A DNA stretch of 64,000 nucleotides from Phallusia mammillata (taxonomy: Eukaryota). Below are positions 1 through 64,000 of the stretch, piece by piece. The translations under genes were made by a program, and so were the position numbers. Where the stretch lies: contig OZ281494.1 of NCBI GenBank assembly GCA_965637545.1, positions 35,402,001 through 35,466,000 on the forward strand, given 5' to 3'. Each line of letters starts with the position of its first letter. Position 1 is the first letter of the stretch. The notes beneath the pieces were generated by a model. That model worked only from the letters and a program-made list of their open reading frames with translations, was not told the DNA's origin and ran no database searches.

Positions 1-819
1 AAAAACTCTGTTAATCACACACCTCATTTGCCAAGCTTATTTTTACCCTACTACAGTGATTTTCTGAACACCAAAAGGTAGTCAAGAGTTGTGGGAGTAA
101 AAGAACATGTGTGAGTAAAAAACAAAAATTTACGTTCTACCATCGTAACCTTGTTTACCACAACCCCATTCACAGTTACTCAGAAGTTACCAAAAACTGT
201 TTTTACCTAGTTAAGCGCTGGTTGAATGCAACATGTGTTTAATTTCCACAGCCAAACTAACATTACCAAGATTTACAGCCACAGAGTCACTACACAACTC
301 ACCAGCCATACAGGTCATTTGTAACACCCTGTTTGAAGTGACAGTTTTGTTTGTGATTATGTTTAATTTGGAGCAGATTTGTGGTTCACAACACACTTTT
401 ATACAAGTTTTATATGTTGTTAAAACAGGAGAGAAATAGAATAACCTGGTTCTTATACTGTCAGGGCGTTATTTCACACTTTTTAACTACTGCTGAAATG
501 ATGCAGTTGTTTACTTGTGTTTTAAGACAACATGCCATAGGTCATTTACAACTGTGATCGTACTTCAAAATCCTTGTTTGTTTTTGTTTTAGGCAAAAAT
601 GTTGGAGCTACAAAGTAAAACACAACAATAGATTAATCAAAATACCATATTCTAAAAACTGAATAAATTTTAATTAAATTCAAACACTGTTAACAAAATT
701 CAATCATTTGAGGGGGCTAGTAAGGTATGTAATGGGTTCCTCATGCAAAATTTAAAAATCACAAATCGAAAACGCCCAATTAACAGTCATGTACAATTGG
801 ACACCAATCAACTTTTGTT

Positions 820-1180
820 TGAAACTTTGACCGCTAGAGGTCAGCAGCTATCATCCATACTTAAGCCTGTTAATACTCCTATTGCCTTATGACTTTATTA
901 CTACACACAAACTTTGTGTTCGTGCTGCCCTGCGATATAAAAAATTGTATCACTTTTTGGGGGCAAGCAGGATAAATACAGGGGCTATCGAGTCAAATGA
1001 AATGAATGACACATCTACATAACTACATCTACCATCTGTAAAAATTTCATGTAAATCTATGAAACATTCTAATGGCAAAAAATTATAAACAGTCAACAGT
1101 TGTTTTGAGCTAAAAATGATGTCAATCATTTCATGTAGTGAACTTAGGTATGCCAAAAATTGCAATGAAAAAGGAAGTGG
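820..1180 (+). mobile_element. Fragment of Helentron/HINE-like non-autonomous repeat
   Basis: ggggg..gg.taaata..gggg..at..agtcaaa...cacatctacat...catct.t.aaa.tttcat..aaatc is similar to the 3' part of the 41486-43019 element. Boundaries are approximate. Confidence 0.4.
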
Positions 1181-1390
1181 TTACAAAGTAAGGTTGACAA
1201 AACCAAGCACAGAGTAAAAAGGCCCTAAATATTATTTCTACAAATACAATGAAAAAGCGTCATGTGATAAACTGACACATGATCAAATGTCATGTGAAAA
1301 AGTGCCAAGTGATTAAAAGTTGCCAACTGGATAAAAATCGTTGCATTTAAGGCACTTACAGAATAGCACATACACAGAAATACTGTTTAC

Positions 1391-3573
1391 CTTTAGTTTC
1401 CTCAGTAGGGGGTTGTTTTCCTGTAGCATTGTTGTAATCTAAACAAACAAAATTATGAGTTAATTACAATAGATAAGTTAACTAAAACGTTGTATAATAT
1501 ATTTATGTGGGTCATATCAAAGAAGTAAACAAGATTTAAATCCGTTTTCGTTTAGACCAGTGGTTCCCAACCTGGGGTTCGCGGACCCCCAATGGGTCCG
1601 TGAGACAAACTATTTTTAGTACTATTACCCAACAGGACAATATTTTAAGTTTCCAAACCGTTTTTACAATCCTGCATTTGAGTAAAAACTGTTTATCATG
1701 CATTTGAGTCACAAAAACTTACTTTTTTGTGATTGTTACCGTAATCGTGACATCATACCACACACAAACAAAATATTTTATAGTTGTTGTGTCAAGTTTT
1801 GTACACGAGAAAATGAATCTTCTTTTTGAAGGTACTACTACAGTATAGAACTTCATTTTAAGGTTGAATAAAATGCTGGCCACAAAAGTGAAAGTATAAT
1901 AATGTATAATGCAAGCAACAAAAAAACATAGAATGAGGCAAAAGGGTAGTATTTCACATTAAAACGAAATTCCAATGACCCAAACTTGGTACAATATAAA
2001 ATGCATTCACTTTATTCATTTGTATTCTACTACTAAGCAATTTTGCCACTGTGAAGTCACTTATATTGTGGCACAACCTCAAAACTATTTGTAGTGAGCA
2101 TAAAAATGTAAAAATATTTTACTCTTTTGTGGCTGCCATAGTAACTACAATGTTACAAAGTCAAATAAACACATGACATGTTTTTCACCACTTAAGCATC
2201 TTGTAAAGGTTTATACAAATCAGGAATCATTTATGTAAATTGGTATGGATGGGCATTAGATAAGAAAGAGTAATATATAATGTGTAAATTTGGAGGGTTT
2301 TATCTATAACAAAAACAGCTGGCAAGTTTCATGCTATGCTAGCGAAACATTTGGGAGTCATTTACAAGGCTAGCTTTGTAAAATAATGCACACCCGTTAC
2401 ACAAACTGATATAAATTTTATTTACAGCATATGAAATGCCAGCAATTTTTCATGTTTTTTGATGTATTCTATTTGATGGTTTGGATAACTTGTGGGTAGA
2501 GGGTCAAAAAGTTCTATACTTATCACCTGTAAAAATGCGAAAATTGGCGAAACTTATCTTTTAAACTGTGTGGACAAACGCCAGGGAAAAATAGCCAACA
2601 AATGTATAAAGCATATCATGAATAAAATATACCAATAAAATGCAAAAAGGGACATGCTTTTTTATTCAAACGATTCAACACAGCCATTATCAATGATATG
2701 ATGGACCAGATAAATTACACCCATTTACAATTACCTGAGTCACATAAAAAATGATTAATTGGTTCTAAACAAGCGTCATTTAAATAGTGATAGTTTGATG
2801 ATGAACATATCACTAAGGATGGCATAAGCATTTGCTGAAACTTATAATAAAAGCATTTCACTTTTTACATCTGAAAGTACAAGACATGTGCTTACAGTTA
2901 TAAGTCTGATGCACATCTCCTTGAACTCCAACAACAGATTTCTCAACTTTTGCTTCTTTCATATCAATCTCCTGCTTTTTTCTGATGCTTTTGTCTGGGT
3001 ATAATAAAAATAAACAAAGTTAAAAGAAATGGTTGTTGTTCAACATCTAATTCTGTTTAATTGTTTGCCGTTGTTGCTTGCCAAATTTACCCTGTTTTTA
3101 TATCTCACGATTAATTCCTTACCTCCAACAAAATTCCTTACCTTCACCAGCTTGTATAGTAGTTGATGTTTGAGAAGTTGTCGGTGAGACTTCAGTAGAA
3201 ATTGGAACAGGAACATCCTGAGAATGACAATATTCTGGTAATTTTTATTACATTAAACACACTCGACTAATTTGGTAAAACCACAGTTAGTTATACAAGC
3301 CATTCAGCCACTGAATTATATTTCCATTTTTAAAACAAAAAGACATTTTTGTATGCCATTTCATTTCAACGTACTGTACAAGATATCTTTATACATTATG
3401 CCTATTAGTTCAAGTTTGTTTGATTTTACTGGTTCTGGTAAATTATTTTATTATTTTTATTCACTTAAAACCATTTAACAGCATTGGGTGCATTTTAATT
3501 CCCATAAGTAACAAATATGAGAGTCACCACTACAATTATGTACCTGAGGCTGTTTTGTCACTTTTTCTGACAT
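1391..3573 (-). CDS. NLR-like gene, paralogue 1: first four coding exons only (gene continues off the left edge)
   Basis: GT-AG exons 3573-3544 (MSEKVTKQPQ, phase 0), 3217-3142 (DVPVPISTEVSPTTSQTSTTIQAGE), 2994-2896 (DKSIRKKQEIDMKEAKVEKSVVGVQGDVHQTYN), 1438-1391 (YYNNATGKQPPTEETK). They join in frame, and each matches an exon of the complete NLR gene at 45876-44370. That a NACHT exon follows is inferred from the paralogue. Confidence 0.8.
1558..1720 (+). mobile_element. Truncated hAT-type MITE (left end only)
   Basis: Starts cagtggttcccaacc, the same TIR as the 5685 element. It is absent at the equivalent position of the paralogue (~44500). No right TIR found. Confidence 0.45.
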
Positions 3574-4129
3574 TTTCGAAAAAGAAAACCAATTAGTTCT
3601 GTACAAAGCTTAATGGAAGTGGAAAGATGTTGGTTTGGTTGGAAATTGCTTGACACGTAATTTCAGTCAGGTTTAAATATGTTAAAAAGCCTTACAACCT
3701 ATACTCCTGCAAGCAAAATAGTTTCTTACTTCAAAACATTAATTACCCTTGACTTTAACCATAATGTGTGATTTCATTTTTGGGGAAAGTAAGTTAAATA
3801 TCTGATAGAAACATCTATCAAGTTTGTCAAAGTTATCTCACAAAAATTGTTGCATCATGTACATACTAAATATATCCCAATAAAAGCTATGTTTAGTATT
3901 TTACACACACTGTTTACCATATTGTTTACAACATATATACATATGTCACCTAATTACACTGAGTCCTTATCTCTTTTATAATATTATTGTTTCAGCAATA
4001 TTTCAAACTGTCCAAATTTCAAAAACTTTAGACAAAGTTCACAAATGTCACCACCACATTTAGAGCAAACATTAATGGTTCAAAAATCATCAGACTGATG
4101 ATATTCCTTTTAGTGCAATTGGAAAAACT

Positions 4130-4450
4130 ACCGTTCAATTGATGACAGTTAAATGACTCAACTAATGTAATATCTGTTACACTTATGACACTACTAAGGT
4201 ACAGAAACTTTTAGTGTGTGGCATCATAAAAACGATTCTACTCTTTGGAAACTAACAGGATAATTACTGGGGCTATAAAGTCATTTGAAACAAATGACAT
4301 ATCCACTTGGCTGTATCTACCCGCTGCAAATGTTTCATCAAAATCTACAAAATATTTCATGCTGAAAGTGCATGGACAAACATCACCGGAGAAAAATAAA
4401 AAACAAAAAGTAATTGAAATGACACCTTTAATACTTTGACTCCAGTCCGA
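4130..4450 (+). mobile_element. Helentron/HINE-like fragment in the first intron of paralogue 1
   Basis: tttcatcaaaatctacaaaatatttcatgctgaaagtgcatggacaaacatcaccggag matches 42885-42940. A counterpart sits at the equivalent site in paralogue 2 (46230-46405). Confidence 0.45.
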
Positions 4451-5375
4451 GTTCACCTCATGACCCAAATACCAACAAGTTATGCAGGCCACTAAGCATT
4501 CATTATGAACCATAGTTTGTTGACCAGTGATGTTTTTGTTATGCTTTGTGGTATGTGCTTGTTTCACATTGTTAGCACAGAATGAGTAAACAGTTTGACA
4601 TATTGGGCATGTAATCTCACTTAGACTAGTTTTAAGGCTAATTATACTGTGTAATTTAGTATATGTGCATGAATGCCAACATGAAATTGCCTATGAAACC
4701 CGAGGTTGTGCATCTCATACTGAAATTACAGCTTCACACAGGTTTTGGTTATCTGCAAACTGCAGAAATACAATTCAGGCAATAGTCTAATAACACAGAG
4801 GAAAGTAAAGGAAAAAATAGGTAAATAATAAGGTTTATACTTTCATAGTTTATACATGGATTACACACTAGTTAAAATGATAACCTTTTTTCAACACTGT
4901 CTGTATTTTGTCTTATAGATGACAGTTATAAGGTCTGGCAACAAACTTTCTTGGAAAAAAAATGATATCATTTTCACTATGTTAGGTAACTTGCTAATCG
5001 CAAGTTGGAAAAAGTGGTAAACACTGATACAGGTTTAAAAATCAGGTTTCTTAAATACAAACAGCTCAAGCATACTTCATTTACTGTGACAAATATTTAC
5101 ACGGCCTTAGTTCATCAGCCGCAACAAAGTGCTCAGTGACAAACATCATGAACCACAGCATGCCAAACACAATTGTGTAATTAATTGTCAACAATCAGAG
5201 GAACAAAAAACACAAACCACAAGTACATTTAAAACCACAGTGCACTTTAAACAGCATGAAATTGTGTGACATACAAAATGGGAAACAATTTATTTAAATT
5301 TAAAATACAACTTTTTAAAGCAACCTATAGGTATACCTATCACAAAAAACTCCAAGGTATGTTAAGTTTATGTAC

Positions 5376-5684
5376 CTTGCGTAACCATTTTTTATGCCAA
5401 CCAATTACAATTTGGCAACCTGGTATCGTGCAATAACCAAGTAAAGCAAGATGTATGGCAGGCTAAAATACGTTTTTTAATGTATTAAACAATATAAGCA
5501 CCCCTCTTGTAGATGATGGACAAACAGCTACAACAGCTACTCTGATTACGGGGCAAAAAATGCTCTTCTGTTCTGTCGTCGGCTGCCATCAACAAATCGC
5601 CAAAACGGTGTCAACTAAACGTCTGACTCTGTCCTCACCTTCGCGGCAGTATTTCACAAACTATTTTATTGACTGGCCTTAACC
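5376..5684 (-). other. Putative non-coding first exon/promoter block of paralogue 1
   Basis: Conserved donor CAAG|GTACAT at 5376/5375, also at 46984/46983 in paralogue 2. A matching acceptor ttgcag| at 3706 opens the ATG exon. The block is conserved between copies; the transcription start cannot be located. Confidence 0.5.
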
Positions 5685-5850
5685 CAGTGGTTCCCAACCG
5701 GTGGAATGCGTACACCTTTCGGTATTTATTTATTCCGCATTTTTGCACACAAATCGCTTATTATGAAAAACGTTTGTTACTTCATACACCGGACTGTGTA
5801 TCACTTGCTCTGCTGTTGCAAAATCAGGACGCTAGTAGCTTTTTGTGAAG

Positions 5851-6810
5851 CAGTGGTTCTCTAAGTATGGGTCGCAGGGTAAAAAAATGGGCCGGGCGCT
5901 GTGGTGATTCAATTCTGCCCAAACCAACCTTTTTTCATTTCATTTATAAAGTATTTTTAATTTTCCATCATGACTGAAAGTGGTTTTCTAGGAGTTTTGA
6001 TGCCGCCAGCTACAGTATAGCCATAGCCAACTACAGCCTCACTCGACCGCGTTGTATCGTAAAATGAACCAATCATTACAACATACAGAAAATAGCCTTC
6101 CAATTTTACTGTTACGCACATGGCGATTGTAACGTCATAGCACGGGTAATATCAGGACAAGTTAATCAAGGAAACTGGACTTGGAGATGTAACAGTTAGC
6201 GTCCGAGGATGAGTAAGTATTCGTACATGCAGCGATTCGAATTTCATTAAACCTGAACCGCACCCGAACCGCCAATTGCGATTTTCTAAAAACCCGAACC
6301 GAAGTTGAACCCTATATTTTTTGGCGTTGGACCCAAACCGGAACTGAACCAGTAAAAACTCCAGTCTGTTTTATATTTGCTTATTTTTTTTCAAAAACCG
6401 CGTACTAAACAATACACGAGATAACACTTACAGGGCGTGTCAAAAATAACAGTGCACGGGCAAAATTCCTTGGATTTTGATAAAGCCATGCAGATGATGG
6501 GGAGAATTAAGGTAAAACGAATAAAAATTTGAACCGGTTTGAAAACCGCAAACCGGTTCGGACCGGATATTTTGCCAGAACCGGAATAAAACCCAAACCC
6601 GAAAATATACATTCATAAAAACCTGAACCGAACCCGAACCCTTAAAAACAAAACCAAGTGAACCCGAACCGAACCTAAACCCATATGACAAGCGGTTCGA
6701 CTCCCTGCGTACAAGGAGAAAAATAATTTTTTTGTTGAAAAAGGCTTGGGTCCTGAGAAGTTCATAAAACTCAGATTTATGTCGCGAACAAAAAAGTTTG
6801 AGAACCACTG
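5851..6810. mobile_element. hAT MITE nested in 5685-7467
   Basis: TIRs cagtggttctc / gagaaccactg; degenerate TSD ttgtgaag / ttgtaaac (6/8). Confidence 0.7.
6248..6707. mobile_element. Left-truncated GAACCG-rich hAT MITE (family of 16840-17356), third nesting level
   Basis: Collinear with 16900-17356 and ends with the family TIR cggttcgactccctg. Confidence 0.8.
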
Positions 6811-9800
6811 TTGTAAACAAAATGTTTTTTCTTGAATAGCTTCGTCGGAACTAAAACAAAACAATTTTGCGCTCACCATTAAACTAGTTTCCGGGAAATT
6901 AGGTTGCATGTATTGCAAAGAGCTCAATGAATGTATTAAATTATAAATTTTTTTCGTACAAAGTCAAAGCTAAAACATGACTCACAAAATATCGTGACAA
7001 ATGACATTTTTGCCTCTGATGGAAAGCATAAATCGGCTGATGGGAAGCAAGCAGGTACATCGTGCTCAGCTCTTTTTTGCAATACATTTTTATATTCCGT
7101 GTGTAACTAAAGGCCGTAACGGAACGAAATACCGTTAATTTTACTCCGGTATTTCGTTCTAGACTACAAAAAAATAAAAATTAAATAATAAAAATTAAAG
7201 CTACAACAATATATATCATGTGGTTGATTTAAATTAACAAATGTTATTTTAACTACCTGTCAATAATTGTTGTGTTATAACTTTCTTTCTTTCTTGTAAT
7301 AATCGCAAAGTGATGTTCTTTTGTTACACGGAAATACCGAAAAATACCGTTATACACGAAACAGCGAAATAAGAAATTTGCCAGAACGAATAAAGTTATT
7401 TCGTTCCATTCTGATATGGAACACTGCTGAGAGCGGTACGCGACCACAGAAAGGTTGGGAATCACTGCCTTAACCCAATCGACAATCACCCATATCAGGC
7501 CTTCTGTGTTGTAGTCAGGCCTTTTCCAATCGACAAACACCCAAGTCAGGCCTTCTGTTACTGTGTTGTAGTCAGGCCTTCTCTCTTGCAGTTCGCAATA
7601 TAAACATTTTGGACGTGTCAAAAATAGGCTACGGGACGACGGAAATACGGAAATCGAGGTTTAAAAAAGCGCATCTACAATATGCTGGAAAATGGGTCAG
7701 GGGGAAAGTTCACATATTGTTCTTAACTTCTTGGTAGCGCTACTATAATGTAAGAACAAACAACAGACAAGGTTTGATAAATACCGATTGATGGCGTAAA
7801 TAGGACAGTTATTTAAATTAACAAAGAAACTTGAGTGGATCTAGGAATGGAGCTAAAATAACTGTATGGAGCTAAATGGGTGGAGCTAAATAACTGTAGG
7901 GTTAGGAACTAAGTAAATGAATTGGAATTATTGCGAGTTTCATTGCAAAACTTCACCCAAACCTGTAATAGCCTTAACCGTAAGAATTCTTCACTCGGTT
8001 TTGCTTTTAAATATTCACATCCAGCAATATTAAGCAAAGTTCTCTGTGGTGAGTTCTTACGTTAGTAAAACTACTGCGGCTATGAATAAACGTATATTCA
8101 ACATGACTAAGCGTTACAGGATTGGTTGAAAGTTCACAGACAGTTTATATAGCGTCAGACGGAAGTCTGGAAAAGCATTAGTTGAACTTGACTAAAAGAC
8201 GACAACTGGTGAAAGTTTACAGGCACTTCTTCGTGAGAAAATGTAGTGAGCAGTCATGTTTCTAAGCGTGTTTTTCAATTTTTTTTACAACATTTTTTTG
8301 CGATCATTTGTTAATGGTTTGGAAAGTGTTGTGTACAAACATTTCAGTGTCTTTTCGCGAGGTATTTGGGTTAAAATTGGCGCTTTCGGTCAATTGCGCG
8401 CCATTGTGCGCTGGCGATCTGGGCGGCGGCAATATGCGCATGTTATGAATTTTAGGTAAATATTCGGAGCAGCTTCTCCATGCGCAGAATAACGTCAAGG
8501 ATTTTTAGAACGGCATGCTTTGCACAATCTGAATATGGCATTGGTAAGTTAAACTTTTATTAAAATGTTATTTAGTGCAAAAACACTGTTTTAACTTATT
8601 TTTTTGTATTATGGAAACGTGAATGTCTCACAGTTAATTTTGTGTGTTTTATCGCTCTTAACTTGCGATATTTACGAATTAGCGGTGGTCGTTTTTCCAA
8701 GGAGTAAAATTATTCCCGTGCTAGATCAAAATATATGTTATGTTTTTATTTGTGCACCTGGTGTACTAGTGTGCGCTGTTCCCGTTCGTCAAAACCATCC
8801 ATCCTATATTTGAATAAATATTTGCAACACTTGACAACGAACCCAAGTTTCGGCGTTGTTAGGCAACTGATAAGTTCTTGCTGCAAGGTTTGCTAAAGTT
8901 TCATTGCCAAATCAAGTTTATAAATAAAAAGTCCTGAAACTACTTAAGCTGTCAATTCTTACTCTGGATTTTTAACAACAGCACAAAAAAACAATGTGTA
9001 ACGGACAGTAACACTCCCCTACAACAAAAACCTTTCCCGCCGTTGCAAACATCCAACCATACATGCATTGTTACGTCACAACTGCTAAACTTGTATGTGT
9101 CCTACTTTAACAGTTTCCTTTGTTTCTACACGTGCAGTCCAGTTGGTGTTACAGTGGAAGTTAGTTTTGAGCGTATTAAGTTGTGTTATGGTGCATACTT
9201 TTATGTGCTGCAAGTAAGATTGTTTGGACTGTTTTGTAGTTATAACGTTATGGCGTTCTTTATTCTATTTGGTTTAGGTGGTCGAAAATCGTTTTAAATC
9301 ACTCTTCATTACAATAAAGTGCATGTGAAACTGACCGCTCTTATTCTACCAGTCAAGAGACTGAAAGGTAGAATTGGCAACTATGCTTGAATTCTACACA
9401 ATCCTTTCAATTTAAGCTGATCAGTTGTTTTACTTGTATGTAGTCTCACAGGAAAATAATTTTTAAACCTACTCTAGATTAGGCTACTATCGGGCGTTAA
9501 AATTCCGGACATTAAAAGTGTATTTGAATATTTTTCCCGGTTTAAATTTTGAATGCAAAAAAACACAGATACATAAAAAAAATATCTCCAACTTAAAATG
9601 AACTGTTTGTGTCCTAAGTCTGTTTGAAACAAACCTTTAAAAAAACAGTAAACTGATTTACATACAGCTAGACATCATGGGTCATGTGACCTTTGGCTGA
9701 ACTTTAAAACATTGCCCACCCACAAATGTATTACAGTCGGAACAGTTGCTTAGTGGATTATGGTTTGCTTCAAAATGCCAACGCATATTTGCGTTTTTGC

Positions 9801-11904
9801 AACAAGTATTTTTATGACATTCCATCTGCTGGAGCAACAAAATCCTACGTGACAAACAATATGAATCACAGCAGGTCAAAAACAATTTTGTAGTTACATT
9901 GTAAACTAAACAACTCAACTGATTAAAAATATCTTGCAACGACCCAAACAATTCAGCTTAACTGACACGAAAACGCCCCACACTTACATCACATACAAAA
10001 TCTCACATAAATATGTTTCGTTCGGTTGAGCGCACAAGAAGTTACTCACCTGACACGAGAGTTTTTGTCTGAGACTGCGGTAACACACACGTCACTGACA
10101 GTTGTATCCCTCATAAAACTGTGCGTAACTGCCTAAGCAGTTGCATGATCTACAGAGGTTACTTTACTGAAACATATGGAAAGTTGCTTTATAACCAATT
10201 TACATGAAATGCAAACGAAAATATGTGTGTTTTCGTGCCCAAGTCTAAAGCAATCTGATAAAATACGATTCGTTTAAATGCTCCAAAAAATCTCATCTAA
10301 GATATTTCGTTTTAAATGACCAATATCAAATATGAGAAGGTTGACAAACAACGACCAAGCAAAGCTACAAGCTTGTGTTCTTGTATTGTGCTGCATGCTG
10401 CGCTGAGACATCAGGAAAAAAGCGATACATTTTGTGCGAATTTGGTTTTACCCTTATGTCAAGAGGTTTTTCTGCGTCCTTAGCACTGGGTGTTTGTGAC
10501 TTTACCGTACACCTGTGAAAGTATCAAATATTTATTTAATGTTTTATTAGGACTTAACAAATGGTGTGCATAGTTAAATAACTTGCATGTGCTGCTAAAC
10601 CTGTGCTATGCTGGAAATAGCTGAATCCTGTCACATCTCTACATAGTTTCGAAGCGCCCACACAACTTTTTTAGCGGGTTAGCAGTTAATCTTCTCGTTT
10701 TCTTTTTTACAATCCTTATGACTGATATGCTCACAGTTTAAGCACACACTTTAGGAAATGTACAGAACATAAAATTGTTCAGCTCAGTCTGTTAATTCGA
10801 CTACTTCTAAAAAAACTCTTCGTTTTTGCTGTAACAAATGCATTGGACTCGTGCCTTTTAATTTACCTAATAACACAGCACTTAACAGTGTATCTAAGTT
10901 TACTGGTTTAAAAAACAATCTACTATCAGGTCCAAAATCAAACCCAGCGTCTCACACAGACTTACTGGTGTAGCCGCTGCTGCCTCGATGACGACTTGTG
11001 AATGGCGGCTACAATGTAAACTATGATGTTCATTGGAAATTATTTGGAGAGTCTGATCTTTGCATCTCAATAACAGCTGACTGATTAACAGCCACACATA
11101 TGTCTCTTCTTTCTTTGTATTCTTGAATAACATTAAAGGCGAACGTCCAAATCAGCTACACTTCCACATGGGATAAAAATAGAAGCCAAAAATAGAAGCT
11201 TTCCCGGTGGAAATAGAAGCCACCAATAGCCTCAAATAGAATGACAAATAGAAGGCCGAAAATAGCCCCCCGCAAACATCAAAGTCCACGCTTATATAAC
11301 AATGCGAAACATAAGCCGGTGTACGAATTCTTTTTCTCATATTACTTATATTATTTATTTTAAGGTAGCCATGTAATTTATAGTGCCATAGCGCCTTTTG
11401 GTGAACACCATATGCTTTTTCACAGGGTGGAAACGACGCGTTCTAATACGAATCACAACTGCGGAAACATTGCAAATACCGACGGAAATATGTGTCATAA
11501 GGGAATAAACACTATGTTTACTGTTAGATCTTTCTGGAACCCGAAAAATGGCTGAAAATAACTTATGACTACCATAGAAACGGAAATATAAACATTAGTC
11601 TATGCAGAAATGAGGGTAAACATTTCCATTTCGTGGTGTGAAACGTTATTGCGAAATAACATGCAATCGTTTTCATAAACATTGCACAATAGTGTTGTAA
11701 CCGCTACACTGGTAAGTGCCTTACATAAGCTGAAAAAGTTTCAACATCGACGATGGTCTGCTTTTTTCGCCCCGCGTCGCCTGACTTCTCCACAAGTAAC
11801 ACCTAGCAAGTCACAAGTCTCGTTGGATTGCGCACAAAATTGATGATTACTGATTAACCTTGTGGCTTTTACACATGATAAACCCGCAACAAAATTTTGT
11901 TCAC

Positions 11905-11998
11905 GGGTTCCAACTCAGCGGGCTCCCTGGAACGAATCCCGATCAAGGCTTTTTATGTCTGTTTTGGTCAGCCGCATCGGACCATTCAGCCAAGTTCC
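11905..11998 (-). mobile_element. tRNA-derived (SINE-head-like) element with Pol III A/B boxes, diverged copy
   Basis: Minus strand ggaactTGGCTGAATGGtccgatgcggctgacc...ttgatcgggattcgttccagggagcccgctGAGTTGGAACCC, homologous to 36269-36371. Confidence 0.6.
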
Positions 11999-14900
11999 GC
12001 CCGCCCCAAACTGTTGAATCAGTTAAACTCTCGCGCCAGAGCAACTTTCTTGTGCCAGTTTGCCAAAACAACGTCCTAATGCGACTATTAGGCTATTAGA
12101 GTGCACCGTTTGGCCAAACAGCATTTCTGCCAACATGCAATAGCGCCCACTTTCGCTTTAGATTGTGTTTATTTTTAAAACACGTAGTGACAATGTAATG
12201 TTTCGCTCAACTGTCCTGTCAACGCGTGTCGCATAGAGAATATGACACATTTCTCGTGTTTCAGTTGCTCTTAGCTCTAAAATAACAAATCAAGTGTAAG
12301 GCGAGTGTTTATCATGTGAAAGGTGCGAAAAACAAAAAAACAGTGACCACAAAGTAATGGTATCTAAACAATCTTAACAAAAGGTGGAATATTGTTCAGG
12401 GTGGATTAAATAACAGAACAACGATTGTTTAAGTTACACAAATTGTTAAAATTAAAATGCAGATATGGTGGTTTTTCTTAATCTATCTTAAAAACTGGTG
12501 GGAAGGCCAGGTAGGATATTTTACGTCTGCTGCAAACGCCTTGTTATGTAAACATATCAATGTGAAACAGCTCAGTTTAACAACTCAACTGGTTAAAATA
12601 TCTTGCAGCGTCCCAAACTATTCAGCTTAACTGACATAAAAACGACCCCCACTTACATCACATACGGAACCTCCTATAAATACGTCTCGTTCGGTTGAGC
12701 GCACAAAGAGTGAAGTAGCTCGCCTGACACGACAAAGGTAGACAGGCCCCGTAATATGAAACGACAGCATTCTCCGAGACTGTGGTTACATACATCTTGA
12801 AGGGTAACAAATTACCATTGCCGAAACTGTATGGGTACCTGTATCCTGCCTGGGCTGTTTCTTTATTGACGGAGGAGTATTTACGGTACTTATATTCACT
12901 TTGCGTTTTCCTTTGTCTATGACTGAGATGCGTTCAGTTTAAATCATATCATTTGAGGCACTGAGTTACCTGTAACACAGATTGTGAGAAATGTACCTAA
13001 CGTAAAACTGTTCAGGCTTTTTCTGCCACTTTGTTACAACTAAGTTTAACTACTTTATAAGAAACAATGGGTTTTTGCTGTAAGAGATGCATAGGACCCG
13101 ATCCACTTTATTATACTTAACAGTGTATCTAAGTAAGCGCCCTGAACTATTTCACCTGTCTAACTTCAGGGCTAAAACAAACATATCGTCTTACACAGAC
13201 TTCCAATATGAGCCTCATTAATTGAAAAAGTCTCAACATCGACTATGATCTGTGTTTTTTCCGCATATTGCAATACTTACAGCAAAATAATCCTTAACAA
13301 ATCCACAAGCAGAGGTGGTCTGCGCGCTCGGTAATTGGAAACCTTTTGTCCTAAACTACTTCTACACCAATGTCACTTCTTCCTTCTAGCAGAATATCAT
13401 TGCTGAATCTGCACCAGGTATCTAGAGGGTACGTGCTTTAACATTTATATAATGCTTTAGCATTCTGTAGAAGCTTGTTTCGGCGTTAAAGCTGCTAGTT
13501 TGTGCAGTGCTGTCATTGGTCGCGGACTGCATTTGTTACGTTACTGCACCTTTTTAAAACCTTAATTTGAATCTAAACATGTAAAATGTGGATTGGGTGA
13601 TTAGGCTTTCAATACATGTTTTTCTCTTCAGATGGTTGCCCAAATTGTGGTCTTGTCACAATCACTCACCTTTTTGTAACTGAGGGTCACATAACACCTA
13701 ACTATGACTTGTATTTTACTGTTCAATTTACTGATTTTGCAAATGAGACAGGAACTGAGATTTGTGAAACTAAGTTAGGGAGAAGTTTTAAACACAACAT
13801 ATTTTGATATTTAGATGTGTCAACGGTTGACACCAACATTATACAAAAAATGTAACCAAACATAAATGTTTTGTTAAACTTTTCAACAGAAAATTCATTC
13901 TCGCCAACAGTCGTGATAAGGTTACTTTAAAATCATGTTTTTTCACGATTTCAGAGACGTTTTGCTATAATTTATTCGATAGGTGAAATTCTCCAAACCA
14001 CGCTTACTGAAAAAACAAAGCAGAAACCACAAAGTATTAAAAAACTCCCGCCTCCATAAATATCACGAAAGTTTTATGCTTCAGTGCACATTGCATGCCG
14101 TGAAATCAAGACCTTAATATGGCTACACGAATATCATTAATCAAGAATACCTCACCTTATAAAAATCTTAAATGACGACATAGTGAATCTGGCGAGATGA
14201 AATAACTAATGTGCAAAGGTTTTATGTGAACAGTGCACAGTGACTCTACAAGCAGCCTGTATTGTGTTTGAAGCTACAGAGGTAATCAGAAGACCAACAC
14301 TGCAACAAGTTCACTAATCCTTAAAATGTTTGCTGTTTGTGATCCAATGCCCATAACATATAAAAGCAGGAAAGGTTTTGATGCAGTAATATAACTCACC
14401 AAGTTAATTTATATTAGGGTTAACATACGTCCCGAATGTCCTTGACATGTCTGGAATTTGGGCGTAAAATCTGTGTCCGGAAATAACTTTAAAAACACTC
14501 TCAAAGTCCGGAATGTTAACGCCAAGTAGCTTCACCTACAGTGGTGTTCACAATTCTTCTTATGGGGCTAAAGGGTTTACGTTATAACGGTTGTCTGCGC
14601 TGATGTTAATGGCTTGATGCGCGATGCACACTACTGCGAATATTCATGTGACTATTACGCGTTTTGAAAAGCTAACAATATTCTGTTAAAAGGACCGGAT
14701 TTAGTTAAACTTTTTGTTTTGTAACTCATTTAGAAACAAAACTGCGCCTTTTTCTCTTTGGTAGTAATGGTATTAACTATTAACTGGCGACAACGTGCTT
14801 TGTAATTGCATTGTAAAAGAACTTTGGTGTGGACCAAGACAGTTATTAAAACCGTAAAATCTAAATCTAAAAAATCCGTTTTTTAGGTGTTCTGAAAAAT

Positions 14901-15419
14901 CATTTCTAAGATATTTCGTTTCCAATATTAATATAGTACGGTTAAATGACTACGAATTCTGACGCAGCACTCTGTTGCAGTAGCACCATTGTTTGTAGCA
15001 AACTAACGTGATTACGTCAAAAGCGTATAGCGTACGGACTCGGGTGACGCAGCGAATGACTTGATTAGGTCGACGTTGAAAACTTTTCAAAATTGTCTTT
15101 GGTTAGACTTTAAACACAATCTCGATGTTGTGGTATGTGACTTGTTTAGTCCTGATTAAGGGCGGTGTCCATACGTTTTTGTAGACGAAGGAGCTTTACT
15201 TACATTTACTTTGCGTTTTCCTTTGTAAAATCCCAAACTAACAGAGTTTACTGATTAAAAAAACGATCGATAAGCGCTCAGTTCTATTAGGTCAAAAACA
15301 AACCCAGCGCCTCACACAGACTTACTGTATTTGCCTCACATCAATGAAAAAGATCCAACATCGACCATGATCTGATTTTCCCCCCACATCGCCTTACTCA
15401 TCCAAAAATAACCCCCAGC

Positions 15420-18400
15420 AAGTCACAAGCCTCGTTGGTCGGCGAGCAAAAAGGCGAGGGTAACTTCTGTCACGTCACGCACCTTACACGACAAAGACAG
15501 GCAAGTTCCGTAATTTGAAACCAGAGCTTTATCCGAGACTGCGGTTACACGCAGCATTGAAAGTAAACAAAATACGATTGTTAAAGCTGTACATACCTAC
15601 CCACATAGGGTACGTGCTTCAGCTTTGCCATAAGTTTGATTTTAGAGCCAAACTATACATCTGCTGAAACCTAAATACTTTTATTTTGTTTTTGTTTCTA
15701 GTAATATAAGATCTGTTGCGGTGTTTTGCGAAATCATTTGTATGATATTTTAGTATTCAATGCACAAATGCTATTTCGAAACGGTTGACACAAGTTGACC
15801 AGGCTAAGCTTGCATTGTTGTAGTGTTTTTGTCGATGTGATTGCGAGGTTTTTGTTTCATCAAGCGGTTCGCGTTGGTTACTCGGGACGTTACTGCTCCT
15901 TTTCTGTTTTTTTTTTCGCGGGGTTCGAACCAAGGACACTCCTGTCCCGGGGACGAATCCCTATCTAGTTTTTTATGTCGGTATGTGGGTCAGTGACGTT
16001 ACGAATGAATCAACCGGTTCAAAACCAAGTTTTATGCTTAGGTGACTAGTTTAAATACTGATTTGGGTGAGCGTACAGGAACTTTTGAGAGAATCATAGT
16101 TTATCGAGGAGTAGTTAATCTTTGCGTTTCCTGTTGCACAATTGCTCATGGCTGAGTTGGTTAAAGTTCAAATCATATTACATGAAGCACAAAGTAAATG
16201 TAAACAAGGACTTTGACAATGCTCATCACCTAACACTGCAAAGGTATTCATGTTAACAGTATGTAGTCAGTCACACTGTCCGTAGATCTATTGCGTTTTT
16301 TAGGCTGAAGCGATAATTAATCTGTGGTATTTATTGCAAAGCACCCGCTTCGGAAAACCGAAGACCTACGCTGAAACACGAAAATGTTCTCACTTTTTTC
16401 CTCGACGTTTATTCAATTCCAGTAAATTACAAAAGTAGAAAAGGATTTGTTATAGAACGTTAATTTACCCTCGCATACTTATGTCTCGTTCGTTCGAGCG
16501 CAAAAAGAGTGATGTCATGCACCAGACACGACCAAGGCAGACAGGCCCCGTAATTTCAATCCAAAGCTTTTGTCTGCGGTTGCGTACATCACTGAAAGTC
16601 AACTAAATACCAGCACGTAGACCTACCGGCCATAGCTACTCTATGGTACACAGAGGTTTCGTGTTGACGAATTGTGTCGAATGCAAACGAAATAATTATT
16701 TTAGTTTTCGTTTTCACGTCCTAAGGTTAAGCAAAATCAATAAAACTAAATAAAGCGTTCAGCGAATTTTAAAGACATTTCGTTTTTCATGACCAACATC
16801 CAATCTTGACAAATAACGACCAAGCAAAACTGCTACAAGCAGGGAGTCGAACCGGAACTGAACCCGAATCCGAGAACCGGTTTGAGCGGTTAATTTCATC
16901 AAACCCGAACCGAATCCGGACCGCTAATTACGATTTCCTAAAAACCCGAACCGGAGTTGAACCCTATATATTGTTTGGCGTTGCACCCGAACCGGAACCG
17001 AAGCAGTAAAAGTGCAGTTTGTTTTATATTTCGTGATGTTTTACAAAACAGAGCACTGAAGAATGCGCGAGATAACACTTATAGGGCGTGTCAAAAATAA
17101 CATTGCATGGTTGGAATTCTTTTGGACTTTGATAAGTCCAGGCAGAGCCACACTATACAATATAGAGAATCTGGTCCAGGTAGATGATGGGTAGAATTAA
17201 ATTGAAACGAATGAAAATTTGAACCGGTTTAAAAACCGCAAACCGATTCGGATCGGATGATTTGCCCAAACCTGAACCGAACCCGAACCCTTAAAAACAA
17301 AGCAAAGTGAACCCGAACCGAACCTGTACCCATATGACTAGCGGTTCGACTCCCTGGCTACAAGCATGGCTTTTTCTACTGCGCTGCATTTTTAAACTGC
17401 GCTATAACATCGGGAAAATGCGGTATACATTTTGTACGAATTTTGGTTTTACCATTTTGCCCAGAGGTTTTTCTGCATCCTTAGTAGTGAATGTTTGTTA
17501 TTTGCCGTTCACCTTTGAAGGTATCAAATATTTAATCAAAGTTTAATTAGGACTTACAACAGTGGGCACGTAAATGTTTAAACGTCGATCTTACGTCATA
17601 ATTAAATCAGGAATACATGTTAATGACGCGATACCTAAAGATTGATTATGTGCCACAGAATGTATTTTACAACTTCAATTTTAGTTGCTTTCAATGTTTC
17701 CACAAAAACAGCAATACCGTTGTAAGTAAAGAGAATTTGTTGTTGTCCCCGTTTTAATGAATTTGAATTTTTGCCATAAGTTCATTAATTGGTTTTTAGT
17801 GAAGGATTTCGGAATAATAAACTCGTACAATTCAACGGTAATTTGCAGAACCATAGCTGTGTAGCAATTCAATAATGTTTTTTCAGAGCAATTGGTTCAA
17901 AATGTCCGAAAGTTAATATTGGCGTAGCACAGCTGAGGTGCCTTTGTCGTTTGTCACGGTGGTGACTTTGCCAGGAACACGGCTGGGTTGGTTTGAGGTC
18001 AGCAGAGGATAATCTAATAAAGTTTGCAAAGACTCGACCTATTCCTGTTGCAATTGGCAATCAAGTAGAAAAGTACAAATGGTGTGCACAGTTAAACCTG
18101 TACTATGGAGATGCGCGAATCCTGTCAAATCTCTACATAGTTTCAGTGCGAACACACAACTTATTTTTCAAACACGCTGTTGCCCTTGAACCTTTTTTTG
18201 GCAACGCCAATGCCATACAAATTGTTGCAAACTAATATATTAAAGGAAAGGCGAGTGCTGTCGCAATAAATGTGAGTTTTTAAATCACGTACACAATTAG
18301 ATGGAATGTCATTTTAAGTTTCAGTTGTCTGTAAAGCAAGCACCATTTTCTTAGAAAAACAAACTGTTAAAACTTAAGACAAATTTTAGCAAGTTTTCCA

Positions 18401-21400
18401 AACCTGCAGACACAACGTTTTTTTGCTCAAACTAACGCTTCGAAAATCGTTTAAATATCAAACTTAAAACCTTTATATGTGGGCTGTAAAAAAATCGTTT
18501 CAACAATCACTTTGTCATCATAAGCGCAACACGTCAATCTACTTAAACTAAGCTGTATAAAAGCAACGAAGGTGTTGTTTGTTTATGTTGCGTTTTTCAA
18601 TTTGCACACATGCAGGCACGCAGACAAGGTTACCTCATTGCTATCTGAAAACATGTTACTTAAACAACTGCATTAATGCGCCATTTTTTCCCCTGAAAGC
18701 GGTAGCTCAGTAACAATAAAAAATTTGCATCGTACCAACCAGAATTAAATAGCAACGACTTCATTAATTGTTGCGCTTTCCGTTATACAATTGCACCTAA
18801 CATAAAACTGTTCCGATCTTTTTTGTCAATTCGACTACTTCATAAAAAAGACAATTCGTTTCTGCTGTAACAGATGCATTGGAGTTGTCCCTTTAAATTT
18901 ACCTAACAACTCACTTAACAGAATATCTGAGTTTACTGATTTACAAAACAATCTGTAAGCGCTCCGTGGTACAGTTAAAAAACAAACCCAGCGCCTCACA
19001 CGACTTCCTATGTGCCTTACATCAACTGAAAAAGTTTCAACATCGACTACGATCTACTTTTTTCTCGTCACGTCGCCTCTCCAAAAATAACTCCTAGCAA
19101 GTCACAAGCCTAGTTGGTTTGCACGCATAAAGGCGAGGGCAACTTCTGTCACGTCACGCACCTGGCACGTCAAAGTAGACAGGCTCCATAATTGAAAACC
19201 AGAGCTTTGTTCGTCTACAGACGTTTACAGAGGGTACGTGCTACTGGTTTGTACGTAATTTTTGTTTCAAATCCACTATTTCAAACTAAAAACGCTCAAC
19301 ACATGTTGACCAGTCCAAGCTTGAATTATTGTAGTGTTTTTGTAGATGTGAAAGCGAGTTTTTTTTTTCACCATGCGGTTATCCCGTTAGTTAATCGGCA
19401 CGTTACTGCGCCGTTTCGGGTTCAATGCATTAGCGCGTCACAATATTTTCGGAGAAGTAATAAACAAACGAACTGAAGCGCAGTACACCTATGTGAAAAA
19501 TCCAAGACTCTGTCCTGACAAGCTCAGGAGCAGCTAAGGTCAAGGACGGTGGCATTGGTTTAGTTTGTGCCAAACTAATTAATCTTGCGCATTTTCACCG
19601 TTCATAGAGTCGCCACAAACACTTTTTCACTGGATTTGAACCGAACAGGCTCCGGGGAACGAATCCTGATCAAGTTTTTTTTTGTGCCTTTTGTTTGTCA
19701 AACTCTCGCACCATCATAATTTCTTGCGCCAAACGACTAAATCGTCGCCTGATGGTGCTATACCAGTTAAACGGCTGGCTGGTCATTCTAATAGGACTGC
19801 TGGGCTACTAAAGTGCACCGTTTGGCCAAACAGCAATTTTGCCAAAATGCAATAGCGACCACTTGTGTATTTATGCAAATTTCCTTTTTTAACACATGGT
19901 GACGCTGTAACGCGTTGCTACATTTTGTTGAGAACATGTGTCTGGCGCTTAAAAAAGAAAAGAAAAAAGAAAAAAAAATGTGTCTGGCGCTATGAAAAAA
20001 CGATCCTGACCGTGCACAGACGAAAAAACCTGATCGAGTTTCTTCCTAAGGAGCGTCCGTGGTTCGAACCCCGTAAAAAAGTTTATGGCGACAAACGTGT
20101 TTATGATATGTGACGAGCCGCACGGTTATTTGGGACGGCACAAACTAAAACCAATACCACCGTCCTTAACCTTCACAGCTCCTGCGCTTTTTAGGACAGA
20201 CTTGTGTATCACAAGTTAGTTGGTCTAAAACAAACAAACCAAACGTAAGGCGAGTGTTTCAAAAAATTCAGATTGTCTGTCAAGAATACGCATCGCACTT
20301 ACATCACACACAGAACCTCATATAAACAAGTCTCGTTCGGTTAAGTGCACAAATGTGAAGTAACTCACCTGACACGGAAAAAGCACGCATGTTTGGTAAT
20401 TGGAAACGAGAGTTGAGTCTGCGTTACACACATCACCAAACGTTAACAAAATGCCATTATTGAATCTGTACGTAACTGGCATACTTGTCTAATCTGCTTT
20501 AACGTTCACAGAGATTATTTTGCTGAAACATTGGGAAGGTTGCTTTTATAACCAATCTACATCAAATGCAAACAAAAAATATGTGTCGTTTTCGTTCCCA
20601 AATCTAAACCAAACTAAAACATAAGTTTGTTTAAGTGTTCTGAAAATACACCATCTGAGATATTTTTTTGACCAATATCAAATAACCACCAAGCAAAACT
20701 GCTACAAGCTTGGGTGATTGTATTGTGCTGCGTTCTTAAGCTGCGCTCAGATACTGAAAAAACGCGGCACATTTTGTACGAATTTTAGTTTTACCCTTTT
20801 TGCCTAGAGATTTTTCTGTGTCCTTAGTAGTGAGTGTTTAGGAATTTACCGCGAATCCTGTCACATATCTAAATAGTTTCGGCGCACCTACACAACTTAA
20901 TTTTCAAACACGCTGTGACGTTATAACATTCTACTACACTTTTTGGTCAATGACAAAAAATATTACATGTTAATCTTTTCCTTAGTCTGCTTATCCTTGC
21001 AAACTAACAGATTGAAGTAAAGGCGAGTGCTGTCGCAGTAAATGTGAGATTTTCAATCACGTGCACAACCAGATGAAATGTCATTTTAAGTTTCGGTTGA
21101 CTGTGTAGCAAACTCAATCGTCGAAGAAACAAAAATTGATGCCTTGGACTCGTTCCTTTGGATTTACCAGTATATCTGTGTTTGCTAGATTAGAAAACAA
21201 TCTGTGTGCGCTTCGTACTATTAGTTAAAAAACAAACACAGCCCCTCACAAAGACTTACTGTATGTGCCTTGCATTAACCCAAATAGCTGGTCTGCTTTC
21301 TTCTCCCTACGTCGCCTGACTTCTCCACAAATAACCGCCTGCAAATCCGCAAGCATAGTTGGTCTGCGCACAAAAAGACGAGGGCAACTTCTGTCACGTC

Positions 21401-21830
21401 ACGCACCTTACACGACAAAGGCGGGCGGGTCTCCTAATTGCAAACCAGAGCTTTGTTCCGGACTGCGGTTGCACACTTTGTTGAAGCTGTACGTACCTAC
21501 CCACGTCTACAGGGGGTAGGTGCTTCAGCTTTGTACGTTATTCTTGTTTCAAATGTACTATTTCAAATGAAAAACGCTCAACACAAGTTGACCAGGCCAA
21601 TCCCGAATTATTGTAGTGTTTTTGTATATGTGAATGTCCTGACAAGCTTAGGATCTGCTAAGGTTAAGGACGGTGGCATTGGTTTAGTTTGTGTCGAACT
21701 AATCAATCTTGCGGCTTTTCACAGATCATAATGTCACCACAAACACTTTTTGACTGTGGAGCAAGCACAATTGCCTCGTCAACGCAACTTTTGCTACTGG
21801 CACATTGACATTACGTCGCCGTTTTTCCAA
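15420..21830. repeat. Recent ~6.4-kb tandem duplication, unit 1
   Basis: Constant offset ~6390 to unit 2 (15601 vs 21995; MITE 16840 vs 23233; 19021 vs ~25409). Later offsets shift with indels. Confidence 0.92.
16840..17356. mobile_element. hAT MITE, 517 bp, GAACCG-rich subterminal repeats
   Basis: Perfect 15-bp TIR cagggagtcgaaccg / cggttcgactccctg; perfect 8-bp TSD gctacaag. Confidence 0.95.
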
Positions 21831-24800
21831 GCCTCGCAAGTCACAAGCCTCGTTGGTCGGCGCACAAAAAGGCAAGGGCAGCGTATGTGACGTCACGCAC
21901 CTTATAAGACAACGACAGGCAGGCCACGTAATTGCAAACCAGAGCTTTGTTCCCGAGTGCGGTTGCACACTTTGTTGAAACTGTACGTACCTACCCACAT
22001 AGGGTACGTGCTTCATCTGTGTAATAAGTTTGATTTTAGAGCCAAACTATACATCTGCTGAAACCTAAATACTTTTATTTTGTTTTGTTTCTAGTAATAT
22101 AAGATCTGTTGCGGTGTTTTGCGAAATCATTTGTATGGTATTTTAGTATTCAATGCACAAATGCTATTTCGAAACGGTTGACACAAGTTGACCAGGCCAA
22201 GCTTGTATTGTTGTAGTGTTTTTGTAGATGTGATTGCGAGGTTTTTGTTTCATCAAGCGGTTCGCGTTGGTTACTCGGGACGTTACTGCTCCTTTTCTGT
22301 TTTTTTTTCGCGGGGTTCGAACCCAGGACACTCCTGTCCCGGGACGAATCCCAATCTAGTTTTTTATGTCGGTATGTGGGTCAGTGACGTTACGAATGAA
22401 TCAATCAGTTCAAAACCAAGTTTTATGCTTAGGTGACTAGTTTAAATACTGATTTGGGTGAGCGTACAGGAACTTTTGAGAGAATCATAGTTTATCGAGG
22501 AGTAGTTAATCATTGCGTTTTCTGTTGCACAATTGCTCATGGCTGAGTTGGTTAAAGTTAAAATCATATTACATGAAGCACAAAGTAAATGTAAACATGG
22601 ACTTTGACAATGCTCATCACCTAACACTGCAAAGGTATTCATGTTAACAGTATATATTCAGTCACACTGTCCGTAGATCTATTGCGTTTTTGAGGCTGAA
22701 GCGATAATTAATCTGTGGTATTTATTGCAAAGCACCCGCTTCGGAAAAACGAAGACCTTCGCTGAAACACGAAAATGTTCTCACTTTTTTCCTCGACGTT
22801 AATTCAATTCCAATAAATTACAAAAGTAGAAAAGGATTTGTTATAGAACGTTAGTTTACCCTCGCATAAATAAGTCTCGTTCGTTCGAGCGCAAAAAGAG
22901 TGATGTCATGCATCAGACACGACTAAAGTGAGACAGGCCCCCGTAATTCCAAACCAAAGCTTTTGTCTGCGGTTGCGTACATCACTGAAAGTCAACTAAA
23001 TACCAGCACGTAGACCTACCTGCCTTAGCTACTCTATGGTACACAGAGGTTACGTGTTGACGAATTGCGTCGAATGCAAACGAAACAATTATTTTAGTTT
23101 TCGTTTTCACGTCCTAAGGTTAAGCAAAATAAATGAAACTAAATAAAGCGTTCAGCGAATTTTAAAGACATTTCGTTTTTAATGACCAATATCCAATCTT
23201 GACAAATAACGACCAAGCAAAACTGCTACAAGCAGGGAGTCGAACCGGAACTGAACCCGAATCCGCGAAACGGTTTGAGCAGTTAATTTCATCAAACCCG
23301 AACCGAACCCGGTCCGCTAATTACGATTTCCTAAAAACCCGAACCGGAGTTGAACGTTATATATAGTTTGGCGTTGCACCCGAACCGGAACCGAAGCAGT
23401 AAAAGTGCAGTTTGTTTAATATTTTGTGATTTTTTACAAAACAGAGCACTGAAGAATGTGCGAGATAACACTTATAGGGCGTGTCAAAAATAACATTGCA
23501 TGGTTGGAATTTTTTTGGACTTCAATAAGTCCAGACAGAGCCACAGTATACAATATAGAGAATCTGGTCCAGGTAGATGATGGGCAGAATTAAATTGAAA
23601 CGAATGAAAATTTGAACCGGTTTAAAAACCGCAAACCGATTCGGATCGGATGATTTGCCCAAACCTGAACCGAACCCGAACCCTTAAAAACAAAGCAAAG
23701 TGAACCCGAACCGATCCTGAACCCATATGACTAGCGGTTCGACTCCCTGGCTACAAGCATGGCTTTTTCTACTGCGCTGCATTTTTAAACTGCGCTATAA
23801 CATCGGGAAAATGCGGTATACATTTTGTAAGAATTTTGGTTTTACCATTTTGCCCAGAGGTTTTTCTGCGTCCTTAGTAGTGAATGTTATTTGCCGTTCA
23901 CCTTTGAAGGTATCAAATATTTAATCAAAGTTTAAATAGGACATACAACAGTGGACACGTAAATGTTTAAACGTCGATCTTACGTCATAATTAAATCAGG
24001 AATACATGTTAATGACGCGATACCTAAAGATTAATTATGTGTCACAGAATATATTTTGCAACTTCAATTTTAGTTGCTCTCAATGTTTCCACAAAAACAG
24101 CAATACCGTTGTAAGTAAAGAGAATTTGTTGTTGTCCCCCGTTTTAATGAATTTGAATTTTTGCCATAAGTTCATTAATTGGTTTTTAGTGAAGGATTTC
24201 GGAATAATAAACTCGTACAATTCAACGGTAATTTGCAGAATCATAGCTGTGCAGCAATTCAATAATGTTTTATTAGAGCAATTGGTTTAAAATGTCCGAA
24301 AGTTAATATTGGCGTAGCACAGCTGAGGTGCCTTTGTCGTTTGTCACGGTGGTGACTTTGCCAGGAACACGGCTAGGTTGGTTTGAGGTCAGCAGGGGAT
24401 AATCTAAGAAAGCTTGCATAGACCTATTCCTGTTGCAATTGGCAATCAAGTAAAAAAGTACAAATGGTGTGCATTGTTAAACCTGTGCTATGGAAATACG
24501 TGAATCCTGTCACATCTCTACATAGTTTCAGTGCGAACACACAACTTATTTTTCAAACACGCGGTGGCCCTTGAACCTTTTTTTGGCAACGCCAATGCCA
24601 TAAAAATTGTTGCAAACTAATATATTAAAGGAAAGGCGAGTGCTGTCGCAATAAATGTGAGTTTTTAAATCACGTACACAATTAGATGGAATGTCATTTT
24701 AAGTTTCAGTTGACTGTGAAGCAAGCACAATTTTCTTAGAAAAACAAATTGTTAAAACTTAAGACAAATTTTAGCAAGTTTTCCAAACATGCAGACACAA

Positions 24801-27800
24801 CGTTTTTTTGCTCAAACTAACGCTTCGAAAATCGTTTAAATATCAAACTTAAAACCTTTATATGTGGGCTGTAAAAAAATCGTTTCAACAATCACTTTGT
24901 CATCGTAAGCGCAACACGTCAATCTACTTAAACCAAGCTGTATAAAGCAACGAAGGTGTTGTTTGTTTATGTTGCGTTTTTCAATTTGCACACATGCAGG
25001 CACGCAGACAAGGTTACCTCATTGCTATCTGAAAACATGTTACTTAAACAACTGCATTAATGCGCCATTTTTTTCCCTGAAAGCGGTAGCTCAGTAACAA
25101 TAAAAAATTTGCATCGTACCAACCAGAATTAAATAGCAACGAATTCATTATTTATTGCGCTTTCCGTTGTACAATTGTACCTAACATAAAACTGTTCAGA
25201 TCTTTTTTGTCAATTCGACTACTTCATAAAAAAGACAATTCGTTTCTGCTGTAACAGATGCATTGGAGTTGTCCCTTTTAATTTACCTAACAACTCACTT
25301 AACAGAATATCTGTGTTTACTGATTTACAAAACAATCTATAAGCGCTCTGTGGTACAGTTAAAAAACAAACCCAGCGCCTCACACAGACTTCTTGTATCT
25401 GTCTTACATCAACTGAAAAAGCTTTAACATCGACTACGATCTACTTTTTTCTCGCCACGTCGCCTCTACAAAAATAACCCCTAGCAAGTCACAAGCCTCG
25501 TTGGTTTGCAGGCATAAAGGCGAGGGCAACTTCTGTCACGTCACGCACCTGACACGTCAAAGTAGACAGGCTCCATAATTGAAAAACAGAGCTTTGTTCG
25601 TCTACGGACGTCTACAGAGGGTACGTGCTACTGGTTCGTACGTAATTTTTGTTTCAAATGCACTATTTCAAACTAAAAACGCTCAACACATTGACCAGTC
25701 CAAGCTTGAATTATTGTATTGTTTTTGTAGATGTGAAAGCGAGTTTTTTGTTTCACCATGCGGTTAACCCGTTAGTTACTCGGCACGTTACTGCGCCGTT
25801 CCGGGTTCAATACATTAGCGCGTCACAATGTTTTCGGAGAAGTAATAAACAAACGAACTGAAATCCAGTACACCTATGTGAAAATTCCAAGACTCTGTCC
25901 TGACAAGCTCAGAAGCAGCTAAGGTCAAGGACGGTGGCATTGGTTTAGTTTGTGTCAAACTAATTAATCTTGCGGATTTTCAGAGTTCATAGAGTCGCCA
26001 CAAACACTTTTTCACTGGGTTCGAACCGAACAGGCTCCGGGGAACGAGACCACTTGTGTATTTATGCAAATTTCTTTTTTAACACATGGTGATGCTGTAA
26101 CGCGTTGCTACATTTAGTTGAGAACATGTGCCTGGCGCTATGAAAAAAACGATCCTGACCGTGCACAGACGAAAAAACCTGATCGAGATTCTTCCCAGGG
26201 AGCGTCCTTGGTTCGAACCCCGTAAAAAAGTTTATGGCGACAAACGTGTTTATGATATGTGACGAGCCGCACGGTTATTTGGGACGGCACAAACTAAAAC
26301 CAATACCACCGTCCTTAACCTTCACAGCTCCTGAGCTTTTTAGGACAGAGTTGTGTATCACAAGTTAGTTGTTCTAAAACAAACAAATCAAACAAAAGGG
26401 GAACGTTTCAAACAATTCAGATTGTCTGTCAAGAATACGCATCGCACTTACATCACACACAGAACTTCACATAAACTAGTCACGTTCGGGTAAGGCACAA
26501 ATGTGAAGTAACTCACCTGACACGGAAAAAGCACGCATGTTTGGTAATTGGAAACGAGAGTTGAGTCTGCGTTACACACATCACCAAACGTTAACAAAAT
26601 ACCATTACTGAATCTGTACGTAACTGGCATATTGTCTAAGCTGCTTTATGGTTTACAGAGATTATTTTGCTGAAACATTGGGAAGGTTGCTTTTATAACC
26701 AATCTACATCAAATGCAAACAAAAAATATGTGTCGTTTTCGTTCCCAAATCTAAACCAAACTAAAACAAACGTTTGTTTAAGTGTTCTGAAAATACACCA
26801 TCTGAGATATTGTTTTTTTTTAAATGAGCAATATCAAATAACCACCAAGCAAAACTGCTACAAGCTTGGGTGATTGTATTGTGCTGCGTTCTTAAGCTGC
26901 GCTCAGATACTGAAAAAACGCGGCACATTTTGTACGAATTTTAGTTTTACCCTTTTTGCCTAGAGATTTTTCTGTGTCTTTTTCTGAGTAGTGAGTGTTT
27001 AGGAATTTATCGCGAATCCTGTCACATCTCTACATAGTTTCGGTGCGCCTACACAACTTAATTTTGAAACACGCTGTGACGTTATAACATTCTACTACAC
27101 TTTTTGGTCAATGACAAAAAAATATTACAAGTTTATCATGTTTTCCTTAGTCATCTCATCCCTGCAAACTAACAGATTGAAGTAAAGGCGAGTGCTGTCG
27201 CAGTAAATGTGAGATTTTCAATCACGTGCACAACCAGATGAAATGTCGTTTTAAGTTTCGGTTGACTGTGTAGCAAACTCAATTGTCCAAGAAACAAAAA
27301 TTGTTAAAATTTGAGACAAATTTTAGGAAGCTTTCTAAACATGCAGGCGCAGCGTTTTTCTCCAACTAAAGCTGTAAAATTTGTTCAAATATCAAACTAT
27401 GAAAGCATTTTAGGTGCCCTGTAAATATTCTTGTTTCAACAATCACTTTTGTCATCGTCAGCGCAACAAACGAAATCATATTAAACCAAGCTGTACGAAG
27501 CAACTATGGTGTGTTTTTACTTTGCACACACGTACACAAGCAAGCAGCCAAGGTTACCTCATTGCTAGCAAACAATATGCTACTGGAACATTGGCTTTAT
27601 TTCGCTATTTTTTCCCGAAAGTGGTTGCTCAGTACCAATAAAAAGATCCATCGTATCAACCAGAATGAAATAGCATTGAATTCATTATTTATTGTGCTTT
27701 CCTTTGTACAATTGTACCTAACATAAAACTGTTCAGATCTGTTTGTCAGTTAGACTATTTCATAAAAAAGATTCTTCGTTTCTGCTGAAACAGATGCCTG

Positions 27801-28483
27801 GGACTCGTCCCTTTGGATTTACCAGTATATCTGTGTTTGCTAGATTAGAAAACAATCGGTATGCGCTTCGTACTATTAGTTTAAAAACAAACCCAGCCCC
27901 TCACACAGACTAACTGTATGTGCCTTGCATTAACTCAAATAGCTGGTCTGCTTTCTTCTCCCTACGTCGCCTGACTTCTCCACAAATAACCCCCAGCAAA
28001 TCCGCAAGCATAGTTGGTCGGCGCGCAAAAAGGCGAGGGCAACTTCTGTCACGTCACGCACCTTACACGACAACGGCAGGCAGGCTCCGTAATTGGAAAC
28101 CAGAGCTTTGTTCCCGACTGCGGTTGCACACTTTGTTGAAACTGTACGTACCTACCCTCGTCTACAGAGGGTAGGTGCTTCAGCTTTGTACGTTATTCTT
28201 GTTTCAAATGTACTATTTCAAGTGGAAAACGCTCAACACAAGTTGACCAGGCCAATCCCGAATTATTGTAGAGTTTTTGTAGATGTGAATGTCCTGACAA
28301 GCTTAGGATCTGCTAAGGTTAAGAACGGTGGCATTGGTTTAGTTTGTGTCGAACTAATTAATCTTGCGGCTTTTCACAGATCATAGTGTCACCACAAACA
28401 CTTTTTGACTGTGGAGCAAGCACAATTGCCTCGTCAACGCAACTCGTGCTACTGGCACATTGACATTACGTCGCCGTTTTTCC
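21830..28483. repeat. Recent ~6.4-6.65-kb tandem duplication, unit 2
   Basis: Near-identical to 15420-21830. It lacks ~190 bp equivalent to 19660-19857 and carries ~500 bp (27305-27795) that is missing from unit 1 at ~21135. Confidence 0.92.
23233..23749. mobile_element. hAT MITE, duplicated copy of 16840-17356
   Basis: Same TIRs, same gctacaag TSD and same flanks: one insertion copied by the tandem duplication. Confidence 0.95.
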
Positions 28484-29633
28484 CCAAAGGGGTTGCTTAG
28501 TACTAATCCAAAAAAAATCATGGTATCAACCATAATTTAATGGCAATGATCGACGTGGTGACATCCTGGTGCAGTAACAACAGTGTTTACAGCAAAACAT
28601 GCGATTACGTCAAAAGCGTAGCGTGCGGGCTCCAGTGACGTCACAAATGACCGGGTTTATTAGACCGAATGCATGTTATTGGCGCAATATCTAAAGACTA
28701 ATTATGTGCCACAAAATATTTTTTACAACTTCAACTTCAATTGTTCTTGTTTCCACAAAAACAGCAATACCGTTGTAAGAAAAGAGAATTTGTTGTTGTC
28801 CCCCGTTTATTGAATTGGAATTCTTGGAATAAGTTCATTAAATTGGTTTTAATGAAAGATTGAGGAATAATATACTCGTACAGCAATTCAACGGTAATTT
28901 GCAGAACCATAACTGTGTAGCAATACAACAATGTTTTTTTTAGAGCAATTGGTTTCAAATGTCCGAATGTTAATATTGGCGTAACACAGCTGAGGTGCCT
29001 TTGTCGTTTGTCACGGTGGTGACTTTGCCAGGAACACGGCTGGGTTGGTTAAAGGTCAGTAGGGGAGCAAATACGCAAGCATAGTTTTTTGGCGCACAGA
29101 AAGGCAAGGGCAACTTCTGTCACGTCACGCATCTTACAGAAGAAAGAGAGACCATCTCCGTAATTGAATACCAGAGTTTTGTCCACGACTGCGGTTGCAC
29201 ACATTATTGAAACTGTACGGACCTACCCACGTGAGGGTACGTAGTTCAGCTTGGTACGTTATTTTTGTTTCGCTTGAAAATTGAAAACGCTCAACACAAG
29301 TTGACCAGGCCAAGCTTAAATTATTGTAGTGTTTTTGTAGATGTGAATGCGAGGTTTTTGCTTTACAAAGCGGTTATCGCGTTAGTTACTCGGGGTACGT
29401 TAATGCGCCTTTTCTGGTTCCATATCTTATCTTAGCGCGTTGCAATCTTTTGTAGGGAAGTAACAAACAAACGAACTGTGCAAGACAGATGTGTGAAAAA
29501 TCCAGCACTCTCTCCTAACAAGCTCATGAGTTGCTAAGGTCAAGGACGGTGGTTATTGGTTTAGTTTGTGTCGAACTAATTACCCTTGCCTTATTTTTTT
29601 ACAAATTATAAAGTCGCCACAAACACTTTTTCA

Positions 29634-29733
29634 CTGGGTTCGAACCTAACAGGCTCCCGGGAACGAATCCCGATCAGTTTTTTTTTAATGTCTGAATATG
29701 GGTCAGGCGCTCCAGACCATACGGCCAAGTTCC
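29634..29733 (-). mobile_element. tRNA-derived (SINE-head-like) element with A/B boxes
   Basis: Minus strand GGAACT-TGGCCGTATGG-TCTGGAGCGC-CTGA CCCATAT TCAG-...-GGTTCGAACCC. The anticodon-like hairpin is kept, but there is no acceptor-stem 3' strand. Confidence 0.65.
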
Positions 29734-30695
29734 TGCCCCTAAATTTAAATTTCAAAACAGCAATTCTGCAAAATTTAATAGCGCCAACTAGTGTATAAAA
29801 ACAAATTTCTTTTTTTAGCACGTGGTGATGCTGTAACGCGTTGATACATTTTGTTGCAACACGTGTCTGGCGCCATACCCACATACAGACATAAAAAACT
29901 GATGTTGATTTAAACCCGGTAAAAAAATTCATGGAGACAAACGAGTTTATGTTCTATGACGAGCCGCAAGGTTGATTAGTTCGACACAAACTAAACCAAT
30001 ACCACCGTTCTAAACTTCGCCACTCCTGAGCTTGTCAGGACGGAGACGTGTATCAGAAGTTAGTTGTTCTAAAATAAACAAATTAAATGTAAGGCGATGT
30101 TTACCACGGGAATAGTGGGTTTGCGAAAAATAAAATCGGTAACCACAAAATAATGGTATATAAACGACCTTCACAAAAAGGTGGAATATTGTACAGAAGT
30201 AACAAAAATGTTTAAACTTAATGAGCTTGGTATATATGAGCACAATTATTTCATTACGAGTAAGACTGGGAAATTTACATGTTGGTTTTACTGCCATTTT
30301 TTCAAACCCAAGCCTTACCCGTCCGCATTTTTTCACAAATTGTTCCTATTCGCAAACGCTTATTGCGCCATCTATCGATGTTAAGCAAACTTTTTTGAGG
30401 TCAGTTTTTACTTAAGTAGAATTTCTTCTTGGCTGAGAGGCTTACGCTGTCACGCTGGTTTTTCGAACCGTCTGTCGCTACGTATTAGTGCTATCGTGTT
30501 TAGATCCTTCTTACTGTCTCCCGCTAGGTGTCAAGTCTAAGTCTTTCTTAGAAGAACAGACACGGACACAGTACTTCAACAACAACAAACCTATTAAAGA
30601 GCTCGTGTACAATCGCTAGGCTTGGTCGGTTTCCGGTGAAAATTACCCTATATAAGTAACGTAAAATTGAGTGTGGCGGTTTCTGTCAGGTAGAG

Positions 30696-30930
30696 CAATG
30701 GTCGGCAACCGCCGATCCGCGGCCCGGTACCGGTCCGCGACGAGTTCGTTATGGGACCGTAAAAATGTTTCAGGTTAAATGCTTCAAACGATTTTGCCCA
30801 TGTATCCTGGGGATTATATACTAATTTAGGCGTTTTTATTGCTAAATATTTGTAGTTTTTTAAGACCGGTCCGAGGTAAAATTTCAGTTTCAAAAACGGT
30901 CTGCAGTGCAAAAAAGGTTGGCGACCCCTG
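30696..30930. mobile_element. hAT MITE, 235 bp
   Basis: TIRs caatggtcggcaacc / ggttggcgacccctg; TSD aggtagag / aggtcgag (7/8). Confidence 0.85.
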
Positions 30931-31489
30931 AGGTCGAGTGTAAAGGATTTTTAGAAGTGAGTTAAATACCACAAAGGCAGATACGGTGCAGATACAAATG
31001 ATTGGGCTGAAAATCTTTTTAAGCAAGGGAAATCATTTGTCTGGTGTGTGCATTTCACCAAAGATAACATACAATCAAGAACAAAACCAAAGTGGATCAA
31101 GATTGGTGGATAACTATCCCAAATTTTATCATAAAAATGTTAAACCAAATTGACTTCTTCCAGAATGGAAAATAAAAAGCAAAACATGAGTTGCTAAAAA
31201 AGAAAATCAACCAGAAATTAGATTTTAGAATCGGCAATAAGGGCTAATCAAAAATTATAATTTGGAAAATAAATGTGTATATGTCCTTTATTAAGTGAAA
31301 AGTGTCAAACAGCTGTATTTATGAAAGTCCACAGAATCAAATAGTAGTAAATGAATTTCTTCAGTTTCTTAGTTTTTTAAAGGCTCTTCCATCAAGCCGT
31401 GACTTTCATTTAAACACACTCACAGTTCACCATGTTACCAATCTTTAAATTTTTTCAAAAAACATTTTCCTGTAAGCTTTTTTGAGTAA

Positions 31490-31930
31490 CAGGAAGACCT
31501 CTGTTTTTATGAGTGAGACGCTTGGTTTACTTGGAGATCACAATCCTTGTTGCCGTTATGATCACTTGTTCCTTCATCGCCAACCCGTGGATATTTGATT
31601 GGTGCTGGCGCACAAAGACAGCGAATTTTCGTCACTTGGCCCAAAAGACAGATGTGTTTTGGTTTTTCGCAACAGCAACACCGAGTTTGCCCCAAGCAAG
31701 ACGCGACAAGGTAAGCAAATTCGCAGTGGAAACAAGAAGCAATGTGACATGTGCTACTACCACTGGCGTTTTGGCGACGATGTTAACTAATGGTGCTTAT
31801 CATATTCACAGAAAAACAAGGCAGGTTGCCTGTAATGACTGGGACAAATCTTCAGCCTTTTCTTTATATGGGACTGATATACTTCTGGACCCCATTTATT
31901 AGTTGACACGGGTGCTGAAGACAGTCTATT
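31490..31930 (+). pseudogene. Ty3/Gypsy gag + aspartic protease fossil (CsRn1/Mag-like by motif style)
   Basis: Frameshifted pieces: MSETLGLLGDHNPC..HLFLHRQPVDI*LVLA; LAQKTDVFW; CYYHWRFGDD (31751-); FIWD*..SGPHLLVDTGAEDS with DTG at 31905-31913. Confidence 0.75.
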
Positions 31931-32290
31931 CAGGCGCCTCTTGCCCGAAAAGTTGTTTTTTTAGCAATGGAAGAATTTCAGACGAAAGTACTGACTTTTC
32001 CCCAAATAAAAAATTCGATCTCGATGGAGAACGGAGTAACAATGTATGTGCAACATATTCTATCCGGAAAATAATGCATCAGTTCTGTTTAGATAATCTT
32101 AGGTGATCTGCAATTTCTTAAGATAAAGTGCTCTATTTGTCGGCTAGAAAGAAATGAAAGCATTTAGTACATTTTGCTCTCCTGATTTCTCATCCAAATT
32201 TCCATTTTCCGAACAAATGCTTCAAGCTTGAAAACAAAACTGTAACAGAACTGTTCGAACTTTCGAACGACAGATTTACATGGTTTAGAG

Positions 32291-33076
32291 CAGGGTTGTT
32301 CAATCTTTTAGGCCAAAGGGCCACATGTAGTTTACAAATCATTGCGCAGGCCACTTGAGTGTTACTGCTAATTTGTAATCTTACTAATGGCTGTCATATC
32401 ATTTCTAATTAAAATCTTCACACCGAAATTCTTATCATGGAAATGTGTATTATCCATAAAAAGAACAATACGCATACAAAGGTATAGTAAAGTCAAAGTT
32501 TTTACTATACACGGCGACATTTCAATGAAAAGTTTGGGTCCGTTTTTTCTCTAACAAGTTTGGCAATATTCGGTGAGATGGACGATGTAGCAATGCGAAG
32601 CGAATTTTCCAAATGGCTATAAGAAATTACGGATCTTACAGGGGCTTTCTTGAAATATTCTGTTAGCGTTATTTGCTTTTCGTTTCCTATTTGGCATAAT
32701 CTATATCACTGCAGAGTGGGGAAGATATTTTACTGATCAATGCGTTTTGCGCGAGTCTGATATTAGATGTACCTCAATGAATCAAGAAATATTACTGACT
32801 GACTCTTGAAGCACGAGTAAGGTTATGGACGTAACAAAGTAGAAATTGTGATGCGAAACAATGTGCATTGTGATGCAATAAAAGTAACTCGAACAGTTGT
32901 GTATTACTCTATCAAGAAAGAAATAAAGCAACCAATAAATGCCGATGTAAGTTCGCCATAAATTGCGTAGGCGATTAAGTTGATGATATAATTCATTTCT
33001 TAAAATACCACGCGGGCCACTCAGAACCTTCATGCGGGCCACATGTGACCCGGGGGCCACAGGTTGGACAACCCTG
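32291..33076. mobile_element. hAT non-autonomous element, 786 bp
   Basis: TIRs cagggttgttcaatc / ggttggacaaccctg; perfect TSD gtttagag. Confidence 0.92.
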
Positions 33077-33229
33077 GTTTAGAGCCTGGAATATATTTGA
33101 CAAATGAGCAAACTGTGGGATAAACTCTTCGTTCTCTAAATCGTTTTTGAAATCGTGATTTTTATCCCTAAAATATGTGACTAATTCATGTCGTAATTCA
33201 AAGACCTTTTATTTCATATTACCGCATCA

Positions 33230-34529
33230 GAGCCAGCGCACTTCTGTAATAAAGTAGACATTTGTGATCAGAACTGAGATCTTTGCAGAGTCGGACAAAC
33301 AGGCTGGTGTTCAGGTCTGACCCTATGACGAAATTCACAATTTTGGTGATTCTACTCAGACAGTATAATATATAGGTGGAAGCACCTTGTCGCAAAAAGC
33401 ACACTTATGTATGAAACAATGTACAAACAAAGCCTTTGGTGACAGAGATTTTACATGGGCTTAAAATCCCGACTTTCGACCAAGCATGGATGGATCACCT
33501 TCTCTTGTGCGGTAGAGCTATTGACTGGGTGCCTCCTAGCAGATCCAAAAGTGCCTAATTTTCGATAGGTGGCGCAAAGAGAATATTTTTACATTTCATT
33601 TAAGCTCTACTCTCTTGTGCACCTGACTAATGTTTACCAATCCAGGTCATGTATGAGGAGTTGGCTCAAAGGCTCGACACAACTATTCTTTTCGTTTTAG
33701 CAGACATCAGCCCCTGGCTAAGCAACAATTCCATGTACACAGCATTGTTTTGTTTAAAGCGGACATAAACGAGTAACTGGACACATCAAGTTGTATTGTA
33801 TTACAAAACCAAACTTGAATCTTTCCAGTCTGACAGTTACTTGCTCTGCAGTGTCAAGTGACGTTTCTTAAATGCTGTGTTTTACAGTGTCGTTAGAAAG
33901 CGACACACTATCTAACTTTGCCAGCACTGAATCTTTGCTTAACAGGATTCTGACTAATATTTTTGCTGCTGGTAATGCAAGCGACTCCGCAATAAGTTTT
34001 CTTGTTCTAGGCCACTAGATAGGACACTTTATAAGATGCTTTTACAACACCTGCATTCCTTTTGGTAAAACTACCCTGTCTGATCCATGAGCTGTCGCTT
34101 CACATTTTCAGACTACACTCTGCGGCAAAGCTGTTAGTTTCGAAAATCGGGTCAAATTGTCGGGTTTTCGATTCCGGTTTTAAAAGGTTTGGAGGTTCGG
34201 TAGGCGGTAAAACCGGCTATAAATGGTTTGAAAGTGGAATATATCGGCGAAACCCCTATCCAAAATCGGATTTTTCTTAGGTTTTTGATGGTTGGTTGGA
34301 AATGAATACACGTCATACAGCAATAATGATGTCATAAACGCAGTTCAGTAAATACAGTAGAAATGAAAATATTAAAAAAGCGATGGCGACTAATTTGAGT
34401 CAACTTAAGAAGAATTTGTTGCAATGCTTGACCTGACTCAAAAAAATATTGTGGATCGAAGGAAGCTACTCGTTTACAACTTAAAAAGCTCCTGCTGGTG
34501 GTACTCGTTCCACAGGTTGAGAATCATTG
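33230..34529 (-). pseudogene. Charlie/Buster-type hAT transposase fossil (SCAND3/ZBED5/ZBED8-like) with one TIR
   Basis: Minus-strand pieces KASYKVSYLVA*NKK, IAESLALPAAK, SVSLSNDTV, IQLDVS, LLVYVRF, PSMLGRKSGF*AHVKSLSPKALFVHCFIH, KIVNFVIGSDLNTSLFVRLCKDLSSDHKCLLYY. TIR caatgattctcaacctgtggaacgagtacc at 34529. Confidence 0.8.
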
Positions 34530-35307
34530 CCTAAATGAAATAAACTCTGTAAACCACAAACATACCTTGATTTTCACAAACATAGCATATTTTCACAGCA
34601 ATAACCCTAAACGTAGATAAAAGCAAACGATGGGTAAACTCGCAGTGGAAACTATACCTTGTGCTTTTAACAAATCCCAAATACATTTCGGTCACAAAAC
34701 ACTAATTAACGACTTAAAAAATAAAAACAATTCTACCCTTCTGCTCTCGACTGGTGGGAAACTTTCGAAAAACAACCATTTTTGCGACTAACCTCAAACT
34801 AGTTATAAAAGTTGCAAATTAGTGGGAAAAACAATTTGAGAAATTTTGGCGCCAATAAGCCCTCAAACTTTAGACTCAAATATAAAATTATTAGAATTGT
34901 AAGATAAATAAAACAAATACCGAAACGACCCTATATCGTTCCGAAATTCCGAACTGGAATTATCGTAACTTACAACGATGATAAAAATGAAGACTTCTTT
35001 TTCAGTATTGAGGCCCTTAACCAAGTAACTGTGTACGAACTGCAGTGTACGATCGCTTAAAACAAATAACCAAATCAAAACCGATGCAGATGAAACTTAT
35101 TACCCTTTATTCTACTTCAACTTATAGCAAAAACCTAACACTAATAATGATGCTGCCTATAATTTTCTTTTATCCCAAATTAAGTCAAGTTGAATTAGTT
35201 CTGTAGAATTTATCTGCATTTTTGGCCAAATATGAAACAATTATCACATTTACCACAATATTGGAACTGCAATTAAATTTGATAAAGTAAAACAATCTCA
35301 TTTTGTT

Positions 35308-35565
35308 CTAGTAATGATCAACAACGAAAAGGCTTTCGAACCTATAGATCATGATTTTATATACAATATAATGGAAGAAATAACAATAAATATAGGTGCC
35401 TAAAACTCGATTAAAATTTTATGCAAAGACATAAAGAGCACTGTAAATGTAAACGAAAAATTATGAGGACCAATTCAAATAAATATGGATGTCCGACAGG
35501 GATGTGGCCTGTCAATGTTACTTTACGTGGCCATGGCCGAGTCCTTAAAAAGAGCAATGACGGAG
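35308..35565 (+). pseudogene. Non-LTR (L1/Tx1-like) reverse-transcriptase fragment
   Basis: One frame with two stops: LVMINNEKAFEPIDHDFI...IKILCKDIKSTVNVNEKL*GPIQINMDVRQGCGLSMLLYVAMAESL, matching the LDxEKAFDxVxH and GVRQGCPLSPLLY RT motifs. Confidence 0.8.
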
Positions 35566-36268
35566 GAGTAACATCCTGCCCTTGTCACTGAAAAACGACA
35601 AATCAGTTCCTCAACCTACAGCATAGCGAGAGAGTTCTAGTTGGCGAGCTTACTGCTGATGGCAAGGAGGTCTCATTCTGTTGAGCCAAATCTAAACATT
35701 TCACCATTGTCCTTAAAATGACGCCTCTATATGGATGTCATAACGTATTCCAAACAATATCTTTTACTTCAAATCCTTGCTGATTTTGATTTTAGCAGCA
35801 GTAGCAGTAGTACTGTCCATTCTTATTGTTATTCGCAGTTTTAGATGGATTGTCCTTGGTGTAAGGCGGTTTTATACATTAGGAATAAAAAAATACAAAT
35901 CAACTATTTAGTATTTATAACTTGAGAATTTCGACACTAAGGGCTAATGATCACCAAAACCTTGTTTTGAACTTCTTTTGCTTCACACAAGTTATTTCAT
36001 CCGCCATATTGTTTGTTTATTGAATAGAATCACCGTATTTTTCATTAACAAGCTTATTGGGAAGAAGATTAAAGCCACACAGAGTAAGAATTTGATGAAA
36101 TTCTAAAAGTAATATTTTTGTATCAGCCTACATGCCAAAGTTATGTTTGCTTGACAGTTCAAATTGGCAGAACAACAAATAGAAAACTATTGAAGATAAA
36201 TAAAAGAGAATTTTTTTTTTGGAAGATATTGTTCCTGCTGATAGATGGCTTAAAACTTTGAAATTTCT

Positions 36269-36404
36269 GGAACTTGGCCGAATGGCCTGGCGCGCCTGAC
36301 CCATATACAGACATAAAAAAAAACCTTGATCGGGATTCGTCCCCGGGAGTGTCCTGGGTTCGAACCCCGTGAAAAAAAAATTAAAAAAAAAAAAAAAAAA
36401 AAAA
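36269..36404 (+). mobile_element. tRNA-derived element with consensus A and B boxes followed by an A-rich tail
   Basis: A box TGGCCGAATGG 36275-36285 (fits TRGCNNARYGG); B box GGTTCGAACCC 36357-36367; near-pure poly(A) 36372-36404. No TSD found. Confidence 0.7.
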
Positions 36405-37228
36405 GAATTCTATTCCTAACTGAAAAATTGTTATCAACTTTCCCGTGGATAAGACGCCGCATCAAAATCAACATTTCTATGATTAAGACAACCAAATCAA
36501 AACATCCCAGGCTCCTGGAATAGATACTACACATACAACACTGATTTGGTACATAGCGCTACTAGCGGTGCAGTTTGGCGTTGTTTGTTACCAATGGCAA
36601 CCACGGCTGTCACTGAGGATTTATACTTATCCCAAGGTTTACATACGAAAAGTCCCAAGACAGCGAATAAAAATTAAATAGGCATACTTTTATTTCCAAG
36701 CACATTGCCTGAGTGTGTAATAGCCGTTTTTAATTACAACACCACGTAATTCGATTTAAATCTTGGCACTGACAACATAACTTTCCATGATTATGCCAGC
36801 CTTGAGTCACTTCATACCAGCCTTGGAATAAGAGGTTGGACAATATTTACTTCGCGTTATGAGCTTAGGAATCCGTGGCTACTGTAAATTGCATTTTTCA
36901 TGTATTGTATTGTATTAATGTGTTATTATATTTCTTTTTGTAAATTTAAAGTTTATACTTTTTATATGTTGAACTTAAAATATTATGTATTTTACAGTAC
37001 GCCAGGCCACATATTTATACATTTTAAGTTTAGACTTATTTGACGCAATACATTAAAGAAGTTTTTGAAAGGTTTTCCTAATATCTCAACTCACCACTGA
37101 AATCCAAACATATTCAGAAAAAATTCCAAGGAGTGGCAGTACTGGAGCCAGCACATGCACATAAATACATAATTATTTTACGCATTTATGAAGCTTGTGA
37201 CTAAAACCTCATTTAAAAATTTGTTTTC

Positions 37229-37234
37229 TTTATT
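37229..37234 (-). terminator. Candidate polyadenylation signal of NLR paralogue 2
   Basis: AATAAA on the minus strand ~140 nt downstream of the predicted stop. The DNA is AT-rich, so a chance match is possible. Confidence 0.4.
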
Positions 37235-37371
37235 TTTTATTAGCATGAGAATCACAAAAAAACGAAAGCAAACGACAGAATTGTAGAATTTGAAAAATCG
37301 TGTTGAAGCAAAAGTTTGAAGACGAAGTTTAACTTTCATCTGAAAATTCTTCATCGCTGTCGAAAATTCGC

Positions 37372-40300
37372 TTAGACCCAAACAGTCTCCCGCTGCAAAA
37401 AACAAAAAAACATTCAGCTAAAACCTTTCTGCACAACACAAATAGAATCACACTCAAAGTTCAGGCTTGCTGAGTGTGTGACGTCACCAGCCGATGACGT
37501 AATTACAATTGACGTCACTAATTTATTCACAGATGATTTTGTATTGAAAAATGTTTATCTATAAATCAAACAAACAAACTTACGGAACGTCCGAGTCTTG
37601 TCACTTCTCTGTATAAAATCTGTCTCCCATCATCAGAAATCCCGCATTTCGCCAGATACAACAACTTAACTTTCCTTAAACACCCGGAAACAATTTCGAC
37701 CCCGACATCTCCGAACTCGTTGACACTCAGATCAAGTCCTTCCATCTGCGCAAGATTTGATGATAATTTGTCGCAAATATTAACTGAACAAATAAATGTC
37801 ATGTGACGAGTGACGTAAGTGTGTCGTCATTAATTTAATTTCAGGTTTTGTAATTATTATTAAAAAATATTCTCATGAAACCAAACGCAATCATAACAAA
37901 CCCCGTGTTTCATTTTACTGATTCCTCCACAAATCAACCTCAGTGTGTCTGAGTTCAGGTTGCAGCGTCGAAGATACAGCCACTTAACATTTCGATTCAA
38001 CCTCGGGAGGATTTCAGCCAAGGCGTGCGCTGCACTCGATGATATGGGAGTGTTGTAGAAATCAAATTCCACAGGAAGATTACTTGCAAGAAAGTTCTTT
38101 TCATCATCTGAGCATTCTTGCAAGTCCGTCAACAGATCTAATAAAATGTAAAGAAAAAAATTCGATGGTTGGTATAAAAGGCAATAACTGGGCTTAAATT
38201 TAACAATTATGGTTTTTAAAAATATATTTATTATGACAAAAAAAATTGCAACCTAATGTATAAAGAAAAATTTATGACTGTTACCTATTTGCATTATTGC
38301 TGAACCAAAGTTAATTAGGTTTACTTTTATACGTTATACTGTATTAGTAAGTTTTAATTAACCTGTTTATTTGCACAACTTTTCACCTTGCCAACTTTGT
38401 AAAAGATTAAACAATCAGCGGTTAAAAATTACAAATTTAGCATCTAAACACTAGAGCAAAATTAATGCGTCCTTCCTTCAAAACTTTTAACGGCTTCTGA
38501 CTTACAAGTTTGCTTGGAAAGCAAAATATTCCACAAACACAATGTGATAGTTATGATATGAGGATTTATGATGTCGTAGGTAACAATGCAATTGTAGTAG
38601 CAATGTTATGGCAAAATTCCGCTAACGGTGCTAATGATTTTAATTGATTATTTTCAAGATTTAATTTAAACTTAACATAATATTTTTTTAGTTTGGCAAT
38701 AAATTATTGCACTGGTATAACATAGTTGTTTAATATCGCTGCCAAACTAAGGCTTTTCCATTTTAAATACCTGTCGTAAAGATCTGAAAAAAATATTATT
38801 GTTTGGCGTGTAGTCATATATTTGGTAACTATTACAAAAGGGTGTGTTAAATAATGACCTGTAAAAACACTTACCAATCAATTCATATCCACGCACTGCG
38901 GTTTTCATGTATTTGATGAGCTTTTTGCGAAACATCTCAACCTTGCCTGCAAAAACAGAAAGTTATCAAAGAAAATGAAAAACACGCACTTGTTTTAGTA
39001 ATAGTGTAGGAAAGACAGGAATACCGTAGTGTGCACGTATGGTGTCACAAACTGTGCTGCAGTAGGAGTACCTCAGAGTTCAAGCATAGTGTCACGAATT
39101 ATTGCAGAATGGGGCAGTTACTTGCTATTACATTTTCACACTTATTTTTCACCACTGACTTCGTTGTAACATTACATGTGCTATGTGCAATGATTGCATA
39201 ATTCATTTGCTGCCCAACATGACAAAGTTAAGTGCGTTTATTGTTGATTTTTATAGTATCTTGTAATCGTCTTTCGTTGTACTACCGTAAAATTACGTTT
39301 CATAATACTGGTCAGCTGCAACGTGTTTAGCCATCATCCACCATGTGTACCCTCAACTTTATTATGGTTTTGACGTTATTGTTATGTAATTGTTGTGCAA
39401 CTGTCCCACCAAGCAAAATAAATTCAATTTTTGTGGTAAGCTGGCAACTATGAAAACAAAGAGACAATCGGTCTAAAATGTTTTGGAAAAGTCTTTATAA
39501 AGCAGCTTCACTCCAGCTATTTTTTAAAGATTGTTTGGAGCAGGTATGTGGCTGATGCACTAGTTGAGATGACAAACCCATTTGTGAAGCCCAGTCTTTC
39601 AGGTTACGAAGTAATGTGCACTAACAATCACATACAATGCCAAATCAAAAGTTAACTGCTATAACATAACAATTACTACCAGATTTTCGGCACATGGGTG
39701 CACAATAAGAAACTTGTTCAGGCGAACTTTCAGGTGACTCATCTACAAAAAAGGGATATATTTATAATGTTGACATTTCACAAACACTACGGCCTATTTC
39801 AAATTTAATTAGTTACATAAGTAAAAAATATAGAGACATGCCATATGTTTGCTATAATTTAAAATTTATACATTGCCAGACAATTTGACCCAATTATAGG
39901 TGTTTAGCAGGTTAAATAGTGTGACTGTAGAGTTAAGCAATCAACATACCAATATAGCAGGCTGCAGAAAAAGTGCATATATATAATTAGGCAACGTTTT
40001 ACCATTTTTATTATTTTTTATTACAATATTCTACATGCACATAGGAAATCTTACTAGTTTGACATTAAAATATATGGTACTAAGGAGTGCAGATCAGAGT
40101 TTATTGACAAATGATTTATCCAATTACAGTTCGGACAACCCACCGTTTTTGTCTCCGAGTAAAAGACCGCATAAAAATCTACGAACCATTGACCAATGGC
40201 CTCCTTGAACCACAACAGCAATGATTTTTTTGAATTCTTTATCCGGCATAAACTGGTAGATGTACCTCGCAGCAAACATCTCCTGTAACGTTTGATGTGA

Positions 40301-43300
40301 AAAATAAAATAGTTGGTCACCATCAAATAGTCGTTGAGGCGGAATGTCAAAATTTCCAGCAAAGGCTATTATGATATCTTGGACATCAGCTGCATCAAAA
40401 CCCTCAAGTTTTTCTTTGTTGAAAACAACTGTTTTTTCCCCCATGCCATCATATGCCATTTTACCAATGGGTTCCCATAAATTAATAATATCTAAGTTAC
40501 TTCGTGCATGTTTGGAGCGGTTTAGATACTTTAACACAGTTTGAAAAACCTCTGTAAGTGTTTTAACCTTGTTTGGACCCTTATGGAAAAAAGCAAAAAT
40601 AATAAATTGCAGTAACAAAGGATTATGGCAAAGACCAAACAGCTGTGGGGCTTTGGTTGATACCATTTCCCACAATTCATCTGCTCTGTCCCCTGCCAAA
40701 GCATAGAACAGCTTTTCCATGTCTTCAGTTAAAAGGTCATCAACATGAATGGTGGCATCTGGACGAAACTCTGATGGGATTTTAAGAATTTTATGAGGAC
40801 GTGATGTAAACAACAGCAAAGAATCTTTGAAAAACTTCTTACAACAAAGATTGGCTACTAGCTGATCAATTGGCACGGGTGTTTCATAAGCTAGATTAGT
40901 AGGTTTCAAGTTTTCAAGTGACATTGAAGTTTGGTCATACCCATCAAATACAAAAACACACTTATCTTCGTTTTCCCTCATCCACTGAAATGCATTTTCT
41001 TTTGTTTCGTCATTCAACCCAGGACAAAGAAAGTCAACAAAAAGTTGTTTGCATGTTACAGGTTGCTTATAGTTTAGATTCATGAACCGAAGAAGAAACA
41101 TGACAGATTGATTTTCTTGACTTTTTGCCAATTTTTTAGAAAGAGTAGTTTTTCCTGAACCAGGTGGACCAACTAATGTGACAAACTTTTTGTGTGTGAT
41201 TATATGTAATAAAGTATCAAACGAAACTGGGTGTTTATTTAATTGAGAGGCAAATTTCTGTTTTGTGGATGGTATGAATTTCTCCTTCTTCACAGGCACC
41301 TCTCCTTTATATGCCTCATACACATGCATTCCTGGATGTACGTCAGGTAGTTGGTTTGGTTTTAATGTCTTATCATAAAGCACCACACTTTCTCCCAAGC
41401 TCCTCATATGCTTCTCCTGGTGCTTGTTGATGGCAGCAACTGAAATTAAAAGCAGGTGATAAGCAAAATAAGAAAAATAGAATAAAACTAGAAGGGTGGC
41501 TCAGCACATATTGCCATTGCACATACACTACGTACACTCTATTTAACAGGTCCCATATCAGTCACCATCTTTTATAGCCTTAGTTGTTTCTGCAAGCAGA
41601 AACTCATGGGTCCCCCACACATGCAAAGTTGCAAATAATGCATTTTGCAAAAAAAACTCTGAAAAATTTTGGTGCTATTTGTTTAAACAAGACAATAAAA
41701 AGTCTGAAGACATAATCATGCTATATGAGGTACAACTATTCAAGTCACATTCAATTTGGCAATTGTTTGCAAAATTTAACCATTGCAGGGGTTAATGGGG
41801 TAAATGGTGGGGCTGCAGAACGAAACTCAACAATCAACACCTTAAAATAGAATATTATAAACAATTTCTAAATTTCATGACATTGTTTAAAAAGTTAACC
41901 CTTTTTAAGGGGCTAATGGGGTAACTGATCGGACTACAGGGTAAAACGTCAAATTCGACACCTAAAAATGCCATATTGCACAAACTGTCAATATTTCATG
42001 CAACATGGTCAATGTTTAAAAATCACACCCATTTAGGGGTTACTGGGGTAAAGGTGGGGCTCACAGTGTAAAAAAGATCAATGGATGATGTATTTTATAA
42101 ACCGTCTATATTTCATTAAATTTAGACATTGTTTAAAAAATTCACTCATTTTAGGGGGCCAGTAGGGTAAATATATATTGGGGCTGCAGGATGAAACACA
42201 ACAATCAACACCTAATTATGGCAAACTGAACAAACTGTCAATATTTTTTGCAATTCAGACTTTGTTTAAAAAGTTAACCGTTTTTAGGGGGCCAGTTGGG
42301 TAAATATTGGGGCCACAGGGCGAAACACAACAATCGACACCTAATTATGGCAAAATGAACAAACTATCAAAATTTCATCCAATTCGGACATTTTTTAAAA
42401 ATCACCCTTTTTGGGGGGATGGTGGGGTAAATATTGGGGCTGCAGGGTGAAACACAACAATCGACACCTAATTATGGCACAAAGAACAAACTGTCCAAAT
42501 TTCATCCAATTCGGACATCGTTTAAAATTTTACCCATTTTAGGGGGCTGGTGGGGTAAATATTGGGGCTGCAGGGTGAAACACAACAATCGACACCTAAT
42601 TATGGCACAAAGAACAAACCGTCCAAATTTCATCCCATTCGGACACTGTTTAAAATTTTACCCATTTTAGGGGGCTGGTGGGGTAAATACTGGGGCTGCA
42701 GGGTGAAACACAACAATCGACACCTAATTATGGCACAAAGAACAAACTGTCCAAATTTCATCCAATTCGGACATTGTTCAAAATTTTACCCATTTTAGGG
42801 GGCTGGTGGGGTAAATACTGGGGTGATTAAGTCAAACAAACCAAAAGGCACATCTACATGACCATATCTTCAATCTGTGAAAGTTTCATCCAAATCCAAC
42901 AAAGATTTGTTGCCAAAAGTGCATGGACAAACTTCACGGCGGAAAAAAGAAAAAAAAAGAAAAAAAAAAAAACATAGTGAAATCAAGATGCGTCCCCTTC
43001 AAGGAAGGGGACCCATAATTTAACCATTTTTTCTAGACCAAAGTGTGAGTAAATATCAGCTATATGCAGAAAAAAAGATAAAAATGCAAAAAACAATGCG
43101 GGTTCCATTCAGAAAAGGTTAAAATTCTAAAAATTTTCCTTAACAATAAAATATCCTAAATATTGAAAAGCAGCATTCCAATATTTCTATTTAAAAACAC
43201 ATATTGTGTAAAGCTGGGAACAAATTGTTAATTTGACCCCACTATTGTTTTACATTATGAGATCACATTCAGATTTTCTACTTTAGTTTGCATTTCTAAC

Positions 43301-45876
43301 ATTTTTCAAGTTCGAACTAAAATAAAGAAACCAAAAACAAGTAAAGACAAATCTCGTTAATCACACACCTAATTTGACAAGCTTATTTTTGACACAGTGA
43401 GTTTTGGTAGTGAAGGGTTGTAGGAGTAAAAAACACAGATAGGCGTAAAAAAATGAAAATTCGCTGTTCTACAAATGTGACTTGTTCACTACAATCCCAT
43501 TCACATTTGTTTAATTAACCAGGACCTACAGTTCCTGAGTTACAAGTGGAAGACTTGTACAAATTGCAAGAAGTGAAAAATAGTGGGAAGTATATTGTTA
43601 AAACATGAGAGTGAAAATAAAAATGCAGAAAAAACGAGAAAAACCTGCTTCTTATCATGTCCGAGCACAAAGTCACACTTTTTAACTGCTGCTAAAATAA
43701 TGCAATTGTTTACTTGGGTTTCAAGAGAGAATATCAGTACAACAAGCCATAGATTGCTTACAACTGTGGACATATTCAAAAGTTCTTTTTTAAAGCAATT
43801 CCATTTACTTTATTTTATTCTTTATTTAGTCTGACAATTATTAGTTGTTCCATAACAAAGAGTGGAATTAATAACTTATCGGTTTAGCAGCAAAAGTGCA
43901 TAAAAAACAGCTTTTTTCTGACTAAATCTTTGATGACCCAATTGTAAATTATGTCATTAAACTTGCTAACTCCCTTTACCTCTGGCTTCATTGGCTTGTG
44001 CTTTGGCTCTGTCTTCAATATCTAAGTGTACAAACAACATGATTTTTAGTATAAAACAATTTTTTTTTACAAACATACTAAAAACGAGGTTTCCTATCTA
44101 GGCTGGTAAAGCAGGTTTGCTAAAGATTGTTTGTTTTATATTGTCTGCTTTGAGTGTGCCATCGCTCACCAAGTGCTTTTTGGTGTATCAAAAATCATAA
44201 ACCTGCACAAATGGGTGCATGGAAGCACTGGGTATAAGTATAAGTTAGGGTGGCAGCATAGCCATTTATTGATGACCGCCACCCCAAACCTGGTCAAATA
44301 CCAAATACCTGGTTAAGGGTTGCTTTTAAGCCCGAAACAAAATAGCAAAAACACAGAAATACCGTTTACCTTTTGTTTCCTTGGTAGGGGTTTGCTTTTC
44401 AGGGGCATTGTAATCTGAACAAATCGAATTCGGTATTAATTAGAATAGATAAGTTCACTAAAACAATGTAATGTTTTTTGTGAGGGCCATGTCAAAGTAG
44501 TGAACAAAATTATAATTTGCTTTTGTTTAAACTGTGTAAAAATGGTAATATCCCACATTAGCATGAAATATTTATTTTTATTCTACTACTAAGCAATTTT
44601 GTCACTTTAAAGTCACCAATATTGCGGCACACCCTCCAAACTATATGTAGTCAGCATTAGCAAACAGCATAAAATAATTATAATTTTAAAAATTTTTTAA
44701 AAATGTTTTACTCATTTGTGGCTGACATGGAAACTACAGGATCACTAAGTCAGATAAACACATGACATGTTTTTCACTACATCATCATCTGTTAAATTTT
44801 TATCCAATTTATGTAAACAGGTAAGGATGAGCTGTAGAAAAGAAAGAGAGTAATATATAGTGTATGAATTCAGAGGTTTTAACCATAATGACAACCGCTG
44901 GCAAGTTTTATGTTGTGCTAGCAAAACATTTGGAAGTCATTTACAAGGCTAGCTTGAAGCATTTTCGTTAAATGATGCACTCCCTTTACACAAACTGATA
45001 TCAATTTTATTACAGCATACGAAAAGCCAGCAATTTTTCCTTGATGTTTTTTGATGTATTTTATTTGATGGTTTGGGTAGCATGAGGGGTAGAGGGTCAA
45101 AAGTTCAATACTTATAACCTGTAAAATGTGGAAAATTACAAGTATAATCTTTTAAACTGTGTGGACAACCCCAGGAAAAAATAGCCAACAAATATATAGA
45201 AGATAGCATGCTTACAATAATTAGTCTGATGTACATCTCCTTGAACTCCAACCACAGATTTCTCAACTTTTGTGCTTGTCATTTTAATCTCCTGCTTCTT
45301 TTTAACACTTTGGTCTGGGTACAATAAAAATAAATCATGTTCAGCAATGGTAGTTGTTTACCATCCAATGCTGTTGGATTGTTTACCGTTGTTGCTTACA
45401 AAGTTCGCCCTGTTTTTATATCTCACTTTTTTCATCTTATTGAGCAATATTACACATACACCAAAATTCCTTACCTGCACCAGCTTGTATAGTAGTTAAT
45501 GTTTGAGAAGTTGTCGGTGAGATTTTAGTGGAAATTGGAACATCCTGAGAATAACAATATTCTGGTAATTTTTTTTTACAATAAACACACCCGACTAATT
45601 TGGTAAAACCAAAGTTAGTTACACAAGCCATTCAGCCACTTTTGTGTGCTATTTGATGCAATTTCATTTCAACGTCCTGTACAAGATATCTTTATACTTA
45701 TGCCTATTAATTCAAGTTTGTTTGATTTTACTGGTCGTGGTAAATTATTTTATTATTTTTATTCACTTAAAACCATTTAACAGCATTGGGAGCATATCAA
45801 TTTCACATAAGTAACACATATGAGAGTCACCATTGCACTTATGTACCTGAGGCTTTTTTGTTACTTTTTCTGACAT
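37372..45876 (-). CDS. NACHT-LRR (NLR-like) protein, 10 coding exons, 690 aa, no N-terminal death fold
   Basis: Exons 45876-45847, 45544-45475, 45314-45216, 44414-44370, 44021-43980, 41439-40144, 38946-38875, 38137-37902, 37745-37584, 37392-37372. All introns are GT-AG and phase-compatible; total 2073 nt = 691 codons including TAA. The small exons and the last exon are predictions. Confidence 0.8.
37584..38137 (-). CDS. Ribonuclease-inhibitor-like LRR exons (38137-37902, 37745-37584)
   Basis: VKWLYLRRCNLNSDTLRLIC, LDLSVNEFGDVGVEIVSGCL and VKLLYLAKCGISDDGRQIL fit LxxLxLxxNxL/CxI RI-type repeats. Donor TCC|GTAAGT at 37584. Confidence 0.88.
40144..41439 (-). CDS. NACHT NTPase exon (1296 nt, phase 1-1)
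   Basis: Walker A GPPGSGKTT (41170-41144), Walker B CVFVFDGYDQ, LLLFTSRP, LCHNPLLL, winged-helix FYFSHQTLQEMFAARYI, WSMVRRFLCGLL. Acceptor tttaatttcag|, donor G|GTGGGT. Confidence 0.95.
41486..43019 (+). mobile_element. Helentron/HINE-like non-autonomous element with internal minisatellite
   Basis: Starts aactagaaggg... and ends with an A-tract, a perfect 9-bp hairpin gtccccttc-aag-gaaggggac (42992-43012) and cataat. No TSD. Family assignment is inferred from this architecture. Confidence 0.6.
41745..42825 (+). repeat. Minisatellite, ~8.5 units of 121-128 bp
   Basis: ggggctgcag-like anchors at 41810, 41931, 42057, 42181, 42309, 42437, 42565, 42693. The last units are near-identical at exactly 128 bp. 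Confidence 0.93.
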
Positions 45877-46229
45877 TGTCGAAAAAGGAAACCAATTAGT
45901 TCCGTATAAAGCTTGATGGAAGTGGAAAGATGTTGGTTTGGTTGGAAACTGCTTGACGCTTAGTTTTAGTCAGACTTAAAAAAGTTAAAAAGTCTTACAG
46001 CCTATACTCCTGCTAGCAAAAAAAATTCAATCTTACTTCAAAACTTTAATTACCCTTGAATTTAACGATTTCATTGAGTCCCTATCTCTTTTATAATATT
46101 ATTGTTTCTGCAATATTTCAAACTGTCTAAATTTCAAAAATTTCAGACAAAGTTTACAAATGTCACCACTACAGGCATTTAGAGCAACCATTAATGGTTC
46201 TAATATCATCAGGCTGATGTTATTTTGGA

Positions 46230-46405
46230 AAAAACACCGTTTGAATCAAATCAAATGTCACATGTACATGACTATATCAACTATCTGTGAAAGTTTCGTC
46301 CAAATCCATCAAACATTTCATGGCCAGGAAAAACACAAAAACAAAAACAAAAAACAAATTAGAATCAAAATGTGTCCCCTTTCAAAAAAGGGAGGGGCTC
46401 ATAGT
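46230..46405 (+). mobile_element. 3' end of Helentron/HINE-like element in the first intron of paralogue 2
   Basis: cacatgtacatgac...tgtgaaagtttcgtccaaatcc... followed by an A-rich tract and the hairpin ccctttcaaaaaaggg, as at 42850-43015. Confidence 0.55.
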
Positions 46406-46983
46406 TTATACATTCAGTGTACTGAAAAAAGAACAAAATTGGATTACACACTAGTTAAAATGATAACCTTTTTACAAACTGTCAGTATTTCGCCACATGG
46501 ATGACAGTTATAAGGCCAGGCAACAAACTTTCTCGAAAAAAATGATGTCATTTTCACTATGTTAAGTAACTTGCTAAACGTAAGTTGCAAAAACTGATAA
46601 AAACTGATACAGGTTTAAAATTCAGGTTTCTTAAATACATACAGCTCAAGCATACTTCATTTATTGTGGCAAATATTTACATGACCTTAGTTCTGCTGCC
46701 ACAACAAAATCCTAAGTGACAAACAACTTGGACTGCAGAAGGTTAAAAACAATTTTGTTATTATGTATTAACATTTAGTGGAACAAAAAACACAAACCAA
46801 AAGTAGATTTTAAAACACAGTGAACTTTAAACAGTATAAAATGTTGTGATATACTAAAGTGGAAAATTATTTGTTTATATTTACAATACAACTTTTTAGA
46901 GCGACCTACTTATCACAAAAAACAACAACTCTTAGTTACAAACATACTGATAATTCTTTATTTAGACAGGGCATTTCATGTAC

Positions 46984-47286
46984 CTTGCATAACCGTTTTT
47001 TGATGCCATCTAATCAGAAATAAACGTCAATTTGGCAAACTCACCCTGCGCAATAATCAAGTAAAGCAAGATGGATGGCAGCCTATAATACATTTTTAAT
47101 GTTCCGGCACCCCTCATGTAGATGACGGACAAACAGCTACTATGATTACGAAGTTAAAAAATTGCTCTTCTGTTCTGTCGTCGGCCGCCGTCAACAATCC
47201 GCCAAACAGGTGGACCAAACGTCTGACTGTCCTGCCTGATTTTCGCCGCAGTGTTTCACAAACTATTTTTCTGACTGGCCGTAACC
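46984..47286 (-). other. Putative non-coding first exon/promoter block of paralogue 2
   Basis: Donor CAAG|GTACAT at 46984; acceptor for the ATG exon at 46009; homologous to 5376-5684. Confidence 0.5.
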
Positions 47287-47864
47287 CAATGGTTCCCAAC
47301 CGCATTTTACCCAAAAAATACTGAATATTTCGAGGCGTTGCGCAATAACAAAAATTAAAGCTCTAGCAATGTATGTCAAGTGGTTGACTTTAACTGACAA
47401 TGATTGTTGTGTTGTAACTTTGTTTCTTTACTGTAATAATCGGTCCCACCAACGTTACCCCCCCAGTCGAGTTTACCCACAATGCGCCAACCTCACCTTC
47501 TTGTGAGCCCCCGTCACCTAACGCCTTTTAATACGGTGTAGCTGCAGCGCGTTCAACCATGATCCACCAATTGTGCCCTTCATTATTTTGCGCTCCATAA
47601 CGTCTTAACGTTGCGCAGCTATTTCCGGCTTGGTGATTGTTTTAGTGCTATTGTGTCGCTATGTTCACCAAGCGAAATAAACTCATCTCATCTCATCTCA
47701 TCGCAGAGATGTTCTCTTGTTACACCGAAATACAGAAAAATATCGTTATAAACAAAATAACGAAATAAAGAATTTGCGAGAACGAATAACATTATTTCGT
47801 TCCGTATAAAACTCTGCTTGGTGGTGGTAGTGGTACGCGTCCGCAGAAAGGTTGGGAATCACTG
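47287..47864. mobile_element. hAT element, same insertion as 5685-7467 (pre-duplication), 578 bp
   Basis: TIRs caatggttcccaacc / ggttgggaatcactg; TSD ccgtaacc / ccctaacc; same flanks as the copy-1 element. Confidence 0.88.
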
Positions 47865-48038
47865 CCCTAACCCAATCGACGATCACCCAAGTCAGGCCTT
47901 CTGTGTTGTATTCAGGCCTTCTTTTTCGAAGTCCGCAATATTGGAATGTTGGACATGTCAAAACTACGGGACGCCGGCACAGACGGAGATTGTACATTGT
48001 AGACTTGTAGATAGTACCAGAGCCGACAACAATGAAAG

Positions 48039-49434
48039 TTGGTCAGATTAGATGTTGGACTTTACGTCAACTCAAGTGAAAAATGTGGCGACCTTAAATA
48101 TCGACTGCTTACAGATTCATTCAAGCCTCAGATGACATATGATTTCAAGAGAGATTTACCTGGTAATGGTAAGAGAAGCCTTGGACATGCTTGGTTAGCA
48201 CAGTATTCTCCTTGGTTTGCTTACTCACCAAAACTTAGAGGTGGCGTTTGTGTACATTGTATTTTGTTTCCTCAAGTTGTACATAGCGGCTATCAAGGTG
48301 CATTTATAACGTGTGCTTTAAAATGTATAAAGATTTTCACGAAAGCGTCCGAAAACATGTTTCATCGGCATGGCACATAGATTACACAAGAGATGCAAAT
48401 CACTTTCTGACAGTTCAGGCAAACCCGAACAGAGAGATTGTATGTCAGTTAGATTCTTCTGTTAACCGTGAAATTGAAGAAAGAAAAAAAAAAACTATAC
48501 TATATGCTTTCTCTTATATTGTTTTGTGGGACAAATGATTTCGAGGTAAGAAAGACGAAACTGGAAATTTGCAACAACTTTTCGCTTTTCGTATTGAGGC
48601 TGGTGATGTTATTTAAAAATAAACATTTTGAAACTTTTGCAAAAAATGCTCGATATAAATCGATCTAGCCGCAAAGCATAATTTTTTCTAAAGAAGTTTA
48701 AAGAAATACTTTTGTAAAGCCTGTCAATGATTCTGCTGGTAAATCGGTTTTAGCTGATGAAACTTCAGATATATCTGGTGCTGAGCAGTTATCAACTGGT
48801 GTGCGTTGTTTGGATCCTTCCAGTCCGAAGATTATTCGTCAAGAGTTTCTTGGATTTACACCACTAAGTGACGTAATCGCCTCAGGAATTTCAAATTCAC
48901 GATTAAATCGATGCAAAGAATTCGGTTTAAATCTTGAAAAACTTTTCGGCCAGGGGTATGACGGCTGCTTTGCAATGGCTGGGGTAGAGAATAGAGTGCA
49001 ATCAAAAATTCAAAGCCTTCCTCCAAAAGCAGCTTTTGTTCATGTTCCTCAAATCGCCTGAACCTAGTAGTCAACGATCTCAACACTGTTGCAACAGTTC
49101 GAAATAACGTGGGTACAATTAAGTCAATTATCACGTTCTTTCGACGAAGCCCCCCAAAAAGATCAATGGTTCCGAATATTTCTCTCTTGTCTGACACACG
49201 CTGGACTAGCAAATATAAGAGCATCAGAACATTCGCTGGTAATTTTGAAAAAAAAAGACATCCAGTTAGAAGTCCTCTCAACAACAGGAACTGGACAGCA
49301 AACTGCACATCAGTTATTTTGTTCTTCCACCTCGCCGACTTTTTTGTTTTGCCTAAGTGTCATATCATTTTACTCAGCCCTTCTTGAACCAATTGCTCAA
49401 GCTCTTCAAGCAGTTCAACTAGACCTCCGACAGG
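48039..49434 (+). pseudogene. hAT transposase fossil (THAP12/PRKRIR- or ZMYM1-like)
   Basis: Frameshifted pieces: SPWFAYSPKLRGGVCVHCILF (zinc-finger-like), LADETSDISGAEQLSTGVRCLD...EFLGF, GQGYDGCFAMAG, PKAAFVH, LSDTRWTSK. Confidence 0.82.
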
Positions 49435-49875
49435 CAGACATGGGGTCGAATACACGCGTCCTGTATTCGAATACTTTACGAATACCTGCATGACTGTATT
49501 CGAATTCATGGTAATTTTTGAGAGAGAGCAATTCGAATGGTATTCGAACAAAACGAGTCAAGTATTTGTATTCATGAATTGTTGACCAAACTACAACGAC
49601 AAGTAATTCGAATGCTATTCAAATAAACCAAGGCATGTATTCGTATTCATGACTTCTACGCACTTTTTAACGTTCGACAATTCGAACTGTATTCGAATAA
49701 TGCGGGTCAAGTATTCGTATTCACGAATTGTTTCGTAATGTTAAGGTGGCAGCAATTCGAATTGCATTCGAAAAGAACGTATCAAGTATTAGTATTCATG
49801 AACAGTTGACCAAAAAACAACAACGTGTAATTCGAATACTATTCGAATAAACCCCAAGCGTGTATCCGCCCATGG
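49435..49875. mobile_element. MITE with ~5 internal ~75-bp TTCGAA-rich tandem repeats, interrupting the transposase fossil
   Basis: Ends cagacatggggtcgaatac / gtatccgcccatgg; unit aattcgaa...attcgaa...caagtatt.gtattcatgaa at ~49530, 49605, 49680, 49755, 49830. Confidence 0.6.
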
Positions 49876-50084
49876 TTATGAGTGGTACCTCAACAGCCTG
49901 ATCTACAAACTGTTTTTTGTAAGGTATTCGTGTCTGAATTGACACTTTTGACCGATTGCGCGTCATTGTGTGCTGGCGGGCGGCGGCAATATGTTATGAA
50001 TTGAGTGTCGTAACCGCTCGCTCATGCGCAGATAAACGTTAAGGCTTTGTGAAAACGGCATGCTTTGCAGAGTCTGATTATGGC

Positions 50085-50423
50085 TTTCGCGTTTAGTGTA
50101 CTTTCTTATGCGCGATTATTTGTGAAGAATAGCCTTTTGAACTCTTCGACTGATACCTAGAAGCTTTCAGTCAGTTTCAAAGCCAACTGTTTCTTTATTA
50201 AAACGCAAAGGTCCACACCGAACAGTCTTCAAAATAGAATGACTTGCGCCACAAAAACAAGTCAAAAAACTGCAAGTCGCAGAACAAAACGTGCGCCTCA
50301 GGAAAGACACCGGCAGTCACAGGCCAGTTGCCATCAGCCACTTGTGCCGTAACCACGCACTACCAATTTGCGTACACACACGATGCAAACAGGCACACAC
50401 ACGATGTAAATAAATTTATGACA
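50085..50423 (-). repeat. 3' LTR (339 bp)
   Basis: About 14 substitutions and 2 indels versus 54480-54797 (hand count, ~95% identity); terminus TGTCAT... on the minus strand. Confidence 0.92.
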
Positions 50424-50433
50424 ATACCCCCCA
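50424..50433 (-). other. Polypurine tract
   Basis: tggggggtat immediately before the 3' LTR on the minus strand. Confidence 0.6.
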
Positions 50434-50568
50434 ACTAAGAGAAATCTTCTAGATTTTTTTTCTTTGCGTAAACAAATTTTCACGACAACAAATCACATCA
50501 CAAAAACCAAGAAGTATTAGTAAAATTAAACGAACACCAACGGATGACAACATCACATAATGTGCCCA

Positions 50569-51900
50569 TTATTCCAGTCTGCTCATAAAATCTGCACCAA
50601 CATTATCCGAACCTTTGATACATTTAAATTTTATGCGATAACTCAAAAAAAACATAGCCCATCGCATAATACGATCATTGGTAAACTTGGCGCTTTCCAA
50701 ATAGATTAAAGGTTGGTGATCGGTCTGCAACACGAACTCATTGCCATACAAGCATACACCGTATTTACGTACAGCCCATATAATAGCTAAGCACTCTTTT
50801 TCGATAGTAGAATAGTTGTGCTCAGCACTACACAATTTTTTGCTGGCATAACTGACAGGAAACAATTTCCCGTCATGTTCTTGCAATAACACAGCACCAA
50901 GTCCCTTGTCCGACGCATCTGTTCGCAGCACAAACGTTTTACACATATCTGGTAGGTGCAAAATGGGCGCGTTTGTCAAGCTCGTTTTCAGTGCTTGGAA
51001 AGCTACTTCTTGTGCATCACCCCAAATTACCACGTTAGGTTGTCCTTTCTTTGTCAAGTCGGTTAATGGAGATGTAATCGCCGCATAATTCGGCATAAAA
51101 TCTCGATAACACCCTGTAAGTCCAATGAACGACCTGACGTCCTTCTTTGTCAACGGGCGTTTTGCATTCTGAATTTTCCTGACGTTGTCCTTCTGAAGAC
51201 CAATCACGTCCTGTTCAATGTTATGTCCGAGAAAATCAACACTGCTTGCACCAATGATACATTTTGATGGTTGGATTGTCACCTTCGCATCTTTTAGACG
51301 ACGTAGCAAAATTTTCAAGGCAATAACATGTTCTTTCCATGTCTTCGTATGGATGATGATGTCATCAATATAATTCTCAAAACAGTCCATTCCAAGCAGT
51401 TATATTGTCATGTCTCGAACGAATGTAGCAGCAGAGTTCATCATACCAAACGGCATTTTAAGAAACTCGTGATTCCCTTGTGTGGTCACGAACGCCGTCT
51501 TCTCTATATCTTCCTCAGCTACCGGAACCTTTTGACAAGTCAATTTTTGTAAAAAAAACTTGTCACGTGCGAGTTTCTGAAAAACATCTGAAGCTGCTGT
51601 CATTGACTCCGGATTAAATACAGTCACTTTGTTTAACTTTCGATAAACTATTCATACTTGGTTTGTGCCATCCTTTTTAGCGACGACCACAACTGGTGAG
51701 GCGTAAGCGGAGTTTGATCTACGAATAACACCCAACCTCAGCATCTCGTCGATGTCCTTCTTCAAGCTTTCCCGCACTTTGTAGGGTACTGTACACGGCC
51801 TTGACCGAACAGGTCGATTGTCCATGAGTGTCACTCGATGTTGAACGAAATCCATGCTTCCAGGTATATCGTTAAAGACGTTAAAAGGTATATCGTTGCT
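50569..51900 (-). pseudogene. Reverse transcriptase + RNase H (three frames)
   Basis: PYKV..LKKDIDEMLRLGVIRRSNSAYASPVVVVAKKDG; KTAFVT..GNHEFLKMPFGMMNSAATF; YIDD; RH motifs TDAS, EKECLAIIWA, TDHQPL. Confidence 0.95.
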
Positions 51901-52032
51901 ATATTGTTTGACTAGTGCAACTGCCTCGTCTCTCTCAGATTCTGTGAGATTTTCACCGTTCCTTACATCCTCTACATTTTCTTCAGCTACACATGGATAC
52001 AGCTCTAAGAGATCATTGTCATCATGTTCTTC

Positions 52033-53300
52033 TCAGGGAGAAATTGTTGAAAAACAAGCAGAAGCATCTTTCGTCACGTCGCGTGTGCGACGGTTACTTG
52101 CGATGTACTGTTTTAGTAAATTGATATGAAAGGTTTTGGTTTTTCCTCCCATATCGAGAACATAATCACTTAACCCAATTCTCTTTTGCACTACAAACGT
52201 CCCCTTCCACTGCATTAATAGCTTATTATTGTCTGTCGGCAACAACACAAGTACTTGATCATCTTCATTAAGACTACGGGGCTTAGACTTTTTGCCAAAG
52301 TGTTTCTTGTAACACGTCTGTGAATTAGACAGTTCCTCCTGTACAATCTTGATAGTTTCTTCCAAGCGCTCTTTTAAATCAAATACATATCTGTAGCTGC
52401 ATCTTACATCTGGCTCTGTTGTGGTGTTTGTCCACATTTCTTTCAAAATCGCCATAGGGTCGCGAACACTTCTACCATAAAGCAACTCAAATGGCGAAAA
52501 CCCAGTTGACTCTTGTGGCACTTCGCGGTATGCGAAAAGAAGAGCATTAATGTATCGATTCCACTGCCGTGGCTGGTCACAGCACAAGCGCTTGAGCATT
52601 CTTTTAAAAGTTCCGTTAAATTTCTCAACCAAGCCGTTGCACATTGGGTGACATGGTGTTGTCGCTAGATGTCCTACTTTCAGAAGTCTCTCCACCTCTT
52701 TCATACAGTCAGATATAAACTGCGTGCCCATATTACTTAGATTCTCTTCTGGAATCCCAAGGCGACTGTATGTCGACTAGGGTTTCGGCCACTGCTTCAG
52801 TTGTTATGTTCTTTAGAGGAATAGCTTCAGGATAAGGCGTTGCGTAGTCTACAAAGGTAAGAACAAAACTATGCCCATCTTCACTAGGTGGGTAAATTGG
52901 GCCAATTAAATCAACCGCAACACGCTTAAACGGTACATCCATTAATGGCATCTTTTCCAAAGGTACCCGTGAAACACTTCCTTTGTGAACAGTTCTCCGG
53001 CATATATCACAAGACCTGCAAAATCGCTTGACGTCGCCATTAATTCCTGGCCAGTAAAAACTCCAAAGAATCTTATCAAGAGTTTTTTTAGTTCCCATGT
53101 GACCACCCATTATAAACTCATGTGCTGTTTCCATTATCTTCTGGCGCAGCTTGACTGGCGCAACAAGCTGGTAAACACACTTTCCTCTGTTAACTTTTGG
53201 ATATCGGAATTCTCGATATAACAACCCGTTGTCAGTTATGAAACAGGTAATTTGCTCGCCTTTGACCCGCTCTTCTTTCATGATCCACAGAGATTTGATA
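52033..53300 (-). pseudogene. Integrase (HHCC + rve + GPY/F-like), frameshifted
   Basis: HEFIMGGHMG...CRSCDIC; VAVDLIGP; ENLSNMGTQF (second catalytic D appears as N); NGLVEKFNGTFK; KLLMQWKGTF. Confidence 0.93.
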
Positions 53301-53354
53301 GAAACATCTGCCTTCTGAGCGGCTTCGAAACCTTCTTTATCCATAATGGACCAT

Positions 53355-54420
53355 TCACCAAGATTTTGAACCTCCAAAGGACTTCGTTTTTTTAAAAAAA
53401 GATTGTGCTCGCGTCTTAACAGCGCAACCCACCTTCCACATTTGATATAGATTGTCAGGACTTCTGGCGCCTGGAACATTTTCAATAATTAAATCGTGCA
53501 AGGTATTTGGCAAACACAGCGCATCTACTTCTCCTTTGAAGTAAGGCGAATCCACAGATATTCTTGCCACTTCCTCTTCGATTGTCCTCGAATCTAAAAG
53601 CGTAACGATGCGTGATTCCTCTTTAAGCTTGGGGCAAAACTTTCCCTGTGTCCGTACTCCATGCAATTAAAACATTGCGCGTTTGTGTCAAAGTTCAACT
53701 GGCCATCGTTCGGCAGCAAATATTTATTGCAGTTACCAGCCAAGCTCTTGTTATGCGCGAAAAAAACTGATCTGCCACAGTAGCCAACGCGTCTAATTGC
53801 AAATAGTTATGTAAACGAACTAGGAACTGTGTCGAATTTTCGACTGACTTTGGTTAAGCACCACGGAATTTAGACCTGTAACCGTCCTCGGTTAGACCGT
53901 ATCTGTCTAAAAGTGCTTTCTTGAGAACATCGTAGTTGACTGCGTCAGCATCAGATAATCTCGAATAAACTTCCAGCGCTCTACCTGTAAGAAGCGCACT
54001 GAGAGAGGTTGCCCAGTCGTTCCTGTCCCATTTGTTACTAGAAGCAAATCTTTCGTACCTGAGAATGTAACTATCGAGCTCATCTTGACCGTCCACAAAC
54101 GGTGGCAGCTTCGGCACCTTTGCATGACTTGTTGTTGCGCCCACCTTAGCAGACTTTACCTCCGCAAGTTGTAAATCCATTTTCTTAAGCTCCATTCTGT
54201 GTTCTCGCTCAATTTTTGTCTCGGCCATTCGCCGTTCTTCAAGCTTGCGTGTTTCATTAATTTTAATCTCTTCGAGTCTTCTTGCTTCACGTTCGTTTTC
54301 AGGCCGCTCTTTGCGTTCGTCCCGATCACGTAACTGCTGGTCATTGACCCACTTGACCAATGCTTCCCCTGAAAGTCCCATTGCCTTTCCAGTTTCACTC
54401 AAAGCTTGAACTCTTGACAT
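53355..54420 (-). pseudogene. Gag with broken zinc knuckle, plus the C-terminal half of the protease
   Basis: KVPKLPPFVDGQDELDSYILRYERFA..W..DWATSLSALLTGRALEVY..L...YDVLKKALLDRYGLTEDGYRSKFR; CFNCMEYGH/..KFCPK knuckle (53674-53630, frameshifted); VARISVDSPYFKGEVDALCL..LHDLII. No D(S/T)G motif remains. Confidence 0.88.
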
Positions 54421-54459
54421 TCTTCGTTTGTCGGTATAGAAAAGATTCGTAGTAAGGTT

Positions 54460-54477
54460 ATCCCGGACGAGCCCCCA
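54460..54477 (-). other. Primer-binding site complementary to tRNA-Pro 3' end
   Basis: Minus strand TGGGGGCTCGTCCGGGAT, 2 nt inside the 5' LTR boundary; identical to the MLV PBS-Pro sequence as I recall it. Confidence 0.92.
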
Positions 54478-54479
54478 GA

Positions 54480-54797
54480 TGTCGCGTTTAGTGTACTTTG
54501 TTATGCGCGATTATTTGTAAAGAACAACCTTTTAAACTCTTCGACTGATACCTAGAAGCTGTTAGTCAGTTTCAAAGCCAACTGTTTCTTTATTAAAACA
54601 GAGCACAGGTCCACACCGTACCGTCTTCAAAATAGAATGACTTGCGCCACAAAAACAAGTCAAAAAACTGCAAGGCGCAGAACAAAACGTGCGCCTCAGG
54701 AAAGACACCGGCAGTCACAGGCCAGTTGCCATCAGGCACTTGTGCCGTAACCACGCACTACCAATTTACACACAACAATGTAAATAAATTTGTGACA
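54480..54797 (-). repeat. 5' LTR (318 bp)
   Basis: TG...CA termini (tgtcgcg...gtgaca); aligns with 50085-50423. Confidence 0.93.
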
Positions 54798-55394
54798 AAG
54801 ACCAACTTGGCAACATATTTACTAATTCTAAATTTGTTGGCAATTTTTAAACCAAACCCAATAAGGTATGAAAGTAGGGAAGTTTTCATACTTTTTTCCG
54901 CGATTTTAAACCAAACCCAATAAGGTATGAAAGTAGGGAAGTTTTCATACTATTATTAAGGTAGTTTGCATTTCCATTTCAAATACATCGTGTGCAGAAC
55001 CTCACATAAATATGTCTCGTTCGTTTAAGCCAACAACGAGTGACATTGAGCAGAAAGGCTCCGTATTTGAAACAAGAGCTTTTATTTTATACTGCAGTTA
55101 CAAACATCATTAAAAGTTAACAAAACACGATTGCCAAAGCTGTACGTACCTATCCAGGTGTACAAAAGGTGCTTTAGCATTTGTTAAAAGTTTGCCTTTG
55201 CAACCAAAGCAAGTACGCAACCATCTAATAAAAACAAAATATTTTGATGTCGTTTCGTTTCCAATTCTGAAGCATAATTTGTTGTGTGATTTTTCTTGTT
55301 TTCAATGACCAATATCCAATATAGGGCGGTTGAATGGCAACGAATTCAGAGGCGACACTCAGTTGCAGTCGCACAACTGTTAATAGCAAAACTC

Positions 55395-55683
55395 ACATAA
55401 TTAGGGGGCCCAGGGCCCCCCAGGTGGGCAACGAGCTGTGTTCCGGGGCCACAGGTATAAATCCAACTTTATTTCCCAATTTAATCGACTATTTCACATT
55501 CTACATGTCTATATTGAGGGTTTTCACGTATATAAAGCCGAAATTATTACCGAATTCCAACATGAGATTTCCATTTACATTTTTAAGGGGGGCACAGGTC
55601 CTACAAGGTTACTTGTAGGGGGCCAAAAGGCCCAAAACTTACTTTTTGCGGGCTACGGCCCACGAAAGGTTGAGAACCACTGG
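55395..55683. mobile_element. hAT MITE remnant (right end only)
   Basis: GC-rich insert ending ggcccacgaaaggttgagaaccactg; left TIR not found. Confidence 0.5.
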
Positions 55684-56780
55684 TCTAAGGCGTAGCATAC
55701 GGTCACAACTGACTCGGTTGATTCGGTCGATGTTGCAAACTTTTTAAATATTTGATTTCGGTTTGAACTTAATCTCGATGCTTTGGTGCGTGATTAGTTT
55801 AATACTAAGGTGACATACTAATTTTTTAGAGACGGTGGGTAGTTAATTTTTGCGTTTTCCTTTGTACAATTCCTCACGTCTGAGATGCTTACAGTTTGAA
55901 TCATAACAATCATTTTTGTTACGTCAAGCAATTAAGGTGTTGCTTGTTTTACACACACGTACACAAGCAAGCAGACAAGGTTACCTCATTTCTATCTGAC
56001 AATATGTTACTTACACAACGGTATTGTGTCGCCGTTTTTTTCTCCGAAAAGAGTTGCTTAATAACAATAAATAACTATCCACCGTATCAACTAGTATTTA
56101 ATGGCTTAAATTACCTTCAAATCACCTAAAACTGCTTTCCCCCTTTCTGTCGCTTAGTACAACTTAATTTGACCACTTAAACAGACGCTACGGTTTAGCT
56201 GTGTCGATGGCATCGTACTCATACTATTCAGTACACAGCATATTATACACTCAACAGCACATATTCGGTTATTCCGTACCTAAGCTTACATGTTAACAAA
56301 ACTATCTCAGAGCCACGAACAGCTTATCGCTAACGAAAACGTCCCACACTTAACCTACTGTTAAATCTCCTGAAAAAATCCTATGTTCCGTCTCGTTGGT
56401 TTGAGCGAAAAAAAGCCAGGAGTGACGTCACGCTGCAGGCAAATCCTTCTATATTAAGGCGAGCGTTTGGGTGACGCAGACTGCGCTTACATGCATAACT
56501 GGAAGTCAAATAAACACCATTGCTGAGGCTTAGCGTCGCTGCCCAACGTGTTTCATGATCTACAACGGCTAAAGCATCCGTTATCAGTTTCCTTCTTTAA
56601 CCAACTATCTACAACAAACTATACGGCAAATTTTCCTTTTATAACAAACTATCAAAGGCAAAACGTGACAATTTTGTTTTGGTGTTCTGTAAAAAATTTC
56701 CGTATAATATTTAGTTTCAAGAGACAAGTTTCCAATTTAAAACCTAAATTGTGTAAATCTACTTAAAAGTTTATCTGTTA

Positions 56781-57087
56781 CAGAGTTGCAGGTCGGGTCG
56801 GGTTCTGGCTTAGGTTTCTTTGCAAAATAAACAGGCCCTTTTCGGGCCTGACTTTACACTCTGTGTCCATATTTTTTGAATAAATTTAACTAGCTAAGTA
56901 GCCATTTGCTAGACCTGACCTAATGTCAAACAGCCCTAAAACGCCTTGTTTAAGACCAATTGTCTGTTATTGTCCACTGTGTTTGTTGTCTTGGTCTTTC
57001 CTGGTGCTTCAATGGGCCGGGTTTAGGGTTGTGCTTTCGGGGTTCTGGCCGGATCCGGCTTCAACTTCAGGCCCGTTTACAACTCTG
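56781..57087. mobile_element. hAT MITE, 307 bp
   Basis: TIR cagagttg / caactctg; perfect TSD atctgtta. Confidence 0.88.
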
Positions 57088-57589
57088 ATCTGTTACACCT
57101 CGCTGCGTTTTCAGATGCGCTCAGACACCGTGAAAATGTGGCACTGTTTTTTTATTCTTAGAAAGCGAAAATTTTAACCATAGGCTTTTCGTGTCTCCTT
57201 TGCAGTGATTATGTTTGGAATTTTTTTCACATGTCGCAGTAATAAATACTTAATGAGCCTTTCATTAGGCTTTGCATCAGTTGACATGTAACTGTTTTAA
57301 TACCGCTTTATTTTTCATAAACATGATGCAGAATGATTAATTATATGCTACATAAAATTATGTTCAGTTTTAATCCCATTACTTCTCATTGTCTTCAAAG
57401 AAACACTAAGGACTCTGTAAAAGGATGTATTTGCAGTTTTCTATTTAAATACTTGTCATAAATTTGTATATTTGTTTTTAGGAGTGAACCATTGAACAAA
57501 CCAATGATGTGCAATTAAACGGTAAAACACCATCACTGAGTAATTGTTTCATGTCGTTCACAATACAATGCACTTTAAAAGTTAAAAAT

Positions 57590-58112
57590 GCCAAAATTAT
57601 CTTAGCGCACCGAACAGCTTATCTGGCCGGATCCGGTCTGCGAAGTCATTTCATCCGGCCTGCGACCACATTTTTTAATTAGCTAAATCGTTTGGATATC
57701 TTTGTAATATTTAAAAATGAATCTACTTCTTACAAAAGTGTTCAAGTCGCAATATGTAGAAATAAAATGACCTAGTTTCATAGGATTACAACGCCCAGAT
57801 TTGATCCAAAGCCGTTTTGTTACGTCACAAACAAAATTAAAAGCGTCAATTGTGCCCAAATAGTTGCCTTGTTTTGTTATTTGTGTCATAATCTACAAGC
57901 ATTGCTGGTAAAATAAACCCAACTATACAGTTATACAGTTGCATTACCAGTTTTTAAATGGGATTGTAGATAGACTGTCTCCTGGCGCCCCTAAAAATCA
58001 CTTTGATGGCTAAGTTTGGAAAGACGGCGCTAGGGCATGTAAACTATGCGGCCCGCGAGAATCATTATTAAACTTATCCGGCCCGCAGTGAAAAAAGTTT
58101 GGTGACCCCTGG
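57590..58112. mobile_element. hAT MITE remnant(s)
   Basis: ggccggatccgg/gcggcccgcg subterminal motifs and right TIR agtttggtgacccctg; left TIR and TSD not found. Confidence 0.45.
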
Positions 58113-58161
58113 TTTAAGCGAAAAAAAAAAAGAAATCCAGGAGAGACCTCACGCTCTAGGC

Positions 58162-58766
58162 CAGGGGTCGCCAACCCGCGGCTCCGGAGCCGCATGCGGC
58201 TCTTTGATCCGTCTGATGCGGCTCAGTTTTTGAATTTACTAAATGTTGTACATTTGAATAAAAATTATGTGGCGATTATTCCCAACACAAAAGTCGAACA
58301 CGAAAATTGAAGCGCAGTAGCATGACTGTGCTCGCTTGTTGTAGTTACCTGCAAACCCGCCTCTATACCATCAAAGGTGAAGTCTGAAAGTGGCAAACTG
58401 GCGGCTCACAGGTTAACACGCATTATGAGACAATACTGTTTTTGTTTGCAGTGTGTGTGCGCGGGTAACAATAACTGTTTGTTAATTGTTATGCAACAAA
58501 CGCGTAAACAAAGGAATAAAAATCTGCAAAAACAGATTATGCAACGCTACGTAAAGTTGTTTTCTCTGCTGCGGAGACTATAGTATATCAGTGTGTCTAA
58601 TATGCAATGAAACACTAGCTAACAACAAAAAGCCGAATGTCAAAGGACTAAAAACGTTTTGCATTTTATTTCAAATTTTAAAACGGCTTTGTGGCTCCCA
58701 GTGTTTATTTTACTACTTGAAACAGGTCCGAGTGGCTCTTTGAGTAGTAAAGGTTGGCGACCCCTG
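58162..58766. mobile_element. hAT MITE, 605 bp
   Basis: Perfect 15-bp TIR caggggtcgccaacc / ggttggcgacccctg; perfect TSD ctctaggc. Confidence 0.95.
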
Positions 58767-59482
58767 CTCTAGGCAAAGACTGCTAAATTAAGGCGAGCGC
58801 TTGGGTGACGCATACTGCTGTTGCATGCATCACTGGAAGTCAAACAAACACCATTGTTGAGGTTCAGCGTACCTGTCCAAGCTGTTTTATAATCTACAAA
58901 ATTCTGTTTACTAGGCTTGTAATGCTCTTTCCAGTCCCACTAAATCTGTTTAGAACAGTTTGAAAATCAAAATATTTAGCAAAAGAACAAATGCATGTAC
59001 TAGCGGCCGTGACGTAAAAAAACTTTGATTTTACATTTTGGATTACAAGAGTTTTCATCTCAATCTTCGAAACAAGCTTGAAATTAAATTGGCTATCAGT
59101 CAGAAAGAGTTTACGACGCGGCCGTCAATGCAAAAAGGTTGTGTACGCCTGTGTTAGGCCCAGGAAATTCAGCACACAAAAGTGTATAAACGTAAGAAGT
59201 TAATTTAATGGCTAGCTTGTCGCTGCATTCTTTCCGCAATTTTGATATAATGTGATCTTGACTTGTTCTTAAAAGCCCCCCTTATTAAAATATCCCTCCA
59301 TATTAAATAATTTTTATTTATTTGGGTGATATCAAAAAGAACGAAAAATCTTTATCCGTGCCTATAGATATTAATGACATTTTTCGCAATCCTTTACTCC
59401 AGGAAAATTAAAAGCAAAATCTCTCCAGGTATGTGCTTATTGCTTCATAATTCACATTACTGACGCAACAGTCCCAAACTGA

Positions 59483-59871
59483 TGGTGACGGGACGAGTAC
59501 CCGGTACTTGGTATGGAACGATTTTAGTGGTATTGATACTCGGTGTCGACATAGTTTTTCTCAGTTTTCGATACCAACGTTCGATACCCAAGGCCGGTTT
59601 ACTCCATAAGAAAACAGGCAACTTTTTGCCAATAGTTGCTTCGAACAGCACAAAATCGGGAAAAAGTTCCGCCAGGTTACCTATATTTTTTTCGCTATCA
59701 TGTGGGGAATACATTTTTCTGCTAGCGCCTGAACCCTTGCCACGGCACATAAATTAGCCAGTGATACACAACTAAGTACCACACGATTTTTAAGTACTCG
59801 GTATCGAAAGTACATACATGTGGTACTCGGTATCGGTACTCGCTTCAAAACCTGGTATCGTCCCATCACTA
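59483..59871. mobile_element. hAT MITE, 389 bp, GTAC/CGATAC-rich ends
   Basis: TIR tggtgacgggacg / cgtcccatcacta; TSD caaactga / gaaactga (7/8). Confidence 0.8.
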
Positions 59872-61101
59872 GAAACTGACACACTAATATTCACAACAAG
59901 CAGGTCAGTCTTACATAATTCAGGATGCAATGCCGACCTGCATTTCATAAAAACGCAATAGTGACCTTTAGTAACACTGATCTCAGCTGTATTCCCTTCG
60001 TATAGCTTTCTTCAGTTGTATACCCTAATTTTGATGCGGTATACACTTGGGTATACAGTATACCCGGTTGAAGAGCACTGATTTAATGCAAAATAATCCA
60101 CTTGGCAGATCCAGGCCTGGTTTCCAGATCTGCCACTTTACAATGCAAAAGTCAACAGTTGGTGAAAATAATTTAAAGCTTAAAACATCTGACTGAAATT
60201 ACATGAAGCTAAAATTGAAAACAACACAAATTAACTGATAGGAAACCTACTTACGAAAATCTGCTTGATGCAAATAAGTATGCCAAGCTTTTATTTTCGT
60301 ACGCATTGCGTAAGAAACCGCAACTTTGCGATCAACTTAAAAAAGAGGAACTAACTGAAACAAATAAAGGCTTCACAACAGAAAATTTCCTGTGAATCCC
60401 CTAACGGTAAGAAACCTTTAGACACGGGGCACTGAACACCCTGATACCAAAGTTTTATATATACTTTGCCTGATACCAGTGCTCGATGATTAGGTGCGTG
60501 ATTAGTTTAATACTGCGGTGACATATTAATTATTTTTTAAAGACGGGGTAGTTTTGCGTTTTCCTTCGTACAATTCCTCACGACTGAGAAGCTTAAAGAT
60601 TGAATCATAACAATCGCTTTTGTCATCGTCAACTTTGTGTTGCGTATTTCAATTTCCATACACGTACACAAGCAAGCAGACAAGGTTACCTTATTGCTAT
60701 CTGATAGTATGTTACTCACACAACGGCATTATGTTGCCGTTGTTCCTCCGAAAGGGGTTACTCAATAACAACTAATAATTATCCACCGCATTAACTAGTA
60801 TTAAATGGCAACAAATTCAGTGGCGACATCTTGTGGCATTCGCACAACCGTTCACAACAAAGCTCACGTGATTACGTCAAAGGGGTAGCGTACGGGTTTG
60901 AGTGACGTCACAAATGAATCAAATTACAAACTTCTTAACATTCGGTTTCGGTTCCCAACCAATTTTGATACTTTGGTGCACGACTTGTTTTAAAACTGAT
61001 TAGGGGTGACCATACAGGCATTTTTGAGAGTCAGAGGAGTAGTTAATCTTTGCGTTTTCTGTTGCTCAATTGCTCATGGATGAGTTGGTTATAGTTTAAA
61101 T

Positions 61102-61550
61102 CAGCGCTTCCCAACCGGTGGGCCGCGGCCCACTGGTGGTCCGCGACGTTCTTTTTGGTGGGCCGCGAAGTTTTTCAAACTACTACCATACCAATATGGA
61201 GGTTAAAAAAAGTTACACAGTTTGTGTGAACGTACTTTCAAATTTACCCATTTTTCTGAAAAACATGATACTATAGTATACTCACTATGAAAGTCCCATG
61301 GCGCATAAGACTCACGTTAAACAAAGCTTTATTACACAAAAAAACTGCGATTGTTACGTCACAACAGTATTTGTACTAGTTGCAAAATCTTTATGCTGGA
61401 ACTCTTTTTGTTAGGTTTATTTGGTCTTTGCGTAGCTATAAAATGCATAGTTTTTTTCATGATGGTTTTCTCGCAATATTATACGGTGGTCCGCCAAAAA
61501 AAACAAAATTTCTAAGTGGGCCGCGAGCTGAAAAAGGTTGGGAAGCACTG
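61102..61550. mobile_element. hAT MITE, 449 bp
   Basis: TIR cagcgcttcccaacc / ggttgggaagcactg; perfect TSD gtttaaat. Confidence 0.93.
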
Positions 61551-62245
61551 GTTTAAATCATCTTACAATTACATGAAGCAGAGATTGGATGTAAACAAGA
61601 TCTGTGACAATTTTCATCACCTAAACCTGCCCACTTTCTGCCACTTTAGTACAACGAAATTTCACAACTTAAACAGAGGCTGCGGTTGTGCTGTATCGAT
61701 TACATTGCACTCATGTTATTTAGTATACAGCATATTATACACATAACAGAACACTTTTGGTTATTCCGTACCTGAGCTTACTTTTCTATCTCGGAGCTTT
61801 TTCACAAAACTATCTCTGCGCCACGAACAGCTTATCTGTAACGAAAACGTTCCACACATTGTTAAATCACGTGAAATAATCCCAAGTTCCGCCTCGTTGG
61901 TTTGAGCGAAAAACAGCCAAATCCAGGAGTGACGTCACGCTTCAGGCAAAGCTCTTATATTAAGGCAAGCGCTTGGGTGACGCAGACTGCGGTTATCACT
62001 GGAAGTCAAAAAACACCTTTGCCGAGGCTTAACGAACCTGCCCAAGCTGTTTCATGATCTACAAAGGCTAAAGCATCCGTTCTTATTTTCCTTCTATAAC
62101 AAACTATAAGGCAAATTTTCCTTTATAACCAATTATAAAACAAAATGAAATATTTTTGTTTCGTTGTTTTGTAAAAACATTCGATTTTAAACGTTTAACA
62201 CAAAACGACCAAATAGTGTAAATGTATTTAAAAGTTTATCTGTTA

Positions 62246-62551
62246 CAAAGTTGCAGGTCGGGCCGGGTTCTGGCTTAGGTTTCTTTCCAGAAAACGGGCC
62301 TTTTTTGCCTGACTTTACACTCTGTGTCCATATTTTTTGAATAAATTTAACTAGCTAAGTATAGCCATTTGCTGGACCTGACCTAATGTCAAAAAGCCCT
62401 AAAACGCCTTGTTAAAGACCAATTGTTTGTTAGTGTCTACTGTGTTTGTTGTCTTGGTCTTTCCTGGTGCTTCAATGAGCCGAGTTTAGGGCTTGTGCTT
62501 TCCGGGTTCGGGCCGGATCCGGCTTCAACTTCAGGCCCGTTTACAACTCTG
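62246..62551. mobile_element. hAT MITE, duplicated copy of 56781-57087
   Basis: Same TSD atctgtta and same flanks; TIR caaagttg / caactctg. Confidence 0.88.
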
Positions 62552-64000
62552 ATCTGTTACACCTCGCTGCGTTTTCAGATGCGCTCAGACACCGTGAAAA
62601 CGTGGCACTATTTTTTATTCTTAGAAACCGAAAATTTTAACCATTGGCTTTTCGTGTCTCATTTGCAGTGATTATGTTTGGAATTTTTTTCACATGTCGC
62701 AGTAATAAATACTTAATGAGCGTTTCATTAGGCTTTGCATCAGTTGACATATAAATGTTTCGAATACCGGTTTATTTTTAATAAGAAATAAAAAAGATCG
62801 AAACGAAAAAAACAATTTCTACCGGCATTACGCATTCGAAACGCCGCGCGCGAACCCGCGCCGCGCACGAGACGCGCCGCTCATCCGATACGCAATCGAG
62901 CGCGACGCGCGTTCGCTCATCCAGCGATTTACCACAGCTGGTAGACGACGCGTTTTTCGCACATCCATAGAAACTCCACAGCAACAAAAAATGTTATAAT
63001 AAGTTTTATCGGGGCGCTGTGCTGGTCACAAAGGAACCTGCGCAAGTCTTTAAAAACGACACTTCCTTTGGAATTCCACGTAAAACACATTTCGCCTTAC
63101 GTCACATTTCGCCTTCTAGAGCAAGATATTTTTAATATGTTAAACGTGGTAGCGAAAGCAACTTCTAGTTATCCTGATTTCACCGTAATTGTCCACGTAA
63201 CAACACTTTTATCAAGAACGATACAATCGCTGCAGTAATTCACGTAAACAATGACCTTTTGCGTTCTGTTAAAACGATTTTACGCCATAACGATCTGAAA
63301 GGTGACATCGGCATAATTATATCGGAACGCTCGGTACTTAATTCTTTTACCTTGGACCTGAACCGCTATATAAGTCACACACATTCATAAAAACAGACCA
63401 GAGACTGCGATGGGTGACCTTATCACTCTTGTTTGTCGAACGTCTGTTGTGATCTGTCCGTGTTGTCGTCCGCTAGGTGACACGCCAGAGGCATTTTAAG
63501 ACAAAACACGAACTCTGTGCTGAAGGGTAGTAAAAAAAACTTTGGTAGTTCAAGGTCCTAAAAAAACGCCAGAAAGCTTGTGTACAAGTAACTCTTCGTA
63601 TTATGGACGTTTTAACTATTACTATTGCCGTCATCAGTGCAACACATCACATATGCTTGAAGCAATGCGCTTTAAACGTGTTTTTTAGTATTTTTATTCG
63701 GTTTAGTTGCCACACTTTGAAAGGGAAAGAAGTTTAGAAATAAAACGAAACTGATAATTTCATGACGGGGTCAGTAAAAGGTCAAACATTGACCAATAGG
63801 TCATTCACCCGTAGGAAAGGGACAACCGGCAAAACGTTCTAATAGAGTCTATTATAGAGTTCTATTAAGTACACTATTTGATTTTCTGTGTACAACAACA
63901 TACCTTGTGTAAAAGTTTCAGATCGAGTTTCAGATCGATGTCAGATCAAGTTGGACAAACTTAACGAAATAAAAGAAACAAATCAAGTAAAATCAAAATA

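Follow-up and report, generated by a model that had tools for sequence, protein, structure and literature searches.

NLRs that signal through short N-terminal amyloid motifs are known in fungi and bacteria (bioRxiv 10.1101/2020.01.06.895854). The RHIM is described by a core tetrad, (V/I)-Q-(V/I/L/C)-G (PMC9444067), and by the signature G-phi-Q-phi-G (Dyrka 2020 preprint, bioRxiv 10.1101/2020.01.06.895854). Amphioxus harbors RHIM-NACHT proteins (PMC4262963), and tunicates were reported to be devoid of RHIMs (Kajava et al. 2014, PMC4262963). For the majority of expanded NLR repertoires in invertebrates, it is an open question how receptors without CARD or PYD relay their signal. No living group is more closely related to vertebrates than the tunicates.

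A tunicate (ascidian) gene of the NACHT-LRR type (gene A) lies on the minus strand of the window analyzed here, a stretch of 64,000 nt from Phallusia mammillata, which also includes the 5' portion of a recent paralogue (gene B). Like the fungal (HRAM/HET-s, sigma, PP) and bacterial (BASS1-10) motifs, the element described below is a short motif near the N-terminus of a NACHT/NB-ARC receptor, within a disordered stretch located where an effector domain would be expected, and it is common to divergent receptors. It differs from them in having no sequence likeness to those families and in being split across two exons, lying some 50 residues away from the first Met and about 6 away from a conserved internal Met of gene A. 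A separate effector bearing the same motif, adjacent to the receptor gene or elsewhere, was not found in the loci and databases covered by our (weak) searches. The features of both genes, numbered by position in the window, are as follows (a slash in a sequence marks an exon border).

45847..45876, minus strand: gene A, coding part of exon 1, starting with ATG and encoding MSEKVTKKPQ; donor CAG/gtacat, ending in phase 0
45475..45544, minus strand: gene A, exon 2, 70 nt, phase 0 to 1, encoding DVPISTKISPTTSQTLTTIQAGA; canonical splice sites
45216..45314, minus strand: gene A, exon 3, 99 nt, phase 1-1, encoding DQSVKKKQEIKMTSTKVEKSVVGVQGDVHQTNY, with a homologous stretch in P0001; acceptor ending in acccag, donor gtaag, frame 3 reading (D)QSVKKKQEIKMTSTKVEKSVVGVQGDVHQTNY
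45223..45270, minus strand: 16-codon motif within exon 3, KVEKSVVGVQGDVHQT, protein-identical in genes A and B
44370..44414, minus strand: gene A, exon 4, 45 nt, phase 1-1, encoding (Y)YNAPEKQTPTKETK (YYNAPEKQTPTKETK); assigned by splice sites and a contig joint
40144..41439, minus strand: gene A, NACHT exon with pre-NACHT helix, P-loop GPPGSGKT, and helical and winged-helix modules; acceptor and donor seen
38875..38946, minus strand: gene A, short linker exon, KVEMFRKKLIKYMKTAVRGYELI; assigned by splice sites and a match to P0001 residues 562-582
37569..38174, minus strand: gene A, leucine-rich-repeat exons, two open stretches with approximate borders; weak match to Pfam LRR_6
3544..3573, minus strand: gene B, exon 1, MSEKVTKQPQ
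3142..3217, minus strand: gene B, exon 2, with an in-frame insertion of 6 nt
2896..2994, minus strand: gene B, exon 3, DKSIRKKQEIDMKEAKVEKSVVGVQGDVHQTYN
1391..1438, minus strand: gene B, exon 4, 48 nt, phase 1-1, (Y)YNNATGKQPPTEETK

The best public relative of gene A is P0001, a Phallusia mammillata protein with the same exon order and an identity of about 68-69% (NACHT/overall). The start of gene A was placed by the agreement of 28/30 nt of exon 1 with paralogue B and by alignment with the N-terminus of P0001; the exon 2 peptide is 83% identical to P0001 residues 10-32, the NACHT exon 68% identical to residues 114-543, and the leucine-rich-repeat exons 49% identical to residues 571-762. The NACHT exon matches Pfam NACHT at E=5.1e-18, with weak matches to NLRC4_HD2 and NOD2_WH. 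Gene A has the order of an NLR, a P-loop NTPase standing ahead of the helical and winged-helix modules and the LRRs. It shares its body with vertebrate NOD2/NLRP3-type NLRs, and Foldseek matched the model of P0001 to NOD2 and NLRP3 structures with E-values down to 7e-28. In contrast to these receptors, gene A carries no CARD or PYD and begins with a tail of about 82 residues that is predicted to be disordered. The NACHT exon of gene B falls outside the window.

The exon encoding the motif is real: exon 3 shows canonical splice sites, a phase 1-1 structure, and spliced-contig coverage confined to exons, which bears out the first-pass annotation in both the position of this exon (45314-45216) and its peptide. 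That annotation had joined exon 3 directly to NACHT and arrived at a tail of about 96 aa. Since a spliced contig (run X2) carries a minus-strand GT..AG joint from 45216 to 44414, and not to the NACHT exon, a 45-nt exon 4 was defined. As exon 4 lies between exon 3 and the NACHT exon, the tail preceding NACHT consists of 81 residues plus a split junction codon, 15 residues being contributed by exon 4. The phases agree, with exon 2 ending in phase 1 and the NACHT exon opening at 41439 with two bases. Exon 2 shows contig depth in its 200-nt bin and zero depth in the flanking intron bins. The contigs stem from runs guessed to be RNA and were placed at 90% likeness, so some may derive from paralogues. 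A contig joint (45525->45930) and a loose end (45482) disagree with the modelled exon borders.

The tail is assembled from four small exons and is rich in Ser, Thr, Pro, Lys, and Gln. Exons 3 and 4 together encode an uncharged core, VVGVQGDVHQTNYYYN, at residues 53-69, which is rich in beta-branched, amide, and aromatic residues and is flanked by Lys/Glu-rich and Pro-rich stretches. Charged or proline flanks around an uncharged core form a gatekeeper pattern typical of aggregation-prone segments. Residues 1-103 of P0001 have an AlphaFold2 pLDDT below 50 and lack secondary structure, folding setting in from residue 110; this disorder call comes from a monomer model, which cannot show amyloid. 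No Pfam domain was found in P0001 residues 30-115, and the CARD, PYD, DD, and DED models matched none of 35 tail segments at E<=10 in Pfam. Judging by the low pLDDT and the missing Pfam domain in P0001, the N-terminus of gene A has no death fold, which would be a six-helix bundle of about 90 residues, as had been claimed at first pass. Longer tail arrays from Styela show no clear period by autocorrelation, and one was modelled by AlphaFold2 as a low-confidence long helix (mean pLDDT 57), not as a beta-solenoid.

The core reappears in other ascidian NLRs. P0001 retains the 11-mer VVGVQGDVHQT without change. The 8-mer HQTNYYYN, which spans the exon 3/4 junction, is identical in P0059, a Styela-like NLR (nearest named relative Styela clava), where 7/8 of its codons are changed synonymously and the NACHT domain is only 27% identical. 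In a shuffle control of 300 trials, the longest common word comprised 4-6 residues, and none reached 7. The Ciona orthologue retains EI(K/E)M...DVH(I/F)HNY..NA.P, with the equivalent of the core that spans exons 3 and 4 lying within one exon; VGVQG is not kept there. In gene A, exon 4 completes the conserved VHQTNY/YYN, the full motif across the junction being VVGVQGDVHQTNY/YYN. Such cross-species matches uphold the claim of a short conserved motif on a small exon of its own in an animal NLR. The deeply conserved part is not VQG but h-H-[Q/E]-T-N-[I/Y] (DVHxxNY / HQTNYYYN), across a junction that had gone unnoticed at first pass. Among related NLR tails, a motif search reached a log-likelihood of 135 (93-102 for shuffles), N[VIL]H occurred 16 times (3.4 expected), and [VIL]H[VILFMQ][HT] 14 times (1.7 expected), a count matched by 0/500 shuffles. 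The core is an example of a motif that is enriched generally in ascidian NLR tails, roughly [N/D]-[V/I]-H-x-[T/S/H]-N-[I/Y].

We tentatively favor, at somewhat less than even confidence, a tunicate-wide NLR tail motif that signals upon clustering of the tails, possibly by beta-stacking. In the absence of a death-fold domain, the tail would act as the part of the receptor that signals. Activated NACHT domains would oligomerise and so cluster the tails, whose uncharged cores could then associate by beta-sheet stacking, be it amyloid-like or by beta-augmentation, and the core assembly would recruit a putative downstream protein. The amyloid component draws on composition and analogy and is unproven. 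Kept across ascidian orders and NLR subfamilies, the motif offers a concrete, mutable handle, both as bait for a partner and as a test peptide for amyloid formation. A more far-reaching version, which we regard as unlikely, holds that ascidian NLRs replaced death folds with exon-encoded beta-motifs (h-H-[Q/E]-T-N-[I/Y]) acting as prion-like nucleators; since divergent NLR subfamilies share the motif, they would in this version converge on one undiscovered effector. If true, amyloid-type NLR signalling would exist in a chordate lineage reported to be without RHIMs.

Signalling by clustered tails has to be weighed against a short linear motif of the ordinary kind, set in a disordered tail and read one-to-one by a folded partner domain with neither beta-stacking nor amyloid, which we consider possible, if somewhat unlikely. 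Such a partner might be an adaptor, kinase, or E3 ligase, or else an SH2-type protein that recognises the Tyr-x-Asn stretch once it is phosphorylated. The predicted disorder, the conserved element of just 8-11 residues, and the absent RHIM/HET-s likeness agree with such a docking site, as does the outcome of the partner searches. A six-frame regex search of the 64-kb window found only the two NLR exon copies, in line with the first-pass statement that no partner is visible there, and in the 10 kb flanking the Ciona orthologue on each side, the motif is confined to the exon of the NLR itself. No carrier was found by comparing the P0001 tail region with proteins of 428-1361 aa and 165-525 aa (near-exact words being needed and the Phallusia proteome lying outside the set) or the 62-aa open frame around exon 3 with proteins (runs of identical residues being needed), and the ESM Atlas yielded no motif-bearing partner by features or by structure. 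Against one-to-one docking, the motif could not be matched to a known docking consensus, neither Ciona nor P0001 retains the Tyr-x-Asn pattern, and a core of uncharged Val/Asn/Gln/Tyr residues with charged and proline stretches around it would be more typical of aggregation-prone segments. An ordinary docking site would still mark the signalling end of this receptor family.

The tail might also regulate rather than signal, either by an autoinhibitory fold-back on the NACHT/LRR body or as a switch rich in His and Tyr that senses pH, metal, or phosphorylation. Related tails show an enrichment of alternating His residues, and the symmetrical phase (1-1) of exons 3 and 4 would let the motif be spliced in or left out with the frame intact, permitting isoforms of either kind. 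Nonetheless, AlphaFold2 packs the tail of P0001 against nothing, and the His pattern is kept only in part in the gene A motif, which has one His, so that a regulatory role is judged distinctly unlikely.

That the tail is a mere spacer, with the identity of A and B reflecting recent duplication or gene conversion, is suggested by the two genes when taken by themselves. They are recent copies: noncoding sequence around their exons is 80-90% identical, and no more than 2 mismatches occur in 10.5% of noncoding 48-column windows, which are as conserved as the motif. The first-pass comparison was accurate: the 16 residues of the motif are identical with two synonymous changes (GTG/GTT, GTA/GTG), whereas 7/15 of the preceding residues differ. 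At the codon level, the motif shows a pN of 0/36.7 and a pS of 2/11.3 (0.18), and pN amounts to 0.28 in the first half of exon 3. With introns 80-90% identical, however, agreement of the motif between A and B alone says little; conservation judged from this pair is suggestive, and its use as proof of selection was rejected, given the equally conserved noncoding windows. Conservation beyond chance emerges only once outside sequences are added. The spacer explanation, very improbable in our estimate, is already refuted in large part by comparison across species: the 11-mer persists in P0001, which is 69% identical overall, the 8-mer in P0059 with its synonymous codon changes, and DVHxHNY in Ciona, in addition to the pN contrast.

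RHIMs (RIPK1, RIPK3, ZBP1, TRIF; insect cRHIM; amphioxus RHIM-NACHT) share with the ascidian motif a place in animal innate immunity and a short, beta-prone sequence that is free of charge and embedded in disorder; in gene A this sequence sits where a six-helix death fold would usually be. The first-pass annotation had called the motif RHIM-like and, correctly, not a canonical RHIM. Gene A reads V-Q-G-D, without the hydrophobic residue of the tetrad, and follows neither the tetrad nor G-phi-Q-phi-G; in 58 related NLR tails, the tetrad was observed 0 times with 0.7 expected. The residues deeply conserved in ascidians are H-Q/E-T-N-Y/I, not VQG. The two exon peptides matched no Pfam family at E<=10, and the RHIM, HET-s, and sigma models matched neither these peptides nor the 35 tail segments, although HMMER filters may hide very weak matches. 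A phmmer search of P0001 residues 40-115 against the PDB returned no solved RHIM chain and only chance peptidase matches (E about 0.3). Membership in the RHIM, HET-s, or death-fold families was rejected for want of Pfam and PDB matches; judged by its sequence, the motif is not a RHIM. A divergent RHIM feeding a necroptosis-like RIPK pathway via hetero-amyloid, to which the loose resemblance of G-V-Q-G-D...N-Y to the VQVG core region of human RIPK3 (PMC9444067) and the amphioxus RHIM-NACHT proteins (PMC4262963) would lend themselves, has already failed on these grounds, on the loss of VGVQG in Ciona, and on the lack of tunicate RHIMs in the survey by Kajava et al. (PMC4262963), and is scarcely credible.

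Several further observations concern the tail as a whole. The exon 2 peptide is conserved between gene A and P0001 about as strongly as the motif, which therefore is not the sole constrained part of the tail. In P0011 and P0022, a similar tail presumably stands upstream of a TIR-like domain, so in those proteins the effector module could be something other than the tail. P0001 seems to carry a second exon 3 copy (QQSV...NIGNQTIYQQNN); a tandem copy in gene A left no trace in the 45215-44415 intron. Lastly, an ATG within exon 3 is kept in A, B, P0001, and Ciona, where isoform X4 (P0159) begins at this codon, and may possibly serve as an alternative start.

A spliced, modular mini-exon pair (exons 3 and 4) was shown to encode the conserved core of the N-terminal tail of gene A. 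This is a single NACHT-LRR gene on the minus strand, extending from ~45.9 kb to ~37.6 kb of the window. Gene B is a recent paralogue, the 5' part of which fills the first 7.5 kb of the window, with its NACHT exon outside; the two align at 73-89% identity (43349-47920 vs 2-7523). With the NACHT exon of gene A as query, exhaustive HMMER searching puts the gene among tunicate NLRs, with the Phallusia mammillata protein P0001 as top match (69% identity), followed by further Phallusia proteins and then by Clavelina, Ciona, and Styela clava; by this ranking, the window comes from a close ascidian relative of, or member of, Phallusia.

Features of genes A and B
45876-45847, minus strand: exon 1, gene A; canonical sites, matching phases, kept in gene B
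45544-45475, minus strand: exon 2, gene A; canonical sites, matching phases, kept in gene B
45314-45216, minus strand: exon 3 (motif exon), gene A; good polypyrimidine/AG acceptor, GTAAG donor
44414-44370, minus strand: exon 4, gene A; 45 nt, phase 1-1, from contig joint
41439 (acceptor) to 40144 (donor), minus strand: NACHT exon, gene A, from splice sites
41407-40124, minus strand: NACHT open frame; Pfam NACHT E=5.1e-18, weak NLRC4_HD2 and NOD2_WH matches
38946-38875, minus strand: short exon 3' of the NACHT exon, gene A
about 38174-37569, minus strand: LRR exons, gene A
1438-1391, minus strand: exon 4, gene B; 48 nt

In the frame given by the neighbouring exons, the motif exon encodes DQSVKKKQEIKMTSTKVEKSVVGVQGDVHQTNY. 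Contigs of four sequencing runs, guessed to be RNA, were aligned over 41000-46999 at 90% likeness; over the tail exons, their depth falls in bins with exons 1-3, is thin at exon 4, and is zero in the intervening intron bins. In run X2, one contig passes from 45216 directly to 44414, leaving out 801 nt that are bordered by GT..AG on the minus strand. This joint confirms the donor of the motif exon, for which the first-pass annotation had proposed the borders 45314-45216 (both splice sites are present), and makes 44414-44370 the next exon instead of the NACHT exon, which had been assumed to follow directly. Including the 45-nt exon 4, the tail (...VVGVQGDVHQTNY / YYNAPEKQTPTKETK / V-AAINK...) comprises about 82 residues and not the ~96 estimated before. 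Skipping of exon 4 keeps the reading frame, as judged by the phases of gene A. P0001 shows the same order, i.e. the peptides of exons 1, 2, and 3, extra residues, and the NACHT exon; the P. mammillata CAB entries are presumably transcript-derived. A loose contig end at 45482 (in exon 2) and a non-canonical joint 45525/45930 in run X5 misfit the exon borders and probably represent other paralogues, whose transcripts were aligned at 90% likeness. An in-frame ATG within the motif exon (45280-45282; 2960-2962 in gene B) is kept in both genes, P0001, and Ciona, and the annotated Ciona isoform X4 (P0159) begins exactly there. A start at this codon would leave the motif about 6-20 residues from the N-terminus, and fungal NLR amyloid motifs are likewise located near the N-terminus.

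Repeating the comparison of genes A and B reproduced the earlier observation that the 16 residues KVEKSVVGVQGDVHQT are the same in both, with two synonymous changes, and that 7 of the 15 preceding residues differ. The motif codons yield pN 0/36.7 sites and pS 2/11.3; for the first 14 codons of the exon (45271-45312 vs 2953-2992), pN is 0.28 and pS 0.50, a divergence exceeding that of the surrounding introns (10-20%). A small hot spot of change hence directly adjoins the invariant core. The exon 3 peptide of P0001 is nearer to that of gene B than to that of gene A, including these 14 codons. Since noncoding DNA near the exons is 80-90% identical and 10.5% of noncoding 48-column windows contain at most two mismatches, the two copies by themselves offer no more than an indication that the motif is under purifying selection and that the stretch directly ahead of it changes fast.

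Three relatives outside the window are more informative. The 11-mer VVGVQGDVHQT is unchanged in P0001. P0059, a 1079-aa NLR from a Logan contig of 3.8 kb that is probably an mRNA, has a NACHT domain only 27% identical to that of gene A; among named proteins, Styela clava NLRs are its closest relatives (44%). Near its N-terminus P0059 carries IIHQTNYYYNQG, and HQTNYYYN, which spans the exon 3/exon 4 junction of gene A, is identical, with seven of the eight codons differing at synonymous sites; the longest word common to shuffled gene A tails and other tails was 4-6 residues (300 shuffles). The Ciona orthologue LOC100175027 encodes GIEMDVQ.GE.V.RITAQDVH(I/F)HNYQ..NAVP in one exon, sharing EI(K/E)M ... 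DVHxxNY ... NA.P with gene A and lacking VGVQG. A motif search in 30 non-redundant tunicate NLR tails returned [N/D/V]-[I/V]-[H/N/D]-x-[T/S]-N-[I/V/Y]-x (log-likelihood 135 vs 93-102 in shuffled sets), with DVHQTNYY of gene A ranking second by score. A set of 58 tails contains 16 instances of N[VIL]H (3.4 expected) and 14 of [VIL]H[VILFMQ][HT] (1.7 expected), counts reached by none of 500 shuffles. Taken together, P0001, P0059, Ciona, and the tail-motif counts identify the deeply conserved element as h-H-[Q/E]-T-N-[I/Y], not VQG. Judged from sequence comparison, the core is shown to be under purifying selection across ascidians and common to distant NLR subfamilies. A full-text literature search yielded no paper describing a conserved motif at the N-terminus of tunicate NLRs. 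New and useful are the 45-nt exon overlooked before, the core HQTNYYYN across the exon junction, and its presence across ascidian orders. In P0001 (residues 34-66 and 67-99), the motif exon seems to be followed by a second 33-residue unit, QQSV...SNIGNQTIYQQNN, which opens like exon 3 (DQSV...) and, like it, closes with a stretch rich in Asn/Gln/Tyr. This unit may have arisen as a tandem copy of the exon that then diverged, leaving two pseudo-repeats; gene A shows no trace of it.

The absence of a death fold, stated in the first-pass annotation, is borne out. AlphaFold2 was run on P0001 with a 32-sequence alignment (mean pLDDT 77): residues 1-103 lack secondary structure (pLDDT <50), and the confident fold, resembling NOD2 and NLRP3 structures, begins at residue 110, the start of the NACHT exon. 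The tail is thus predicted to be disordered in this close relative. No death-fold Pfam family of any type matched the 35 tail segments at E<=10, and exon 4 contributes just 15 residues. In some related NLRs (P0011, P0022), a similar His/Tyr-rich tail motif precedes a TIR-like domain (recognized by eye) and then NACHT, so that the tail is not the sole candidate effector module there.

The tail may represent the signalling end of a receptor devoid of a death fold. Its core is uncharged and rich in Val/Asn/Gln/Tyr, with Lys/Glu- and Pro-rich flanks; aggregation-prone segments with gatekeepers are usually built in this way, from an uncharged core between charged or Pro-containing flanks. The most economical mechanism, proposed tentatively and by analogy, is that NACHT oligomerisation would cluster the tails, which would then undergo proximity-induced beta-association and recruit a partner. 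In the beta-solenoid test, longer Styela arrays of related units yielded a low-confidence helix. The amyloid idea is a reasonable analogy: as in fungal and bacterial NLRs, a short N-terminal motif takes the place of an effector domain. In those systems, however, the same motif recurs on a separate, usually adjacent effector, and none was found for gene A. Scanning the window for the motif returned just the two NLR exon copies, in line with the earlier remark that no partner is visible there. The neighbours of the Ciona orthologue (a Sec3 gene, a TPR gene, and an ARM-repeat gene) do not carry it, and protein database and ESM Atlas searches for the motif on a non-NLR partner gave no match, although these searches are insensitive and may have missed a partner elsewhere in the genome.

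The main rival to beta-association, in which a folded domain recognizes the core as an ordinary docking motif, is possible and only somewhat less likely. A regulatory tail is improbable, a neutral spacer slightly more so, and a true RHIM hardly credible. The RHIM core is defined as (V/I)-Q-(V/I/L/C)-G (PMC9444067), and G-phi-Q-phi-G is common to RHIM, PP, and BASS3 (bioRxiv 10.1101/2020.01.06.895854); the corresponding stretch in gene A is G-V-Q-G-D. The RHIM tetrad occurs in 0 of 58 tails, the Pfam RHIM, HET-s, and sigma models matched neither the exon peptides nor the 35 tail segments, and a PDB sequence search with the P0001 tail produced chance matches only. On these grounds, the candidate was rejected; by its sequence the motif is not a RHIM, in agreement with Kajava et al. 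(PMC4262963), who reported none in tunicates. The likeness to RHIMs noted at first therefore fails on the missing tetrad, the lack of a Pfam match, and the absence of VGVQG from Ciona.

Apart from the NLR genes, the window contains repeats and a broken LTR retroelement. A tandem duplication of ~6.4 kb (about 15400-22000 vs 21800-28400, 93-98% identity) is accompanied by shorter related copies in its vicinity; its open frames of at least 95 aa showed no convincing coding content. Directly upstream of gene A lie the remains of a Ty3/gypsy-type LTR retroelement (48856-54420, minus strand) with reverse transcriptase and RNase H, an integrase zinc-binding domain, and integrase core plus SH3, broken by stops or frameshifts into several open frames. 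Within gene A, the intron that separates exon 4 from the NACHT exon harbors a 128-nt tandem repeat (42099-42823, wider 41750-43100; 5.6 copies, 88% matches). Each of the four runs has contigs stacked on it hundreds deep, with numerous rearranged joints, which marks it as an abundant, probably transcribed repeat family.
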